A stretch of 64,000 bases of DNA from Candidatus Heimdallarchaeota archaeon. Lineage in GTDB: Archaea > Asgardarchaeota > Heimdallarchaeia > Hodarchaeales > Hodarchaeaceae. The stretch covers positions 160,001 through 224,000 of the forward strand of contig RDOB01000002.1 in the NCBI GenBank assembly GCA_011364965.1. The letters are read 5' to 3'. Position 1 is the first letter of the stretch. Every line of letters begins with the position of its first letter. Below, in pieces: positions 1-64,000 of this stretch. The notes under the pieces are model-generated. The model saw only the letters and a list, made by a program, of their open reading frames with translations. It searched no databases and had not been told where the DNA came from. Both the position numbers and the translations under genes were made by a program.

Positions 1-465
1 ATATCCCGACAGTTTATTCTGTCTAACAAAATTACCAGCTGACTCTGAAATTAGGTCTCTTTGATCCTCGGGTATTGTGTCGATTTTATTTCCTAATAAG
101 ACAATAGGTATGTTAGGATCATTGTGTTGACGTATCATTCTGACCCATTCAGGTATTTCAGAAAGGGTTTGGATCCTTGATGTATCAAATGCAACAAATG
201 CCCCCGATGAGCCAGTACAGTATCCTGGAAAAAGGGATCTAAATCTATCTTCACCCGCGTAGTCCCAAAATGCCATTCGAACAATATTTTCTCCGATTTC
301 TTGATCCATAACAAGAAAATTGATACCTACAGTACTAACAGCAGGGATATAGCTATTGGTTTCATGACGTTTTAAAAGTGTCGTCTTACCTACTCCCCCA
401 GGCCCTGCCACTACAACTTTAACTGTAAGGACGTCAGGACTAACTATAAATCTAGTCTTCGACAT
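1..465 (-). CDS. Rab/Ras-like small GTPase, 3' end runs off the window; missing from the ORF track
   Basis: Manual translation from ATG at 465: MSKTRFIVSPDVLTVKVVVAGPGGVGKTT...STVGINF...FWDYAGEDRF...LLGNKID (G1, G2, G3 and G4 present). GAGG SD upstream. Confidence 0.93.
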   Translation of the reverse strand, partial: MSKTRFIVSPDVLTVKVVVAGPGGVGKTTLLKRHETNSYIPAVSTVGINFLVMDQEIGENIVRMAFWDYAGEDRFRSLFPGYCTGSSGAFVAFDTSRIQTLSEIPEWVRMIRQHNDPNIPIVLLGNKIDTIPEDQRDLISESAGNFVRQNKLSGY

Positions 466-481
466 ATTTGGATTCCTCAGA

Positions 482-1006
482 TCACATAGCTCTTTTTGGC
501 TTTTTATAAATCCTTTCAGCCATCAATTGAAAGACTCTTTGCGTATTTTCGCCAGTAAAAGCACTTGTTTGGAAGTATTCATCAATTTGGTGGGTGTTTC
601 GAAATTCATTAATTTTTACAGGGGATAATGTAACTCCTAAATCTGCCTTAGTAGAAACAAGAAAGTTAACACTTTCGTTCTCTCTCCCATAAACACGTAT
701 CCACTCATGAAGAAGATCTAAAGTCTCCTCACGTGAAGGATCAAAAGCTAATATCAATCCATCGCAATCTGAAGCGTATTGGGGAAATATCATACGAAAT
801 TTTGGTTCTCCTCCAAAATCATAGACATGAATAACAACAGATGTACCATCTTCAAGTTGAACAGTTTTCAATGTAAATTCAAACCCAACAGTGGAATATA
901 GTCCTTTAAGTGGGAACTGTTCATGAATAAATCTATGAACAAGTGATGATTTCCCTACATGCTTTTCTCCTGCTATCACAACTTTTAATGGTCGATCGAT
1001 TGACAC
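482..1006 (-). CDS. Rab/Ras-like small GTPase
   Basis: GEKHVGKS (G1), STVGFEF (G2), DFGGE (G3), TKAD (G4), TSAF (G5). Confidence 0.93.
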   Translation of the reverse strand: MSIDRPLKVVIAGEKHVGKSSLVHRFIHEQFPLKGLYSTVGFEFTLKTVQLEDGTSVVIHVYDFGGEPKFRMIFPQYASDCDGLILAFDPSREETLDLLHEWIRVYGRENESVNFLVSTKADLGVTLSPVKINEFRNTHQIDEYFQTSAFTGENTQRVFQLMAERIYKKPKRAM

Positions 1007-1141
1007 GAATTATTCCCACTTCATATAATTAAATCTAACCTAAACTAGCTTATATCAATTCTTTTGACGGTAATCAGCGGCAAATTAGATTTTTAATATT
1101 ATATCTTCAGTTTTTGTATCAGCTTTCATCATTTTTATTTA

Positions 1142-2329
1142 TTATTTAATATCAATTTTTGTTTCGTTTTTTGGATGTATATTTTTCAAAGTATTGGCTG
1201 ATTTAGGAATATGGACTTCTGCGGTCTTAATCAATAATGATAATTCTTCACTTCGCGTTATCACTTTTGCGAGTAAAGAATAGACGATCTCATATTTTTC
1301 ATTTACCTTCCTATCAATTATTGCCTGAATTTCATCATGGAAACGCTCTAATTCACGTTGGTGGTTTTTGATTCGAATATTTTGTTCATCCATAATTTTT
1401 TCGTATTCTTTCACCGTCTCTTGAAGTCCTTTTACTAATTCCTCCCTTGATTGCTTTGCCTCTGTTTTTAATTCCTCGGTTAGTTCTGTAATCATGTTTT
1501 CTAATTTTTCCCCAACTTTTTTTGGCATAAAATTTACTGAAATTTCATCAAGAATCTTTGTATCAGACTCTTTAAGTGATTGCGCCGTTAATCCCAATTC
1601 AGTCCGTATACTTTCATTATAACTCTCTATTATTCTTGAAAAGTTCTCAAAATGGGTTTCCTGATCTCTTTTTATAACAGATATTATTTCATTAAACTGC
1701 TGTTTGAGGTTGGATAAATTATCCCTATGCTCATCAAGACTATCTGCATGATTGTCTCCCAATCGACCAAGCTGCTCTAGACCTTCTCCGAGAATTTCCA
1801 TTGAATTCTTTAGGGCATCAAATTGATTTTGTGATAAAGCAATATGGTCAGATATCTTAGAATTCACACTATCGAATGCTGAGTTGGTTTTCCCTTGCTC
1901 ATCGGTAAATGCGTTTAAAATCAATTCTCTTGATTCTTTAATTTCTGTGGAAAAATTAGTCTTCAAATCCTCTTGAATCGTCTCTAAATGTGATAAATCT
2001 TCTTTAATTTCTCCCTCCAATTTATTCTGAGAGCTTTTAATCTCAGATACATTATTTTCCAAGTTTTTATTTAACTCGGAAATCCTTTCCTGGATTTTTG
2101 TAGATAATCTAGAAGTTTCTTCGTTTTGATTTTCTAGCGTCTCTATCTTATGATTTAGCTCCTCTTTCCAATTCCCTAAAGCAAGATTATCCTCCTCAAA
2201 TCGCACTTCAATGTTATCAATAATTTTTTTCAGATCAGTAATTTGTTCATTATTTTCTTCTAAGAACTTTGTTATATCCAATAGTCTTTTTGCAAGTTCT
2301 AGGTCTTCGCTGTCTTCATTTTGCCTCAA
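1142..2329 (-). CDS. Long coiled-coil / apolipoprotein-like helical protein
   Basis: 395 aa, E/K/L/I-rich heptad pattern, almost no Pro until the C-terminus. TTG start with AAGGAG upstream, overlapping the upstream gene's end. Confidence 0.8.
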   Translation of the reverse strand: MRQNEDSEDLELAKRLLDITKFLEENNEQITDLKKIIDNIEVRFEEDNLALGNWKEELNHKIETLENQNEETSRLSTKIQERISELNKNLENNVSEIKSSQNKLEGEIKEDLSHLETIQEDLKTNFSTEIKESRELILNAFTDEQGKTNSAFDSVNSKISDHIALSQNQFDALKNSMEILGEGLEQLGRLGDNHADSLDEHRDNLSNLKQQFNEIISVIKRDQETHFENFSRIIESYNESIRTELGLTAQSLKESDTKILDEISVNFMPKKVGEKLENMITELTEELKTEAKQSREELVKGLQETVKEYEKIMDEQNIRIKNHQRELERFHDEIQAIIDRKVNEKYEIVYSLLAKVITRSEELSLLIKTAEVHIPKSANTLKNIHPKNETKIDIK

Positions 2330-2756
2330 TATTCATCTTCTCCTTCAAATTTTTATTTGCCTCTGTCAATGCGATGTGAATGTCATCTAGGGCATTTAAT
2401 AGTTTCGTTTCAATGCTTTCCTGTTGAATAAACTCATTAATATCCATTCCTTTTTCAACAGCAGGTAAAAACCGTTTCCAATGAGGTCTGATTTCCTCAA
2501 TGTTTTTTGAATCCGCCATTAATATCAATTTTGTTTCAGCATGTAATACTTCGACAATAACTCCTAATTTATGTTCCCCAATGGTAATTTCTGTAATTCC
2601 TGCTGGAAGAATTCCCTTTCTTTTCAAGATTAACAGGGTATCTGCTCTTTCCTGAATGATTGGAAATAGCTCCGTAGGAGTTTGAAGAAAAATTCCTTTT
2701 ACAGAGAAGGCTTCTGCAAATTTTTCTAAAATTTGTTTAAGACTCACAACCATCAA
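2316..2756 (-). CDS. Hypothetical protein, possible roadblock/profilin-like small alpha/beta domain plus C-terminal helix
   Basis: 146 aa. LKQILEKF..VKGIFLQT helix-hairpin pattern. The fold guess is weak. Confidence 0.6.
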   Translation of the reverse strand: MMVVSLKQILEKFAEAFSVKGIFLQTPTELFPIIQERADTLLILKRKGILPAGITEITIGEHKLGVIVEVLHAETKLILMADSKNIEEIRPHWKRFLPAVEKGMDINEFIQQESIETKLLNALDDIHIALTEANKNLKEKMNIEAK

Positions 2757-2900
2757 TCCAAATGCACGAAAGTTTTTCTAGGCATATAGAAAAACTTGTT
2801 GATAATCTTCAATTAATTTAAAATGAACAATTTCTTAAAGATTACATAATACACTCATAAAACAATAACTTCAATACAAATTATAGGAATTTGATAAATT

Positions 2901-3611
2901 ATGAATGACATCTCTTTAGGTTCACAATTGACCGTTATCCTTCCCACATTGAATGAAAGCGAAAATATTGGAAAAATGATTTCGCATTTGCACTCACTCC
3001 TATCAGATTTGAAGATAATAGTTGCTGATGATGGATCAACTGATGGAACCATAGAAATTGTAAATCAGAGGATTATTGAAAACAGGAATATTTCTTTGTT
3101 AAATCGAAGTGAAGATCCAATAAAAGGGCTTTCTGTTTCCATCGCTGAAGCGATCAATCAAACTGAAACAGATTATTTTGTAGTTTTAGACTCAGATTTC
3201 CAACATCCCCCTGAAAAGGTAATTGATGCCCTAAAATTGCTGAATGAAGGATTTCCCCTTGTTATTGGATATCGTACCGAATTTAAAGGTTGGAGTTTTA
3301 AACGGCGCTTAATTTCTTGGGGTGCGACTGATTTAGGGAAGTTTGCTCTTTTCATTCGAGGCAGAAATAGACCAAGAGACATTATGAGCGGTTTTTTTGG
3401 CGGAAAAACAGATTTTGTCCAAAAAATTTTACATGAAAATCCTGGAATTATAGAACCTCGTGGATATAAAATTTTATTTGATTTATTGAAAATTTTACCA
3501 AAAAAAGACAAGATTGGGGAATTTCCTTATAGCTTTCAGGAAAGGGAGGAAGGAAAATCAAAAATCAAAATGAAGCACTTCTTAATCTACTTTAGATCGT
3601 TATTCAAATAG
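2901..3611 (+). CDS. Polyprenol/dolichol-phosphate mannosyltransferase-like GT2 (DPM1-like)
   Basis: ILPTLNE, DDGSTDGT, LDSDFQHPP, DIMSGFF, REEGKSK. Confidence 0.9.
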   Translation: MNDISLGSQLTVILPTLNESENIGKMISHLHSLLSDLKIIVADDGSTDGTIEIVNQRIIENRNISLLNRSEDPIKGLSVSIAEAINQTETDYFVVLDSDFQHPPEKVIDALKLLNEGFPLVIGYRTEFKGWSFKRRLISWGATDLGKFALFIRGRNRPRDIMSGFFGGKTDFVQKILHENPGIIEPRGYKILFDLLKILPKKDKIGEFPYSFQEREEGKSKIKMKHFLIYFRSLFK

Positions 3612-3612
3612 T

Positions 3613-4227
3613 TTAATACTGTCGTTGTCCAGGAACTGTTGAACGAATGCGACTAGTAGTAGACCGGCTAGTTTTTCTCTGGCCATCTACAAATCGCATA
3701 ATATTGGTGCCTAGAAGCTGAAAAGCTTTTTGGATATTAACTCCAGTTTTTGCTGAAGTTTCTACATAATGACACGTAAACCCTTCTGGTTTGGTTAAAT
3801 TACTTAATCTGTCAGTGAAAATACGTCCTTGTTCTGGAGATACAGTATCATCGGATAATTCTCTCATATCAATTTTATTGGCCACAACAACAATAGGAAC
3901 TCTTCCCCGACCATTATTGGTCCATAATTCATTAATCCATTTTGGGGTGTTAAAATAAGAATCTGGTCTTGTTACATCGTAAACTAATAAAGCACCTACA
4001 CATCCTTTATAATATACTTCTCTGACTGCATCGAACCGCTGTTGTCCTGCTAGGTCCCAAATTTGATATCGAATGTGTTTCCCGCTTACATCATCATCTC
4101 GCATTGCGAAGTCGGCACCAATAGTTAACAAATATTGCGCCTTGAATCCTTTCCCTAAATAGCGCTCACGAATGGCTGTTTTTCCAACACCACCATCACC
4201 AATCAAGACTATCTTAAGAACGGTCAT
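3613..4227 (-). CDS. Rab-like small GTPase
   Basis: GDGGVGKT, TIGADF, QIWDLAGQQRF, YYKG, LVYDVT, NKID, ETSAK. Confidence 0.96.
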   Translation of the reverse strand: MTVLKIVLIGDGGVGKTAIRERYLGKGFKAQYLLTIGADFAMRDDDVSGKHIRYQIWDLAGQQRFDAVREVYYKGCVGALLVYDVTRPDSYFNTPKWINELWTNNGRGRVPIVVVANKIDMRELSDDTVSPEQGRIFTDRLSNLTKPEGFTCHYVETSAKTGVNIQKAFQLLGTNIMRFVDGQRKTSRSTTSRIRSTVPGQRQY

Positions 4228-4545
4228 TCTGAATCATACCCTCTTTCTTACATGAAGCGTATATATTTTGACGACATACTTCAGTAAGATTTTGGTATTA
4301 CAATTATTGAATGAGTGAATAATTTATATTAAACTATCTAGTTAGTCTATTCGACTTTCTTAATTACACTCGTTATCTGTCCCTTTTACGAGAAATTTAA
4401 GAGTTTTTCTTAAAATTTAAGCCAAATTTCCACTGTAACAATCTTTTTTGATGTCTTTTTTTTAGAGATTGATTATTAGATCAGAACCAAAGGAATATTA
4501 ATTTGACTTCATAAAGTTATTTTTTAATAAAAATAGGGTGTAAAT

Positions 4546-5532
4546 ATGAGTAAAGTGTTATTACTTTCAAGAAAAAATGTTGAAGCAGTTTTAAACATGC
4601 GAGATACAATAGAAGTACTGAAATCAGCGTTTAGTGAACTTTCTAATGGAAGTGCTATCCTTCCTCAAAGAATTGTCATCCCAGTAGAAAAACAAAAAGG
4701 AATTAGTCTTTATATGCCAGCTTTTCTTCCTGAGACTGGTTCGTTGGCTGTTAAAGTGGTTACCGTCTTTAAAGAGAATGTTAGCAAGTTTAATATCCCT
4801 ACAACTCTTGGAAAAGTCTTATTACAGGATATAGAAACTGGAGATGTTAATTGCATTATGGATGGAGGGTACTTAACTGCAATGCGTACTGGCGCTGTCT
4901 CTGGATGTGCTATCGAATATTTAGCAAAAAAAAATGCCCAGATATTGACCTTATTCGGTGCAGGTGTCCAAGGAAGTACTCAATTATGGGCTGCGATTGA
5001 GGCACGACCAAGTCTTCATACTTGTAGAATATATGATATACAGAAAGAGATTGCTCAAGATTTCGCTAAAAATGCAAAGCATCATAATCTTAATTTTGAG
5101 TTCCCTAATTCCCCTAAAGAGGCTATAAAAGACACAGATATCATTGTTACTTCTACAACTTCTCTTACTCCTATATTCAAGGGAGAATGGCTTGAATCGG
5201 GAATGCATATCTCTGGTATTGGTTCTCACAACCCTGGGGCAAGAGAATTGGATACTATAACAATTCAACGATCAAAAATTATATGTGATCAAATAAGTGC
5301 TTGTTTGGCTGAAGCGGGAGATATTATGATCCCAATTAAAGAAGGAGTCATATCAAGAAATCAACTCACCGAGTTAGGTGAAGTCATAAATGGTCTGAAA
5401 CCAGGAAGAGAAAATTCTGAGGAGATTACTCTCTTTAAATCTGTCGGCTTAGCAATTCAGGATGCTGCTGTGGCTAAGTTGGTCTATGATAAGGCTTGTG
5501 AAAAAAATATAGGTACAGAGGTAGAAATATAA
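4546..5532 (+). CDS. Ornithine cyclodeaminase / mu-crystallin family (could be archaeal alanine dehydrogenase)
   Basis: YMPA, VKVVT, LTAMRTGA, GAGVQG, FKSVGLAIQD. Confidence 0.92.
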   Translation: MSKVLLLSRKNVEAVLNMRDTIEVLKSAFSELSNGSAILPQRIVIPVEKQKGISLYMPAFLPETGSLAVKVVTVFKENVSKFNIPTTLGKVLLQDIETGDVNCIMDGGYLTAMRTGAVSGCAIEYLAKKNAQILTLFGAGVQGSTQLWAAIEARPSLHTCRIYDIQKEIAQDFAKNAKHHNLNFEFPNSPKEAIKDTDIIVTSTTSLTPIFKGEWLESGMHISGIGSHNPGARELDTITIQRSKIICDQISACLAEAGDIMIPIKEGVISRNQLTELGEVINGLKPGRENSEEITLFKSVGLAIQDAAVAKLVYDKACEKNIGTEVEI

Positions 5533-5571
5533 AAAATTCACACAAAAAAAGAAGAAAGGGGGGAGGGAATT

Positions 5572-6882
5572 TTATTCTGATTTTGCTTCTCCTGATTTTA
5601 CCCCAAACATCATAATAAAAGCAATTATAAAACAGATAAGGCTAACAGGGAATAGAAGTTCAAATGTGCCTCCTGTTAAAAGATCAAAGACCAAACCAAT
5701 TAAAGCAGGGCCAGCTACTGCAGCTGAACTACTGAAAAGATAATACAAACCTGTATATGATCCTAGTTTTTCATCTGTAGCAATCTCCCAGACAATAACG
5801 ATTGAATTGATATTGATTAAAGCCCATCCTATTCCTGCGAATGCTAGTATAATCATCACGATGTAATACTGATTCGTAGGAGATAAATTAAGCAAGTTAA
5901 ATTGTCCAAGGAACAAAACTGCAATAAGAAAGACAGAAAGGATCGGTAAACCAATTTTAATAGTGTTCGCTCTACCAATACGTTGTCCGATATATCCAGC
6001 AGGAATTGCAAAGAGAACGAAGACTAATGAAAATGAAGTTAACATTAAACTGGCAGCACCTTCTGCTGCTTGAATCGCCTCTTCAGTTGCGGGAGCTGCA
6101 AGATCTACTAGATAAGGAAGAGTTGTCGTTGCCCAACTCGTATACCATGTTTCCAGCGCATTGTATCCAAGAAACCAAAAAAATATCGCAAACAAAACAA
6201 ATAAGCAAGATTTATCATTGTCGGTTAAAACTTCTTTAACGCTTGTTATAACTGATACTTTGGTTTCTGGTGCCTCTTTGCTGGCATATTCTTCAGGTTC
6301 TTTAACAAATAGAACTAATAAAAACATTGCGATTATCATTATAGCAGAAGTACTACCAAATGCGACTAATGGACTAATAGTGTATAGTCTTGAACCGAAT
6401 AGAAAGGCATAAACAGCCCCCAAACCACCCATTAAATTAATTACACCATTAGCTTTACTACGATGTTTTGAAGAAATAATATCAGGCATCAATGCAACTA
6501 CAGGTGCTCTATAGAATGCCATCATTAGTAAGAAACAAATAATTGCTGCCATCAAGTAGAGGATTACACCTTTTACTAAAGGAAGCACGAATAAGAAAAT
6601 CGCTGAAATCGGAACACCTATTATTAAAAATGGTATGCGACGGCCCCATCGAGTACGAGTATTATCAGAAACAGATCCAATTATCGGTTCCATAATAATC
6701 ATTGCGAGATTGTCAAGTCCCATGATTGCACCGACTATAACTCTATCTGGTATGAAACTATTAAGCCAGAGTGGAACATAACTATTATAAAGCGCCCATG
6801 AAACACCGGTTGTGAAAAAGCCTAATCCAATTAAAAATGTCTTAGTCCAGCTAAATCCTGTCTTGTTTTCTGTAATTTGCAT
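5572..6882 (-). CDS. MFS transporter, SLC45/maltose-sucrose-like
   Basis: About 12 hydrophobic segments; SDNTRTRWGRRIPF motif. Confidence 0.9.
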   Translation of the reverse strand: MQITENKTGFSWTKTFLIGLGFFTTGVSWALYNSYVPLWLNSFIPDRVIVGAIMGLDNLAMIIMEPIIGSVSDNTRTRWGRRIPFLIIGVPISAIFLFVLPLVKGVILYLMAAIICFLLMMAFYRAPVVALMPDIISSKHRSKANGVINLMGGLGAVYAFLFGSRLYTISPLVAFGSTSAIMIIAMFLLVLFVKEPEEYASKEAPETKVSVITSVKEVLTDNDKSCLFVLFAIFFWFLGYNALETWYTSWATTTLPYLVDLAAPATEEAIQAAEGAASLMLTSFSLVFVLFAIPAGYIGQRIGRANTIKIGLPILSVFLIAVLFLGQFNLLNLSPTNQYYIVMIILAFAGIGWALININSIVIVWEIATDEKLGSYTGLYYLFSSSAAVAGPALIGLVFDLLTGGTFELLFPVSLICFIIAFIMMFGVKSGEAKSE

Positions 6883-7155
6883 CTTATTTTACATCCTATT
6901 AAGTAAGTATGCCTAATTTCTTTATCCTACCTCACTTAAAATTAAGGATTTTACATTTATTTCAGAAGAGGTCAATAAAGTGTCGATTTTAAAGCTAATT
7001 CTTTCTTCTCTGTCTACAATTTTAAATATTTACCCCTCTTTCAATATTTTATAGGTTCGTAATCATGGTGAAAATGATCACAGAAAAGTGCATTTAAAAG
7101 ATTGAGAAGCTTTATTCAAAAATGAATCCACATTGGAGTAAGGAGTTGAAGAAAT

Positions 7156-7569
7156 ATGAATTCTTTTTTCCAAAGAATTTCCAGAAACCGTCCTTTAGTC
7201 CTTATTGGTATGATAATTGTCACGATATATTCATTCTTTGCATTTCTCTTTGCTCTTTCAATACTTATTCAAGAATTTAGCAATTCAGGAGGATATTCTT
7301 TCTCATATTTACTGAATTTAATTCTAACGCTTCTAATTAGTTATCCCTTATTGTTTATTTACTTAAGTCCAATATTCTTGTGTTTCGTGCTATTATTTCA
7401 AATCTTTAGTTTTGATTTAAAGAAAATACCAATGAAAACAACGTTATACGAAAGCATTTTTCTTCCCACCCTTTATTACGGTTCAATAAAAGTGATAATC
7501 CCCCACTTTGAGCAGGAACACAGGATTATATCTGCTAAAGAAGACTCTAATAACGATTTAAAAACATAA
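7156..7569 (+). CDS. Hypothetical membrane protein
   Basis: Two to three hydrophobic segments; AGGAG SD upstream. Confidence 0.5.
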   Translation: MNSFFQRISRNRPLVLIGMIIVTIYSFFAFLFALSILIQEFSNSGGYSFSYLLNLILTLLISYPLLFIYLSPIFLCFVLLFQIFSFDLKKIPMKTTLYESIFLPTLYYGSIKVIIPHFEQEHRIISAKEDSNNDLKT

Positions 7570-7670
7570 TAAATTTTAATGATTTTCAATGGAAGGATTA
7601 TAAAAACATCGTTTTTCTGCTTCGCTTGGTTTCTAACATATAGTAAGAATGATAAATACTTATAAAAGGG

Positions 7671-7982
7671 TTGAGAAATATGAGAACTAGACGAGAATCA
7701 ATAATAAAGCTCCTCCGAGAGCATGATGATATTACTTTACAAGAATTAGCAGATTTGACTCAAACTGCTGTTAAAACTATTGCTCGTGATTTAGATTCCG
7801 TTAGAAAAACCATAAAATCAGAAGGTTTGAGGATTGAAGTTCGTCCTGCAAAATGTATGGCATGTGAGTATCTATTTACGGGTAGAAATCGCGTATCAGA
7901 TCCCACAAAATGCCCTGAATGCCATTCAGAACGAATTGATCCTCAAAGGTTTCGACTTGCAGAAACCAAACAGAGGGAATGA
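7671..7982 (+). CDS. HTH transcriptional regulator with C-terminal Zn ribbon (archaeal COG3357-like)
   Basis: TRRESIIKLL, HTH (LQELADL..KTIARDL), CMACE...CPECHSERI. The true start may be ATG at 7680. Confidence 0.88.
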   Translation: MRNMRTRRESIIKLLREHDDITLQELADLTQTAVKTIARDLDSVRKTIKSEGLRIEVRPAKCMACEYLFTGRNRVSDPTKCPECHSERIDPQRFRLAETKQRE

Positions 7983-7983
7983 A

Positions 7984-8418
7984 TTAAGTTCCGCTACTCC
8001 CTAATCCTCCTCCTCGATCATTTTTAGCGTCCAAATTTGTTGTTTCAATTATTTCACAATCTTCCACTTTTTGAAACACCATTTGTGCTATTCTATCCCC
8101 TGATTTTATGGAATAAGGCTTTAAATTAATTGAATTAAGAATAACCATTATTTCTCCACGATATCCTGAATCAATAACCCCCCCAGTAACAAAAATCCCG
8201 TTGCTAGCCATTGAACTTCTTCCCTTTATTTGACCATAAAATCCTTGAGGAATTTCCATTGATATCCCAGTATGAATAATAGCTGTTTCGCCAGTGTTTA
8301 AGGTAATTGATTCGATAGAATATAAATCGAAAGCTGCATCCAATTTATTATGTTTCTTAGGTATCTTGGCTATTTGACTCAATTTCTTGACTTTTATTTG
8401 CAAATTTAATCGACCCAT
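7984..8418 (-). CDS. dut: Trimeric dUTPase
   Basis: AAFDL, GRSS, GVIDSGYRGEI, GDRIAQ, RGGGLGSSG. Confidence 0.95.
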   Translation of the reverse strand: MGRLNLQIKVKKLSQIAKIPKKHNKLDAAFDLYSIESITLNTGETAIIHTGISMEIPQGFYGQIKGRSSMASNGIFVTGGVIDSGYRGEIMVILNSINLKPYSIKSGDRIAQMVFQKVEDCEIIETTNLDAKNDRGGGLGSSGT

Positions 8419-8668
8419 TGGAATTCCTGCAGTGCTATTGTAAAAGCATATTATAATCTTGATTTTTTGAGATGTATAATCCTATATGGATTATAGAAAA
8501 CAAATGAAAGATTATACACCCCACTTTTAATGTTTATAATATTATTTGTTTATAATAGTACAAGAATTCATTCTATATAGAGTCCGTGTTTCAAGGAAAT
8601 TAATAGAAATTGGAAACAGATTAAAAGACTCATTATAAGTTAAGAAAATATGCCATATTTTAGGTGAA

Positions 8669-9325
8669 ATGAGAATGGCAACGAGAAAATGGCACCTATT
8701 TACCGCAATCTTGGTTTTTTTAGCTTATATAATTGGTTACTGGTATTTGCAGTCGTATTTTATGGCACAACTACCTATCCTCGCTCCTCTATTGATACTA
8801 ACTGCGTTTTTAATGGCCTTAATCGGTTCAGAGGCGCCAGATTGGGATTTCATGATGAGTTGGTTGCAACATAGAGATATTACAACTCATTCTGTCGGAA
8901 TTCCAGCTATAATTACATTTGTGATCTTTATTCAGAAAGTTATTATGCCCATGAATCCTTCTTTAATGCTAGCTTTGATTTTCATACCCTTCATGTTTGG
9001 TTTTAGTTCTCATTTACTACTGGATTTATTCCCAGGAGTTGATCCTGAGAAGGAATTGAAAAAGGGTGGAATAACTCACACAACTGCTTTACTCTTGAAA
9101 GGATTTATTTCTGGATTAACTGGTGTTGAAACAGCTAAGGCGCTCCAAGGAACTTATCTAATCCATTTACCATTTAAAATGAAACTTCAGAGTGAAAAGG
9201 GCAGAAAAAAGTGGGAAATACGGAAAACTTTACCTCTTCATGCTTCTAGGTGGTGGTTGTTTTTTAATGGGTTATTATCTCTGAGTTTGGGCATTTTTAT
9301 CCTAACTGCTTACCTTTGGAGATAA
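8669..9325 (+). CDS. Membrane-bound metal-dependent hydrolase (YdjM-like)
   Basis: N-terminal His, PDWD, HRDITTHS, SHLLLD and TM helices. Confidence 0.8.
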   Translation: MRMATRKWHLFTAILVFLAYIIGYWYLQSYFMAQLPILAPLLILTAFLMALIGSEAPDWDFMMSWLQHRDITTHSVGIPAIITFVIFIQKVIMPMNPSLMLALIFIPFMFGFSSHLLLDLFPGVDPEKELKKGGITHTTALLLKGFISGLTGVETAKALQGTYLIHLPFKMKLQSEKGRKKWEIRKTLPLHASRWWLFFNGLLSLSLGIFILTAYLWR

Positions 9326-9334
9326 AATTTCCAA

Positions 9335-10534
9335 TTATTTTCCAAGTATACTTTTTATAATATCAAGTGCCCAGTTTAGGTCTTCTTTTGAGATGACTAA
9401 AGGAGGAGCGAAACGGATTACATAGTCATGAGTTTCCTTAGCTAAGATACCATTTTGGATTAATTGCTCCGTAAAAGGACGAGCTTTTTCTGATAATTCT
9501 ACTGCAACTAACAATCCTTTCCCTCTTACTTCTTTTATTCTTGGATGATTAATCTTTTTCAGCTCTGTAATAAACATTTCTCCTAATTCTGCCGCCCTAA
9601 CGTCAAGTTTTTCTTCTACTAGTACATTTAAGGCAGCCTCTCCAACTACGCAAGCTAAGGGGAAACCACCAAAAGTTGAACCATGAGACCCAGGTATAAA
9701 AACTTTCATAATTTCTTTTCTTGAAACTACTGCTGAAACTGGCAATAATCCTCCTCCTAAAGCTTTTCCCAATGTCAGAACATCAGGAGTTATTCCTTCA
9801 TGTTGAAAACAAAACATCTTTCCAGTTCGACAAAAACCCGTTTGAATCTCATCAAGCACAAATAACACATTATTTCGAGTACAAATCTCTCTAATTTGCT
9901 TTAAATAGCCATTGGAAGGAACTATGACTCCAGCTTCACCTTGAATTGGTTCACATAGAAATGCAACAGTATTATTTGTTATTGCAGTTTCTAAAGCTTT
10001 AATATCATTAAATGGTATAATTTTAAATCCAGGAGTAAAAGGTCCAAAATTTGTATTTGCGTCTGGATCAGTTGAGAATCCAACAATAGTTGTGGTTCTT
10101 CCATGAAAATTATTGGCACAGACTATTATTTCTGATTTACCTTCTGGAACTCCTTTGATTTCATATCCCCATCGCCGAACCATCTTAATTGCAGTTTCAA
10201 CAGCTTCTGCCCCAGTATTCATAGGTAAAGCCATATCAAAGCCCTTACCACAAATTTCAAGTAAGTGTTTAAGGTAAGGCCCCATACGATCATTATAGAA
10301 TGCTCGTGATGTTAAGGCAACATTTTCTAATTGATCTTTTAGTGCTTGGACAATTTTCGGATGAAGATGGCCTTGATTCACAGCGGAATATGCAGAAAGA
10401 CAATCAAGGTATTTTTTCCCTTCAACATCCCACACCCATGGGCCTTTGGCTTTAGCAATTACAACTGGAATCGGATGATAATTATGAGCTCCGTATTCTT
10501 CTTCAATAGCCATATAATACTGCGAATTTTTCAT
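9335..10534 (-). CDS. rocD: Ornithine--oxo-acid aminotransferase
   Basis: GAHNYHP, LSAYSAVNQGH, EPIQGEAG, DEIQTG, LGKALGGG, HGSTFGG. Confidence 0.96.
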   Translation of the reverse strand: MKNSQYYMAIEEEYGAHNYHPIPVVIAKAKGPWVWDVEGKKYLDCLSAYSAVNQGHLHPKIVQALKDQLENVALTSRAFYNDRMGPYLKHLLEICGKGFDMALPMNTGAEAVETAIKMVRRWGYEIKGVPEGKSEIIVCANNFHGRTTTIVGFSTDPDANTNFGPFTPGFKIIPFNDIKALETAITNNTVAFLCEPIQGEAGVIVPSNGYLKQIREICTRNNVLFVLDEIQTGFCRTGKMFCFQHEGITPDVLTLGKALGGGLLPVSAVVSRKEIMKVFIPGSHGSTFGGFPLACVVGEAALNVLVEEKLDVRAAELGEMFITELKKINHPRIKEVRGKGLLVAVELSEKARPFTEQLIQNGILAKETHDYVIRFAPPLVISKEDLNWALDIIKSILGK

Positions 10535-10673
10535 TTTTATCTACCACAAGACAAATCGAAAACCATTCTTCATGTGGTAAGAAAAAATGATTTTCATTTA
10601 AATTTTGTCAATATGATACTTATATACGATCTTGATTATGCTATAAATTTTTCAACATTTGATTGATTTTAAT

Positions 10674-11135
10674 TTATTCATCCAAATTTAAAACTTGTGA
10701 ATCTTTAACCTTCTTCAATGTAATGGATGTATAGGTTTTGTTCACCCCAGGAATGGTAGATATTTTTCGTTCTACAATATCATGCAAATTTTCTATTGAA
10801 GCTGCGTTTCCAAAACACAAAATATCATGTATTCCCGTTGTTATTCTTATGATATGAATTTCTGTTATAGTTCTTAGAACTTTTAACACTTTATCCATTA
10901 CTGTAGCGTTAATATCAAGTTCACAGATGAACTCAATGGGGTATCCAATTTCCTCAGCTCTAAGTGTTAAAGTGAACCTTGAAATAATCCCTCTCTTTTT
11001 CATTCGTTCAATTCTATCGGAAATTGTCTGGGAGGTGACATTTAGTTCCTCTGCTATTTTATTATAGGCAATTTTGCCATCTTTACTTAACATTTTTAAT
11101 ATTTCGAGATCTTTATCATCTAAAGTAAATTTCAT
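10674..11135 (-). CDS. Lrp/AsnC transcriptional regulator
   Basis: LDDKDLEILKML..DG HTH plus RAM domain (ITTGIHD). Directly upstream of rocD. Confidence 0.93.
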   Translation of the reverse strand: MKFTLDDKDLEILKMLSKDGKIAYNKIAEELNVTSQTISDRIERMKKRGIISRFTLTLRAEEIGYPIEFICELDINATVMDKVLKVLRTITEIHIIRITTGIHDILCFGNAASIENLHDIVERKISTIPGVNKTYTSITLKKVKDSQVLNLDE

Positions 11136-11173
11136 GTCGAGATATCCCTTTTTTTAATGAAAAGAAAATAGTA

Positions 11174-12001
11174 CTAGCTATCTCTTTTATCAAGTTTCCA
11201 TAACATCCAAAATCTGTGTGCTACACTTGCTGGAAGAAGAGCAGGAAGAAGAACGATGAATCCTAGGACTATTATGCTGGTTGTTTCAAGTTGGATTGTT
11301 GAGAGAAACAGCCATATAGCTCCTGCTGATATAATATAGACGATAGTAAAGACTAGATAATCAGCAAAAGTATCAAAGGCCCCTTTTAGAAACCCAAAGA
11401 GATTATTGAAAATAATAATAAATAATTCAGCAAATCCTCTTATTAATAGGTAGAAAAATTCAAAAATTCCTCTAATGATAGCTATAAAAGTCGTGGTGCC
11501 TCCCATTATTACTGATCGAGCTCCTGCGAGAATTGAATCGAGTCCCAAGTAAGCACCTGGAATTGCTACCAATAATAAATATATTAAGAAGAGCATTATC
11601 GCTAGTATTTCATTAAAATCTGTAAAAAGGATTAAAAACCCTAATAGTACCGCAAAAGGTGCTATGAGTATTGAGAAGCTAACCAAACCATCAATACCTG
11701 GATTCATTTCTCTTTCATCTGGATTTCGAGAGAAGAATTGAACTGTGCGATTCGCTTGAGTATAAGTCTTTGTGGGACGAGCTCGACGTGTGAATTCAAT
11801 TCTAGATTCATTTTTCGGTTTTTTTATCGGTTCTACTATAACATTGGTGATATCAAAATCTTTAAATTCGTCTTTAGCTATTTTTCCAGCTTTTTGAATC
11901 TCTTGGTTTATAATATTTCCCGCTTCAACAGCTTTTTTCCCTAGAAATCGACCAAGTTTCTTTGTTTTACTTTCCTTTTCATCTTTCATGGGTTTGTCCA
12001 T
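11174..12001 (-). CDS. Hypothetical membrane protein
   Basis: Basic soluble N-terminus followed by four or more hydrophobic/amphipathic helices. Confidence 0.75.
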   Translation of the reverse strand: MDKPMKDEKESKTKKLGRFLGKKAVEAGNIINQEIQKAGKIAKDEFKDFDITNVIVEPIKKPKNESRIEFTRRARPTKTYTQANRTVQFFSRNPDEREMNPGIDGLVSFSILIAPFAVLLGFLILFTDFNEILAIMLFLIYLLLVAIPGAYLGLDSILAGARSVIMGGTTTFIAIIRGIFEFFYLLIRGFAELFIIIFNNLFGFLKGAFDTFADYLVFTIVYIISAGAIWLFLSTIQLETTSIIVLGFIVLLPALLPASVAHRFWMLWKLDKRDS

Positions 12002-12349
12002 CCTTCTTTATTATCTGAAAAAGCTTAATTCCCCATTTTTAAGTCTTCGTTTCATTGCGCACGATCTAAGTTCTTTAGCTCTATATAGTAGAATTATCAG
12101 GATATTGAATTTAATTGGTAAAGATTCATATCCTTAGAAATTAATCTTGAATTATCCCTTTGAAGAAGAAAAGAAATAATACTGATGATAATATCATAAC
12201 TAATTCAGAAATCCATGAATATTGATCTTAAATCTGTTAATATCTTCCTTGGGATTCTGCTTATTCCTTGAATCATTTAAAAAATATTAAACACTAGCAG
12301 GATATTTAAAAGAATTACAATTTCTGCAGGTTTTGATAGTCTCAATTAT

Positions 12350-13126
12350 TTGAATAGGATTGTGTGGGATATCGAAACGAGAAGTGCCAAAGGACAGGAA
12401 GAAATAATAAAAAATGAGTTTTTAGGTAAAGCATCTTTTGAAAATTTGATCAAATTCTTTCCTTTGAAATTGATCGAGTGGTTCTCTAGAAATCAGAGGG
12501 ATCTTCCTTGGCGAAGGACGAGAGATCCTTATAAAATTCTTGTAAGCGAAATTATGCTTCAACAAACAAACGTAGAGATAGTAATTCCAATTTATATGAA
12601 TTTTCTTCAGAAATTTCCTACAATCCAAGCCTTAGCTGCAGCAAAGGTTGAAGATGTGAAGATTATTACAGATAAATTAGGATATAAACGAAGAGGAGAG
12701 TTTTTACATTCTATCGCAAATCAAATTGTTAATGAAAAAGGTGGAAGAATCCCTGATTCATTGGATCAATTGCTAACTTTGAAGGGAATAGGCCGTTACA
12801 CTGCAGGAGCAATTTTAAGTTTTGCATTCGAGCGATCTGACCCCACAGCTGCAATTGTTGATGTAAATGTAGATCGCGTATTAAGTCGAATAACTGGTAT
12901 TTGGACTGAAGAACGCGATGCTTCTTTTATCAAAACGATTTGGACACTTGCTGAATCGATAATAATTCCAGGTAAAGTTTGGGAGGTTAATCAGGGAATA
13001 CTTGATCTTGGAGCAACGATTTGTGTATCAAAAAAACCAAAATGCGCTATTTGCCCAATGATAAAGATTTGTGAGTATTATAAAAGTGAATACCCAAAGC
13101 AAATACCACTTGATTCATTTTTATAA
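12350..13126 (+). CDS. HhH-GPD mismatch DNA glycosylase, short MutY/MIG-like, with [4Fe-4S] cluster and C-terminal PIP box
   Basis: LPWRRTRDPY, SEIMLQQT, LKGIGRYTA, VDVNV, C-x6-C-x2-C-x5-C; ends QIPLDSFL. No NUDIX-like C-terminal domain. Confidence 0.92.
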   Translation: MNRIVWDIETRSAKGQEEIIKNEFLGKASFENLIKFFPLKLIEWFSRNQRDLPWRRTRDPYKILVSEIMLQQTNVEIVIPIYMNFLQKFPTIQALAAAKVEDVKIITDKLGYKRRGEFLHSIANQIVNEKGGRIPDSLDQLLTLKGIGRYTAGAILSFAFERSDPTAAIVDVNVDRVLSRITGIWTEERDASFIKTIWTLAESIIIPGKVWEVNQGILDLGATICVSKKPKCAICPMIKICEYYKSEYPKQIPLDSFL

Positions 13127-13268
13127 TACTTTTCTCCTAAATTGATACTTCCAACTAAAAAATAGACAGCTAGGTTCCAAATCTGTTTTAAATGGAATCA
13201 AACTATGATGATTTACTAAAGATCATAATTCATAATAATTATAATTATAATCTATATAGACTAAAATA

Positions 13269-15764
13269 ATGCCTTATCATCGCAAACTATCGTCAGAGGT
13301 GTTTCCTCGAAAATTATTCTGGGAAACTTTTATTGAATTGGACCATTCAGTCGAAAAAAAACTCTTAATCGAAATTTTACAAATATCGAAGAAAAGAAAT
13401 CTCATTTTTGAGGTTTTGGATGAACAAGGTTGGTCGGAATGGAAAGATAACCCAGACAAATTAGTAAAAGGTATTGTTCCACTATTAATTGCATTATTTT
13501 GTGATAGAATAACAATTTCGATTTCTATATTTAAAAAATCCTTTCAATTTGAAGATTTAGTAGCTCAAATGCGAAGAGATATTGGGAGTAGTTCTTCAAA
13601 TAAAAAAATTCTGAGTTTTTTCAATTTAGTGTCCAAGCTTTTGGATCAATCTCCAGAAAATGATTCAGAGTATCCAATAACTTGTCTTTCATATTTTCCT
13701 TTGAATAGAATTCTACATATTCTTTTTGAGTCCGAAGATGAATGTTTACTTGGATTAATTCTAATTCAAGAGTTACTACACCATAGTGATCAACAATACC
13801 TTTTACTTCCCTTTCTATACGAAAATGGGGTTCCCAGTCGATTACAACAGCTTCAAGGACAAGTTTTTACTCCACCAGAAATAACTAATTTTCTAGCAAA
13901 ATTTTCATTATCAAAAGCTGATTTTCGCAAAATAATTGATCCTGCTTGCGGAACGGGACTATTTTTATTAGCAGCTTTGGATTATATTTCTCATTCTCAT
14001 CAGAGGACTTCGTTGAAATATATAATTGGAATTGAGAAAGATCCATACTTAGGATCGATTACAAAAAGTGCTATAAATTACTTTTTATATAAAAATCCAT
14101 CAATGAGCGTTAAGAGTAGTATTATTATACAAGATTTCTTTTGTTTAAATAATGAAGAAGAAAAAAGGCTGAAATCTGATGAAAAGGTTATTTATTATGT
14201 GAATCCTCCCTATACTCGACAAGAGAATATTCCAATGCAATATAAAACCTTGATTCAAACCATTATTCAGAAAGATTTAATTTTTTTTTCTAAGACTGGA
14301 GAAAATGTAAGAAAAGAATTTTCACGACGCTCTGGATTATATGCTTATTTCTTGCTTCATATTGCTGGAAAATTAAAAGAAAATGACTCTATCGGCCTTA
14401 TTATACCCAATTCTTGGCTAGATGTGGACTATGGTCTCTATATTAGACAATTACTTTATAAATACTTTCATATTCATACAATTATTATGACGACAAAGGA
14501 GAAGCTCATTCCAGCAGCTGAAGTTAATACAGTAATTCTATATGTAATTCGAGATTCCAAGAAGTCGATAAAGCAAGTAAACTACTATTTAATAGAGAGA
14601 AAAAGTGATCTAGCATTAATTTCCCTTGGTATGAGGGAAAAGATCCCTTTTCATAAGAAATTTGATCAACATGTATTAGATCCTCCAAAAAAATGGAATG
14701 CAATTTTAAAAGCCCCAAATTGTTATTTGAATCTCTTAAATCTATTAAATGATAAATTAATGCCCCTTAAAAGCATTGCATCTATAAAAAGAGGTTTTAC
14801 AACTGGAGCGAATGATTTTTTTTATCTAGGTAAACCTGGATGTGAAAATAAATATTTTCGATCGGAATGGGATTCTGAAAGTGGGGACCTTCTTCTATAT
14901 CTGAGAGATGATAGAATTCAAGAATTTTATCGTTTGGGATGGACTATAAAGGAGCCCATGTTCAGGATTGAGAAAGAATACTGGATGCATTCATGTAGGA
15001 ATAAATCAAAGGGATTAAAAATAAAATTTGTAGATTCCAAAGAAGTAGAATGGATTCCCAATTATGTAGTTAAATCCCCTAAAGAACTACAAAAGTTTGA
15101 AATCAACGAGTCTGAAATTAACTACGTTGTATTAATTATTTGTCACTCAATTTCAATTGAAAAGGGAGTGCAAGAATATATTCATTGGGGAGAAAAATGG
15201 GTTCCTTCCTCGGGAAGAAAATATCCTCTTAGGCCTACTTGTAAAACGAGAGCGAATTGGTTTTGTTTACCACTCTTAAAAAAAGAATCATTTCCTATTT
15301 TGGGAATGATGACTATCAATGATCGATTTGCATTTTTTTACAACCCCTCGAAATATTATTTTGATGCGAGATTTTATGGCATTCAATTGACAAATTCCCT
15401 TGATGAAATTGCTTTTATTTTTCTTTTCTTGAATTCTATCGTGGCAGCATTTCAATTGGAATTATTGGGAAGGAGTAATTTAGGAGAAGGAGGACTTGAC
15501 ATCAAAGTTTATGAATATGAAGATTTAATGATTCCCAACATTAATTTAATAAATGGAAATGCTGTTTTAATATCAAAAAAGATCTTTAAAGAAACAATCC
15601 ATAAAAGACCCCTTTCGATTCGTGAGGTAGATTTTGAAGATGAATTTATCAAGGTTAATCTTCTATTCAACGTTCAACTAGATCCTGAGGTATTAAAAAA
15701 TTTAAAAACCGAACTAGAAACTTTAGTTCGATTAAGACTAAGCAAAGCAAAATCATTTCAATAA
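13269..15764 (+). CDS. Gamma-class N6-adenine DNA methyltransferase (Eco57I/type IIG-like M plus TRD, no evident nuclease)
   Basis: GQVFTP, IDPACGTGLFL, NPPY, IKRGFTTGANDFF, GRSNLGEG. Confidence 0.88.
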   Translation: MPYHRKLSSEVFPRKLFWETFIELDHSVEKKLLIEILQISKKRNLIFEVLDEQGWSEWKDNPDKLVKGIVPLLIALFCDRITISISIFKKSFQFEDLVAQMRRDIGSSSSNKKILSFFNLVSKLLDQSPENDSEYPITCLSYFPLNRILHILFESEDECLLGLILIQELLHHSDQQYLLLPFLYENGVPSRLQQLQGQVFTPPEITNFLAKFSLSKADFRKIIDPACGTGLFLLAALDYISHSHQRTSLKYIIGIEKDPYLGSITKSAINYFLYKNPSMSVKSSIIIQDFFCLNNEEEKRLKSDEKVIYYVNPPYTRQENIPMQYKTLIQTIIQKDLIFFSKTGENVRKEFSRRSGLYAYFLLHIAGKLKENDSIGLIIPNSWLDVDYGLYIRQLLYKYFHIHTIIMTTKEKLIPAAEVNTVILYVIRDSKKSIKQVNYYLIERKSDLALISLGMREKIPFHKKFDQHVLDPPKKWNAILKAPNCYLNLLNLLNDKLMPLKSIASIKRGFTTGANDFFYLGKPGCENKYFRSEWDSESGDLLLYLRDDRIQEFYRLGWTIKEPMFRIEKEYWMHSCRNKSKGLKIKFVDSKEVEWIPNYVVKSPKELQKFEINESEINYVVLIICHSISIEKGVQEYIHWGEKWVPSSGRKYPLRPTCKTRANWFCLPLLKKESFPILGMMTINDRFAFFYNPSKYYFDARFYGIQLTNSLDEIAFIFLFLNSIVAAFQLELLGRSNLGEGGLDIKVYEYEDLMIPNINLINGNAVLISKKIFKETIHKRPLSIREVDFEDEFIKVNLLFNVQLDPEVLKNLKTELETLVRLRLSKAKSFQ

Positions 15765-15788
15765 AAGAAATGAAAAGGTTTTGAATTT

Positions 15789-18008
15789 ATGGTAAATATA
15801 AGTGTCGTTGAAAGAAAGCAAAAGGGACAATTTTTCACCAAAACTGAGATTGCAGTAAAAGTTGTAACGGAAATTTGCAATGACTTAATCGGGTATTTAG
15901 ATCAAGGTAATAAGAAAGACTATTCTATGTTTATAAACAAAATATTAAACATTAAGTTAATTGATCCCGCAATGGGTGATGGAGTTTTTCTTGTTGTTGC
16001 TTTAGAATATTTTACGAAAATCATTCAAGATATCTGGGGAGAAATAGTGAAAGATAATAATGTTCGTGCAAAGAATGATTTTAAAGAACGATTCAGGATA
16101 AATGGAATGAATAATGCTTTAACTGAATTAGATCGAGACCTGATTTGTCTTAAAATTCTATCTGAAATGATTTATGGAGTTGAAGTAGATCGTTTTATCT
16201 ATGAAAAAGCTATTCAAAATATTTTAGGTTTGTTTAATGTTCCTGAAGTTATAGAGATGGCAAAAAAACTCGTGAAAATTAAAATTAAACAAGGGAACTC
16301 TCTTATTTCTCCTTTACCATTAGAATTTAAAAAAAGTTTCAAATTTCTTTCTTTATTTAAATCAGAAATTAATTTAATTGTGAAAAATAGAGAAGCAATC
16401 TCTAAATTAATACTTGAAGGTTCTGATGTTTTAATTAAGAGAAAATTTATTGAAAACTCCCAAATTCGTAATTTAGTTATATCTAAGCTTAAAGGAGAAT
16501 TTTCAGATAGTAGTCAACTGCTTTACTTAACTTTGTTAAAGAAAAAAGAACAAATTCCTTTTTTTTGGGAGTTAGAATATCCTGAAGTCTTTTTATCAAA
16601 TAAATTTGGATTTGATGTGGTAATAGGTAATCCCCCTTGGGATAAATGGAAACTTTATGACAGAGAATGGCTAGGTTCGACTGTTCTTTCTTCTCCTGAA
16701 TTAATTAAGGAAACAATCAATGGTGCTCCATCAGAGTCTAAATTAAAATATCTTGAACTAAAAGAGTATTATAAAGAAACCTCAAAATACTTTAATACAT
16801 GCTATAAATGGCAACCTGGGGAAAAAAATCTTTATAAATTATTTCTGGAACGTTTTTATGATCTTACCTCTGAAATGGGTTATTTTGGAATAATTATTCC
16901 GAGTGGAATTCTAGGGGAATATTTTAGTAAATCATTACGAAAAATGCTTTTAGAGAATGTAAAATTAATATCTGTTACAGAAATTGTATCTAATAAGGAA
17001 ATTTTCTCTGAGGTTGAACCAGGGATTAGTATTTCAGTAATACTGGCACAGAAGAATACACCTGATGTTACTTTTCTCTTTTCTAAAGATATTCATTCTT
17101 TAGATGATTTTAAACAAGCTCAAATGCGACTAATAGAAATAAACAATACTAATCATGTTCGAATGAATCGTAATGAAATAATATCTACTTCCCCTCATTA
17201 TATCATTCCATCAATACGTAATAACAAGGAATTAGCAGTCACAAGAAAAATTATTTCATTTCCATCGTTAACGTCTAAAGAATGGAAATGTAAGACATCA
17301 CGTGGTTTAGACATGACCAATGATCGTAATATGTTAACAAAGGATCCAAACGCATATCCTTTGGTTGAAGGCAGACATTTAGTCAGATTGGGGTATGATG
17401 ATAAACACCCTCGTTTTTGGATTCAATCACCTCAAAGATATTTTGAAAAATTCCCTTTTTGGAGAAGAACTTTCATTGGATGGAAAAATTTCTCTGGTAA
17501 TCATAGAAGAAGAAGAATGCGAATAGCTATTTTCCCAAAATCCACTTTCATATCTAATAGCATTTTATGTCTTTATGATTTTCCTGAGCAGGAAGATATT
17601 GAATATTATTTAGCTGGGGTATTATGTTCCGTTCCTTTTGAATTTCGAATTCGACAGATTTGTTATGGATTAAATATCAATCAATTTATAATCAAAAAGA
17701 TGAATATCCCAGCTTATGAAATGAAAAATCCTTTGCACAAAGCACTAGTTAATTTAATCAAAGACTTCGAACCCATTGGGATAAACTGGGCTTATAGAAA
17801 AATGGAGGCCTCCTCCTCTTCCGCAAAATCAGCTCTCGAGAAAGATTATTATCTTTATATAGCCCAAATAGATGCATTGGTTGCTCTAATTTATAATTTA
17901 ACAAAAGAAGAGTTTATTGTTACGCTTCAAGCACATCAAAGGTTAGAATCTTCCTACACAGAAGCAGCAGTGAATTCTTATACAAAATTCTCCCAAAATT
18001 TTAATTGA
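15789..18008 (+). CDS. Gamma-class N6-adenine DNA methyltransferase (Eco57I-like)
   Basis: KGQFFT at residue ~12, IDPAMGDGVFL, GNSL, FFWELEYPEVF, GFDVVIGNPPW, NLYKLFLE. Confidence 0.9.
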   Translation: MVNISVVERKQKGQFFTKTEIAVKVVTEICNDLIGYLDQGNKKDYSMFINKILNIKLIDPAMGDGVFLVVALEYFTKIIQDIWGEIVKDNNVRAKNDFKERFRINGMNNALTELDRDLICLKILSEMIYGVEVDRFIYEKAIQNILGLFNVPEVIEMAKKLVKIKIKQGNSLISPLPLEFKKSFKFLSLFKSEINLIVKNREAISKLILEGSDVLIKRKFIENSQIRNLVISKLKGEFSDSSQLLYLTLLKKKEQIPFFWELEYPEVFLSNKFGFDVVIGNPPWDKWKLYDREWLGSTVLSSPELIKETINGAPSESKLKYLELKEYYKETSKYFNTCYKWQPGEKNLYKLFLERFYDLTSEMGYFGIIIPSGILGEYFSKSLRKMLLENVKLISVTEIVSNKEIFSEVEPGISISVILAQKNTPDVTFLFSKDIHSLDDFKQAQMRLIEINNTNHVRMNRNEIISTSPHYIIPSIRNNKELAVTRKIISFPSLTSKEWKCKTSRGLDMTNDRNMLTKDPNAYPLVEGRHLVRLGYDDKHPRFWIQSPQRYFEKFPFWRRTFIGWKNFSGNHRRRRMRIAIFPKSTFISNSILCLYDFPEQEDIEYYLAGVLCSVPFEFRIRQICYGLNINQFIIKKMNIPAYEMKNPLHKALVNLIKDFEPIGINWAYRKMEASSSSAKSALEKDYYLYIAQIDALVALIYNLTKEEFIVTLQAHQRLESSYTEAAVNSYTKFSQNFN

Positions 18009-18033
18009 GAAGTAAAGCGATCAATTGATTTAT

Positions 18034-20661
18034 TTATGCTTGTGAAGATAGAAAATCTTTGATATAAGCGATCTCTAACTCAGTAATTTTAAATAATTCA
18101 TAGATTATTTTATTGATTTTATCAAACTCACCAATAAATTTATTCGAGTTATTGAACATCTTCCTTACTAAATTTACCAAATACGAATAATTCTTTGAAT
18201 TTTTCATCAAAAAAATTGGAAAGTGTTCAATTTGACGTGGATAAAATTCATACACGTTGCCTAAATTTTTAATAGAGTTGAGTGCATAGAAAGTGAGAAG
18301 CTCTGAATTGAGCAATGAAAGCAAATAGTAAAGTATATCTTCCTCAGTTCGATATTCATCTTTGGGAATAAGCCAAATCACATCCTTTGAAGAGAGCGAA
18401 CCTAGTTGATCTAAAGCAAAGGTATTTTTTTTGGATTTATATGGTGAGACGATTTTTGGACGTTCCCAATCCATTGTATTTCTTTCATCACCTTTTCTCC
18501 ACAAAAAATATTTTTGAACCCTCGATCTGTCAAATAACAGCTCTTTATTATTTCTTAGATAATCCATGAGTTTAACATCTTCTAAAATATCCTTTTCTTT
18601 ATAAAAGGGAGCAAAAATCACTTTTCTTTTTTTATATTCAACAAAATAGTTTTTAATGTCTTTACCTTTGATCCATGTTCTCAAATTAGAATCTTTTATT
18701 CCCATCTCATTTGAAAAATAGTCAGGTTTGTTTGTTGTGAAAACTTTGTCACAACCAGTCTCCACTCCTTTACTTATATCAAAAAATTGATTCAGGGTAA
18801 AGTTTGAAGCTTCTCTAATCTTTTTAAGAATTTTAAGAGTCATTTCATTATGAAATATCCATTTTTGTGGTTTTAATGAATTTTGATGTACTTGTAAGAA
18901 AGAATCATAATTCAAATCATTTTTCGGAGTATAGCGAAAAACAGCGATAGAATTTGTTTTCATCTCCTTTTTTTTCAGTATTAATACAATATTACTTATT
19001 TGTACTTCATTGAATAAGGAAATATTCAAAAAATCGTGGATTTCAAGTATTTGAGCAGAATTTTGAATAAATTCTCGTGTTCTAGCTGCATAAACGCTAT
19101 GCAGTAAATATTTTGGCAAAATAAATCCCAATAATCCTCTTAAGGGTTTTAAAGCTTCAATGCTCCTAACCAGAAAAAAGTAGGAAATATCATTATTTCC
19201 TGTGTAGATTTCTGGATATATAAAGCTCAATCTTTTTCTCAATAGTAGAGGAAGATCTGTTAGAGCAATAAAAGGTGGATTTCCGAGAATAATATCAAAT
19301 TTAGGATTTTTTCCAATTTTGAAGTCTATCCAATGAAATAAATTCGTAATTGTTGAAGGTTGTAGATGAGGTTGAAGAATAGATAGCTCATTAGCCTCTC
19401 CCCTAGTCATTGGTGATGAAAAAACAGCATATAGAGTAGTATTTGTTTGAAATGTATTTGAAAACCTTATTTTTGTTAAGGAAATGTCATCTAGTTTTAA
19501 TTTTAATGATGTCCATCTAATACGATCTCCTTCAAAAATAAGATATCGAAATTTAGGAATTTTTCTGAATATTTCTAATAATCCCGAAATTGTATTTTCA
19601 TTATCGAATTCATTATTATTAACATTATTAAAAGTGATTCTATAAACGGGATACTTCAATTCTAAATTCTTATTAAATAAATCATCTCGAGAGCATTCTA
19701 TGTTATCATTTTCTTCTCTCTGGTTTTCATTATTTTGAAATCCAAATAATGAGTTCCCTTTATATATATTGCATCGAAAAGGAGTTTCTTTAGAGTTACT
19801 CGAATCAAAACTCCATAACCATAATTTTAATCTTGAAATAAGAATTGCTACTGTATCTATATCAATACCAAATAAAATATTTTCAACAATCATTTTTTTA
19901 ATCGTTATTTCATCAGTTGGGGTAGAAAAAGATTCAAGCATTTCATTAATTATATTTCCACAGGCAATTAGGAAAATTGAACTTCCAGTAGCTGGATCCA
20001 GTATTTTTAAATTTGAAATTTGCTTTATTATATGTCTATTATCTGAGGAATCCTCTAAGTGAATTCTAGATATCCAAGAATTCACCATTTTTTCCGAAAG
20101 TTTAAGAGCAAACCAATATGGAGTGTAAATTTGGCCAAAACTTTCTATGTCGGTCTTATATGATCTTGAAATGAACTTTACATAATCAAATATAGAAAAA
20201 TCTATTACATTACTTTCTTGATCATATTCTTTAGTATGGTCGTTGATCCAGACGTAATTTTCCTTAAATTCTCTTGCAATGTTTTTCCAATTGATTTTAT
20301 TCAATTTAACTTGATCTACATAATCATAATGGTCAAAAAGATTAAAACAAACCTCTTTTGGTATTATGGAATTTATAAAATTTAAAAAATCCTTTTCTTG
20401 AAACAAAATTTCCTCCCAGGTCGTAATCTCTCTATTTTTCTTATCTATTTTATTTGGATCCAAAAAAAATAATGAGATAAATTGTAAGAGGATTATTTTG
20501 GAATAATCCATTTGTAAATGGCTTGGAATGATAACATCTGCAATATTTTCATATAGATTTTCTAATAGTATGCGAATACTTCTTGGTAGTTGCTTAATGC
20601 CCTTATTTCTGTCCTTAAGACAAAATATTAGCTTTTCCTCCAACCAAGAGAATCTAATCAT
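18034..20661 (-). CDS. Gamma-class N6-adenine DNA methyltransferase with TaqI-like C-terminal TRD
   Basis: GQIYTP, ILDPATGSSIFL, FGIDID, GNSL, FDIILGNPPF, KGVETG, LLSLLNS. Confidence 0.88.
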   Translation of the reverse strand: MIRFSWLEEKLIFCLKDRNKGIKQLPRSIRILLENLYENIADVIIPSHLQMDYSKIILLQFISLFFLDPNKIDKKNREITTWEEILFQEKDFLNFINSIIPKEVCFNLFDHYDYVDQVKLNKINWKNIAREFKENYVWINDHTKEYDQESNVIDFSIFDYVKFISRSYKTDIESFGQIYTPYWFALKLSEKMVNSWISRIHLEDSSDNRHIIKQISNLKILDPATGSSIFLIACGNIINEMLESFSTPTDEITIKKMIVENILFGIDIDTVAILISRLKLWLWSFDSSNSKETPFRCNIYKGNSLFGFQNNENQREENDNIECSRDDLFNKNLELKYPVYRITFNNVNNNEFDNENTISGLLEIFRKIPKFRYLIFEGDRIRWTSLKLKLDDISLTKIRFSNTFQTNTTLYAVFSSPMTRGEANELSILQPHLQPSTITNLFHWIDFKIGKNPKFDIILGNPPFIALTDLPLLLRKRLSFIYPEIYTGNNDISYFFLVRSIEALKPLRGLLGFILPKYLLHSVYAARTREFIQNSAQILEIHDFLNISLFNEVQISNIVLILKKKEMKTNSIAVFRYTPKNDLNYDSFLQVHQNSLKPQKWIFHNEMTLKILKKIREASNFTLNQFFDISKGVETGCDKVFTTNKPDYFSNEMGIKDSNLRTWIKGKDIKNYFVEYKKRKVIFAPFYKEKDILEDVKLMDYLRNNKELLFDRSRVQKYFLWRKGDERNTMDWERPKIVSPYKSKKNTFALDQLGSLSSKDVIWLIPKDEYRTEEDILYYLLSLLNSELLTFYALNSIKNLGNVYEFYPRQIEHFPIFLMKNSKNYSYLVNLVRKMFNNSNKFIGEFDKINKIIYELFKITELEIAYIKDFLSSQA

Positions 20662-20680
20662 ATTTTTTTTAAGAAATTTT

Positions 20681-21142
20681 TTAGTCTCTTATCTTTTCAA
20701 ATATTATTTTTATCTTCCCAATTCCCTGATTTATTAGTTTTCGGGGCAAGTTTGGTTTAGTTTCCTCCACAAGAATATCTCCTTGCTCAATTAAGGTAAT
20801 GAAAACAGTAGTAATATTCTCTTCTACCCAGTTATCTAATTCCTCTTTATTCACAGAGGGGAAAGCTGAATTTGATTGCAGAGCTTGCTCGAATACCATT
20901 TGATGAATTCTCCTGTTTTGGTTCTCCTTCAGATCGTACCATAGATTCCGAATTAGCTTTCTTTCTTTTACTCGTAATGCTTCTATCTTCTGTAATATTG
21001 TCCATACTTTGGATGGGACTATAACAGACTCTTTTTGTTTCTTTTTGGACATTGTTGCTCTCTCTACTTCTTTTCGCTCTATATTGACCCCGTTGACTTC
21101 ATCAAAGTGTTTATCGTCTGAGGAGATCTTCCAATGTTTCAA
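20681..21142 (-). CDS. Hypothetical protein
   Basis: 153-aa ORF, co-directional with the MTase. The start may be a downstream ATG (MSKKK). Confidence 0.6.
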   Translation of the reverse strand: MKHWKISSDDKHFDEVNGVNIERKEVERATMSKKKQKESVIVPSKVWTILQKIEALRVKERKLIRNLWYDLKENQNRRIHQMVFEQALQSNSAFPSVNKEELDNWVEENITTVFITLIEQGDILVEETKPNLPRKLINQGIGKIKIIFEKIRD

Positions 21143-21192
21143 TTAAAAGATATGTATTTAATATATTTTTGGATTTATCCCTTCTGTTCTCT

Positions 21193-21456
21193 TTAGTAGA
21201 TATAATCCATTTTTCTTTTTTTTACATAATAACGATGGATAATGAATAGATAGAAGAAAAGTACTATACCCATACCGATCATGAGAAATGATAATGAAAT
21301 CTTAAACCAAGTAGCATCTGGGATTATGGGAAGATCTTCAAATAATTGATTAGGAATAAAGAAAGGAAATATTACTCCAGTAATAATAAGAATAAAAGCT
21401 GCGATACTCCCAAAAAATTCTGTTCGATTTCTTTGTAGGAAGCGACGAAAGGCCAT
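21193..21456 (-). CDS. Small 2-TM membrane protein
   Basis: 87 aa, two hydrophobic helices flanked by basic residues. Confidence 0.7.
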   Translation of the reverse strand: MAFRRFLQRNRTEFFGSIAAFILIITGVIFPFFIPNQLFEDLPIIPDATWFKISLSFLMIGMGIVLFFYLFIIHRYYVKKRKMDYIY

Positions 21457-21707
21457 TTTAGATCATTTTTCCTTTTTCATCTGGATTGAGAATTGTTTTC
21501 ATGATTTTATCCGTAATTATCAACAAATTTATACATGTGATTAAATAAACTTTCTTATTACTAGCAATAGTCGGGACTACCAAGTCTTATTTCAATAATT
21601 TTGAAGCAACTAACTTGATTTTTGTTATCCGACATAATTATTTTACCCTTATTTTTTCTTCTCTATTTTAACCTTTTTTCAAGAAAAGGAGTATCTTTTA
21701 ATCAGAC

Positions 21708-21780
21708 TTTATAAATGCATGTGATACGCCTTATAAATGTGTGAGGAATTAAGTAGGATTTATAAAGGCCGATACGCCTT
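21708..21780. promoter_or_regulatory. Imperfect direct repeat TTTATAAA-N(4-7)-GATACGCCTT with three TTATAAA boxes in the divergent region upstream of the polymerase
   Basis: TTTATAAA at 21708 and 21759, TTATAAA at 21731, GATACGCCTT at 21723 and 21771. Confidence 0.45.
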
Positions 21781-22023
21781 GCTATCGAAGACTATTCCTG
21801 AATCAAATATGCGAATAGTTTTTTAATTCCCCAATAAGTTGTGTATATCGCGTCACCCACTAAAAGGACTGATTTTGGCTTTGTTTTCCATCTTGCTGAG
21901 CAATAATATGGAAGAATTACAGCCAATAAATGAAAAAAAGGGTTCAATTGGCATAATTATGAAAGCAGAGTTAAGTTTCTATGAAACTGACCTGTAAATT
22001 TTGTTATTTCATGAGTCGATTTA

Positions 22024-25000
22024 ATGGCATCCTCACAAAGAAGAAACGAAACATTTTTAGGTTATAGATCGTGGTTTGATGCGTTTCGATTTAATGAAAG
22101 AATCTCCCTTCCAATTTTTATTCTTGATTATCAAACATCAAGTTTTTGGAAGGAAAATGAGGAGACAATTAATGAGTATGAAACTGATCAAAATCACTCG
22201 CGATCCATGCTAATAAATGGTATACAAATTTTCTTCCTTGATGAAAATCATCAAAAACGTAAAGCATTTTTACGTCATGAACCTTACTTTTATCTCTTAC
22301 TTGAAAAAGACCTTTCAAAGGAACATCTCAATCGAATCATTTCACAAATCTATCAAATAGGAGAAAATCACGTTCAACAAATAGAGGAGAAGAATTACTA
22401 CGATGCTGCTGATCTTACATTCCTTGTTTCCAAGTCATTTCTAAAGATCACCGTTGATCATCCCGGTTCTGTTCCTAAATTACGAGATAAATGTGAAGCA
22501 TTAAATGGAGTAATCGAATGGCGAGAAGCAGATGTATTATTTCATCATAGAACTGCAATAGACCATAATTTACGCGTAGGATATTGGTATCAAGCTGAAA
22601 TCCGAGGTGGAGAAATTCAATCTATTTATCATATAAATAATAAAGCACCACCTCAATTAAAAATACTAGCATTCGATATAGAAACTGCTTTTGAAACAAC
22701 AAGAGAACCTAATCCGAACCGCGATGAAATATCAATGATTTCATTATTTACTGGAGATAGGAACTATCTTCTAGTAAATTCGTCTGTGGTTGAAACCAAG
22801 GATATCAGAAATATTGATATACTCCTAAGGTACGCTGATAAAGAACATAAGAAGCCTTGGGTGGATTGGCGATATTCAAATGATACTTTTGAAGCGCCTG
22901 AACATATTGAAAAGTATTATTTTAATATCCAGCTCTTTGATAACGAGCGAGAAATTTTACAGGCATTTTATCAAGTGATCAGAGACTATCAACCTGATGT
23001 TCTTGCTGATTTTTTTGGGGGAAGATTTGATATCCCTTTTCTTTCTGTGAGGTCAGAGCTTAACAATTTGTCTTTGGAAAGGGAAACTGGATTTAAGATT
23101 GTTTTTAAAATAGGTACCGGTAAAAGATCAAACGAAAAGACTGATTTGAAGAACAATTATACTCCTAATAGCATAGATTATGTTGAAGGAGCAGGAATTA
23201 TACATCTAGATGCCTTCCTATTTAATGAGAAATACAGTTACCTTCCCAAGAAGGATTTAGGTTTAAAACAGAGTGTTGAGAAAAAACTCAAAATTATTCC
23301 AATAGGTAGAGAAGCATTATTTGCTATCGAAGAAAATCCTGCCGAAGCTGCTGCATATGCGGGATGTGATGGATATATTTCGTGGAAATATGTTAAGGAA
23401 ATTGTCCTTGATTTTTTCATCTCTATGGGACAGATGTTTCCCGTTCCTGCTTCAGAGTTGTTATCCCGAAGATCAGGCTCTTTGGATGACTTATTGATCG
23501 ATGCAGAAAATTTCCAGCATGGAATTGTCAGTAAAAGAAAAATCTCTTCCAAAATAATTGAATCTTTTTCGCCTAAACTTGTGATAAACAATCTTGCTTA
23601 TACAGGTGGACTAGTTGAAGCTAGACGTCCTGGAATTTTCAGAAGTGATATTTTCTATGATTTTAAATCAGAGAAAGAAGCTTTAGATGAATTAAAGATT
23701 GCAATTGAAAAAGTAATACGAAAAGAAAGTATGGAATTAAATAAAAAGATTATAAAGGAGGAATTTGAGAAACAAGTCCTCTCTGAGCTTGGAGATGTGG
23801 TTATTGAGTATTCAGAAGATCCTTCTGAGATCTTATCACAAATTGAATCTGGAATGGTAAGAAATGGTGTTCCAAGAGCGAAATTAAAGATCCAGTTGAA
23901 TAAAATTCGGGATATATTAGAAAATATATCTGCATATCACCCTGAAGATGTGGAAAATATTATAGATGAGGTATTTCAAGCACTAGACAAATTAAAGCTT
24001 TCTAATGACAAAACAAAGTTAATTGGAGTTCATGTTGACGTTACAAGTATGTACCCATCTCAAATTCGTCAATATAAACTTCAACCTTCAGGAATTGTAC
24101 CTTTAACGAAATGCCAAACATGTGATTTATACGAAAAGGATGAAAGTTGCCTTTTTGACGGAGATTGGGTTATAAAAATTTCATCACAGCGTCCTTGTCG
24201 ATTTAAGGTGGAAGGTTCTAGTAAATGTGATCCCTCAGTTTGCAAAGCGGAGAATGAACTAAAATGTAAAAGGTATCAACCTTTGCAAGATTCACTTGGA
24301 CGATCTCAAGAGATTTATACCTTTAATGGAGAAAAAACAGAAGCTTATACCAGAAGAGGTGACCAATTAATACAAGTTCCAATAAGTGAAACCTATTTGG
24401 GTTTAACAACTGAACATGATCTTTTCATTTCTGTTCAACAGTGGTTACGAAGAAATGTAGAGGCAACTCAATTAACAACTAAATTGGACAAGAACTATTT
24501 TGATATATTTGAAGATCAACCTCCTGATTTTGAACTTCCTCCCAATACGTTCATGAGTATTGATACTAGAACGAAAAAAATTAGTATATTGTTATCTGTA
24601 AATTCTCGGGTGTGCCAAAAAGCATATAATTTTGTTGCCAGAATTATGGATGATTTTTTCAATACAAGGGTAAAGCATAAGTTAGAGGCCCAAAGACTTA
24701 AACAGGTTATTTCTCAAAGGAAATCTGCAAATTTAGCTATTCCTTCTGAATTAACTAGACTTCAAAAATTCCATGATAGCACACAATTAGGAATGAAAGT
24801 TCCTTTAAATAGTATATACGGACTTTTAGGTATGAAGGGAGGTGTAAGAAATGCTAGTACGCCCTGCGCTGGAATTACAACAAAATTGTCAGCAGATTTA
24901 ATCCATTGGGCTGCAGAAGAGCTAGAGTACGTTGGTTTAGTTACAGAATTAGATACTGATGGTATCTGGTTATGGGTACCCCAAGATTTTCCGCTTTTCT

Positions 25001-26427
25001 TTAAAGTTTGCCTTTCCAATCCTAATGTTAAGAACAGTAAGAAGCAATTTGAAGTAAGTCTAATCGACAAAATTCTCAACGAAAAGGTCAAGAAATTTTC
25101 TCAGAACGATAATTATTGGGTAAATGACGGGCATTGTATTAGTCGATCGCGAAAGAACTTAATTAAATTTGAACAAGACGGCCCCTATGATTTTCAGTTT
25201 GTCATGGGAAAAAAGAAATATATAATTTATAATTATGAAAATAATGAATGGCAAGAAAAAGAGATAACTGGATTAGAATCAAAAAGAGCAGACTTTTCAA
25301 AATTACAGAAATATTTTCAAGAAAAGATCATCAATAGCTATCTAGAGGACTATGATCCGCAAAATCCCATTACTTTAGAAGAGCTTTATCAAAATGCAGA
25401 TAAAATGGCTCAGAAAATAAAAGAAGAAATTTATAGCGGAACTATTGATCCTAGTTATTTCGTAAAACCAAAAGCTATCAACAAACCTTTAAGTGCTTAC
25501 AAATCCAAACTTCCCCAAGTGAACGCAGCTTATATCCTTCGAGACCTTGGTTTTTCTGTGGATCCAGGTACAAGGATCCAGATGTTAAATTTAAAAGGTA
25601 ATCATGTAATCCCTCGACAAGTTTTTGATTTTGATTTCAAGAAAATAAAGGAAGTTCTTGTTAAGCATGCAATTGCTACATTGAGTTTCATGCTGGGAGA
25701 ACTATCGACAAAAGAGGACCTAATGAAATTAATTGATGTGAATCAGTACTCAGAAGATCTTTTTGGTCCCGGAAGAATTTATGATAGAATGATAAAATAT
25801 CCAATGGAAATTCAACAAGTTTCGAGTAGTGCACAAACAACTTTGAATCTAAAATCGAAAATCAGAAGTAAGAAGACTGAGACTGATAGTAATTTTGAAG
25901 ATGAAGGCCCCATTACTGATGAGAAAGAAAATTTAAAAAATGAAAAAGCATTACCACATCTTAAACCAAAACCGAGACAAAAAAGAGGGATTCGCAGAAA
26001 GAAAAAGAGGCAGAGGAATGAAGCTCAGCCTATTGCACTTGATGCTTTACTTGAACCTTCACAATCAGTTAATAAGGGAAATAAAATTGAAATCAAAGAG
26101 AATGAGTATATAACAAGAGAAACCGAGGCCAAAAAAGTAATCCAAATAAGGGGCTCCTCCGATAAAGTAGAATCTGAAGTTTTTAGAGAAAATTCCCAGA
26201 ATAAATCTCTAAGTAAAGATGCTTTGGTTTCCACTGATGAAATTTCTGAGTTAGAATCAGATGAGATTTTTAATAATGGATCTGGCAATGGTAAGAGTGC
26301 AAAAAGTCTAGAGTTAGGAACGTTGGAGGAAGAGCTAATTGTCTGCTCGGAATGTGGGGCGTTAGTAAGCCCGCGAGAAATTACTAATGAAGGGTGTATT
26401 TTCTGTGGAGGAGAATCTTTAATCTAA
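22024..26427 (+). CDS. Family B DNA polymerase, eukaryotic Pol epsilon (POLE/Pol2)-like catalytic subunit
   Basis: AFDIET (ExoI), FDIPF, SYLP, YAGCD, GIFRSDI, HVDVTSMYPS, LQP, CxxC-x8-C, KVPLNSIYG, ELDTDGIW, FEQDGPY, GLESKR; C-terminal CSEC..CIFC. Confidence 0.95.
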   Translation: MASSQRRNETFLGYRSWFDAFRFNERISLPIFILDYQTSSFWKENEETINEYETDQNHSRSMLINGIQIFFLDENHQKRKAFLRHEPYFYLLLEKDLSKEHLNRIISQIYQIGENHVQQIEEKNYYDAADLTFLVSKSFLKITVDHPGSVPKLRDKCEALNGVIEWREADVLFHHRTAIDHNLRVGYWYQAEIRGGEIQSIYHINNKAPPQLKILAFDIETAFETTREPNPNRDEISMISLFTGDRNYLLVNSSVVETKDIRNIDILLRYADKEHKKPWVDWRYSNDTFEAPEHIEKYYFNIQLFDNEREILQAFYQVIRDYQPDVLADFFGGRFDIPFLSVRSELNNLSLERETGFKIVFKIGTGKRSNEKTDLKNNYTPNSIDYVEGAGIIHLDAFLFNEKYSYLPKKDLGLKQSVEKKLKIIPIGREALFAIEENPAEAAAYAGCDGYISWKYVKEIVLDFFISMGQMFPVPASELLSRRSGSLDDLLIDAENFQHGIVSKRKISSKIIESFSPKLVINNLAYTGGLVEARRPGIFRSDIFYDFKSEKEALDELKIAIEKVIRKESMELNKKIIKEEFEKQVLSELGDVVIEYSEDPSEILSQIESGMVRNGVPRAKLKIQLNKIRDILENISAYHPEDVENIIDEVFQALDKLKLSNDKTKLIGVHVDVTSMYPSQIRQYKLQPSGIVPLTKCQTCDLYEKDESCLFDGDWVIKISSQRPCRFKVEGSSKCDPSVCKAENELKCKRYQPLQDSLGRSQEIYTFNGEKTEAYTRRGDQLIQVPISETYLGLTTEHDLFISVQQWLRRNVEATQLTTKLDKNYFDIFEDQPPDFELPPNTFMSIDTRTKKISILLSVNSRVCQKAYNFVARIMDDFFNTRVKHKLEAQRLKQVISQRKSANLAIPSELTRLQKFHDSTQLGMKVPLNSIYGLLGMKGGVRNASTPCAGITTKLSADLIHWAAEELEYVGLVTELDTDGIWLWVPQDFPLFFKVCLSNPNVKNSKKQFEVSLIDKILNEKVKKFSQNDNYWVNDGHCISRSRKNLIKFEQDGPYDFQFVMGKKKYIIYNYENNEWQEKEITGLESKRADFSKLQKYFQEKIINSYLEDYDPQNPITLEELYQNADKMAQKIKEEIYSGTIDPSYFVKPKAINKPLSAYKSKLPQVNAAYILRDLGFSVDPGTRIQMLNLKGNHVIPRQVFDFDFKKIKEVLVKHAIATLSFMLGELSTKEDLMKLIDVNQYSEDLFGPGRIYDRMIKYPMEIQQVSSSAQTTLNLKSKIRSKKTETDSNFEDEGPITDEKENLKNEKALPHLKPKPRQKRGIRRKKKRQRNEAQPIALDALLEPSQSVNKGNKIEIKENEYITRETEAKKVIQIRGSSDKVESEVFRENSQNKSLSKDALVSTDEISELESDEIFNNGSGNGKSAKSLELGTLEEELIVCSECGALVSPREITNEGCIFCGGESLI

Positions 26428-26660
26428 AACTTCTTCTGTTATTTAAGAGAAGGATTTATCCAGTTAATATGTCATATATATTCTAATTCTTGTTATTCAT
26501 TATTATTTTCATTATTTACCACAACACAACTATTTAAAATAAAATGTAATTTTGTTACACAAAATTTATCTTATGACACTTAGGAGACTTTTTTTATCTC
26601 CTATCTCTTGGTCTGTAGTATTCAAAAATACCATCAAATCTGCATATGGGATGAACATAC

Positions 26661-28919
26661 ATGGAAAATATAGCTAATTTACAATCAATTGGATCACTTG
26701 AAAATTTTGCCTTAAATAAAACTGAACAATTTTTAAAACCCCGAACACCTTTAGATTTTCTATTTTTAGTATTATGCATATTATGGTGGATAATTGCAGT
26801 TGTTTTTCCAAGTACCCCAATTTTTCGAGGTACAATATTTAGTTTTGCTATTGTTGTGTTTTTCCTGATCCCTATATACATTCTTTTTAATAAAGAAGGG
26901 CATACCATGGCTTCTCCCCTGAACCGTGCCTTCAAACTTCTATTATTTTATCTATTGATTAATTTCTTTATTCCCTCTTCTAATATTCCCAATTTTCTTC
27001 CTCCAAGTATTCCGATAACGTATGGTGAGATAGAAAGGACAATTGTATGTCTATTAATACCTCTCACTATGTTAATAAAAGCCTTTGCCCTGGATACTCT
27101 GCGAATTGGATATTTATTTTACATTCAAAGCATTATACGAGGTTTCTGGACTGCATTTATTATTTTGTTCATTATGAAGGGGATTCAACTCTTTATTCCT
27201 ACTCCTCTAATAAATTTCGATTTTGATCTCTTTCTGCTACTAGCTTTTGGATTATATTTATTTGGATCAGTGTTACCAGGAGTACCAAAACAAATATCTT
27301 TTGATGCTAGTTCATTCATTAACCAGTATCAGGCGTTACAAACAAGAATGGAAAGAATTCGTGACGCATTACTTACATCAGCAATTACTTTGTTAATTTT
27401 CTTGTGGTTACAATGGATTAATTTATCAAATCGGGAATTATTTCAATATATCGCTTTTATTTGTTTAGTTATGGGTATTTTATTAATATTTGCACCCAAA
27501 AAGAAAACACAGAATGGATTAAATTCACTCTTAAGTTCTCTTTCCCAAAAGGGAAATTTTATTGATCCAAAAAGTCAGCTTGGTTCCAAGGTACAAGAAT
27601 ATGCAAAAAGCATACAAGCAGTAGAATTTAATAAACCAAATCAAGTATATTCGATCCCTTCTGAATCCCTTAAGTTAATAAGTAAAGGTAAAACCTCAAT
27701 TAGCGCTAATAAAGGTACTTTAGCTGTTCCAACTGTAACAGATAAGGGAACAGCTCTGGTACTAATGGGAAAATCAGAAATGACAACTGAAGAAGGTGAA
27801 AAGGTGCTTGGAGAAACAACAACAATATGGCTTCCACCAGAGGAATGGGATAGAGTAAAAGTAAACTTACAGCCCAAAAAGATGGAAGAAATTCTTCAAA
27901 CTGACCTTAAAGAAGCTGGTCTTGAGAATTTTAATGATTTAGTCAATAAATCCAAACACGCTTTAGAGGAGTTAAAATCCTGGAAAGGGCCCGAAAATAT
28001 ATTTTCTTCCGTGCTCGATGCTCCCACCTCTAAGTACACCATTACTGAAACAAAAGATTATTCTTTAGTGCGATTACCTGGAATTTTTGTTTTTGAGGCC
28101 AAAGGAATTGAATTAGTTAATATTCTGGGGGGATTAGTTAAAGTTATTGAAGTTAAAGGCGTAGGAGAGTATGTTCAAATTCTGGGAGGACTCGTAACTG
28201 TTTTAGATACTCCTGATTACGAATTTGTGCAAACACCTTTTGTTTCTGTAATTGATACCCCACAGGGAGAAATGGTTAGGGTATTTGGAATTAATATTCA
28301 AGAAGGAGACAAAATTGATTTAATTAAAATGAGAGAAAAAATTTTACGGGATCAAGCTAGTTTTGATTCTTTATTCACGCAAAAAATTGATACTATATTT
28401 CAAGAAAATCCCCAAATTTTATTAACTGAATCCAAAGGAACGACTGAAGGGTTTCTATTTGGGCAAGACGAAATATTAGGTGATCTGGTGGAACGTTCAA
28501 AGAAAAGTAAGAAGAAAGACAAACAAGTGAGAGTTCCTCCAATTCCTCCAATTCCTCCAATTCCTCCAAAACCAATTAAGCCAGACAAATCTACAGTACT
28601 TGGAAAATTCCAATGGACTAATCAAATAGAAAAGGTTTCATCGGAGAGCATCAAGGAAATTTCCTATAAAAGAGATATATCCAATGACATCCATTTATTA
28701 GAAAGTGATGACAAGGATTCTGAAGCTCATCCTCAGATTATTGAACTTCAAGATGCAATTAAAAGAACTGAAACAATGATTGATAATGCAGATGAAAGAT
28801 TAATTTCAGGTGAAATTTCAGAAGAAAAACACACAGAAATAATAGATCGTTTAATTAAAAGGAAGAAGGATCTCGAGGAGCAAATTGAACGAATTAATGG
28901 AAGATTGAAATTGCTATAA
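26661..28919 (+). CDS. Multi-TM membrane protein with a cytoplasmic beta-hairpin repeat region, a PPI repeat and a C-terminal coiled coil
   Basis: About 8 N-terminal TMs, ~17-18-aa repeats (V.E......V.I.GG), PPIPPIPPIPP, helical C-terminus. Confidence 0.8.
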   Translation: MENIANLQSIGSLENFALNKTEQFLKPRTPLDFLFLVLCILWWIIAVVFPSTPIFRGTIFSFAIVVFFLIPIYILFNKEGHTMASPLNRAFKLLLFYLLINFFIPSSNIPNFLPPSIPITYGEIERTIVCLLIPLTMLIKAFALDTLRIGYLFYIQSIIRGFWTAFIILFIMKGIQLFIPTPLINFDFDLFLLLAFGLYLFGSVLPGVPKQISFDASSFINQYQALQTRMERIRDALLTSAITLLIFLWLQWINLSNRELFQYIAFICLVMGILLIFAPKKKTQNGLNSLLSSLSQKGNFIDPKSQLGSKVQEYAKSIQAVEFNKPNQVYSIPSESLKLISKGKTSISANKGTLAVPTVTDKGTALVLMGKSEMTTEEGEKVLGETTTIWLPPEEWDRVKVNLQPKKMEEILQTDLKEAGLENFNDLVNKSKHALEELKSWKGPENIFSSVLDAPTSKYTITETKDYSLVRLPGIFVFEAKGIELVNILGGLVKVIEVKGVGEYVQILGGLVTVLDTPDYEFVQTPFVSVIDTPQGEMVRVFGINIQEGDKIDLIKMREKILRDQASFDSLFTQKIDTIFQENPQILLTESKGTTEGFLFGQDEILGDLVERSKKSKKKDKQVRVPPIPPIPPIPPKPIKPDKSTVLGKFQWTNQIEKVSSESIKEISYKRDISNDIHLLESDDKDSEAHPQIIELQDAIKRTETMIDNADERLISGEISEEKHTEIIDRLIKRKKDLEEQIERINGRLKLL
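28534..28569 (+). repeat. Perfect 9-bp tandem repeat (TTCCTCCAA)x4 encoding PPI repeats
   Basis: Read directly from the sequence. Confidence 0.95.
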
Positions 28920-28924
28920 TATTA

Positions 28925-30844
28925 TTAATCTTCCATTGGATTTAATGTTAGATTTAAACTTTCTATTAGGCTTTTAATCTTGTATTTAGCTTCCGCTGAG
29001 ACAAATTCTCCCTCCTTTTGCCTTAAAGATTTTATTCGATCTTGAATAGTTTTTTCTCGTTCTTTATCATTAATTTTCGGATTCAATTCGGTCCAATCTA
29101 ATAAAAAGGAAGCTGCACGCATGAAATAATCTAGTGATTTTGATTCTTCATTCTCGTTGAACGCTACAATCCCTGCATGGTGATACATTGTACTTGCTCT
29201 CCGAAAACTGATTCCTGCGTTGATTATGATCTTTTCTTGTTGTTCTTGCGCCTTCTGGTTTTTCAAATCATTTTCCAATCCTTTTGCTGCCTCCAAAAAG
29301 GCATATGCTGCTTTCTCGTACTGCTCGATCTGGAATAAGTTATTTGCATATTCAACATTAACAAAAACCATTTCAGAGGGTGAAAATTTTCCTTTTCTTA
29401 AATACTTTAACGCGTCTTCAAAAGAGCTTAATGCTGCACGAATTGCGTTATTTTTGTTTTCTAGCTTTCCTCGTTCAAATAATGTTAGACCTAATAGAGC
29501 TGAAGATTGTTCTGAAGATTCTTGTTTATAAAGGATTTCAAGAATTTTATTAAATAGCTTCAATGAGACATTTGGAGAATCAGAGTTTTTTGCTGTATCA
29601 AATAATGTTTTTGCTGCAAGAATGTTTTCATTTACATCAATGAAAATATTAATGGCAGTTAATAATAGTGAAAGCGCTTTTTCACTGTTTCCAAGTGAGA
29701 AGTATGCATTTGCTGCAAGTATTAAAGAGCGGGCCGTATCCTTCTCCCTTCCTGGTATTTTTTGAAGAAGATCGGCTGTTGTGATTCGTTGTTCAGCTGC
29801 TTTCCTAAGTAAACCTAATGCTAATGCTGGATTCTCGTTTTTTTCTTGGTCTGCTTGAGACGAAAGTTTACTTGAATAGATTGCAGAAACTTTTGCAGCT
29901 AAAGATATATCTGAAGATTTAGCAAGTTTTATTGCTTTTTCAAAATAGCTATTTGCTTCTTCACGTTTATTTTGTTCATGATAAGCAGTTGCTATTTCAT
30001 AATTCAATATTATTTGCGTTTTTGGATTTGTTAGCCAAAGTGATCCTGCTTGCATTAATTCTATTGCTTTATCAAATTCTTTTAGATAAGATGCAGCTTT
30101 TCCTGCCAAGAAAGAAGATTCTCCTGCTTTTTCGAGCTGTCTTACCTGTGCAAATAAATCAGCAGCTTTCTCAAAAGCTTCTTTTCCATCGTGAAAATTT
30201 CCACTTGCTAAAAAAATATTTCCAACTAACATGAAAGCTTCAGCTGAAGAATTATCATCAATGGTTTCCAAACGATTTGCTATCTTTAAAGCAGTCCAAA
30301 GCTGCTGTCTATCTTTTAGCTCTGTCCAAGCTTGCTTTGCAACTTCTAAGTCTCTTAATGCTTGTGAAATAGCATAATCTTCCCCTACATCCATTGAAAT
30401 TGATTTTGTTTCGATTTTTTCAGGCTCTCTTGACGATTTTGAAGCAATTTTATACCAAATATCTTCTGTTTTAAAGTTAGATTTTCTTTCCTTTAATATG
30501 TTTAAATATTCGTAAATATACATATTTAAATGCGTATTGATTAAATAGGAAGTTTCCTGATCCGAGATGAACGCTATGAAGAATACTCTTTCTTTTCCTC
30601 TTAATGAATGATCTTCCCAAGAATCAAACGCAACTCTGGCAACTGTTGTGTTACCAAGGCTTAACAGAGGCACAGTGAATTCCGTTCTTTGCGTATGACC
30701 GTGTTGTCCAAAAACAGTGACAGAGGCCAAATAAATTTGTAATGCTACTGATTCTGGGTCTTCTAAAGATGAATTAGGGTAAATTGAAATGATTTGGGGT
30801 CCAGATACTTCATCCCATTGAACTGCAAGTATTGATAAATCCAT
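28925..30844 (-). CDS. Longin/uDENN (FLCN/SMCR8-like) domain fused to a SNAP-like TPR solenoid
   Basis: WDEVSGPQIISIYP and DHSLRGKERVFFIAFIS, then repeated A..F..AA..F helices. Confidence 0.8.
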   Translation of the reverse strand: MDLSILAVQWDEVSGPQIISIYPNSSLEDPESVALQIYLASVTVFGQHGHTQRTEFTVPLLSLGNTTVARVAFDSWEDHSLRGKERVFFIAFISDQETSYLINTHLNMYIYEYLNILKERKSNFKTEDIWYKIASKSSREPEKIETKSISMDVGEDYAISQALRDLEVAKQAWTELKDRQQLWTALKIANRLETIDDNSSAEAFMLVGNIFLASGNFHDGKEAFEKAADLFAQVRQLEKAGESSFLAGKAASYLKEFDKAIELMQAGSLWLTNPKTQIILNYEIATAYHEQNKREEANSYFEKAIKLAKSSDISLAAKVSAIYSSKLSSQADQEKNENPALALGLLRKAAEQRITTADLLQKIPGREKDTARSLILAANAYFSLGNSEKALSLLLTAINIFIDVNENILAAKTLFDTAKNSDSPNVSLKLFNKILEILYKQESSEQSSALLGLTLFERGKLENKNNAIRAALSSFEDALKYLRKGKFSPSEMVFVNVEYANNLFQIEQYEKAAYAFLEAAKGLENDLKNQKAQEQQEKIIINAGISFRRASTMYHHAGIVAFNENEESKSLDYFMRAASFLLDWTELNPKINDKEREKTIQDRIKSLRQKEGEFVSAEAKYKIKSLIESLNLTLNPMED

Positions 30845-30874
30845 TCTTGAAGTATAACTCTCTTCAATTGGCGT

Positions 30875-32629
30875 TTATAATATCTCCTTTTGTTTAGGTC
30901 GTTTTTGTCTAAGATCAATTATCTTTTTCTCTGAAGTCGATTTTCTATCAACTAAATGTAATTTTCCCTCATTTAATTCAATCGATGGAGCTAAAGGTGT
31001 AAAAGATTCCTTACTTTGTAATCTGATAACAATATTAGCTTCTTTATCTGTATCAAGGATTTCCCACTTCAATAGAAGACAGGTTTTTTCTGAGAAAATA
31101 GAGGGTTTTAGGTGCGGAGGGTCTACTAAAATGATATCGACATCTGAGGGAATTCGATCAGTGAATACTAATTTAGATTCGAGAGGATTTATGAACTTGT
31201 AATACCAAAGAAATTCATAATTTAATGATTCAATTACTGGCTGAGATACTTTCTCTATTCTAATGATCTCGTTATTGTATTCAATTTCATCAATATAATG
31301 TCGTGTTAGTGGTTTTTCTTTGAATGAATACTTTAAATGAAAGTTATCCCCAGGAGCAAGAGTTCTGAACATCCAGCGAAATAACGTACTATCATGAGTT
31401 GGGATCGTTACAGGTTTGATTTTTAATCCAGCTTCCATATTGTTAACAATAAGCTCTGGAGGTACTACATCTTCAATAAGTACCTCTCTGAATAGCTCAC
31501 CAGAAGTATTGACAAAATTTAATTCTGTAGTGAGGTTTTGATCTATTGAATAGTATGAGCTCAGCACTAAAACTTCAGCTCCTCGTCTTAGTATAATAGA
31601 ACGTTCAATTCGTTTTCTGAGAATATATTCAACCGATTTTGATTGACCTGGATTTAATTGACCAGATTTCCAAGTATAAACCAAACCTTCTTCTGTTTTC
31701 TTTCTCTCATCTAGGTTAAGATCTGATTTAATATCTATTACCTGCCATTGAAAAGGAATTGTGTTTACTATCTCTAAGTTTAGTAATTCCTGTTCAAATT
31801 CATTTTTTACATCTGTTTTCGCAATGTAATCCAAATCTAACGTATCATTCATTCTTAAATCTGCAGCAAAATCCTCGAGATTAGGATCTTCTCCAATTAT
31901 AGTGGTGGATTCTTCCTCTATAACATCATTTTCAACAACACTTAAAGTGAAATTTGGTTGAATAATTTTTAATTCACCAGAGGAGTCTTTCACCACAGCA
32001 TTGGTTTCAATTGCAGTAAGTTTTTGGTCCCTTGTGACTTTAGAAACTGCAGCTAAAACATCATAAGTGTTGAGCAACGACTCCTTTTCTACTTGAAGTT
32101 GAGGAATCCTATAGTTTTTCTTGCTTAAAAGAACATCATCTTCTATAAAATCCTCGCTCTCAAGTGGAATCAAGTCCTCATCTACTTGGATAGGGAGTAA
32201 ATCAATTTCTGGAAGTATATCATCCAAAGAGGAAGATTCTTCTTCCTCGATGATTTCAGTCTTGGCTTTTGAGGCTTTCCTTCTATCCATTGTATCTAAG
32301 GCTATTCTGTAATGATGAGTAGCAGAAGTAAATCCAAAAGTTTTTCCTTTTTCAATAAGTGTTTCAGCAATTTCGATATTATCGCTCATTAAGTACCTAA
32401 GTATTGCTTTGCCATAGCAATTAGCTGCTTTATCCTCCTCTCCTAATTCAAGGAAAAGATCTCCAGCTAGTGTTAGATGCTGTGCAGCTCTATCTCTTTC
32501 CCCTATACTATCAAAACATCTCGCTGCCTCCTCAAAGATATCAGCAGCAATATTTATTGAATGTTTTGTAGCTTCTTTTCCTTCAGTAACCAGTTTAGTA
32601 CAATCAGTGTCTTTTATTGACTTCACCAT
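30875..32629 (-). CDS. SNAP-like TPR, acidic linker and three Ig-like (DUF11-type) beta-sandwich repeats
   Basis: AADIFEEAARCF..AANCYGKA; D/E-rich linker; three N/D-x-I/V-P...W..L(xPG) units. No signal peptide. Confidence 0.78.
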   Translation of the reverse strand: MVKSIKDTDCTKLVTEGKEATKHSINIAADIFEEAARCFDSIGERDRAAQHLTLAGDLFLELGEEDKAANCYGKAILRYLMSDNIEIAETLIEKGKTFGFTSATHHYRIALDTMDRRKASKAKTEIIEEEESSSLDDILPEIDLLPIQVDEDLIPLESEDFIEDDVLLSKKNYRIPQLQVEKESLLNTYDVLAAVSKVTRDQKLTAIETNAVVKDSSGELKIIQPNFTLSVVENDVIEEESTTIIGEDPNLEDFAADLRMNDTLDLDYIAKTDVKNEFEQELLNLEIVNTIPFQWQVIDIKSDLNLDERKKTEEGLVYTWKSGQLNPGQSKSVEYILRKRIERSIILRRGAEVLVLSSYYSIDQNLTTELNFVNTSGELFREVLIEDVVPPELIVNNMEAGLKIKPVTIPTHDSTLFRWMFRTLAPGDNFHLKYSFKEKPLTRHYIDEIEYNNEIIRIEKVSQPVIESLNYEFLWYYKFINPLESKLVFTDRIPSDVDIILVDPPHLKPSIFSEKTCLLLKWEILDTDKEANIVIRLQSKESFTPLAPSIELNEGKLHLVDRKSTSEKKIIDLRQKRPKQKEIL

Positions 32630-32634
32630 CTATT

Positions 32635-33018
32635 TTATCGACTAACTCGATATCTTGATTGTATTGTCAAAACTTCAGAAACTCTTGGAACATAATCTTC
32701 GAGCGGATCCCGGTTGTCATATGTGATCGATTGAAAACTTCTAGAAAATAATACCCATGCAACGCGCTTGGTATTACTTTTAACAAAACGTATTAAAGTG
32801 CTCGATGCCTCTAATCCCCCTTCTCCAAAATAGATAGTGCAAATGTCAATTATTTTTTTTTCTAGTTCATCATTTTGTTCTTTTCCAAAGCGGTGAATTA
32901 ATTCTAGTAAATCCGCTTCTCGAGGATTAATTTTTCTCTCTTTTAGTAGTTTAATGATAACAGCTCGATCCGTTAATATATTACTTGCCTCATCAAATGA
33001 GAGATTGATAAATGGCAT
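32635..33018 (-). CDS. Hypothetical protein, first gene of the operon
   Basis: 127 aa; its stop lies 5 bp before the next gene's start. Confidence 0.75.
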   Translation of the reverse strand: MPFINLSFDEASNILTDRAVIIKLLKERKINPREADLLELIHRFGKEQNDELEKKIIDICTIYFGEGGLEASSTLIRFVKSNTKRVAWVLFSRSFQSITYDNRDPLEDYVPRVSEVLTIQSRYRVSR

Positions 33019-33388
33019 CTCGATCCACTATCTTAGATTTTTGGTACTATGGGGAATTTTTTTTTAATAGCTGCTTTATTCTAATGAACTATAATTCAGG
33101 TACCTTTTGCAATTAGATCAAGCTTCTATTCATGTAAAGGAATAATCTATTATCTTTTTTTTCTATTTATTTTTTGTAAATATTTACATAAAAACATAAC
33201 CTAATAATCTTACAAATACCTTGCTGGAATGTAAAAAAAGAGAGTAGAAAGAACGACAAAGAAAAATTCCTGTTTTTATTTTTATAATGTTATTTTAAAG
33301 GGTTATTCTTGTTTGTTTGGTTTTTTGAACCAAACTCGATAAAATTCTTTATTAAATAATACTTTTCATGATTAAATAGAGATCAATA

Positions 33389-34090
33389 ATGACTTCGATA
33401 CCAAAATGCCTTAGTCTTCTAAGAAATGAACTTGAAATCCGTCCTAGACTAGAACTAGATGTTCCCAAAGGTTTTTATCGTGCAGCAGTACTTGTTCCTT
33501 TCCTATGCAGGCAGAAACAGTGGATCCTAATCTTTACGAGAAGAACAGATCTCGTAAGTCAACACAAAAACGAGATATCTTTCCCAGGGGGGAAGTTTGA
33601 TGTAGAAGACAAGACCTTGACTCAAACAGCTTTACGCGAGGCAAATGAGGAAGTAGGGATATCTCAAGTTGATATTATTGGGAAATTAGATGATATTATT
33701 ACCATCAGTAAATATATTGTAACTCCAGTTGTGGGATGGATCAAAAACGCAAAAAATTATTATGAATTAATAAATAGACCAGAAATTAATTATATTATTG
33801 AAACTCCTTTGCTTGAGCTGAGTAAAAAAGAGAACTTTTCAATTAAGGAAGTACCATATCAAAATGGATATATTTTTCACGTTCCGTTCTTTGATTATCA
33901 AAATGAAATTATTTGGGGAGCAACAGGGCGAATTTTAGTTAGCCTTCTTAATCAGATTAATAAGCTACCTTTGAATTGTCGTAAAAAGATTTTAGGAGTG
34001 CAGAGATGGGAAGGAGCTGATAATGAGGAAGTAGCTTACCACTACGCACAGGTGAAATCTCTTATATCCCCAGAAAGAAGAGAGTCTTAA
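33389..34090 (+). CDS. CoA pyrophosphatase, Nudix family (NudL/PCD1/NUDT7-like)
   Basis: AAVLVP, FTRRT..HKNEISFPGG, ALREANEEVG, IWGAT. Confidence 0.92.
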   Translation: MTSIPKCLSLLRNELEIRPRLELDVPKGFYRAAVLVPFLCRQKQWILIFTRRTDLVSQHKNEISFPGGKFDVEDKTLTQTALREANEEVGISQVDIIGKLDDIITISKYIVTPVVGWIKNAKNYYELINRPEINYIIETPLLELSKKENFSIKEVPYQNGYIFHVPFFDYQNEIIWGATGRILVSLLNQINKLPLNCRKKILGVQRWEGADNEEVAYHYAQVKSLISPERRES

Positions 34091-34110
34091 AGATTGAATC
34101 GATCAAGTAT

Positions 34111-35424
34111 TTATTTTAGCTCTTCATAAATAGATTTAACGTTATCAAAAGTCACTTTTAATTTTCTTTCCTGTAATAATTGAACAATATCATCAATCAA
34201 TTCCCCTTTAGCTCCGAGAGAGGCTGCAAGATTCCGTGCGTGTAGTTTCATATGTCCTGCCTGAATTCCCACTGAAGCTAGTGCCCTGAGTGCACCAAAA
34301 TTCTGTGCTAAACCTACAGCTGCCATTATTTCTGCAAGTTTTAATGCTCCTCCTGGGACTTTAAGACCCAAGATTTTAAATGTAATTTGTGCAATGGGAT
34401 GGATCCGCGCTACACCGCCCACTAGTCCAACAGCTAAAGGAATTTCAATCGTACCGACAAGATCTCCATCTTCATTTTTTTCCCATGTTGTTAATGAACG
34501 ATATTTTCCTTCATTTCGTGTCGCAGCATAAGTATGAACTCCTGCTTCAATTGCTCGCCAATCTTGTGCAGTAGCAACCGCAACTGCATCTATTCCGTTC
34601 ATAATTCCCTTGTTGTGAGTAGCACATCGATAAACATCAGCTTCTGCAAAAGCATATGCTTCTATGATCCCATTTATCAGTTCTTCACCCGTCATATCTT
34701 TAGTATCGAGCTCTTTAGCTTTAAATATAGCTCGTGCCCGAACTAAACGCTTATCTGCTAAGTTTGATATGATTCTTAAGCGAGATTTACCTTTTGTTAT
34801 TTCCTCTATTAAAGGAGCTACTGCTTCATTCATTGTGTTAACTGCATTCGCACCCATGGCGTCCCTCACGTCTACTAACAATTCTACGATAACCATGGAT
34901 CCAGTAAGGGTATCAGAAAGGACTTTGACATTCAAATCGCGACATCCCCCTCCGAATTTCACGAGTATTGGATCCTGCTGATTAGCGATTGTAATAAGAT
35001 CCGCTTTTCTTTCGAGGATAAGTGTTCTAGCGTTGAATGGATCTGAAATACCTACAATTTGAATCTGGCCAATCATTATTGGATCAGTTGTACTTGTGAA
35101 AAACCCTCCCGAGGCTCGGGCGACTTTGGCTGAATTAGAAGCTGCTGCAACAACAGAGGCTTCCTCTACTGCCATAGGAATCAGATAATCTTCCCCATTA
35201 ACCTTAAAATTTGTTGCGATCCCAAGTGGAACTTGCATCACAGCTATTGTGTTTTCAATATAATGTCCTTGCCCCGCATGGTCAAGGATTGCCGTTGAAT
35301 TCTGGAGACATTTTATTTCATCGTCTGTTAATTGTGGACAAAGCCTTTTAATTGTATTTTGACGTTCTTCAACCGTCATTTTATAGAATCCTGCAATACG
35401 AGAATTTCGGGGTTTTTCGCTCAT
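34111..35424 (-). CDS. mvaA: Class II HMG-CoA reductase
   Basis: IENTI, EEASVVAAAS, DAMGAN, RIISNL, HNKGIMNG, GHMKLH. Confidence 0.95.
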   Translation of the reverse strand: MSEKPRNSRIAGFYKMTVEERQNTIKRLCPQLTDDEIKCLQNSTAILDHAGQGHYIENTIAVMQVPLGIATNFKVNGEDYLIPMAVEEASVVAAASNSAKVARASGGFFTSTTDPIMIGQIQIVGISDPFNARTLILERKADLITIANQQDPILVKFGGGCRDLNVKVLSDTLTGSMVIVELLVDVRDAMGANAVNTMNEAVAPLIEEITKGKSRLRIISNLADKRLVRARAIFKAKELDTKDMTGEELINGIIEAYAFAEADVYRCATHNKGIMNGIDAVAVATAQDWRAIEAGVHTYAATRNEGKYRSLTTWEKNEDGDLVGTIEIPLAVGLVGGVARIHPIAQITFKILGLKVPGGALKLAEIMAAVGLAQNFGALRALASVGIQAGHMKLHARNLAASLGAKGELIDDIVQLLQERKLKVTFDNVKSIYEELK

Positions 35425-35603
35425 ACTATCTCATCCAATAATTTTGTAAAAGGAAAATGAAAGAATAATTCACTTTTATAAAGGATTAACTCATTGAATT
35501 AAATTTCTTTTACTTTCAAGATCATGGAAAAAATCTATCCAGTAAAAACTCTTTAAAAAAAGGAGAAATTAAAAGAGGAATTATTCCAATTAATGGGATT
35601 TTT

Positions 35604-36476
35604 TTACTCCTTTGAAAGGTTCAAGCTAATAAATGTATTTTCGGGGCAGCTAAAGTAAATAGAATTACCTGCAGGAATCGGAATTTCAAGATCGTCAATC
35701 TCGATTACCGAGTTTGTACTTGGTTTCAAATAAATAGCAAAAAATGGTTGTTTTCCTTTACATGATGTCGTTTTAACAGATTTTGGTAAATAATAAAACG
35801 CGATTTTCCCCTCTGTTGTTGATGATGAAACATGTATCAATTTTACGATTAAATTCCCATCAGTTGCTGAAAAAATCTGTTGTCCCTTTTCTGGCTGAAT
35901 AGCTTCTTTTTGATCTTGATAATAATATAAAATCTCCGATCGTTTAACCTCAACTGGAGGCTTATTTGATTTTGATTTAGGTTCTGTTTCTGTATATATA
36001 TTTTTAGGTGAAGATGAGGGCATTGGAGTTACCTTGAGAGGTTCTGATTCTTTTATTGGTGAAAATTCTATCTTTGGCTTAGATGGAGGAATTGAACCTT
36101 CAAGAAATTCAAAAGAATTGATTGAATCCGAAATAGAGGTAGGAGATACGTCAATAGGCGCACTAGCTTTTACACCAGTAACTGAGATCACATCTAAGAA
36201 ATCTATAAAATCTGTTGTCTCATTTCCTTGATCCTCGGTTGAAATCCGATGAGTTAAACCTTTTTCAAGACGCATTTGACGAGCAATTTGGCTAGAAATG
36301 AACCTTTTCCTGACATTTGAATTGGCTCCAGTCCAAATGAAAATTCGTTTATCATCTTCGTTAACGAAAATTAGAACCTCTTCATCTTTTAAATCCTCTT
36401 GCGCTGAAGTAAACGAAACAGGAACGTATTCACCATCCATCGATGGCATATAAACATGAACTTGGGGATTACTCAT
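35604..36476 (-). CDS. Single-gelsolin-domain protein with a Pro/Ser-rich linker and an uncharacterised C-terminal domain
   Basis: LKDEEVLIF..IFIWTGANSNVRKRF..A..DQGNETTDF. ATG at 36476; the ORF track extends to TTG at 36506. Confidence 0.85.
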   Translation of the reverse strand: MSNPQVHVYMPSMDGEYVPVSFTSAQEDLKDEEVLIFVNEDDKRIFIWTGANSNVRKRFISSQIARQMRLEKGLTHRISTEDQGNETTDFIDFLDVISVTGVKASAPIDVSPTSISDSINSFEFLEGSIPPSKPKIEFSPIKESEPLKVTPMPSSSPKNIYTETEPKSKSNKPPVEVKRSEILYYYQDQKEAIQPEKGQQIFSATDGNLIVKLIHVSSSTTEGKIAFYYLPKSVKTTSCKGKQPFFAIYLKPSTNSVIEIDDLEIPIPAGNSIYFSCPENTFISLNLSKE

Positions 36477-36749
36477 ATATTTGCCTTCTAAACACAAGTT
36501 AGTCAATAAATTTCACTTCAATGAACTTTTCAGTCATTGTAAGATCCTAGATCATTCAAATTGTGAAAGATACTGACTTATTGCCTGATTTGAAAGAATA
36601 TAATTAACTAAATCACCCATGTCTATTAAATGTTACACAATAAACATTCCACAGTTAAAAGACATGAACTCAAAGGAAAATCACCATATTAATAGTGACA
36701 ATAATATTTATAATTCAGATGTAGAGGGGATTAATCAAGGAAAAAACTC

Positions 36750-36821
36750 GCGGAGGTACCAAAGTGGCTATGGAGCAGCCTGCAAAGCTGTCAAACGTGA
36801 GTTCAAATCTCACCCTCCGCT
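36750..36821 (+). tRNA. tRNA-Cys(GCA), intronless, CCA not encoded
   Basis: Acceptor stem GCGGAGG/CCTCCGC, D arm CCA..TGG, anticodon arm GCAGC-CTGCAAA-GCTGT, T arm GTGAG-TTCAAAT-CTCAC, U73 discriminator. TTTATAAT at 36707. Confidence 0.96.
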
Positions 36822-37043
36822 TTGTTTAACATCTCTGTTTATTTTAATTATTTTCTGTCTTTTTGGAACAAATTTATACCTTAAATTCTGGTTCTGTGTT
36901 ATCCTAGAATGAATTAAAACTAGTCAACCTCTTATTGCTTATATCTTACAAACCATAAATCTAGGAAAATCGGAGAAAATTCTAAAAGTATTAGCTTTTA
37001 TATATTATTTTGAATTTTAACTGCTTTTCATCGAGGTAAATTC

Positions 37044-38843
37044 ATGTCTTCTTCATTATTTGACATTGTGGTTCTAGATACAAATTTTTTTATCTCTCTT
37101 CTTCATGCAGGAGTTTCAGAGAACATTCTACCGAATTTAAAAAAAATTGCGGGATCTATTGGTATGGAAATAATGGTACCAGCTGAACTTCCCAAATCAG
37201 ATATCCCAAGTAAATTTAGAGAATTAAGAACTCTCATTCCTAAACATATTAGACTCGAACCTGTTAATAGGGATTCTAATTTATGGAAACGTACCGCCAG
37301 CTATGCTATTAATGAAAGAATGGTTCGTGCTCAAGAGGATCCTGCAGATATCGATGTAGTTATTCTTGCAAAAAAATATACATTAATAGATAATAATAAA
37401 GTAGCTTTAGTTTCAGATGATGAGGGTGTTTCGCGAATTATTAAAGAAAATAAGGATTTTAAGGGCATAGAACACCTATCCTGTGGTTCATTTGTTTCAG
37501 TTCTTGCTGCAACTGTAACAGATCCAGAAATAAGACGTATACTTGATGAAGCTGTAGAGCGTGTATTTCGTGCGTCGTGGAGTTATAAGAAAAAAACTCG
37601 ACGATATATTGATGTTGCAATGCTGATCAATGATTTAACGGATACTGCACGATTTGTTAGATCTGCTGCGCAAGCTTCCGAAATATTAATATCTGAATCT
37701 AGTTCAAAAGAAGAAATATTAGCAACAAAAGAACCGGAGGTTATCACTCCTGTAGATGCCTTAATTGTTGCTCAGCAGCTGATGATGAAAGCACGAGATA
37801 CTCGTGAACGATTCAATATACTTGACGCGGAAAATGTTCTTGTTGAAATATTAACAAAGAGCTCTGATTTAATATATACTATAGATGATTTAGAACAACG
37901 AGTAATTGTAGAAAGAATGTTTCGATCTGAGCTTTTTGAACATCATAGCTGGTTACTTGATTATAAACTAGCTCGTAATCAGATTCTTGAAGCATTGGTT
38001 CACGCAGAAGCGTGTAGAGTCTATATGAATTTCATATCTGTTGGGAAAGAGGCAATAGAAAATCTAATTTCTCTTCAAGGGCTACTTTATTTATTACTCG
38101 GTCATCCAGTAGAAGCTCTGCGACTCTTCGAGACAGTCCCTTATATGGATACTGAAATTTCTCCCACACAGTTACTAGGAATTACAGTGTCTCTGATAGC
38201 TACAAATCAGCCCAATGAAGCAGTATTGTATTTAAAAAAGTATCCTGACCTCTTAGATGGGATGATCTCATCAATGCATACTTATGCGAATGATCTCTAT
38301 AGTCACGATCAAAAGGAGCTGGCAATTGAAATATTAAAAACAATCGTAAAGAATTTTTCAGATCGGGAAGATATATTAAGATCAATTAATCGATTATTCA
38401 TATTAACGCGATTACGGCCGGACTTAATTGAACTAGATCTAAAAATACAGAAGATTTTTAAGTCTAAATTAAAAAGTAAGGGAGTTGATAACAGCAAGCG
38501 GGGTATACCTAATAAATGGTTGCAAGCTTTGCCTATTGAAATAAATTCTGGTTCTGTAAATGAATTAGCTGATCAATTTAAAGGTTTTTATCATATTTTG
38601 GACTTAATTATGGAACCTGAAAAAGATGAGATACATTTAATAGCCTGGGATGAAAGTAACAATTCTACTTGGAAATTAATATTCGATTCAGCATATAAAC
38701 CTGCATTGGAAGAGAGTGTAAAGATAAAAATCACTTCTGCAACAATAAGCCAGTTAAAACAGGCTAAAAAGGGAGCTAATTACCGTGGGGAGATTGTTTT
38801 CGATTTTGCTGCAATCCAACCAGAGTTAGTAAAAGCTTGGTAG
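37044..38843 (+). CDS. PIN-domain ribonuclease fused to a helical/TPR region and a C-terminal beta domain
   Basis: VVLDTNFF, ADIDVV, LVSDDEG; TPR-like GLLYLLLGHPVEALRLF. Confidence 0.8.
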   Translation: MSSSLFDIVVLDTNFFISLLHAGVSENILPNLKKIAGSIGMEIMVPAELPKSDIPSKFRELRTLIPKHIRLEPVNRDSNLWKRTASYAINERMVRAQEDPADIDVVILAKKYTLIDNNKVALVSDDEGVSRIIKENKDFKGIEHLSCGSFVSVLAATVTDPEIRRILDEAVERVFRASWSYKKKTRRYIDVAMLINDLTDTARFVRSAAQASEILISESSSKEEILATKEPEVITPVDALIVAQQLMMKARDTRERFNILDAENVLVEILTKSSDLIYTIDDLEQRVIVERMFRSELFEHHSWLLDYKLARNQILEALVHAEACRVYMNFISVGKEAIENLISLQGLLYLLLGHPVEALRLFETVPYMDTEISPTQLLGITVSLIATNQPNEAVLYLKKYPDLLDGMISSMHTYANDLYSHDQKELAIEILKTIVKNFSDREDILRSINRLFILTRLRPDLIELDLKIQKIFKSKLKSKGVDNSKRGIPNKWLQALPIEINSGSVNELADQFKGFYHILDLIMEPEKDEIHLIAWDESNNSTWKLIFDSAYKPALEESVKIKITSATISQLKQAKKGANYRGEIVFDFAAIQPELVKAW

Positions 38844-38898
38844 TAGAAAGAATAAATCGCTTCCAAATCTGAAATAGTTAAACTTTCTTAATATGCTA

Positions 38899-39891
38899 TT
38901 AAAGCATTGAAAAATCAACATTCCACCAATTTTTTTTCATGAGATGAATTTCTGAAGCAAGAGGATCTTTATCGAAATATTCTCTCAGTTTCTCCGAAAT
39001 TGGTTGAATGAACCTAAAATTATCTAGTATTAAGATTGATATCCATTCCGGATTAATTATTTCAAAATACTTGTTCCAAACATGTAAATTCGGACTTTTG
39101 ATATTGGTCACTTCTCTGATATTGCGATGCGGTATCATTGGTTGCCATTTCTGTTTATAATCTAGGAGTCCTCGAAGACAAATTTTTGCGGGAGAGGCTG
39201 CAATAATTACATCTTTTGACCGATTGTGAAATAATTCAGCAACTGTGGCTGAGCCAATTTTGTTCAGTATGTTTCCATTTGGTTGGATCATATCAGCTCC
39301 GAGTATAGCGACTTCAGCGAATTCAGTAAATTCATGAACGCAAAAATCGATACCTAAATTGGTATTTTTGAATCCCGCATTAGCCAATGAATAAGCAGTT
39401 CTTTCCCCCTCTTTTAATGGTCTTGACTCCAAAATAAATATTTCCTTATCATTATATCCTTCACGAGCTAATTGTAGCAAGGCCTTAATGATTGTGGAAG
39501 AATGAGAAAAAGTTAATAATGAATTTTTTTCCCGTATTTCTTCAATCAGAGTATTTATTGTATTTTTTTCTCCAATTCTTAATTGCTCGCGCCTTGTAGC
39601 AAAGAGAAGCTCAATTTTCGAGTTTAAGGAGTCATTCTTGAGTTCTCCGTCTCTAATCAATTGAGTAATTTTAGCATAAATTGGTAATAGTGCGTTTTCA
39701 ATAGTAGCTATTGGGTGGGTGTCAAGTAAAAGCTGTATTCCTGTCTTTAAAGCGGATTGGTTTATGCTATCTCCTAATCTTAAGCATTCTTTCTTCAGGA
39801 TTGATAAACTAATTTCGGCTATCGCGGCTGCACCACTTTGAGTGTCATTATGAAGAGTTTCAACGTCTTTCAGGAATGCTTTTGATAACAA
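38899..39891 (-). CDS. IF-2B family protein (aIF-2B / eIF2B regulatory subunit-like)
   Basis: QSGA, LTFSHSSTI, ESRPLKEG, GAD, NKIGS. Confidence 0.88.
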   Translation of the reverse strand: MLSKAFLKDVETLHNDTQSGAAAIAEISLSILKKECLRLGDSINQSALKTGIQLLLDTHPIATIENALLPIYAKITQLIRDGELKNDSLNSKIELLFATRREQLRIGEKNTINTLIEEIREKNSLLTFSHSSTIIKALLQLAREGYNDKEIFILESRPLKEGERTAYSLANAGFKNTNLGIDFCVHEFTEFAEVAILGADMIQPNGNILNKIGSATVAELFHNRSKDVIIAASPAKICLRGLLDYKQKWQPMIPHRNIREVTNIKSPNLHVWNKYFEIINPEWISILILDNFRFIQPISEKLREYFDKDPLASEIHLMKKNWWNVDFSML

Positions 39892-39994
39892 AATAACCCC
39901 TACTCTTTTGATTCCATAAAATTCTGTCAGTACATTTTTTTTTCTATTTGCTTTTCGCAGTAGGAAATAGTTTCAATATTCGATTATAATATTA

Positions 39995-40699
39995 TTATTT
40001 CGATTTCTTATCAAGTCGAGTGTGTATAATGTTAAATTGTCTCGATAACTTTCCCAGCTTCCTAGCTTGGTCGATATTCAGATGAAAAGTATTTTCTTGA
40101 GTTTTTTCATTAGTTGCTTCAATATAAGCAAATTCAGCTTTATTTATTAATTCAACAAGGTTCTCATTCATACCAGTATCACCTGAGTATGCTAGAAATT
40201 TCTTGTCTCCTTCGAAGATAGCATATCCAAAGGTTAGTATTTCTGGAAGCGGTTCATGAGAAAGAATGGATCCTGCATGCTTCATTTTATACGCTTGAAC
40301 TGTTATTTTATTTTCTAAAAGAAATTTTTCTTTATTGTTTTCAATTGGAGTCAATTCTAAAGCGAATGGAATGCTGCAATTATAACTACAGTTGAAGGTC
40401 TCGATAATTCCCTCAACCTCAGTAGTTCCTTTTGGATAATAAATATCTATCTTTTTATTATAACCTAGCATTCTAAAGAATCCTAAAAGAGAGAAAAGCC
40501 CTCCACAATGGTCGAAGTGTCCATGTGAAATAAAAATATGAATGGGGATATCCAGAGGGATTTTAATCATCGGCAGCAAATCTCTTAAAGTTCCATCTCC
40601 AATATCTAATAAAATTAAAACCTCTGGTGATTCAATTAATATTTGCGTAGCGATACCTGCTGCAGAATATAATAATTGATGATACATAATTAATTCCAA
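39995..40699 (-). CDS. MBL-fold hydrolase, RNase Z-like
   Basis: LDIGDG, HGHFDH, YSGDT, IEAT, H and HT motifs. Confidence 0.85.
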   Translation of the reverse strand: MELIMYHQLLYSAAGIATQILIESPEVLILLDIGDGTLRDLLPMIKIPLDIPIHIFISHGHFDHCGGLFSLLGFFRMLGYNKKIDIYYPKGTTEVEGIIETFNCSYNCSIPFALELTPIENNKEKFLLENKITVQAYKMKHAGSILSHEPLPEILTFGYAIFEGDKKFLAYSGDTGMNENLVELINKAEFAYIEATNEKTQENTFHLNIDQARKLGKLSRQFNIIHTRLDKKSK

Positions 40700-40702
40700 G
40701 TA

Positions 40703-41764
40703 TTAATCAGGAAACGTTGTCCAGTTAAGAAATATCTCAATTAACTTAATTCTCATATTGATTTCATTTTCTAAACCTGATTCGCCGCCAAAAAAATCAG
40801 TCATATTCAAAATATTCAATATACTCATTAATATCATTATTGCCATATGAAAATGAAGGGGAACATAATTACCTGTATAATAGGAGTTTAATGAGTGGTG
40901 TTTAAGAGCCAATATTTCATTATAACCTGCGAGAAATGAATTCATATTCAATTTCAAACGGGTTAAATTTTGATCTTGCCTGTATATATCGACAGCTTCA
41001 ACAGCGAAGAAGTTACAAATATCTTCTAATCTATCGTGCTCAGTAGTTGTATCTAGGTATTCTGGATCAATTAAATGAGTATGAATCATAGGATTTCGGC
41101 CAATTCTCAAATCAAATATTACATTCCCTGGATGAAAATCACCGAATGTAACGGATCCTGAATCTTTCGAGATATCTTCAACTGTTCTTATCCTTCTATT
41201 AAAGATATCATTTAAACTACTTTTCTTATTCTGATCTATTGGCATTGATTCAATGCTTCTCGAGATCAGTAACTTATATTTCTCGAACCAGCATCTATTG
41301 GATTTATATCCATGAAATGCAGCTATACTTCTTCCTGCATATCTATATTTTTGCGGTCTTGGGATCCTTGAATCTCTAAAAACATCTCCTTGTATTCCTT
41401 CCATGACAACAACACCTCTAGAAAAGAATATAACACCCACTGAAGATATTCCTTGTGCTTTGTATGGAGAGAGTCTTGATTCAAGTGTATTTATCTTTTT
41501 AACTAAATCTAGCGCAATGTTGGAAGCCTCATAAATCTTAACCGCAATACTCGCTTCATCCATTCCTAGATCTGATTCCAACTTCACTTTTACGATATGA
41601 ATACCAGTTGCTCCGAGTTTTTTCTCTACTGTTATGTCTTTGACCTCAACGGAGCTTGGAGTTTTCTTGTAAGTATTTTCAACGCAAGAAACGAAATAAT
41701 CTGAAAATCCCTCGATAATTCGTCTTAGAACCTGTTGCATTCTTGTTGAAGGTGTTGATTCCAT
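40703..41764 (-). CDS. APH/choline kinase-like phosphotransferase
   Basis: AVKIY, VVMEG, GDFHPGNV, LIDPE. Confidence 0.8.
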   Translation of the reverse strand: MESTPSTRMQQVLRRIIEGFSDYFVSCVENTYKKTPSSVEVKDITVEKKLGATGIHIVKVKLESDLGMDEASIAVKIYEASNIALDLVKKINTLESRLSPYKAQGISSVGVIFFSRGVVVMEGIQGDVFRDSRIPRPQKYRYAGRSIAAFHGYKSNRCWFEKYKLLISRSIESMPIDQNKKSSLNDIFNRRIRTVEDISKDSGSVTFGDFHPGNVIFDLRIGRNPMIHTHLIDPEYLDTTTEHDRLEDICNFFAVEAVDIYRQDQNLTRLKLNMNSFLAGYNEILALKHHSLNSYYTGNYVPLHFHMAIMILMSILNILNMTDFFGGESGLENEINMRIKLIEIFLNWTTFPD

Positions 41765-41849
41765 TCAGATCCTCAGAGTAAAATTTGCACAACTAGCTAA
41801 TAAATTTATTTAAATTCTCTGTATTTATGTCAATGGGTGTAGATTCTCC

Positions 41850-42392
41850 TTGATTTTATCTAACAAAGACATACTTAGTGCAATGGAAGCACAAGAGATA
41901 GTTATTTCTCCGTTTGATAGTAGTGCAATTGGTCCATGTTCTGTTGATTTGCATTTAGGAAGTTCTTTTCTCGTTTTTCGGCATGGAACACTTTTTCGTC
42001 CAAATCAACCAGAATCTATATTAAAAAATACTGAAATGGTTCAAACTGAAGGTGAACCTTTTTTATTATCTCCCAATCAATTTGTATTAGCTAGTACGAA
42101 AGAGAAAATTTCTATCTCACGAAATCTAGCTGCTACCTTGGAGGGTAAATCCTCAATTGCTAGATTAGGAATTGTTGTTCATGCAGCTGGTTTAGTGAAT
42201 CCTGGAACAGGGTTGAAATCGCCAACTACTCTAACGCTTGAAATTTCTCAGCAAGCTAATTCCACTGTTGAATTGGAGCCAGGTATGCCTATTATTCAAA
42301 TAATTTTTCACAGACTCACTTCAGAAGCAACTATCGGATATGATGATCGTTCTTCTAGTAAGTATATCGGTCTAGACGCTCCTAAAGTATAA
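41850..42392 (+). CDS. dcd: dCTP deaminase
   Basis: ILSNKDI, PCSVDLHLG, EGKSSIARLG, TLEI. Confidence 0.92.
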   Translation: MILSNKDILSAMEAQEIVISPFDSSAIGPCSVDLHLGSSFLVFRHGTLFRPNQPESILKNTEMVQTEGEPFLLSPNQFVLASTKEKISISRNLAATLEGKSSIARLGIVVHAAGLVNPGTGLKSPTTLTLEISQQANSTVELEPGMPIIQIIFHRLTSEATIGYDDRSSSKYIGLDAPKV

Positions 42393-42401
42393 TTATTAAA
42401 T

Positions 42402-44882
42402 TCATGATGCAAATCTTCTTTTTGAGTAAAGTAATGCAATCAAGAATAAAGGAAAAATCGTTCCAATCAAGACAAAAGTCACTAGCTTTTCAGGATCCGT
42501 TATGGTTCGTTGGGGGGTTGCAGTTTTTAACTCCCCTTCTGCTAACCAAGCTATTGAATTAAAAGCTAAAATTTGATTATTTTCTGAGTCCCCAAAATAA
42601 GCAATGGGCGAAAAACCAATATTATCAAATATGATATCCGAACCAAATAATAAGATTTTTCCACCCTCGGGATTTGAATAAGAAACCAAAGTCGGATTTC
42701 CGCTATATTCAGCTAATATTGATGTGTGAGAACCTGATATTTGGAGAAAGTTTCCTCTGAATGGAAATTTTACAATATTGCTAGTGAAATTAGTCAAATA
42801 TGTAATTTCACTATCGATTAGAGACGAAATATAATTTGAAGTCACTTGTAATCCGAACGGGGAGAGAAATTTATTGAGATTGACTCTATCAAAATATCCA
42901 TTTTGTGTGTTTAGTATTAAAACTCCTCCTCCAATGGAGATATAATCTCGAATCGCATCAGCTGTTTTCTCAGACATTTTCAGATAGTTATTATTTGGAT
43001 TATATGTCCAGTCCATGTAGATATCTGATTTATTGGAAAAAGGGTTTGCTAAAATTAAGCAGTCATAATTTCGGAGTTTGGAGATTGTTAAATCCCCCTT
43101 GATATGTGGGGTCACGCTGTAGTTGTTTTCATATGCCAGTAATCTAGTAAGATTCGAGAACATACCGATTGTAGAGGAAGAGTCTCCCATTATTTCAAAC
43201 GCATCTGTTCCATATCCATGACGTGCTATTCGATTTAGTGATTCGTCAAATAGGACTCGATGAATGGGTTCTCTTATTTGAAATTCTATTGGAAAACTGG
43301 TTGATCCAATGGATACATTGAACGAGATTATTGTTTCTTCAGCAGAATTAGGTATAGAAAAGTTAAATTCCATTAATTTCGTTCCATTTTTTATATTCAG
43401 CAAATTCTTCGTATTTAAATACTGATTATAAGCTTTTGGAACCTCTATTGTAATTTCTGAATTAGAACTTTGAATTATACTAAGGTTAAAAGCGACAGAG
43501 CTTCCTTTAAATAGGATTTCATAGGGGTCAATCGGTAATTTCTGAGGATGAAAGTAAGAGAACTCTGGAGGATTTGTAGTTAAAGGCATTTGTTTTAAAA
43601 ATTCTAATGATCTTGATAAGTTAATAAATCCTGCTCCTTCTTCCCAAATTGCTTCCCCTATCGATTGAGCACCTTGCATCAATGCAGCTTTTATAGTTCC
43701 TGCAGTATAAGGTTGATTAATGGATTTTAAATAATCGATTAATAATGCAGCACCTCCAGCAACAATTGGCGCTGCCATTGAAGTTCCTGATTTTGTTGTA
43801 TACCCCGAAGCAACATTACTTGGTCCAATAAGGGATGTTCCAGGAGCGGTGATATCTGGTTTCATAGAATAATCTACTTTTGGCCCGTGTGATGAGAAAT
43901 CTGCGATCTTATTACAATCAGAATTTGTAGCTGCTACTGAAATGCTTTGTAAAGATGTTCCAGGATTATTTAAAGTTCCTCTATCTCCAAATGCCGTACC
44001 AGAATTGCCTGCAGACACAGTTACAACTATATTATACATCAGGCTGATATAGTTGAGAATTTCATCTCTTATTCCCCCATTCAAGTTGTGGTATTGACCA
44101 ATTGATAGATTGATGACATCCACCGAATTAGCTACCAGAAAATCAATCGCTGAAAGAACTCCAGCTGTCGTTTCCTCTCCCCCGCCATTTCCTGCTCCAA
44201 GAACTGAGAACGTATGAATTATTTTAGCACTATAAATTTCCGATTCAGGAGCAATTCCAGTAGTAGTACCTGCAGCTAATCCCGCAACATGAGTGCCATG
44301 ACCATGCGCATCCTCTGCGGAAAAAATATCCTCAGAGTATCCATTTATTGTATTAACAAAGACTTCTCGGGACTTTACCCTTTCTCCTAGCTCAATTGGA
44401 TGAGAGTAAACCCCCGTATCAACGATTCCGATCTTGGCGCGCTGCCCTTTTATATTTTGACTGTGAAGATAGCTAGCGAAAGTTAAATCTCGGATATGCT
44501 CTGAAATAATCTTCATAGAACTAATGTTCTCTTCAATTGTGTTTTTGTACCCGATCAACTGCTGATTAAGCTCACTATGAGCAATTTGAGACGAATAATT
44601 CTTATAGAATGCAATCTTCTCTTCTGTTGTGTCAAATTTTAGATGAGCTGCAGGAAAATTCTGATAAATGGTGAGAAGAGCTTTCTCTGAATAGATTGAG
44701 TTTGGGACTTTTCCTTTAAATAAACAGATTATATCAAGAAAGTTTTCATTTTTACTATCATAGGTGTTAAATTCTTCTTCAATCCCCATATCTCTATTTG
44801 GAGGAAATAATGAGTTCAAATTCAAGATTATAAGGCTGGGGAGTATCAATAGCAATATTATTTCTCTATAAAGATTTTTCAT
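42402..44882 (-). CDS. Membrane-anchored S8 subtilase, site-1 protease (MBTPS1)-like
   Basis: Signal/anchor; VDTG, HGHGTHVAG, AGN, GTLNNP, GTSMA; RVLFD-type GATase-like domain; C-terminal TM. Confidence 0.9.
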   Translation of the reverse strand: MKNLYREIILLLILPSLIILNLNSLFPPNRDMGIEEEFNTYDSKNENFLDIICLFKGKVPNSIYSEKALLTIYQNFPAAHLKFDTTEEKIAFYKNYSSQIAHSELNQQLIGYKNTIEENISSMKIISEHIRDLTFASYLHSQNIKGQRAKIGIVDTGVYSHPIELGERVKSREVFVNTINGYSEDIFSAEDAHGHGTHVAGLAAGTTTGIAPESEIYSAKIIHTFSVLGAGNGGGEETTAGVLSAIDFLVANSVDVINLSIGQYHNLNGGIRDEILNYISLMYNIVVTVSAGNSGTAFGDRGTLNNPGTSLQSISVAATNSDCNKIADFSSHGPKVDYSMKPDITAPGTSLIGPSNVASGYTTKSGTSMAAPIVAGGAALLIDYLKSINQPYTAGTIKAALMQGAQSIGEAIWEEGAGFINLSRSLEFLKQMPLTTNPPEFSYFHPQKLPIDPYEILFKGSSVAFNLSIIQSSNSEITIEVPKAYNQYLNTKNLLNIKNGTKLMEFNFSIPNSAEETIISFNVSIGSTSFPIEFQIREPIHRVLFDESLNRIARHGYGTDAFEIMGDSSSTIGMFSNLTRLLAYENNYSVTPHIKGDLTISKLRNYDCLILANPFSNKSDIYMDWTYNPNNNYLKMSEKTADAIRDYISIGGGVLILNTQNGYFDRVNLNKFLSPFGLQVTSNYISSLIDSEITYLTNFTSNIVKFPFRGNFLQISGSHTSILAEYSGNPTLVSYSNPEGGKILLFGSDIIFDNIGFSPIAYFGDSENNQILAFNSIAWLAEGELKTATPQRTITDPEKLVTFVLIGTIFPLFLIALLYSKRRFAS

Positions 44883-44936
44883 TTACATATAACCCATATA
44901 ATCCAAATAGGAACGTTAATATTCAAATAAAGCATG

Positions 44937-45803
44937 TTATAACCATGATAGCACTATTAATAACTTTTTTAGTGAACTATTTTCCAAGCGATGGATTTTT
45001 ACTCCTTTCGATACTTCAAACTGAAAATCTTGTGTTCCTGCAGCTACCCATGGTCCCGAATTCATAAATTTTAACGAAATTTCATGTCTTTGCTCTAATG
45101 TTTCTGCACCACGAATTACATCATCCCCTTGAATAATAATTTGATTTAAACCTTCAATTCCTGAGGTTTCCAAAGAGATTTTAATTTTTAAATCTGTAAG
45201 GGTAATTCTTTGCATGGGATCATCTTTGTACTTGGCAAAGGATTTAATTAAACGAGCTCGAATCGGTTTTTTAATAAATTTATCTTCTTTCGAGATATAC
45301 GGTAGAATTTCATTCTTGAAAAATATCTCACATAAATCAAAAGGTTCCATTAGAACTAATTTCACTGTGGGAAAATAGATAAATCTAAAGCGTTTACGAA
45401 GTGTAGCAATTCTGGATGAAGATTCGGCAATAATAAATGTAGCTTGTTCACTTAGATCTGTACTCGTGATCCTTCCCTTGGCCTTTCCTTCTTCAGTTAC
45501 GTATGGGGTAACATTGAATGATTTTTGCCTATTATACAGATCAACTAACGGCTTAATCCTTTCTACTGAATAAGCTTGCCACCAAACACTAGATAGGTCA
45601 AAATTTTCTGCAACTTTCGTTAAATGTTTGCTTTGAGAAATTTTTAGATCATTTACAATTTCTATTACTTTATCACGATTATCTTCAGATAATAATCCGT
45701 TCGGTTTTAGCTCAAGGGTCTTTTTTTGCCATCTTTCAACAAGGTCTTGAAAAATATAGGTCGGGAGAGACTCCAGATAATCATATTCAGGTTCAAACCC
45801 CAC
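44937..45803 (-). CDS. Hypothetical protein, candidate CENP-N/Chl4-like
   Basis: GTG start with AAGGTGA SD. Motif-by-motif resemblance to CENP-N/Chl4 (see findings). The CDS is confident, the family call is provisional. Confidence 0.6.
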   Translation of the reverse strand: MGFEPEYDYLESLPTYIFQDLVERWQKKTLELKPNGLLSEDNRDKVIEIVNDLKISQSKHLTKVAENFDLSSVWWQAYSVERIKPLVDLYNRQKSFNVTPYVTEEGKAKGRITSTDLSEQATFIIAESSSRIATLRKRFRFIYFPTVKLVLMEPFDLCEIFFKNEILPYISKEDKFIKKPIRARLIKSFAKYKDDPMQRITLTDLKIKISLETSGIEGLNQIIIQGDDVIRGAETLEQRHEISLKFMNSGPWVAAGTQDFQFEVSKGVKIHRLENSSLKKLLIVLSWL

Positions 45804-45834
45804 TATATCTCACCTTAAATATATAGAATCAAGA

Positions 45835-46425
45835 TTATTTACCAACTTCATCAAAGAAGCTTTGAGCTAAGGCTTTAAAAGCGTCATCTACCTTTAGATT
45901 TTCTTTAGCAGAAGCAGAAATGTGACCAATTGCACCCATACGTTTAGCAAGCGAGTTTCCTTCCTCCTCTTCAACCATGCGATAGTCTTCAAGATCTGAT
46001 TTATTGCCTACTAGAATCGTTTTAATTGCTGATTTTGTTGTATCAGGTTGACTACAAAATTCCATTAATTCTTTATACCAAGGATCCATTATATTTTCAA
46101 GTGTTTCAGCTCTAGTGACATCATAGACAAACATAGCAAGGTGTGCACCTTTGAAAAACATATGACGGATAGCAGCAAAACGCGCTTGTCCCCCAATATC
46201 GTTTATAGAAAGAGTTACGGTTCGTCCATCTTTCAATTTAACCTGTTTAGACGAAATATCCAGCCCTACAGTTAATTGGTAAGAATGTCTAAAACGTGCA
46301 TGGACAAATTGGGATATCAATGAAGTTTTTCCGACTCCAGGGTCACCCAAGAGTACAAGTTTTAGTACTAATTTTTGTTTCATAATTTGAACCCCTGAAC
46401 CACCTGTATATTTATTTGATGACAA
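45835..46425 (-). CDS. Rab-like small GTPase
   Basis: GDPGVGKT, TVGLDI, DIGGQARF, FFKGA, VYDVT, NKSD, SASAK. Confidence 0.95.
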   Translation of the reverse strand: MSSNKYTGGSGVQIMKQKLVLKLVLLGDPGVGKTSLISQFVHARFRHSYQLTVGLDISSKQVKLKDGRTVTLSINDIGGQARFAAIRHMFFKGAHLAMFVYDVTRAETLENIMDPWYKELMEFCSQPDTTKSAIKTILVGNKSDLEDYRMVEEEEGNSLAKRMGAIGHISASAKENLKVDDAFKALAQSFFDEVGK

Positions 46426-46653
46426 TTGTATTATTCCTTTTAGGTCTGTCTTTAGCGGACAAAAATTTTTCTAGTCCAAATGTTGAAGGATTAAAAAAGA
46501 AAAAATCCACTAATTAAAATAATTTGGAGAAAGGGAGTCATTGTTCTTTTTTAAACATATCCGATTTTCCTCGCTCAAAGATTCCTTCTTCGAGGCTAAT
46601 TTCGGCAGAGCGGTTATCAATTTTCTCAGAATGTTATGATTTTAATAACTCTC

Positions 46654-47412
46654 TTACCTTTTACGCGTTCGTTGAGTTTTCCATATTTTTCTCATAAATT
46701 CCAGTCTAAAGAAAAATTCTAAACTTAAAAAAATCCATCTAGCAGTATCAATAGAGGGATTGATATATGAATTTCTTTTAGAATTCCCTTTAAGCAAGGA
46801 ATGTTTGTAAATCGTCTTAATTGGGATTTCCTGAATTCTTTTATTTAAAAACCACGCAATGAATAGGATTTCTGTTTCCAAGTCAAATTTATTTTTAGTT
46901 AATCCTCTATTTATGATTTCAAGTAATGCACTACGCTTATAGCATCGAAAACCACATTGTACATCAGAGATGTTCCATCGAAGCCAAAAGGTACACCAAT
47001 GTGAGGTTATTTTATTAGAGAGTCTATTCCGCGCAGGCATTCTATCATAATTACGTTTCCCAACCAAAATATCAACATTTTTTTTGTTTATGATTTGAAA
47101 GAATTGCTCGAAATCTTCAATGCTATGCTGTCCATCTGCGTCAAGGGTAAAAATCCATCTTGCCCAAGGAAATTTGTCCAAAATTATCGGATACGTGTGA
47201 CGTAGTATAAAACCCTTCCCGCTATTATTGGGATTGTGAATGATTTGAATGTTTTTTTCTCTCGCAATTTCTCTGGTATTGTCCGTAGAACCATCATCAG
47301 CTAAAATAATCTGTTTACTGCCAAAATAAAACATAAGTTTTTCTAGCAACTCAGAAAGCCCTTTTGATTCATTATATGCTGGAAGGACTACCAAACTTTT
47401 TTTAATGATCAA
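46654..47412 (-). CDS. GT2 glycosyltransferase (DPM/DPG synthase-like)
   Basis: LPAYNE, DDGSTD, NSGKG, LDADGQH, DVQCGFR, FDLETE. Confidence 0.9.
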   Translation of the reverse strand: MIIKKSLVVLPAYNESKGLSELLEKLMFYFGSKQIILADDGSTDNTREIAREKNIQIIHNPNNSGKGFILRHTYPIILDKFPWARWIFTLDADGQHSIEDFEQFFQIINKKNVDILVGKRNYDRMPARNRLSNKITSHWCTFWLRWNISDVQCGFRCYKRSALLEIINRGLTKNKFDLETEILFIAWFLNKRIQEIPIKTIYKHSLLKGNSKRNSYINPSIDTARWIFLSLEFFFRLEFMRKIWKTQRTRKR

Positions 47413-47509
47413 ATGAAAGCCCCCAAGGCCGATATATCGCAGAATGGGATTTCAAATATTAACAATATTTATCTATTTTTTATCTTAAATAAACCTGTCT
47501 GAAAATTAT

Positions 47510-47680
47510 CGGAATATGATGCCCATTTTCCTAGACTGACGCCTAAAATGATTTGGATACGCATAAATTCAACCTGAAAGAGGATTTATGCTCCTTAAAG
47601 CCAACTGGATATACTGCAGAAGGCAATACAAAATATAAACCATTCAGTGATGTCATAGTCTCACCAAAAAACATATTCTG
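47510..47680 (+). ncRNA. Candidate structured ncRNA of unknown family
   Basis: Nested stems 47510-18/47672-80, 47533-41/47651-61, 47547-50/47641-44; hairpins 47561-47591 and 47600-47624. G-U pairs favour the + strand. TTAAATAA at 47485. Confidence 0.45.
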
Positions 47681-47993
47681 GGATAAATTAGATAAGATTA
47701 CAGAGCTAATAGGAAAAAAACTTTTTTAATATTGATTAAGCAGATAATTCATATCATTGGAGCTCAGTTATTCCATTTATCTATCCTCAAGAAGAATTTC
47801 TTAATGTTTTTATGTAAATAATGACAAGATTACAATAAATTTCATAAATTAAGAAATTAAAAGGACTAATGGCTTACATTATTCCAGTAATCATGGAATT
47901 CCATATTAAATTACGAAAACTGAATAATTCTCTCAATTAAATTTATTTTACAAAGAAAATTTATTTATTTCATGCAATCAAAGTTGATAGGAA

Positions 47994-48719
47994 ATGCCAG
48001 CAGATAAATCTGTTTCCAAGTATGTTCGTGAAATTCTTGATCAAGATCCGTCACTAGTTCATGAGCTTCAACAAAGGAAAACAGCTCAGCGTGAAATCGC
48101 AAAGAAAATTAAACATCAATTAATTGACAGTGATAATTTTCCAGAAAAAGACCCCGTTAAGCTAGAAGGAAATGTAGCAGTTGCAATCACAAGATATCTA
48201 AAAAGACTTCGCGAACAACAAGAAGAATTACTCGGAGTTAAACGGGTTCAAGATGTTTTAAAGAAAGGCACAACTGAAGTCACAGATGGATTAAAGCATT
48301 ACAAAATTAATTTTCATGAGGAAGCAGAAAGACCTATTGTAGTCAATGAAGTGATTACACAGCTTGAGAGAGAAGAAATAAGCTCTGCAATACTAAACCA
48401 CCAAAGTATTGAATTATATGTTAAGAAAATGTCTGAGAGCACATTTAAAGAGAGTTTAAAAGGAATTAACGAAATAGATGTAATAAAACTTCAAGATTCA
48501 CTCAGTTTGTTAAAATTGGTTCTTCCCAAGAAAGCAGAGGAGATACCAGGAATATTAGCTCATGTTTCATCTTTATTAGCAGATCAGGCAATATCCCTTT
48601 ATGATACAATGGTTCTTCATTCAGATCATTTAATCATAATATTTGTTATAAGCGAACAGCATGCATCTAAAGCCAGAGATATTTTATTAAAACTCAATAA
48701 TGATGTACAAAAAAACTAA
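47994..48719 (+). CDS. Archaeal ACT-domain protein with helical N-terminus (putative amino-acid-sensing regulator)
   Basis: SVSKYVREIL..AVAITRY; C-terminal ACT domain (IPGILAHVSSLLADQAISL). Confidence 0.82.
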   Translation: MPADKSVSKYVREILDQDPSLVHELQQRKTAQREIAKKIKHQLIDSDNFPEKDPVKLEGNVAVAITRYLKRLREQQEELLGVKRVQDVLKKGTTEVTDGLKHYKINFHEEAERPIVVNEVITQLEREEISSAILNHQSIELYVKKMSESTFKESLKGINEIDVIKLQDSLSLLKLVLPKKAEEIPGILAHVSSLLADQAISLYDTMVLHSDHLIIIFVISEQHASKARDILLKLNNDVQKN

Positions 48720-48732
48720 TGAGGTATTAACA

Positions 48733-49374
48733 ATGAAATTAATTATGTTAGGAGCCCCAGGTTCAGGAAAGGGAACCCAAGCTAAATTCATAACTAAAGA
48801 TAGAAATATTCCTCAAATAAGTACTGGAGATCTTTTAAGATCGGCAGTAAAAGCCAATACTGAGTTGGGACGTGAAGCTAAGAAATATATGGATGCAGGT
48901 AAACTTGTACCAGATGATTTAGTTTTGCAACTACTTAAAGAACGCATATCGCAGGATGATTGTGCGAATGGTTTTATCCTTGATGGCTATCCTCGTAATC
49001 TGGCTCAAGCGGAAGAATTGCGAAATATAACAGAGATTGATATGGTTATAAATATTGAAGTTGATTATGGACTTCTAGTAACTAGGATCACAGGAAGAAG
49101 AACATGTAAAAATTGTGGGGCTATTTACCATATAGAATACAGCCCTCCTAATAACCCAGGTATTTGCGATAAATGTTCAGGTGAACTTTACCAGCGTGAT
49201 GATGATACTGAACAAACTGTACGAAAAAGGCTAGATACGTATGAGAAGGAGACCAAACCGTTAATTGATTATTATATAAATAAAAAACTCTTACATACAG
49301 TGATCAGTGATAGTACAATTGAAGCAATGAAATTGAAAGTAATAAATCTTCTGAATGATTACTTTTCTGCTTAA
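48733..49374 (+). CDS. adk: Adenylate kinase, bacterial/eukaryotic type with Zn LID
   Basis: GAPGSGKGTQA, STGDLLR, LDGYPR, CKNC..CDKC, RDDD. GAGGT SD before ATG at 48733. Confidence 0.96.
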   Translation: MKLIMLGAPGSGKGTQAKFITKDRNIPQISTGDLLRSAVKANTELGREAKKYMDAGKLVPDDLVLQLLKERISQDDCANGFILDGYPRNLAQAEELRNITEIDMVINIEVDYGLLVTRITGRRTCKNCGAIYHIEYSPPNNPGICDKCSGELYQRDDDTEQTVRKRLDTYEKETKPLIDYYINKKLLHTVISDSTIEAMKLKVINLLNDYFSA

Positions 49375-49401
49375 ATGGAATTTAAAATCATTTTCTTCTT
49401 T

Positions 49402-51255
49402 TTATTTAAATAGTTGATCTATATGATTGATCAATTTAACTTCCAAAGAGATATTAGCTTCTCTTGGGTCTCCATTTAAAAGGAAAATAATTTTTTCTCC
49501 ACTTTCAGGATTTGATTGTAATAGAAATGAACAGATTTCTGCATCTGTTGGATTTTCTGCAAAAAAAATCAATTTTCTTTTTCTGCGTATTAATCCCCTC
49601 TCTGCGATGAGATCAGGTTCAGCTCCACGTCTATTTGTATTGGTGAAATTTAACTGCACGGTCCATCCCGCTCGTTGAAGATATCTAATTGTTAATGTTC
49701 TAGTATTCTCTTCAGATCTTACTCGAGATTGTACTTCAGTTTGGAAGCTAGTAATATCTTCCTCTGATTCCTCTATTGATGGAGGTTCTAGTTCTCTCTC
49801 AAAAAATGTCGATTCAGACACTGAAACTTCTACAGGACTTTGATGTGCTCTAAATAATCGCTCTAGTGCCTGAGTTCGTTCATCTAGAGACTCATTTTGA
49901 GAGGAGGGACTAGGAATAAGAGAAGGCTTATCAATTTGCAATGATTCTTGTTCAAAGGTTTCCAGTTCTTCCTCAATTTGCTGAGACGTGAAGAGTGCTT
50001 CTAATGTTTCAATAGTAGGGGGTTTCAATTGTTCAGAAAAATCAACTGCTCCTTCAGTTTGCGTGGATTGAAGGTTGGTAATTGTACTTCTAAGATTAAT
50101 TCTTTCTTGTTCTGAATTTCCTGTACCTTGAAGTAAATCTTCAACAGGTAAATGTAAAGCGCTACGGGTAAATTTTAAATCTGAATAGAGTCTTCCCCGT
50201 TTATTAGATATATCTAATAATTTGTTTATTTCCAGAACTTTTTCTCTTAGTGTTTTATCCAGCGAGTCAATTTTTTCCTTTGGGATTTGCCTTAAAAAAT
50301 ATTCAGCTTCGTTGTATCTATCAGATTCAAGGGAATGTATGGTTAATAACAATAGAGCTTTAATTACATATTCTTCAGTTTCAGAAGAAAGAGGAAAAAG
50401 GCTGATTTCCTTGAGAATTTTATTTTTTTGCCAATTCTCATCCAATTTTCCATAAAGTGTTGCTTGATGATAAAGTGATTGAATTGTTCCCAATTGATTG
50501 GTTGAGATCTTGAATTTAGTATAGGATATTTTCAAATATTCTAATGCCTGAATTGAGTATCCGATTTCTTCGAATTCGCAATAGATTTCAAATGCAATTA
50601 ATCCTTGCATATCTGCAATTTTCTGTAAATCTTTTGCCTGATTCAAGTACTTTGCTTTATCATATGCGATTTCTAAGACATTTAATGCCTCATCCTTTAG
50701 ACCCTCTTCATAAAAGAAGAATGCAGAATTACGATAGAGATCAAGAGAAGTTTTCGAATTTTCTTCCAAATCTGCTGCAATCCGGTATAGCTTAGCTGCT
50801 GATTGATGATTATTAATTTTAGTATATGAAAATGCCAAATTCCTTGATACAATAGAGATTGCTTGTAAGTCAGGGTTCTTTTCTTGCTTTCTAGTAAGCT
50901 TTAATGCAGTTTTAAGAATAATAACCGAATGTTCAAACAATTCTAAATTTTGAAACTCAATACCCACTCCAAGGAGCACAGATGCATAAAGTAAGGGTTT
51001 TTGTGGTTTCTCAGAGAAAAATGAAGTAGCTGAAGAAATAATTTCAAGCGATTTGTTCGATTGCTTATCAGCCCCATAAGCTAATGCAAGATATGAATAA
51101 ACAATGCCTAAAAGGCTTGATAGAGTGGGAGTTTGCTTCGATGCTATTGTAATGGCCTTTTCAAATGACGTTATAGCAAGGTTAAAGTTACCCTTTGTAA
51201 GGGCTTGTTTTCCAAGCTTTATTCTTTTACTAAGTTCTTCTCTAAGCTCCGACAT
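49402..51255 (-). CDS. TPR/SNAP-like solenoid, acidic linker and degenerate restriction-endonuclease-fold (Mrr-like) C-terminal domain
   Basis: TPR helices; E/S/P-rich linker; YLQRAGWTV...PDLIAERG with no E-x-K. Confidence 0.75.
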   Translation of the reverse strand: MSELREELSKRIKLGKQALTKGNFNLAITSFEKAITIASKQTPTLSSLLGIVYSYLALAYGADKQSNKSLEIISSATSFFSEKPQKPLLYASVLLGVGIEFQNLELFEHSVIILKTALKLTRKQEKNPDLQAISIVSRNLAFSYTKINNHQSAAKLYRIAADLEENSKTSLDLYRNSAFFFYEEGLKDEALNVLEIAYDKAKYLNQAKDLQKIADMQGLIAFEIYCEFEEIGYSIQALEYLKISYTKFKISTNQLGTIQSLYHQATLYGKLDENWQKNKILKEISLFPLSSETEEYVIKALLLLTIHSLESDRYNEAEYFLRQIPKEKIDSLDKTLREKVLEINKLLDISNKRGRLYSDLKFTRSALHLPVEDLLQGTGNSEQERINLRSTITNLQSTQTEGAVDFSEQLKPPTIETLEALFTSQQIEEELETFEQESLQIDKPSLIPSPSSQNESLDERTQALERLFRAHQSPVEVSVSESTFFERELEPPSIEESEEDITSFQTEVQSRVRSEENTRTLTIRYLQRAGWTVQLNFTNTNRRGAEPDLIAERGLIRRKRKLIFFAENPTDAEICSFLLQSNPESGEKIIFLLNGDPREANISLEVKLINHIDQLFK

Positions 51256-51448
51256 GCAATCAAGATGTGCTAGGTTGAAGATAATCTTAAAACTTTCGTT
51301 TTGTCTTTAGCACAAAGAGCAACCTTAAAAAAAGTAATTTTAGATCCCCCAAATAGACCTTTCTAAAGCATTCTATCGTTGAATGCTCCTCAAAGGAGAG
51401 ATCATCAACAGAGTTCATGTATGAAATACCATCCAACGTCAGATCACG

Positions 51449-54346
51449 GTGAAACTAATGAAAATATCACGATATATTATTCCATTGTCATTTGTTTTTC
51501 TATTTATATTAAATGCGTATGCTTTGTCCTTTGATTTCACTTCCATAAAACAGGAAGTTACTGATGGCACATCCAGAGACAAAAGAAATGTAGGGTATGA
51601 AAATCTCCCCGTTTCTAGCCCAAGTACTCTCCAAATCGGCTCTACAATTACAGTAGGACGGACTACTCTTACAACAGATGAAGATACATACTCACCTGGT
51701 GACTGGGTAACAATTTCTGCTGAAAGTAGCACTGATGATATGAATGGATCTTTAGAATGGCGCCTAGAATCTCCAATTGAAGAAGTAGCATTTGATTTTT
51801 ACAGTGATTACCAAGATGTGTTTTCTGATCCTTCTTTCGATGGTCCTGGATTACCATCTGATTGGACAAATATTGATTTTGATTTTGCTAATGTAATGAA
51901 TGGTTATCTTAATCTTACAGAGGAAGCTGATGCAGATACTAATAATGATGAAATTTATTTCTACAATCCTTTAGCTTTTGTATATGGAAATAAATATGTT
52001 ATTTCATTTGATCACTATTCTTATGGAGAAAATCTTCTGATAAACCCAGGATTTGAGACAGGTGATAGTACAGGTTGGGAAGTAAATTCATCTTATGTAA
52101 TAATAGTCAATTCTCCTGAAAATGCGTCCGAGGGTGATTATTATGCTAATGTGAATGGAACTAGAGGGTACTTAATTACTCAAAATGTTACTGGTTGGAC
52201 TGGAGGTCGTGAGGCTATCTTTTCTGCTCGTGCCACAGGAACTACTGCTGCTAATTATTGGAGTTTAAGATTAGAAGCCTATAACTCCACAGGGGGATTC
52301 CTAGGGGCTAAAGATACTTCAACTGATTCTCAAGGTGACATTCCTGATGAAAAGGGATATACTTTCAATCGTATTCTACGATGGGTTACACCAATAAACA
52401 CCTCATACCTACGAGCAATGTTTAGAGGTAGAGATGGAGGTAGTAACTCAGATGGGCTTTATACTGGCTGGGTTGATGATTTATTTCTAAGTGAATCACC
52501 TGCTCCTTTATTATTCTCTTATTATGGAGTTGGTGGTGAATGGAAAACAAAACGTTTACTAGGGGGAACAAATGAATGGGAACACACAACTAGAGACACC
52601 TTTTTAATAGAACTAGCCAGTACTGCTCCAACGGACTCTAAAACAATAAAATTTTTACTTGATGACACTAGTGATGCAATAAATAAGACAACTTCTTATT
52701 GGCTGATAGATAATGTAACGATCAATTTTGTTACTAAACCAGAAGTAAAAACAGGTATTAGTGAAGTTCAAAATACTGGATTCATCAATTCTACATGGTT
52801 TCACAGAGGATATCAAGAGGAATTGAAGAGTACTTATAAGATAAAGCAAGAAACTCCCGAAAACGTGAGTACAATAGCTGACTGTAGTGCAACGATAAAG
52901 ATACTACTCCCACAACATCAAATTTATTTTGGACCTTGGATATTTATCTTGAAAATTCACCGTATAGACTCTGCATCTGACCCCCTTGATGTTATAAACG
53001 TGAATATTTCCTTTGTGGTCGATAATCCTATGAATTATGTTATTCAAGACATTTATTTACTACGTGGGTCTACTAATATTAGCTCAGGAGATGATTATGT
53101 TTTCAAGGAGTATTTTGAACCAGAACTTGGGATTGAGGCAATTTCCCCTGGTGATAACGTTACACTTCTTGGATATTTGGAAGCGAATAGCACACAAGGT
53201 GAATGGTATGATTTTGAATTCTTACAGGTTTCAGAAACAAAGGTTGAATTTTTCTGGTATAGTTCATGGTCTACAAAGGAAAACATAACATGGTCACAAT
53301 TCGGATTTATCCCTTATCAAAAAGATGGAATTACGCTTCTAGATGGTAATTTTAGTTCCCCAACAAACAATATTAGAACTATGGGTTTAAATTTCCATAT
53401 ACCAAATAGAGGTATTTTTGGAGATATTGTTGCAAACTTAACTCTCTCTATCCGTGCAACTAATGCTAAACCTGGAGGAGTAGGTGGAGGTGTTCATAAA
53501 ATCATCATTCCTTTGAATCTCCCTCCAGTCAAATTTAATATTGTTGTTGAAGAAGAAAATTTACCAGGTACGAGTTATTATCTAACTGATTATATATCCG
53601 GCAATATTACATTAAATTTGCTTAATTACAATAGTGATCTGCCCACTGAATATCCTGGTAGAAATATAACTTCCAATCTCACAATTCCAATGACTGATCT
53701 TGATTTCGTTGTTTATTTAGACCTCGTTGGTGGAGAAGTAGAAGTTTCTCAGGAATTTCATTATAATATTATAGGGAAATCAATTTTATGGTTGGAAGCA
53801 GTAAATCCACATTTATTAGCTGGGAATTATTCATTTAAAATTCGATGGGGTACTGCTTATGAATATAATGATACTAATCGCAATTATCTGGATATTAGCA
53901 CCCTCTATATTGCTATTCGAGGTACTTTAGCTGTTCATTCTTCTGATACAGTTGAGATAAAGCAAGGTGGAATGGGTACAATTCAATTCAATGTAACTCT
54001 CCTTGAAACAACCAAAAAGATCAGTGGATTAAATCTCTTGGCTGTAATTGAAGGACTTGAAGCTGAAGGTACCATAGTCATATATGAAAATGAAGGCTTG
54101 TACAATATAGATATATTAGTTCCCCCAGATGCTGAAGTGAGAGACGATTATGTAATAAATATTTTTGTAAAAGGACGGAGTGATACAATTGGAGAAGTCC
54201 AATTCTCTGTTATTGAATCCACAGATACTTTAACAACCCCGGTATCCCTGTTAGACTTAATTGTTACATTTGGAGGATTTATTTTCTTCATTACCACTGG
54301 AATTGGCGTTGTTGGGGTTTTATTTTGGTTTAATAAGAAATTCTAA
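51449..54346 (+). CDS. Large cell-surface glycoprotein with a CBM4/9-like jelly-roll and C-terminal TM anchor
   Basis: Signal peptide; NLLINPGFETGDSTGW; many N-x-S/T sequons; TM followed by NKKF. Confidence 0.85.
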   Translation: MKLMKISRYIIPLSFVFLFILNAYALSFDFTSIKQEVTDGTSRDKRNVGYENLPVSSPSTLQIGSTITVGRTTLTTDEDTYSPGDWVTISAESSTDDMNGSLEWRLESPIEEVAFDFYSDYQDVFSDPSFDGPGLPSDWTNIDFDFANVMNGYLNLTEEADADTNNDEIYFYNPLAFVYGNKYVISFDHYSYGENLLINPGFETGDSTGWEVNSSYVIIVNSPENASEGDYYANVNGTRGYLITQNVTGWTGGREAIFSARATGTTAANYWSLRLEAYNSTGGFLGAKDTSTDSQGDIPDEKGYTFNRILRWVTPINTSYLRAMFRGRDGGSNSDGLYTGWVDDLFLSESPAPLLFSYYGVGGEWKTKRLLGGTNEWEHTTRDTFLIELASTAPTDSKTIKFLLDDTSDAINKTTSYWLIDNVTINFVTKPEVKTGISEVQNTGFINSTWFHRGYQEELKSTYKIKQETPENVSTIADCSATIKILLPQHQIYFGPWIFILKIHRIDSASDPLDVINVNISFVVDNPMNYVIQDIYLLRGSTNISSGDDYVFKEYFEPELGIEAISPGDNVTLLGYLEANSTQGEWYDFEFLQVSETKVEFFWYSSWSTKENITWSQFGFIPYQKDGITLLDGNFSSPTNNIRTMGLNFHIPNRGIFGDIVANLTLSIRATNAKPGGVGGGVHKIIIPLNLPPVKFNIVVEEENLPGTSYYLTDYISGNITLNLLNYNSDLPTEYPGRNITSNLTIPMTDLDFVVYLDLVGGEVEVSQEFHYNIIGKSILWLEAVNPHLLAGNYSFKIRWGTAYEYNDTNRNYLDISTLYIAIRGTLAVHSSDTVEIKQGGMGTIQFNVTLLETTKKISGLNLLAVIEGLEAEGTIVIYENEGLYNIDILVPPDAEVRDDYVINIFVKGRSDTIGEVQFSVIESTDTLTTPVSLLDLIVTFGGFIFFITTGIGVVGVLFWFNKKF

Positions 54347-54398
54347 TAATATTTACTTAGATTTCTTTAATTTCCCTCTTTTTTTAAAAAAATTTTGA

Positions 54399-55445
54399 TT
54401 AACAAATTTCTGTGTACAAATTGGCCAATGATTCAACTGCTTTTCTAATATCATGCGTTTTAAGGCTCGATTCCCCATGTTGCTGTAGTTTCTGGTAAAG
54501 TGATTTGTCAGATGCAAGCCGTCGAATGTTCTCTGTAAATTCATCAACTGTACGACTTTTGAGACAATCCTTTTCGTGCGTTAACCAGTTGAATACAGGA
54601 TGATCTGATATTACTGGTACATTTCCATAGGCAATCCCCTCTAGCAGTGCAATTCCCTGATTTTCTTCTCGTGTTACATAAAGGAAAATATCTGCTGCGT
54701 TCCAAAGAGCTTCGATCGTTCTTCTTGAAACATATCCCGTAAAGCGTATATTGTGAGTGTTACGAGCTATAAGGAACTTCTTTCGCAAATATGGGGAATG
54801 AGCTATAGTTCCTAATGGGAAATATTTTCCTATCCATAAGAAAACATGTTCAGGGGTATTCAATGCAACATTAGTAAAGATATCTGGGGCTTTGCGATAG
54901 ATACAGATGCCAACTGTAATAATGAGAAGTTGATCCTTTTCAATTCCAAGGAATTCCTTTGCTTTTTGCCCTAGTAATGGATTTTTTCGATTTTTAGTAA
55001 GATCGATACCATTAGATATTACACGAATTCTAGCAGGATTATATCCATACTTCAGTAAAATTTGCTTATTATATTCACTTACTGCAATGAGATGGTCAGC
55101 ATAAGAATAATATTTTGTTAGATATGGAATTAAAGCAAAATCAATTCGATTAGATAAGAGAAAGCTATTTCTAAAGTCTTCGATTGTTGTATGTCCAGTC
55201 ATTACTATCTGGTGCTTTTTACGATGCTGGTTTGAGAGTAATTTAGCTTTAAACAATGATTGAGGAAACGCTGTTTGAAAATGATAAATATCATAAGGAT
55301 AATTCTTACCATTGATGTCAGTTTCAATCCCCAATTCCTTCAATTGATTTGCTAATCGAGTAGCAGAGCTGTAAATACCACTACCTTCTAGTGCATTTTC
55401 CATATCTAGGATAAAATTAACTTTCAATTTCCGTCTATCCTTCAC
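54399..55445 (-). CDS. GT4 glycosyltransferase (diglycosyl-lipid synthase CpoA/LafB-like)
   Basis: GSGIYSS, HTTIEDFRNSF, ISNGID, RK, EENQGIALLEG. Confidence 0.85.
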   Translation of the reverse strand: MKDRRKLKVNFILDMENALEGSGIYSSATRLANQLKELGIETDINGKNYPYDIYHFQTAFPQSLFKAKLLSNQHRKKHQIVMTGHTTIEDFRNSFLLSNRIDFALIPYLTKYYSYADHLIAVSEYNKQILLKYGYNPARIRVISNGIDLTKNRKNPLLGQKAKEFLGIEKDQLLIITVGICIYRKAPDIFTNVALNTPEHVFLWIGKYFPLGTIAHSPYLRKKFLIARNTHNIRFTGYVSRRTIEALWNAADIFLYVTREENQGIALLEGIAYGNVPVISDHPVFNWLTHEKDCLKSRTVDEFTENIRRLASDKSLYQKLQQHGESSLKTHDIRKAVESLANLYTEIC

Positions 55446-55652
55446 TCATACGCTCTATTACATATTTTTTCTATCTTCTTGGAGATGATCCTAATCGATA
55501 TGAATAAACTTTTTCTATAAAGAAAGATTTTTGAAGGGAAAATTAAGTAGATATCATTAAAGTTCAGTTGAAGCATTCAGATTAAGTCTTAGCAAATTAT
55601 TTTCTCATAAACTTAACAAAAATATATTTTTTGTGATTAGGATAATATCACG

Positions 55653-56177
55653 ATGTTAGATAATCCTTCCGTTGCTCTTTCCATTGATCCGTTGATCTCT
55701 TTAAGAAAAGCAGAGAAATCGGATTTAAAATTCATCAATGAAGTTCAGTACGCGGAAATGAATGACATATTAATGAGTGCTTGGGGAAGTCAGTTTAATT
55801 GGAAGAGTTGGTTTGAGGATGTTGAAGAAGCAAGTTCAGGAAACATCCACAAAGTATATCTAATTTACTTTAAAGAAATCGCTGTTGGATATATATGGCT
55901 TAATGAGGAATTGAATTCGATTTGGCTAACTGCCATTGTTATTAACTCAAAATGGCAAAGGAAGGGAATTGGGACAAAAGTTATCCACTTTTTGATTAAT
56001 GAAGCCAAAAGCGAAAATAAAAAGTATATAGAGTTAGGTGTTCAGCGAAATAATCTTAAGGCAAAGGAATTTTATTCAAAACTTGGATTCAATGAATTCG
56101 ATTATATTCAAACAGCAAATACTGACTTACTACGGTTGAATCTGAGTAATAGGGTTGATCCAGCATATATTGTATAA
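55653..56177 (+). CDS. GNAT N-acetyltransferase
   Basis: QRKGIG, NLKAKEFYSKLGF. Confidence 0.9.
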   Translation: MLDNPSVALSIDPLISLRKAEKSDLKFINEVQYAEMNDILMSAWGSQFNWKSWFEDVEEASSGNIHKVYLIYFKEIAVGYIWLNEELNSIWLTAIVINSKWQRKGIGTKVIHFLINEAKSENKKYIELGVQRNNLKAKEFYSKLGFNEFDYIQTANTDLLRLNLSNRVDPAYIV

Positions 56178-56353
56178 TTTTAATACCTAACTTGGTTCTT
56201 TATAAGATATTAGAAATTATTTTTGGTGATAAAAGTTTTGTAGATTTAAAATTTAAAAGTTGATCATAACCAAGACATATAAATAGAAATTTTAATTCTT
56301 CTCACCAAATGATATTTTTCAATCTATTTAATTACATAAAAGGGTGTTAATAG

Positions 56354-56689
56354 ATGAGTCAACGTCCTCAGTCAATTAATATTAAGAAAAGTGAAGATTT
56401 TCGACAATTATACTGCATCGGCGCTTCAGGGGGATTCACTCCATTTGATTTTCGGATTAGCTTCTACAACGATTCTGCCTCCATTGAGGAGGGCAAAATG
56501 AAAATTGAGAGAACAGCAAACGTGGAGATTATTTTATCTCCAGTTGCTGCAAAATCATTAGCACAGTGGCTTAATGTTCATGTACAGAACTTTGAAAAGC
56601 AATTTGGGCTTATAAATGTCCCTACACAACCTAAAAAATCTAGTAACGATAAAGAATTTCGTGAAGGTAGTGCTGCACTTTGGACTTAG
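56354..56689 (+). CDS. DUF3467-like small protein
   Basis: Y..G..GGFTPFDFRISF..IILSPVAAKSL..WL...V..FEKQFG.I. Confidence 0.8.
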   Translation: MSQRPQSINIKKSEDFRQLYCIGASGGFTPFDFRISFYNDSASIEEGKMKIERTANVEIILSPVAAKSLAQWLNVHVQNFEKQFGLINVPTQPKKSSNDKEFREGSAALWT

Positions 56690-56703
56690 AGCATTCCACT
56701 TCG

Positions 56704-57558
56704 TTAAGAATTTAAAATTAAAGGTATTCCAATAAAAGCAAAATCTTTCGCTAATTTCGCAATTTCTCGTTTAAGTCCAGAAATGTAGACCTCATTCTTC
56801 CATTTCTCAGGGAAAATATCGAATAGATTTGGCTGTATTTTACGTATCCCAGGTATAGTTTCTTGATAAATCCTATTGGTGGCTTCTAAGGATATTTCAT
56901 TAAATATTTTAGAGTAATTTGAAATTAATACTCTCATTGGTGCTGTTGGTGAGTCGAAATGCTCATAACTTTCAGTGGCTTTCTTTAAAAGAAGTAAAGG
57001 TTCTTTGAAAGGAAACACCAGCTGAGCAAGTATTATTCCTTTAGAAAAAGCTCTTCTTCTTTGTCCCACGATATCATCTTCAGCTCTTAAAGCGTGAAAT
57101 GGAAATTCATGTAAATAATCTCCCACTAGGAAGTTGTGTTGATCTGGAAAAACAAATGGTTCAGTATTGAAGTGATTGTCTAGCCACTTTTCTTCTGGGA
57201 TAACCAATGCTGTAATAAACCTATGATCCAAAGTAATTGATTTAGGAAATACAGAGAATTTAGTCGAATAAATCCCTGCTCCATATAATAAGATGTAAGA
57301 TATGCTGTCTCGAATTATACGTGAGAAGTCTACTGGAGTAAAAATTACACTCGAAGAATTAACCGAATGTATCTTCTGCTTCTTGTATGTCCATAAATAA
57401 GGATCTACTTTTTCCTTTTCGGTGAATGCAATCCAATTGGAAATTACAATGAGTGATTTCAACCCCCCAAGTGGATATCTGGACATTCTATGTGGTCCAC
57501 CTGGATTTTGTCTCATTTTATTATTATCTCCTGGGAATATTGAGAAGTAGCTTATCAA
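56704..57558 (-). CDS. Hypothetical protein
   Basis: Long ORF with normal composition. The start is probably a downstream ATG. Confidence 0.7.
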   Translation of the reverse strand: MISYFSIFPGDNNKMRQNPGGPHRMSRYPLGGLKSLIVISNWIAFTEKEKVDPYLWTYKKQKIHSVNSSSVIFTPVDFSRIIRDSISYILLYGAGIYSTKFSVFPKSITLDHRFITALVIPEEKWLDNHFNTEPFVFPDQHNFLVGDYLHEFPFHALRAEDDIVGQRRRAFSKGIILAQLVFPFKEPLLLLKKATESYEHFDSPTAPMRVLISNYSKIFNEISLEATNRIYQETIPGIRKIQPNLFDIFPEKWKNEVYISGLKREIAKLAKDFAFIGIPLILNS

Positions 57559-57780
57559 TTAGAATAGTAAGTGTTGATTTAATAATCTTGCACAATTGTT
57601 GGATTGATGGATTCATATTATGTTTAAATATTTACTCTAATTACACGAAAAAAAGTAAAAAGGGTAGAAAATGAGAGAAAAAATAAATTGATTAGATTTT
57701 ACAGACTAATTATATGTAGTTTTGGAAATTACTTGCCATAAAGCAGTATTAATCTATTTTTCTATTCAATTTTCCCATTT

Positions 57781-58218
57781 TCAAACTCCAGCACTTATTA
57801 ATGTAGTACCAGGAAACAGATAACCGATTATTGCATTGAAAAGGTAAATCAAGAAGATTGTTATAACCCCAATCCAAATAGAGGAATTCAAATTGTTTCT
57901 CTCTGGAACAATAAGATAATCAATCAAATAAACAATTGCAAGGTAAACAAGAATAGGCACTAATCTAGCTGCAGCTTCATTTACAAATGGAATAGGACTC
58001 AGTACTCCAACAAGAGCTCCAATAACTAAAGCTACTAATATTACGATTATTGCTGCCACAACTAATAGAATAAGGACATAACTTGTATCCGTGTCTTTCT
58101 TTCCTGCAATCAATCTCGTGCCAATCCATAGAAAAATAGCAACAAGGATGATCGCAATAATTAACAATATGAGAGTAATTGGATCACTCAAATTTACATT
58201 TTGTTGTTGTATTGCCAT
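57781..58218 (-). CDS. 4-TM membrane protein
   Basis: Four hydrophobic helices; AGGTGA SD. Confidence 0.8.
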   Translation of the reverse strand: MAIQQQNVNLSDPITLILLIIAIILVAIFLWIGTRLIAGKKDTDTSYVLILLVVAAIIVILVALVIGALVGVLSPIPFVNEAAARLVPILVYLAIVYLIDYLIVPERNNLNSSIWIGVITIFLIYLFNAIIGYLFPGTTLISAGV

Positions 58219-58310
58219 AAATAATCACCTTTCAATGTAGGAAATATGATAAAATAAAAATCCTATCAATATTGTTTGTTGAGAGAAAAGATAGAAAAAT
58301 CGTCATACTG

Positions 58311-59516
58311 CTATCTACTTGCATTTATCTTAATAGTTATACTAAATGCTCTTTCTAGTTGTGTAGTAAATCCTTTTGTTGAGAATTTTTGAGCGATTTT
58401 TAATGCCGTTCTTCCAAATTGAGAGATCAAATCAGGATTATCCAAGAGAGTCTCTATAGCAGCTTTACAGGCCTTCCAATTGCCAGGTGGAAACAGTAAA
58501 CCATTTCTATTCTCATGAATATAATCAAGAACCCCTCCCCCAGCTGCACCAATAACTGGCAATCCTTGACTCATCGCTTCAATAACAGTCAATCCTTGAG
58601 TTTCAGTGTCACTTGGCGTCACCATAAATTCCCCCATTCGATAAAGATAAGGCAATTTAGTATGACTGAAAAAACCAGTGAAAGCAATGTTCCGTATATT
58701 TAACTGAGAAGCTTGTTTTTTATACATTTTGAGATGAGGTCCATCTCCTACGATCAAGAGGAAAGTTTTTGGGTATTTTTGCTCAATTTCCTTATATGCC
58801 TTTAGAAGGACTTCAAGCTTTTTCTCATAGGATATTCGACCACAATAAAGGAGAATCTTCCTGTCAGATTTTATTTCATATTTTTTCCTTATATTTTCTT
58901 GAAATGCTTTTTGTTCTTCCTTACTATGATCATTTCGAAAGAAAACGCTTGATATCATGTTTGGAAGTGAATAAACGGGAGGTTTTACTCCATGACAAGT
59001 TAACTCTCTTTGAAAAGTTTTAGATGGCGTGATAACTACATCAGAATATTTATAATACCAACGAATATATCCCCATATCATTTCTTGGATTCCAGATAAA
59101 CGTGCAAACTTCTCTCCTTGTATTCCTCCTACTAAATGACCTGAATAATCAACAAGATGAGTATGATATGTGTTGAGTAAAGGAATGTTATTGAGGACTC
59201 GAGACGCTAATACAGCAGCATAGCCAAGAGAAAACGGAGAATGACAATGAATAAAGTCAAATTGTTCTTTATGTAAAGCTTTCGTTAAGTAAAAACTTGG
59301 AAAAGCGATATTATAACCAGGATAAGGTGGAAAAGGGAAGCTTTTAAGCTCATAGATAGGAACTCCCTCAATTTTGAAGGGGATTGCTTGTTTTAATTTC
59401 GGAACAAAAATAGCAAATTCATGTTTATTACGAAGGCTTTGAATCTCATTAATAATTGAGATTACCACACCATTCAAATTTGGAACCCAAGAATCACTGA
59501 AGATACCGATTTTCAT
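58311..59516 (-). CDS. GT4 glycosyltransferase (monoglycosyl-lipid synthase MGS/LafA-like)
   Basis: MKIGIFSD..PNLNGV, HCHSPFSLG, TYHT, GRISYEK, ETQGLTVIEAM. Confidence 0.88.
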   Translation of the reverse strand: MKIGIFSDSWVPNLNGVVISIINEIQSLRNKHEFAIFVPKLKQAIPFKIEGVPIYELKSFPFPPYPGYNIAFPSFYLTKALHKEQFDFIHCHSPFSLGYAAVLASRVLNNIPLLNTYHTHLVDYSGHLVGGIQGEKFARLSGIQEMIWGYIRWYYKYSDVVITPSKTFQRELTCHGVKPPVYSLPNMISSVFFRNDHSKEEQKAFQENIRKKYEIKSDRKILLYCGRISYEKKLEVLLKAYKEIEQKYPKTFLLIVGDGPHLKMYKKQASQLNIRNIAFTGFFSHTKLPYLYRMGEFMVTPSDTETQGLTVIEAMSQGLPVIGAAGGGVLDYIHENRNGLLFPPGNWKACKAAIETLLDNPDLISQFGRTALKIAQKFSTKGFTTQLERAFSITIKINASR

Positions 59517-59728
59517 TTTTATTATCCTTTTTAACAAATAAGTTTCATGCGCAATTGATACCCAAGGTTTAAATCAGACTTTCATTCCAGAAATATTGAA
59601 TAGATGCGATTGTTGTAAAAGGTGTGAATAAATTTAATTTTTTTGGGGAGGAAAACGCTATAGAATTATTTTTTTTATTAATACAAAATCATTTCCACGC
59701 TAAAGTACTAAGGCTCCGTACATATTCT

Positions 59729-60640
59729 TCATGAGAGATTTATGTACTCTATTGAATCCCCCTTTCGGGAAATTTTTTGTAATTCTTTTAATAGTCGATC
59801 AGGAATATCAGATTGATCTGGAGTGCATGCAGCTGCCATCTTATGCCCTCCTCCTCCAAAGATTTGAGCTACAGACGCAACATCATATCTATCTGCATCT
59901 TGAACAGATTTACTTACTCGGAAACTCACTCTTACAGGTTCGTCAATGGATTTTGAATAAATAACTGCAACTACAAGGACTCCTCTTTCAAAAACAGGTT
60001 TGATAACTTCCTTGGCAAGTTTACTCGGGATGAAATTACGGGTATCTAGAATTAAAATTTGAGGTAACTGAGTCTGATTTCTTAAAAATGAATGAATTTT
60101 TGCCAATGTATCTGAAAATATTGAATTAGATTCCTTTGATTTTCTAATTAACCAATCAGATTCTAGAATATCTCGTCCCTCCTTAGCCAGAATTTCACTT
60201 AACTCTCTGAGAAATTCTTTATTATCACTATTTAGGTTAAGTACAATATCTAACTGCTTGTAATACTCAGGTAGATTGGCAGTATCAGCTAAATGGCCTA
60301 ATTCTTTAATTTCAGACGCGATAGTATCTTCTTGATCTGAGAATCCTAGTACATTATAAACTAGATCAGTTGCAGATGGAGCTGATGGATCAATAACATC
60401 CTTGGCTGATAAACGTCCAGTTATTATCAAATCCTCGTAGTTTGATTTGTGATGATCAATATTAATGGAATTATTTACTTTAGGGAGATCACAGGTATAA
60501 TCAGCGTCGAAATTTTCCTCTGATATCCTTCTTGCTTCATTAACTGTTGCAAAAATGATTTTAATTTGGGATCCATATTTTCTAATGAACAAAGCAGCGC
60601 AACATATTCCATCAAGGTCTGTATGCGTCACAATATTCAT
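59729..60640 (-). CDS. DHH/DHHA1 phosphoesterase (nanoRNase/NrnA-like)
   Basis: HTDLDG, IDHH, SFR, GGGGHKMAA. ATGA overlap with the upstream gene. Confidence 0.9.
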   Translation of the reverse strand: MNIVTHTDLDGICCAALFIRKYGSQIKIIFATVNEARRISEENFDADYTCDLPKVNNSINIDHHKSNYEDLIITGRLSAKDVIDPSAPSATDLVYNVLGFSDQEDTIASEIKELGHLADTANLPEYYKQLDIVLNLNSDNKEFLRELSEILAKEGRDILESDWLIRKSKESNSIFSDTLAKIHSFLRNQTQLPQILILDTRNFIPSKLAKEVIKPVFERGVLVVAVIYSKSIDEPVRVSFRVSKSVQDADRYDVASVAQIFGGGGHKMAAACTPDQSDIPDRLLKELQKISRKGDSIEYINLS

Positions 60641-63366
60641 AGTTCTCTCCCACATTGGAAACAATATTTCGATTCGTCAGAATATCTCTTTGAGTTGCAT
60701 CTAGGGCACATTTGAAGAGTTTCTAACCCCGCATGTTTTGGGATCCGCTGTTGCTTTTGCTTATGAAATTCTCGTGCAAGTTTTTGTTCAATTGGCGAAA
60801 CAGGTTGCTTCTGGCGTGACATTATTAGATAATAAGTAACCCCTAGTAAGACAATTCCTCCCAACATTATCAAAAGAAAGTAATCTGGAGTAGCGGGGTT
60901 ATAAACCTCAATAATATATAAACCATTTGTTGGAGCATAGTTTTCTAAGGTAATACTTAACCAAAGAAGTGCTTTTCCATATATTACAGGAACCCATGAA
61001 CCAAAATATATATTATTAACATGTTTGAGAGTTGTTTGGGTGTAAGAATAGTTAGCTTCAATTATAGTACTCATTATGACATCTGAATGAAATGAGGCTT
61101 CTTTTACCTGAATTTGTATCCCTGTACTCATTCCCATGGTTGGTTCAGCTGTTAATAGAACTTCCAAAGGAACCTGTTGGTCACGAATTAACCAATTGAA
61201 TATTGATGTAACTACCATTAAATTGTCAATAATATCTGTTTTGGATAGAATAGCTGCATCACTAAATGGAATCATACCACCGAAGACAATAACTTTACCT
61301 TTTGAATCTGAATCCTCCCAATATGCTCCAATAACATGTTCGGTGTTTGAGGATGATGAAGTGTCAATGGCATTAGCAAGAGGATGAGTATTTGCATTTC
61401 CACTCAATTTAAGAGATGTTCCAACATAATTAAATTTCATTCCCTCGTTATTAAGCATATCAACCGATTCTACTATTCTTGCTTCAGAAAATCGGGTTAA
61501 ATTAGAAAAATCATTTTCAATCTCTACCCCGTAAAGCGAGAGAAGCCTGTTTATACTTGATTGATTTGATAAAGTCTCCCATCCTCCAATAAGTCGTGAA
61601 GGGTAAGATAAAACTATAAGGGAGTGTCCTTTTGCAATCCAATTTTGAATAACACTGATATCCCTATCTGACATTCCAAATTCAATATCAGCTAGTACCA
61701 AAATATGTTTACCTTTAAGGTCGTCTTCCAAAATACTTTTTGTTCCACTAGCAGTGTGAATCAAAGATCCAGTTGGATTCAATTCACTATTTTCTCGGAT
61801 GATACCTAAAGTTTCCATACCATAATTATTTTCTAGAATTTTCGAAAGTTGACTGAATTCTCCTGTTGGTCCAGATGGGATAAACGTATCATTATCATAT
61901 CCTTGGTAAAATACAATATTTCCCCCTGGATATCTATTAGCAATAGAGATAGAAAGATTAGTGGTCAGGTTATTTGTAAAATTCAAAATAAAACTTCCTT
62001 CTCTAAGATTCATTGTTAAATTGTCAGGGATATGAATTGATAAACTAAAGTTAGACCATCCCTGAGGGATTGTAAGATTGGTCGAAATTCCAAATATATA
62101 TGGTAATTCATCAGAAATATTGGAAACGGGGTATGATTGAAAGGAAGTATAGTTAAATAAAACTGTATCGGAAGTAGAATAAATTCTAATCGTGTAATTT
62201 CGTACAATTCCGTTAATTGAATGGCCAAAAAAGGTAAATAATGATGAGATTTTTCGTGGAGCTAAAGATATCAAATCTTTTTCTTGTTTCATCACTGAAA
62301 TTAATTGATTATAAGCTTGAGTTATATCTAACAATCCATTTCCTTGGAAAGAGGGCGATGTGTGATTCAGAAATTTCGCAGAATTCATAAGAATTGCTTT
62401 TAGGAGTGATGGAGGGGTGTTTGAAAATTCCTCCAAGAGTAACGCAATTGCCCCTGTGACAAATGGAGCTGCAAAAGATGTACCAGTATTACTTGCAACC
62501 TGAGAATTATGATCATAACCAATTATATTAACACCTGGGGCGATTAAATCTGGGCCAAGAATGCCAGATGGCCGAGGGCCACTTGAAGATGTCGTGGCGA
62601 CATGGGTTGAGTTATAAGCCATGCCTACAGAAATAACTTCAGTATAAATCCCAGGAGTCGTGAGGCTAGTGCCAAAAGGGCCAGAATTGCCAGCAGAAGT
62701 AATTAGAGTAATATTTCTTTCACTAATCTCGTTCAAAATCGATATTGGAAGGGTAGCGATTGAAGAACCAAGTGAAACCTGTATTATCGAAACATTAAGG
62801 TCGAGAGCGAGATTTAAACCATCGATAAACCAGTCTATATTAGAAAATCCTTCTTGATTGGCTATTTTAATGCTATAAATCGTAGCATTTGGCGCAATTT
62901 TAGAGATGATTCCTGCAACAAATGTCCCATGCCCATTATCATCATCAGTAAGGTTTGAGTAAGGAATTGTGGTAAATTTTCCTGCTAAACTTGAAATCCA
63001 AGGATTCAAACTAATACCTGTATCCAAAACTGCAATAGAAACATTTTCACCAGTGAAATTTGATGGTAATGGATTTGTGCGCGAATATATTTCATTGAAA
63101 ATCATTTCTATATCTTCTGTATTAGATTGTCTTATGGAAGGACCATTAGACAACTCATTTAGGAATATAACCCTCTCTGCTATAACTTGCCTGTCAAAAG
63201 AGTATATACTGTCATCACTTCCTGATTTGATGGCAATAACCTGACTTGAGTAGTTAATATTACTTAAAAATGATAGAATCATCACTATCAATATAATTGA
63301 CGCTTTTTTCATTATTAATTTCCAAAAGGGCATGTCGATGGTTTCCATTTCGTTCCTAGTTCTCAA
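60637..63366 (-). CDS. Membrane-anchored S8 subtilase, MBTPS1-like, with a cytoplasmic C-terminal Zn ribbon
   Basis: LDTG, GHGTFVAG, WFIDG, AGNSGP, GTSFAAP; GATase-like domain; TM; CPRC..CFQC. The start may be a downstream ATG. Confidence 0.9.
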   Translation of the reverse strand: MRTRNEMETIDMPFWKLIMKKASIILIVMILSFLSNINYSSQVIAIKSGSDDSIYSFDRQVIAERVIFLNELSNGPSIRQSNTEDIEMIFNEIYSRTNPLPSNFTGENVSIAVLDTGISLNPWISSLAGKFTTIPYSNLTDDDNGHGTFVAGIISKIAPNATIYSIKIANQEGFSNIDWFIDGLNLALDLNVSIIQVSLGSSIATLPISILNEISERNITLITSAGNSGPFGTSLTTPGIYTEVISVGMAYNSTHVATTSSSGPRPSGILGPDLIAPGVNIIGYDHNSQVASNTGTSFAAPFVTGAIALLLEEFSNTPPSLLKAILMNSAKFLNHTSPSFQGNGLLDITQAYNQLISVMKQEKDLISLAPRKISSLFTFFGHSINGIVRNYTIRIYSTSDTVLFNYTSFQSYPVSNISDELPYIFGISTNLTIPQGWSNFSLSIHIPDNLTMNLREGSFILNFTNNLTTNLSISIANRYPGGNIVFYQGYDNDTFIPSGPTGEFSQLSKILENNYGMETLGIIRENSELNPTGSLIHTASGTKSILEDDLKGKHILVLADIEFGMSDRDISVIQNWIAKGHSLIVLSYPSRLIGGWETLSNQSSINRLLSLYGVEIENDFSNLTRFSEARIVESVDMLNNEGMKFNYVGTSLKLSGNANTHPLANAIDTSSSSNTEHVIGAYWEDSDSKGKVIVFGGMIPFSDAAILSKTDIIDNLMVVTSIFNWLIRDQQVPLEVLLTAEPTMGMSTGIQIQVKEASFHSDVIMSTIIEANYSYTQTTLKHVNNIYFGSWVPVIYGKALLWLSITLENYAPTNGLYIIEVYNPATPDYFLLIMLGGIVLLGVTYYLIMSRQKQPVSPIEQKLAREFHKQKQQRIPKHAGLETLQMCPRCNSKRYSDESKYCFQCGREL

Positions 63367-64000
63367 TTACGTGAGAATTGAAAAAATCTCATTAATAGAT
63401 TCTATTTCAACTGAAGGTATTATTTTTTCTTTTAGATGATGGTCTGATATACCGGTTTGTACTAAAATTGTATCCATACCAGCATTGATTCCAGCAGCAA
63501 TATCCGTGGAAAGTCTATCCCCAATAAACACTGCTTCACTATAATTTGTACAATTCATTTCTACACAAATGAGATCTATAAGATATCGATCAGGTTTTCC
63601 TAGAATTCGATCAGGTTCCTTTCCACAAGCTGTCGACAAAGCTGCAATTCCTGCGCCTGCTCCAGGAACGAGAAAATCCTCAATCGGATAACTATTATCT
63701 GGATTTGTGCCTAAAAAGAGTCCGTTATCATATAAAATAATTCTCATTGCATCCGCAAGTTTTCTCCATGTTAATTGCCTATCCCAGCCAATAACAACCG
63801 AATCTAAATTCATTTCGTATATATCAGTTGTATAAATTGATTGTATTTGCAATTCTTCAACTAAACCCTTCTCTCCTATAACAAATGATCGCTTATGATC
63901 ATGTTCTTTCAAATATATTGCTGCTCCATATGCTGAATTTACTATAAAATAATGCTCTGGGTCAAAATCCAAGGAGGTAAATTTTCTTCTGAAGCCCTCT
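63367..64000 (-). CDS. HAD-IIA (NagD-like) phosphatase, 5' end off the window
   Basis: TNPD, PGAG, GKP, IGDRLSTDI, VQTG. The frame is open to the window edge. Confidence 0.92.
   Translation of the reverse strand, partial: EGFRRKFTSLDFDPEHYFIVNSAYGAAIYLKEHDHKRSFVIGEKGLVEELQIQSIYTTDIYEMNLDSVVIGWDRQLTWRKLADAMRIILYDNGLFLGTNPDNSYPIEDFLVPGAGAGIAALSTACGKEPDRILGKPDRYLIDLICVEMNCTNYSEAVFIGDRLSTDIAAGINAGMDTILVQTGISDHHLKEKIIPSVEIESINEIFSILT

Follow-up and report, generated by a model that had tools for sequence, protein, structure and literature searches.

The forward strand of the window (the whole 64,000-nucleotide stretch of Candidatus Heimdallarchaeota DNA analyzed here) carries a single uninterrupted open reading frame (ORF) encoding 1467 amino acids, whose features are collected in Table 1. 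All strings that a preliminary description of this DNA had read as Pol epsilon-type were located in the translation, namely SYLP (residues 405 to 408), GIFRSDI (537 to 543), LQP (686 to 688), ELDTDGIW (975 to 982), and FEQDGPY (1049 to 1055). The exonuclease site, also held to be intact, comprises ExoI D218/E220, ExoII D336, and, just beyond the domain, ExoIII Y445/D449; these residues are invariant in 39 family members and likewise in 33 aligned Pol epsilon sequences. P229, which had been likened to human P286, does lie 11 residues after D218 and aligns with a conserved Pro in 33/33 Pol epsilon sequences; since P0231, another family B DNA polymerase (PolB) of the same genome, also has this Pro, it is not specific to Pol epsilon. 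Taken together, the catalytic residues of both the exonuclease and the polymerase are all intact and invariant across the 39 family members. The Glu of motif C (E975) occurs in 39/39 members of archaeal PolB group B10 and in all Pol epsilon sequences, where other PolBs have Tyr; it is confined to Pol epsilon-like PolBs and has been interpreted as a shared derived character (PMC7544198).

Table 1. Features of the ORF, with positions in the window
Feature	Positions	Strand	Assignment or basis
Whole ORF, 1467 aa	22024..26427	+	PolB of archaeal group B10, like Pol epsilon N-terminal half
3'-5' exonuclease domain, aa 167-412	22522..23259	+	Pfam PF03104, E 9e-24
ExoI motif FDIET to P229 (position of human P286, Asp + 11)	22675..22710	+	Alignment
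Helical insertion, about 85 aa (aa 575-660), preceding motif A	23746..24003	+	phmmer gap
Polymerase motif A, HVDVTSMYPSQ (D672, Y677)	24031..24063	+	Sequence alignment
CysX C697, C700, C709, C864 around 154-aa P-domain insert	24112..24615	+	phmmer alignment
Extra cysteines C725, C735, C740, C748 (C-x9-C-x4-C-x7-C) in P-domain insert	24196..24267	+	
Polymerase motif B, KVPLNSIYG (K925, N929, Y932)	24796..24822	+	Sequence alignment
Polymerase motif C, ELDTDGIW (E975, D977, D979)	24946..24969	+	Sequence alignment
KKKY motif, K1063-Y1066	25210..25221	+	Sequence alignment
Low-complexity K/E/S-rich tail, aa 1261-1435, weakly conserved	25804..26328	+	
Degenerate PIP-like motif QPIALDALL, aa 1335-1343, directly following basic patch	26026..26052	+	
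Conserved acidic motif STDEISELESDEIFNNG, aa about 1400-1419, upstream of zinc ribbon	26221..26280	+	
C-terminal C4 zinc ribbon, C1441, C1444, C1458, C1461	26344..26406	+	

The four CysX cysteines align with C665, C668, C677, and C763 of yeast Pol2, and all 39 family members and all 33 Pol epsilon sequences compared have them. The insert between the third and the fourth of them measures 149 to 186 residues in B10 and 59 to 161 in Pol epsilon, compared with 8 to 12 in other PolBs; the CysX cysteines, the long insert, and the motif C Glu are derived characters common to B10 and Pol epsilon. The protein appears to unite the elements by which the N-terminal module of Pol epsilon is recognized, i.e., an active PolB module, a P-domain, and a predicted CysX Fe-S motif. 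Its core would run from an N-terminal domain through the exonuclease, the palm with the P-domain, and the fingers to the thumb, with the presumed [4Fe-4S] ligands at the P-domain's base, in the palm; as in Pol epsilon, the P-domain would confer a processivity of its own. At least four Cys lie in the P-insert region of 39/39 family members, versus 0 to 2 in the 33 Pol epsilon sequences, and the extra Cys4 is a candidate second metal site, located in a region for which the AlphaFold model has a pLDDT of about 67. The helical insertion preceding motif A has no match in yeast Pol2, as it falls into a gap between the stretches 155 to 574 and 642 to 715 aligned by phmmer; the model displays helices at model residues 492 to 600 with pLDDT values of 76 to 94.

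In a phmmer search against the PDB, the best matches were Pol epsilon catalytic subunits with an E value of 1e-58, against 3e-17 for the best other PolB (Thermococcales), so that a chance match can be dismissed. When 1.8 billion representatives were searched exhaustively with HMMER, the B10 family came first, followed almost exclusively by proteins about 2000 residues long, sampled members of which group with named Pol epsilon sequences in a tree. The AlphaFold model as a whole is confident (pLDDT 89.4, pTM 0.86), and its top 36 Foldseek matches in the PDB are without exception Pol epsilon of yeast or human, with E values near 1e-62 and a TMq of 0.66 to 0.71 for all but one, compared with an E value of 1e-34 and a TMq of 0.5 for KOD/Tgo and of 2.7e-30 and 0.52 or less for the best viral PolB structure. 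The kinship put forward in the preliminary description thus extends to structure, and it also holds in phylogeny: in three trees (LG+G4 with 75 taxa; LG+C20 PMSF with 43 taxa; UFBoot), the ORF is placed with eukaryotic Pol epsilon N-terminal halves at 100% support, apart from the sampled Asgard and other prokaryotic PolBs. Specifically, the 100%-supported group comprises the B10 family, eukaryotic Pol epsilon N, and two metagenomic half-size relatives. The trees are unrooted and omit Pol alpha, delta, and zeta, viral PolBs, and Kazlauskas' groups G3, B8, and B9, and the designation as sister of Pol epsilon therefore rests partly on the published tree. Archaeal PolBs of groups B1 to B3 have the motif C sequence YGDTDS and a length of about 750 to 900 residues, and they lack the P-domain insert. 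Membership in these groups was rejected on account of the ELDTDG motif and the 154-residue insert, and a placement among archaeal PolBs was rejected on account of the 100%-supported branch separating the ORF from 27 Asgard PolBs and from the other two PolBs of its genome. Apparently, the B10 polymerase is active and proofreading, with the catalytic half of Pol epsilon as its closest relative of established function. We are confident that the ORF encodes a proofreading, catalytically competent PolB of the Hodarchaeales-specific group B10 with a core built like the N-terminal half of Pol epsilon.

Eukaryotes use Pol epsilon as their leading-strand replicase, and how it arose is actively debated in research on eukaryogenesis. 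The ORF is a further ortholog of an archaeal family central to this debate and, as a member of the published group B10, represents a kind already known rather than a new one. As the preliminary description had correctly stated, such genes had been reported from Heimdall/Hodarchaeales genomes: group B10 was described by Kazlauskas et al. in 2020 (PMC7544198) and appears also in Nat Ecol Evol 2025, and the "PolB1" of Hodarchaeales in PMC12680538, read there as a Pol epsilon precursor without the eukaryote-type C-terminal domain, is the same group. The "DNA polymerase" of Heimdallarchaeota LC_3 (P0064) falls into the same clade with 100% support. The ORF and B10 have in common the Glu of motif C, one C4 motif at the C-terminus, an order-level distribution, and altered DP1/DP2; ORF and LC_3 protein are 38% identical and differ in the length of the P-insert (154 versus 183 to 186 residues) and in the form and position of the PIP-like motif (LDALL versus [L/I]SEFF). 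The present analysis adds the order-wide distribution, the extra cysteines, family-level changes in PolD, and half-size relatives. If correct, the universally kept CysX with a second family-wide Cys4 cluster would sharpen the published picture, which would be refined further by PolD decay throughout the window's own family, as regards replication, and by a less common group, perhaps borne by mobile elements, that may be closer to the Pol epsilon of eukaryotes. The gene is useful as a Hodarchaeales lineage marker, and its product, for which the model is good (pLDDT 89), lends itself to biochemical study.

Beyond the thumb, which ends at about residue 1260, the protein has the architecture that the preliminary description had given it, with a K/E/S-rich tail, roughly 175 residues long and disordered, and one CxxC-x13-CxxC motif. 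The inactive second polymerase module, said to be missing, gave no Pfam match (PF08490), and the approximately 205 residues remaining after the thumb leave no room for it. A paired CysA/CysB C-terminal domain was not found, the single C4 ribbon standing in its place; the published B10 group likewise has one zinc motif, and its C-terminal domain does not cluster with eukaryotic ones (PMC7544198). Of the 23 family members aligned, 21 have the ribbon, which gave only sub-threshold Pfam matches to generic Zn-ribbon families and none to the zinc-finger families of Pol alpha or Pol epsilon. In the acidic motif upstream of it, E1406, N1418, and G1419 are invariant in 11 close relatives. The same number of close relatives could be aligned over a [Q/P]xSL[D/E]x[L/I][F/L] pattern, in which L1339 is invariant, and an h-x-x-a-a motif is found in the tail of 14/16 family members scanned, with all subgroups represented. 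The QPIALDALL segment, whose LDALL lacks an aromatic residue and a Gln at the canonical position, is assigned a putative PIP-type function from its sequence. Disordered tail, PIP-like motif, and zinc ribbon would form a docking arm for partner proteins. Of the DP1/Dpb2-like subunit proposed earlier as a partner of the zinc finger, the gene is indeed present in the genome, but a B10 ortholog bound no DP1 in a published yeast two-hybrid assay (PMC12680538).

With the Pol epsilon core (yeast Pol2 residues 1 to 1187 and human POLE; 4m8o, 6qib, 9b8r, and 9f6d), the ORF shares the fold over about 1230 columns, the exo and pol motifs, CysX, the P-domain insert, ELDTDG, and the Pro equivalent to P286. 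In both proteins the thumb is followed by a PIP-type motif, degenerate in the ORF and reading 1193-QTSLTKFF-1200 in yeast Pol2 (PMC12709181). Identity, however, is about 22 to 26%; the ORF has KKKY instead of KKRY and no Pfam POL2_thumb match, lacks the PF08490 module and the CysA/CysB domain, and possesses the 85-residue helical insert, a P-insert about twice as long, and the four extra Cys. Thermococcales PolBs (group B3; KOD, Tgo, 9°N, and Pfu; about 775 residues) have the family B fold and catalytic residues in common with the ORF, but are only about 15% identical (TMq about 0.5), carry YGDTDS as motif C, and lack P-domain and CysX cluster. The Pol delta-like PolB of Baldrarchaeia and Aenigmatarchaea (group B6; PMC12680538) resembles the ORF in having a cysteine-rich C-terminal extension and, like B10, has been discussed as the precursor of a replicase of eukaryotes. 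It falls into the Delta-like clade, and its C-terminal domain, a homolog of that of DP2/Pol alpha, binds DP1, whereas the B10 zinc ribbon does not cluster with B6-type C-terminal domains.

As a taxonomic anchor, a use suggested in the preliminary description, the gene performs well: it occurs, as a single copy, in 22/23 other genomes of the order and in 0/376 other genomes of the phylum. This confinement matches the source names of homologs and fits the known restriction of group B10 to the Heimdall LC3/B3 lineage (Hodarchaeales). The gene's GC content of 0.336 equals that of its flanks and of the genome, the surrounding gene order is conserved as far as LC_3, at 38% identity, and inteins are found at motifs B and C of some orthologs. 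Directly upstream, an AT-richer stretch (GC 0.28 to 0.30) contains three Eco57I/MmeI-type methyltransferase genes, a neighborhood repeated beside the B10 gene in L038 and L041, which might suggest that the polymerase serves a defense island or a mobile element integrated here and is not a chromosomal replicase. We consider this extremely improbable: besides GC content and single-copy distribution, LC_3 and L040 have the polymerase and its downstream neighbors but no methyltransferases, Pfam searches of seven neighbors revealed no integrase, terminal protein, or capsid protein, and neither tRNAs nor other Rfam RNAs turned up near the gene. The B10 polymerase is a core chromosomal gene.

The DP2 subunit of PolD reads NCSGNID in the present genome instead of the canonical NCDGDED, i.e., the catalytic residues D956 and D958 (PMC4996933) are replaced by S and N. 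D956 is lost in 18/18 other readable genomes of the same family, most of which keep D958, whereas the motif is intact in 7/7 readable genomes of sister families. Motif III of DP1 reads GERD in the present genome; 11/11 family genomes have GEHD, and 19/19 sister-family genomes have GNHD. Catalytic residues of PolD have thus decayed in both subunits throughout the readable genomes of the window's own family, although some activity may persist given the retention of D958 in most of them, and the DP1 N-to-E exchange might still permit metal binding. Judged by these residues, the genome fits the reported pattern in which B10 is accompanied by a DP1 that is divergent or inactivated, and an active DP2 is missing. 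The decay predicts that replication was taken over by the B10 polymerase or another PolB; with PolD, the usual archaeal replicase, so impaired, the B10 polymerase would be a chromosomal replicase, probably the main one. The genome encodes two further PolBs with YGDTDS motifs, P0231 and P0232, and P0231 (898 residues), which looks fully active and falls into a large clade of PolBs spanning many sampled Asgard families, could replicate the chromosome instead, leaving B10 as a specialized repair or translesion enzyme. That assignment is very unlikely, since the exonuclease site is degenerate in translesion PolBs, PolB2 and Pol zeta among them, whereas the B10 proofreading site is intact within a high-fidelity Pol epsilon architecture with P-domain and predicted Fe-S ligands; moreover, strict single-copy conservation and the inteins in orthologs suit an essential gene.

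As to its origin, a pre-fusion architecture of the B10 polymerase is plausible. As an alternative, one may consider a transfer, with stem eukaryotes as source or recipient or with a mobile element as vehicle, for which the unrooted trees give no direction. The alternative bears on three half-size metagenomic PolBs, P0089 (1352 residues), P0207 (1368 residues), and P0120 (1357 residues), which belong to the same 100%-supported group and, like the ORF, feature a single active module, CysX, ELDTDG, and KKKY, but match POL2_thumb and have P-inserts of 71 to 83 residues containing no more than one extra Cys. The zinc ribbon is absent from P0089 and P0120, which end in PIP-like IDDFL and MKDFL, respectively. 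P0120 was found on short contigs (about 7.8 kb) with an uninformative context. P0089 and P0207 lie on virus- or plasmid-like contigs carrying methyltransferases, PCNA, PriL, TnpB, and numerous genes that match no Pfam family, and they tend to join eukaryotes rather than B10 (SH-aLRT 90, UFBoot 79); such rare genes may be closer to eukaryotes than B10 is. A horizontal transfer into the Hodarchaeales ancestor, either of a truncated POLE from a stem eukaryote or out of a virus or plasmid by which eukaryotes were seeded as well, would accord with these genes, with the confinement of B10 to one order, with the probable entry of groups B4 to B10 from mobile elements (Kazlauskas et al., PMC7544198), and with the extensive exchange between proto-eukaryotes and Heimdallarchaeia argued for in PMC12395588. 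We regard it as rather unlikely, given that B10 lies outside the 100%-supported eukaryotic clade and is not nested in it in three trees, that it has derived features of its own (extra Cys4, larger P-insert, zinc ribbon), and that it is today a stable chromosomal gene with conserved neighbors. Decidedly more speculative, and in our view improbable, is a Hodarchaeal replisome that prefigured two-part Pol epsilon through a second metal centre bound by the lineage-specific Cys4 of the enlarged P-domain, a dead PolD scaffold, and a mobile-element route. Dead PolD (DP2-DP1) would in that case act beside active B10 as a non-catalytic scaffold to the helicase, as functional counterpart of the dead C-terminal half of Pol2 plus Dpb2, and the half-size element-borne genes would be the true nearest relatives of eukaryotic Pol epsilon N, carried into eukaryotes by the mobile-element route.

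The polymerase gene at positions 22024 to 26427 (+) of the window is a single ORF of 1467 aa, the start codon of which is credible because the N-terminus (GYRSWF) aligns with those of homologs. The sequence strings for which the preliminary description had assigned it to the Pol epsilon type (SYLP, GIFRSDI, LQP, ELDTDGIW, and FEQDGPY) were all found in the translation. Pfam detected a family B exonuclease domain (residues 167 to 412, E = 9e-24) and a polymerase domain (E = 1.5e-14); no other Pfam match reached the threshold, and the sole NCBIfam match, Pol II, was far below its own (51 bits versus a cut-off of 570). In a phmmer search of all PDB chains, the catalytic subunits of yeast and human Pol epsilon ranked at the top (E = 1e-58 to 3e-53), followed by Thermococcales PolB (3e-17) and then Pol delta (7e-6). 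Searching 5.8 billion proteins by word index returned about 70 clusters with 36 to 76% identity, mostly labeled Hodarchaeales, Hodarchaeota, or Heimdallarchaeota and including a "DNA polymerase" of LC_3 (38% identity), and full-length eukaryotic Pol epsilon ranked after this family (E = 1e-55). The ranking was the same when 1.84 billion representatives were scanned exhaustively with HMMER: among the best 150 matches, essentially all of those past the family have a length of about 2000 aa, and the ones sampled cluster with named Pol epsilon sequences. An identical protein (P0002) is present in the public collection.

Residues 60 to 1255 were modeled with AlphaFold2 on the basis of an 82-row alignment, resulting in a mean pLDDT of 89.4 and a pTM of 0.86. 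In a Foldseek search of the PDB, each of the best 36 matches was to a core or holoenzyme of Pol epsilon (E = 1e-62 to 3e-48), with TMq values of 0.66 to 0.71 for all except one and sequence identities of 21 to 22%. The next matches were the polymerases KOD, 9°N, and Tgo (E = 1e-34, TMq of about 0.5, 15% identity), and the top match in the viral library reached E = 2.7e-30 at a TMq of at most 0.52.

Individual residues were compared in an alignment that combined 39 sequences of the family with the N-halves of 33 Pol epsilon sequences and with other PolBs. Invariant in both the family and Pol epsilon are the exonuclease residues D218/E220 (ExoI), D336 (ExoII), and Y445/D449 (ExoIII), so that the acidic residues previously described as intact (D218/E220, D336, and D449) are conserved throughout the family, as well as the polymerase residues D672/Y677 (motif A), K925/N929/Y932 (motif B), and D977/D979 (motif C). 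The same holds for K1064 and Y1066 of the KKKY motif, K1065 being replaced by Arg in Pol epsilon. E975 of motif C (ELDTDG) is common only to Pol epsilon-like sequences, the other PolBs having Tyr. The proline said to lie 11 residues after the ExoI Asp is indeed present (P229 relative to D218), with the same spacing as human P286, but it is not specific for Pol epsilon, because another PolB of the same genome, P0231, carries the same Pro.

The four cysteines that bind the Fe-S cluster of Pol epsilon (CysX) are conserved without exception, in 39/39 family members as well as in 33/33 Pol epsilon sequences; C697, C700, and C709 align to C665, C668, and C677 of yeast Pol2, and C864 (RVCQK) aligns to C763 (IVCQR) in the phmmer alignment. 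Between the third and the fourth ligand, the P-domain insert comprises 149 to 186 aa in the family (154 aa in the window's polymerase) and 59 to 161 aa, with most values near 83, in Pol epsilon, compared to 8 to 12 aa in other PolBs. While P-domain and CysX were stated to occur only in Pol epsilon orthologs among PolBs (PMC12680538), the only source on CysX in Asgard archaea that our literature search turned up, both were found in all 39 family members. Every family member has at least four further cysteines in the insert, whereas Pol epsilon has 0 to 2; in the window's polymerase these are C725, C735, C740, and C748, with the pattern C-x9-C-x4-C-x7-C. Judged from sequence, this extra Cys4 looks like a candidate second metal site; we found no mention of it in PMC12680538. 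Model confidence was lowest over this segment (about 67), and Pfam searches with the P-domain insert, an 85-aa helical insert, and the C-terminal tail gave no match above threshold.

For phylogenetic trees, members of the family and N-halves of Pol epsilon were analyzed along with 27 other Asgard PolBs from 40 genomes, with P0231 and a further PolB of the window's genome (P0232), and with four weak matches of about 820 aa with unassigned source. The models were LG+G4 (quick; 75 taxa, 737 columns), LG+C20+F+G4 PMSF (quick; 43 taxa), and LG+F+G4 with 1000 ultrafast bootstraps. These trees are unrooted, have long branches, and were composed without Pol alpha, delta, and zeta, without groups G3, B8, and B9 of Kazlauskas et al., and without viral PolBs; within this sampling, all three separated the family, the eukaryotic Pol epsilon N-halves, and the metagenomic PolBs P0089 and P0120 from all other sequences with 100% support, and the family and the eukaryotic sequences were each monophyletic with 100% support. 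A position among archaeal PolB1 to PolB3, the alternative considered at the outset along with viral PolBs, is thus at odds with all three trees. Sequence ranking, predicted structure, and trees together support the reading of the protein as Pol epsilon-like. P0090 to P0093 (820 aa) were considered as members of the bacterial group G3, which was rejected since their motif C has Tyr rather than Glu and they fall outside the epsilon-like clade.

P0089 and P0120 belong, together with P0207, to a set of half-size PolBs from metagenomes with Pol epsilon-like characters. In contrast to the Hodarchaeal family, all three match Pfam POL2_thumb. CysX, ELDTDG, and a P-domain insert of 71 to 83 aa were confirmed in P0089 and P0120, which have no zinc ribbon and end in a PIP-like sequence. 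The contigs of P0089 and P0207 are dense in genes without a Pfam family match and also carry four N6/N4 methyltransferases, PCNA, PriL, a BRCT protein, an Arf/Ras GTPase, TnpB, and an SMC-like ATPase; this gene content resembles that of a virus or plasmid. In the trees, P0089 and P0120 group preferentially with the eukaryotic sequences and not with the Hodarchaeal family (SH-aLRT 90, UFBoot 79), a tendency too weak to conclude that these half-size polymerases are nearer to the eukaryotic Pol epsilon N-half; either they or the Hodarchaeal family may be the immediate sister of the latter, and transfer may have gone in either direction.

As described previously, the catalytic region is followed only by a low-complexity tail (residues 1261 to 1435), which proved to be poorly conserved, and by one C4 zinc ribbon (residues 1441 to 1461). 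The ribbon is present in 21/23 aligned members; the two lacking it, P0048 and P0049, end with LRAFF, and LTKFF is also present. Its only Pfam matches are generic zinc ribbons, all below threshold, in agreement with a published comparison in which the C-terminal domain of group B10 falls outside the clusters of eukaryotic and DP2 domains and is similar to ribbons of the RpoP/LysW type (PMC7544198). In a yeast two-hybrid assay, the C-terminal domain of an ortholog did not bind DP1 (PMC12680538). Within the tail, 11 close relatives share a basic patch followed by [Q/P]xSL[D/E]x[L/I][F/L], which in the window's polymerase takes the form QPIALDALL (residues 1335 to 1343), and a second, acidic motif, ELE-x-x-E-I-F-x-NG (residues 1400 to 1419, approximately), is conserved upstream of the ribbon. 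An h-x-x-a-a motif occurs in the tails of 14/16 family members scanned, covering all subgroups, the canonical Gln being found in none; the PIP box of yeast Pol2 (1193-QTSLTKFF-1200) is located at the equivalent place directly after the core (PMC12709181). A predicted complex of PCNA residues 1 to 262 with the polymerase tail (residues 40 to 206 of the tail alignment) reached a best score of 0.17 against a mark of 0.32, a value that speaks neither for nor against binding of PCNA. The genome's PCNA has a C-terminal extension of about 40 residues that is acidic and rich in D, E, and W, and its length is conserved across the genus.

Two parts of the eukaryotic Pol epsilon catalytic subunit, its inactive second module and its CysA/CysB domain, were searched for and are absent, which bears out the earlier claim that only the active half is represented. 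The protein is not a Pol epsilon catalytic subunit, and it is predicted to work like the N-half of one. As all features that define archaeal PolB group B10 (Kazlauskas et al. 2020, PMC7544198) are present, its kind is already known; it is an ortholog of the Hodarchaeales "PolB1" discussed as a possible pre-LECA precursor of Pol epsilon (Nat Ecol Evol 2025, PMC12680538), and hence an ordinary ortholog of a published, evolutionarily important family.

Coordinates of genes compared with, or neighboring, the polymerase gene
Feature	Size	Coordinates	Strand	Context
P0089, half-size PolB	~1350 aa	L042 8001-12059		30-kb contig
P0207, half-size PolB	~1350 aa	L109 10001-14107		91-kb contig
P0120, half-size PolB	~1350 aa	L043 3236-7309		short contigs, ~7.8 kb
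DP2 (P0234)	1106 aa, full-length	G000 contig C13 10976-14296; L007 977-4297		window's genome
DP1 (P0233)	515 aa, full-length	G000 contig C12; L005 1342-2889		window's genome
PCNA	300 aa	G000 contig C9 282255-283154; L037 1465-2367		window's genome
Three Eco57I/MmeI-type N6-adenine methyltransferase genes		window 13260-20661		upstream of polymerase; GC 0.28-0.30, more AT-rich
Three genes, the first TPR/SNAP-like	639, 584, and 130 aa	window 28925-33027	-	

Besides this polymerase, the genome encodes two PolBs whose motif C reads YGDTDS, P0231 (898 aa) and P0232 (873 aa); in motif B of P0232, which forms a long branch in the trees, Tyr is replaced by Leu. It also encodes both subunits of PolD. 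The catalytic loop of its DP2 reads NCSGNID versus the canonical NCDGDED, in which D956 and D958 are the residues on which catalysis critically depends (PMC4996933). D956 is replaced in 19/19 loop-readable genomes of the window's own taxonomic family (NCNGD[IV]D, SCNG[AV][TNS]D, or NCSGNID), while the loop is canonical in 7/7 readable genomes of sister families; in the remaining loci, inteins are perhaps the reason why no loop is visible. Likewise, motif III of DP1 (canonical GNHD) is GERD in the window's genome and GEHD in 11/11 other genomes of its family, compared to GNHD in 19/19 sister-family genomes, and no such change affects motifs I, II, IV, and V. For LC3/B3, an inactive DP1 and the lack of an active DP2 have been reported (PMC7544198), a remark that these residue changes, as read from the sequences, reproduce and extend at the family scale. 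The intact reading frames of DP1 and DP2 despite the loss of these residues suggest a noncatalytic role of the altered subunits.

Among 400 genomes of the phylum, the polymerase gene was found in 22/23 other genomes of the order and in 0/376 outside it, always as a single copy; the one genome of the order lacking it is 1.4 Mb in size and 71% complete. Its GC content (0.336) matches that of the remainder of the window. The polymerase gene belongs to the chromosomal core of the order. Some orthologs are split by LAGLIDADG inteins at motif B (around residue 932) and motif C (around residue 978) (P0016, P0021, P0028, and P0061; genomes G060, G062, G067, G073, and G074); the window's copy has no intein. 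The gene trio on the minus strand adjoins the polymerase gene in 4/4 compared loci, including that of the distant LC_3. The upstream methyltransferase genes, for which Pfam detected no nuclease domain, and a downstream gene for a 752-aa protein are, among these loci, common only to closer relatives; similar methyltransferase genes flank the polymerase gene in L038 and L041 and not in LC_3 or L040. The 752-aa protein was considered as a partner of the polymerase and is not counted as such, because its synteny does not extend to LC_3 or L040. Rfam detected no RNA family between 15 and 34 kb of the window and gave no match for two copies (positions 21698 to 21780) of the unit TTAA-N6-TTTATAAA-N-GATACGCCTT in the 567-bp intergenic region 5' of the polymerase gene. 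The two copies are about 50 bp apart, resemble a TATA box, and are located approximately 250 to 320 bp before the polymerase start codon.

Follow-up and report, generated by a model that had tools for sequence, protein, structure and literature searches.

In eukaryotes, longin GAPs pair two longins in a heterodimer, the longins being followed by DENN domains, and the arginines used for comparison among them are R164 in FLCN, R147 in SMCR8 and R78 in NPRL2. The GAP longins (SMCR8, C9orf72, FLCN and NPRL2) and a longin class from Heimdallarchaeia are marked by an arginine finger and by a GP motif, which lies in the loop before strand 2 or at the start of that strand and is absent from the longins of adaptin, TRAPP and DENND proteins (PMC12290439; Traffic 2025). 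In human C9orf72, the corresponding residues are W33-D34 and G38-P39 (PMC12290439). Asgard longins fused to two-component domains have also been described (Liu et al., bioRxiv 10.1101/2020.10.19.343400). This class of longin domain is already published; the literature searched contains no paper on a longin-TPR fusion or on the three-gene operon considered here.

The operon lies in a window of 64,000 nt (the whole stretch of DNA analyzed; GCA_011364965.1, RDOB01000002.1:160001-224000) from a Candidatus Heimdallarchaeota archaeon of the order Hodarchaeales. Hodarchaeales are an archaeal order and close kin of eukaryotes. Three genes on the minus strand, as are all coordinates below, encode proteins of 127, 584 and 639 aa and are separated by gaps of 5 and 30 bp: gene 1 (P0001; 32635-33018), a soluble protein of unassigned fold; gene 2 (P0002; 30875-32629), with TPR hairpins, an acidic linker containing a small alpha/beta module, and three beta-sandwiches; and gene 3 (P0003; 28925-30844), with a longin at its N-terminus followed by a TPR solenoid. 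The sole sizeable non-coding gap around the trio is the AT-rich intergenic region at 33019-33388 upstream of gene 1, a likely (predicted) promoter region that is shared with a divergent NUDIX gene, and the three genes may well form one transcription unit, as part of the overall explanation developed below. In a simple Kyte-Doolittle scan with 19-residue windows, the three proteins peak at 0.68, 0.86 and 1.44, all short of 1.6, so that neither a TM segment nor a hydrophobic signal at the N-terminus was found, and sequence-based inspection yielded neither amphipathic segments nor other membrane evidence; all three are thus predicted to be cytoplasmic. The open reading frames and gaps confirm the operon proposed in an earlier, sequence-only reading, and its claim that signal peptides and TM segments are lacking likewise holds.

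The AlphaFold2 model of P0003 (pLDDT 86) displays a longin at residues 3-123 and ~13 TPR-type helical hairpins at 159-634 (28943-30370). The longin region (residues 1-137; 30434-30844), which topology and hhalign assign to the FLCN/SMCR8/C9orf72/NPRL2 (GAP) type, has the topology beta-beta-alpha-beta-beta-beta-alpha (E3-11, E15-22, H30-47, E54-59, E67-77, E85-95, H96-123), with pLDDT values of 72-91 over the fold. A WD-x3-GP motif (W10, D11, G15 and P16; 30797-30817) runs from the last residues of strand 1 into the first of strand 2, where G15-P16 opens E15-22, and its spacing is identical to that of W33-D34/G38-P39 in C9orf72. The loop between strands 4 and 5 carries R82-G83 (30596-30601), a candidate arginine finger. 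Both features are kept in the orthologues, in a receiver-longin paralogue and in 89 wider relatives, with G15-P16 being nearly invariant in alignment A3 and in these relatives, and R82 being invariant in A3 (paralogues included) and at least 90% conserved in the 89. Across the latter, distant set, no residues of the longin are better conserved than W, GP and R.

By hhalign, the P0003 longin matches a Hodarchaeales family (A7), most members of which match Pfam Folliculin, with a probability of 76% (E 2.2e-5, 137 columns); both motifs are in register, and the D-x-S-L-R-G-x-x-R stretch of P0003 aligns with A-R-G of the Folliculin-type family. Pfam gave no match to residues 1-140 at E<=5, Clat_adaptor_s included; Folliculin (PF11704) was matched by three other loci of the genome but not by P0003, and a PDB sequence search gave the longin no direct match. 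The tie to Folliculin runs via an intermediate family, at moderate probability. Judged by its sequence motifs, the P0003 longin is one of the Asgard 'NPRL2-like / FLCN-SMCR8-type' GAP-type longins and not of the adaptin or TRAPP type.

The wider family is linked to Arf/Rag domains through fusions and neighbors, with the direction of regulation not being given by the fusions. A longin profile search returned 271 relatives; among the 89 relatives from 1.84 billion proteins, 12 have an Arf domain and 17 a receiver domain. In six long proteins an Arf GTPase immediately precedes a P0003-type longin, and in some of the fusion proteins two longins flank the Arf domain. Within the same genome, the closest paralogue of the P0003 longin is the receiver-longin, whose gene neighbors encode a Ras-family GTPase, a histidine kinase of PAS type and a Rag/Arf-like GTPase. 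Only three proteins of this genome have a P0003-type longin, against 45 or more Arf/Ras-type GTPase domains.

P0003 compares closely with the described Asgard GP-motif longins (Liu et al.; PMC12290439), sharing with them the longin fold, the GP at the start of strand 2, the conserved Arg-Gly, the occurrence in Heimdallarchaeia and, in its paralogues, the fusions to two-component domains that Liu et al. describe. Unlike them, its longin is fused to a TPR solenoid of ~480 residues, and its gene is one of three in a fixed operon, alongside those for the TPR/beta-sandwich protein P0002 and the 127-aa P0001. An association of the longin family with Arf/Rag-type GTPases is likewise shared with FLCN-FNIP, GATOR1 NPRL2-NPRL3 and C9orf72-SMCR8-WDR41. 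By contrast with these eukaryotic complexes, however, the P0003 longin is followed by TPR hairpins and not by a DENN domain, it has no direct Pfam or PDB sequence match, and no second longin subunit was recognized in the trio by profile comparison. Moreover, the WD motif and the arginine lie on one domain in P0003, whereas CSW has them on different subunits.

The AlphaFold2 model of P0002 (pLDDT 77) begins with three SNAP-like TPR-like hairpins (residues 1-128; 32246-32629; helices at 7-128). These are followed by an acidic, mostly low-confidence linker (residues 129-264; 31838-32245), with pLDDT below 50 at 122-137, 159-163 and 234-264, a net charge of -24 over 119-262, and conserved short motifs (LP..D.LP, LIPL..D.F and IPQL). 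Inside the linker lies a small conserved alpha/beta module (residues 166-231; 31937-32134; pLDDT 64-87) of beta-alpha-beta-beta-beta order by DSSP, with invariant L178, S196, R200 and G218; its profile (A6) has no PDB sequence match, and hhalign finds it unrelated to the protein's own beta-sandwiches. The C-terminal part (residues 265-570; 30920-31837) consists of three eight-strand sandwiches at 267-360, 367-464 and 471-568, which are homologous repeats (hhalign probability 85% for the first and second and 40% for the first and third). They look like the prokaryotic DUF11/CARDB type, which is nearest both in the Atlas shape search (TM 0.17-0.30) and by Atlas language-model features (0.84-0.88), each of these values being a lead only; Pfam DUF11 matches one of 66 P0002 homologues (E 8e-4) and not the P0002 of the window itself. 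The models and the linker charge bear out the domain make-up previously suggested for the two large proteins: longin-solenoid, and solenoid-acidic hinge-three sandwiches.

P0001 has no match in Pfam, NCBIfam, PDB or Atlas, and its profile does not match that of the longin (probability 0.3%); its alignment (A5) contains invariant motifs. Mean column identity in the orthologue alignments is 67%, 59% and 65% for genes 1, 2 and 3, respectively, far beyond what chance ORFs would give, and the trio is therefore under clear constraint. The operon is co-conserved within the order, in keeping with the sequence-only reading: the trio is collinear in the 14 loci examined from one family of Hodarchaeales (f1), where a stop codon frequently abuts or overlaps the next start codon, and also in one of two genomes (G069) of the sister family f2, at an identity of only 25-38%. 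In the other f2 genome (G070), the P0003 homologue is on a separate contig. Gene 1 is present in 22 of the 24 genomes of the order, always immediately upstream of gene 2, and a search of the remaining 59 genomes of the class yielded no full-length P0003 homologue. Linkage within f1 is weak evidence, since the entire neighborhood is syntenic in that family.

The most likely explanation, to which as a whole we give a probability of about 0.5, is that the trio encodes a cytoplasmic complex, specific to Hodarchaeales, that would regulate a GTPase of Arf/Rag type whose gene lies elsewhere; binding among the three proteins is suggested by the linkage of their genes. Because P0003 starts with a GTPase-off domain of the folliculin and C9orf72/SMCR8 type, the trio is a testable candidate for a GTPase regulator rather than a demonstrated coat or tether. 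Against this explanation stand the location of the nearest GTPase gene ~13 kb away, with none in or beside the operon, as well as the missing direct Pfam and PDB matches, DENN domain and second longin noted above, together with the f1 synteny and the separate contig in G070.

Ordinary TPR structures rank first for both solenoids, which match Pfam TPR families; LGN/Pins, SPY, APC and CTPR are among their best structural matches, and TPR proteins fill the Foldseek and VIA lists. It is thus possible, albeit unlikely, that the trio forms a generic TPR scaffold or co-chaperone-like complex, in which the longin would serve only for dimerization or docking and exert no GTPase control. The peptide-binding TPR proteins among the best matches (LGN, kinesin light chain, Hop/Sti1 and MamA), the absence of a GTPase from the operon, and the non-GTPase roles known for other longin domains (PMC10933270) are consistent with such a scaffold, but the residues most conserved in the longin across its 89 relatives are precisely the marks of the GAP type, and fusions to Arf GTPase domains recur in the longin family. 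The known scaffolds (LGN/Pins, kinesin light chain and gamma-SNAP/Sec17), at 9-20% identity, have neither a longin nor sandwich repeats. That the trio acts as an adaptor of SNAP type, serving SNARE-like proteins or an AAA+ unfoldase, is extremely improbable. In Pfam, the N-terminus of P0002 scores best with SNAP, which also matches 44 of 66 P0002 homologues at E<=0.01 and is precomputed on most P0003 homologues, and VIA places gamma-SNAP and Sec17 high; however, the score for P0002 (24.4 bits) is under the cut-off of 25, the match extends over just a third of the SNAP model (50-143 of its 282 positions), unrelated TPR proteins tie with or beat the SNAPs in the structure searches, and no AAA+ or SNARE-like gene is linked to the operon. 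The 'alpha-SNAP-like' repeats named earlier thus resemble SNAPs and no more than that.

That the same longin-GTPase contact serves exchange or recruitment, as in the longins of TRAPP, Mon1-Ccz1 and DENN proteins, making the trio a GEF or GTPase-effector platform, seems quite improbable: eukaryotic longin regulators are mostly GEFs (PMC12290439), and the two-longin fusions flanking Arf reveal association and not the direction of regulation, but the GP motif and Arg-Gly are reported to be specific to GAP longins (PMC12290439). Very unlikely, too, is the proto-coat or tether favored by the sequence-only reading, a view that would cast the two large proteins, longin-solenoid and solenoid-hinge-sandwich, as membrane-acting archaeal counterparts of subunits of adaptin/COPI or TRAPPII/III. 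The inventory and order of domains do recall those complexes, including Trs130/TRAPPC10, in that sandwiches follow TPR repeats, the assembly also includes a longin, and a flexible acidic linker carries conserved short motifs; a membrane link would be plausible if the longin regulates an Arf-type GTPase; and yeast Trs130 (over the whole length; E 2.5e-3, probability 0.21, TM 0.11/0.08) and the mu-homology domain (MHD) of delta-COP (probability 0.57-0.82, TM <=0.28) are among the weak Foldseek matches. Yet these matches together have TM values of 0.08-0.28 with r.m.s.d. above 20 Å, both solenoids are TPR with no HEAT/ARM trunk of adaptor large subunits found, the TPR part of P0002 comprises three hairpins only, its sandwiches point to DUF11/CARDB, the P0003 longin has the GP motif that adaptin and TRAPP longins lack, and no amphipathic or TM segment was found in the trio. 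Clat_adaptor_s, TRAPP (Bet3) and Adaptin_N gave nothing above cut-off in the 87%-complete genome (Adaptin_N scoring 15 bits elsewhere in the genome), which is weak evidence because the controls were also silent. The specific likeness to adaptin/COPI or TRAPPII/III is accordingly not sustained. The generic TPR and DUF11 folds that the sequence-only reading had itself named beforehand as speaking against it are largely what the solenoids and sandwiches display, although the genes are nonetheless co-conserved.

In the preferred explanation, regulation of an Arf/Rag-type GTPase, the N-terminal longin of P0003 would be the functional core and would dock onto the nucleotide pocket of a small GTPase from the Arf or Rag family whose gene lies elsewhere in the genome. 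Most likely it would have GAP activity, R82 supplying the arginine finger while WD and GP line the pocket, and it may work as a homodimer. The TPR solenoid of P0003 and P0002 would provide scaffold and binding parts, the conserved motifs of the acidic linker being candidate ligands of a TPR groove, and P0001 would be a third subunit. All of this, from GTPase binding and GAP activity to the identity of the target, together with any membrane link, is put forward here from sequence and predicted structure.

A further, speculative reading, in which we place little confidence, is that the trio represents an ancestral-style, self-contained small-GTPase module in the archaea most closely related to eukaryotes. 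A homodimeric GAP longin uniting WD motif and arginine finger would be mounted on a TPR scaffold, and a partner with peptide motifs in a flexible acidic linker and three 'appendage-like' sandwiches would couple the Arf/Rag cycle to cargo or membrane binding. If so, the WD motif and the arginine finger would have been split later, in eukaryotes, between C9orf72 and SMCR8, and the trio would be a functional forerunner, and not a homologue, of adaptor-type complexes.

The three genes lie on the minus strand of the window and encode products of 127 (P0001, 32635-33018), 584 (P0002, 30875-32629) and 639 residues (P0003, 28925-30844). Gaps of only 5 and 30 bp separate the open reading frames, which bears out the tight packing described in the sequence-only reading, and a hydropathy scan with a 19-residue window detected no transmembrane-like segment in any of the three products, again as that reading had held. 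An AT-rich stretch of 370 bp 5' of the trio is shared with a divergent NUDIX gene. In the host's own family within the Hodarchaeales, 20 of 21 other genomes encode a full-length P0003 homologue (44-51% identity), and the two sister-family genomes each have a homologue as well (27-30% identity). In the remaining 59 genomes of the class no full-length homologue was found, and matches there are TPR-only or longin-only. In one genome (G052) the homologue is divided between two contig ends, and in another (G059, 74% complete) the only matches to P0003 are longin-only paralogues. Of the order's 24 genomes, 23 have P0002 and 22 have P0001, and their coordinates adjoin. The homologues come from metagenome-assembled genomes labelled, for example, as Hodarchaeales, Hodarchaeota, Heimdallarchaeota or Promethearchaeota.

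The order P0001-P0002-P0003 is constant in the 14 loci fetched from the host's family, where stop and start codons of successive genes frequently touch or overlap, an arrangement that would fit co-transcription and coupled translation. Linkage of the trio within this family is weakly informative, as synteny there extends to the entire neighbourhood (gelsolin, HMG-CoA reductase, NUDIX, the trio, a 7-TM protein and PolB); the informative cases are the two genomes of the sister family. In one of these (G069), P0002 and P0003 are adjacent, and P0001 and P0002 are adjacent across contig ends. In the other (G070), a different gene directly follows P0001-P0002, and the homologue of P0003 has other neighbours, on a separate short contig (loci L017, G070:C330, and L020, G070:C816), reflecting either a split operon or a broken assembly.

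In the window, the flanks of the wider syntenic block are a family-B DNA polymerase gene (1467 aa, 22024-26427, plus strand) and a gene for a gelsolin-repeat protein (300 aa, 35604-36506, minus strand). Convergent with the operon is the gene for a 752-aa protein (26661-28919, plus strand), whose stop codon lies 5 bp from that of P0003; its product has about seven N-terminal transmembrane segments and continues through a beta-rich repetitive region and a PPIPPIPPIPP run to a helical tail that is charged, and it has no match in Pfam. The possibility that this membrane protein belongs to the unit as a fourth member was weighed and set aside for now, since the neighbourhood is wholly syntenic in the host's family and the gene lies away from the trio in the sister family. 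Further off, Eco57I/MmeI/N6_Mtase methyltransferase domains occur in three large clustered genes (831, 739 and 875 aa; 13269-20661), which coincide with the lowest GC content of the window (0.28-0.31) and may form a restriction-modification island. DNA near-identical to 28925-33400 occurs in 20 public DNA runs from seven studies (marine sediment, estuary, mangrove and soil); four runs from 2025 share one organism name, and some of the 20 are possibly the source of the assembly.

The model of P0003 (pLDDT 86) displays a clean longin topology over residues 3-123, followed by about 13 helical hairpins (159-634). In that of P0002 (pLDDT 77), three TPR-like hairpins (7-128) precede an acidic region of net charge -24, largely of low model confidence, within which residues 169-231 form a small, well-conserved alpha/beta module that the sequence-only reading had missed. 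P0002 also contains three eight-strand beta-sandwiches that are homologous repeats (hhalign probability 85% for the first and second, 40% for the first and third). Pfam and NCBIfam return TPR families and a sub-threshold SNAP match for P0002 and P0003, nothing else, and no match for P0001. The best score for P0001 in an Atlas feature search was 0.83, with no family assigned, and hhalign matched it neither to the longin profile, nor to a small protein encoded beside a distant longin-TPR paralogue, nor to the N-terminal domain of Arf fusions. PDB sequence searches with the profiles of the longin, P0001, the P0002 linker module and the Folliculin-Pfam family, and with one single protein, gave no credible match.

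The sequence-only reading had likened the trio to a proto coat or tether complex of the adaptin/COPI or TRAPPII/III type, a likeness that does not hold up well. SNAP is the best Pfam family on P0002, yet it scores below the cut-off and covers one third of the model. Among the Foldseek matches of P0002 are ribophorin I, the TRAPPII subunit Trs130 and the mu-homology domain of delta-COP, throughout with TM scores of 0.08-0.28 and r.m.s.d. above 20 Å; these structure searches used full-length models, in which the longin and the sandwiches are poorly visible because TPR matches fill the lists. The sandwiches are nearest to the DUF11/CARDB type by Atlas shape, by language-model features and by one Pfam match among 66 homologues, three lines that agree, each weak on its own. 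The modelled folds, matching for the most part only generic prokaryotic TPR/DUF11 proteins, an outcome that the sequence-only reading had itself listed against its idea, thus do not appear to point to coats or tethers. In the 87%-complete source genome (2.97 Mb), Adaptin_N scored under the cut-off, and searches for Pfam TRAPP and Clat_adaptor_s, whose controls were also silent, found neither family, so that these failed matches do not prove absence. The trio may have a membrane or trafficking role, which these comparisons do not support.

The longin of P0003 instead resembles those of GTPase-activating complexes. Across orthologues, sister-family homologues and one same-genome paralogue, its best-kept positions are W10-D11, G15-P16, P23, Q36, G46, F73, D78, R82-G83 and F88; in 89 more distant relatives the W, the G-P, one G and the R are nearly invariant. 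The GAP longins SMCR8, C9orf72, FLCN and NPRL2, together with one class of Heimdallarchaeia longins, are distinguished by an arginine finger and by a GP motif where strand 2 begins; the longins of adaptin, TRAPP and DENND proteins are reported to lack the GP motif (PMC12290439). In C9orf72, the essential W33-D34 lies five residues ahead of G38-P39 (PMC12290439), the same spacing as in P0003. Direct sequence comparison did not connect P0003 with these proteins: Pfam Folliculin and PDB profile searches gave no match to P0003, the PDB sequence search from the longin did not reach FLCN, SMCR8, C9orf72 or NPRL2, and the Pfam C9orf72-like family was not found in the genome, although controls for it were silent. 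Homology to FLCN is suggested indirectly, through a protein of 430 aa, encoded in the same genome, that the longin profile matches over the Arg-Gly region. Most members of that protein's family have precomputed Pfam Folliculin matches, and hhalign aligns the two profiles with a probability of 76% (E = 2.2e-5, 137 columns) and both motifs in register. The gene for the 430-aa protein itself (Pfam Folliculin, 22.7-24 bits), at G000:C12:24000-31000, belongs to a minus-strand row (1543-5155) whose other products are a 165-aa Roadblock/LC7 protein, a 110-aa zinc-ribbon protein and a 462-aa protein lacking a Pfam match; the 430-aa protein has 77 homologues, largely labelled Hodarchaeales, most of which match Pfam Folliculin.

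In P0003, the loop F-G-Q-H-G-H-x-Q-R after longin helix 1 (residues 44-53; about 30686-30715, minus strand) is almost invariant, particularly at F45, G46, Q47, G49 and R53, and has the lowest confidence of the domain (pLDDT <50), which would fit a loop that becomes ordered solely upon partner binding.

A longin profile search of 1.84 billion representatives returned 271 proteins, of which 96 were scanned with Pfam for architecture. The longin-TPR architecture recurs among them; with counts taken out of 89, receiver-longin proteins of about 295 aa account for 17, and 12 carry an Arf-family GTPase domain. Six long sensor proteins (P0183, P0188, P0216, P0218, P0222 and P0249; 833-2317 aa) combine, in order, a longin of weak similarity, an Arf GTPase directly before a P0003-type longin, and PAS/GAF domains, thus placing a GTPase between two longins in one chain; in four of the six a histidine-kinase ATPase domain can be recognised. 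A receiver-longin (293 aa) of the source genome is the nearest paralogue of the P0003 longin; its gene belongs to a minus-strand row of four (G000:C11:566000-576000; genes 1824-6350) that also encodes a Rag/Arf-like GTPase (462 aa), a PAS histidine kinase (507 aa) and a Ras-family GTPase (217 aa). The row suggests a two-component system linked to small GTPases via a GAP-type longin, in agreement with Liu et al., who describe an 'NPRL2-like longin fused to two-component domains'. A distant longin-TPR protein of another genome (P0232, 677 aa; L024:4715-6748, plus strand) has WDE..GP and VRG motifs and unrelated neighbours (two small ORFs and an aldehyde ferredoxin oxidoreductase); no P0001- or P0002-like gene lies beside it, so the longin-TPR fusion occurs outside the trio too.

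The best-supported interpretation is that the trio forms a cytoplasmic, Hodarchaeales-specific assembly in which the GAP-type longin of P0003 would be the active part, acting on an Arf/Rag-type GTPase encoded away from the operon. Scaffold and binding surfaces would come from the two TPR parts, the acidic linker motifs and the sandwiches, and P0001, whose fold is not recognised, would be a small subunit. The genes, their conservation, the modelled folds, the motifs and the fusion partners are observed; the joining of the three products, contact with a GTPase, GAP activity and the choice of partner are inferred. The chief weaknesses of the GAP interpretation are that the operon contains no GTPase gene, that the DENN domain and second longin of eukaryotic longin GAP complexes were not found in the trio, and that the FLCN link is indirect. 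Four small Arf/Ras-type GTPase genes lie in the window, all on the minus strand (1-465, 482-1006, 3613-4227 and 45835-46425), the nearest about 13 kb from the operon, and across the genome such domains number at least 45. Comparison with the Arf domains of the fusion proteins singled out no partner, since identity to the genome's best Arf-like genes was a generic 30-35%.

The GP-motif longin class of P0003 has already been published. Our literature searches turned up no account of the longin-TPR fusion, of a protein joining SNAP-like TPRs to a triple sandwich, or of the three-gene operon. Asgard genomes encode dozens of Ras/Arf/Rag-type GTPases and, to our knowledge, almost none of these has an assigned regulator. 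In the cultured Lokiarchaeon MK-D1, genome layout is seldom useful for pairing GTPases with regulators (PMC10933270). As a fixed, order-wide unit around a GAP-type longin, the operon offers a concrete set of proteins for joint expression, and three proteins annotated as 'hypothetical' or 'TPR' can be named as a single conserved unit. The trio could reveal whether folliculin/C9orf72-type GTPase control is older than eukaryotes, and what the GAP-type longin was joined to before DENN domains.
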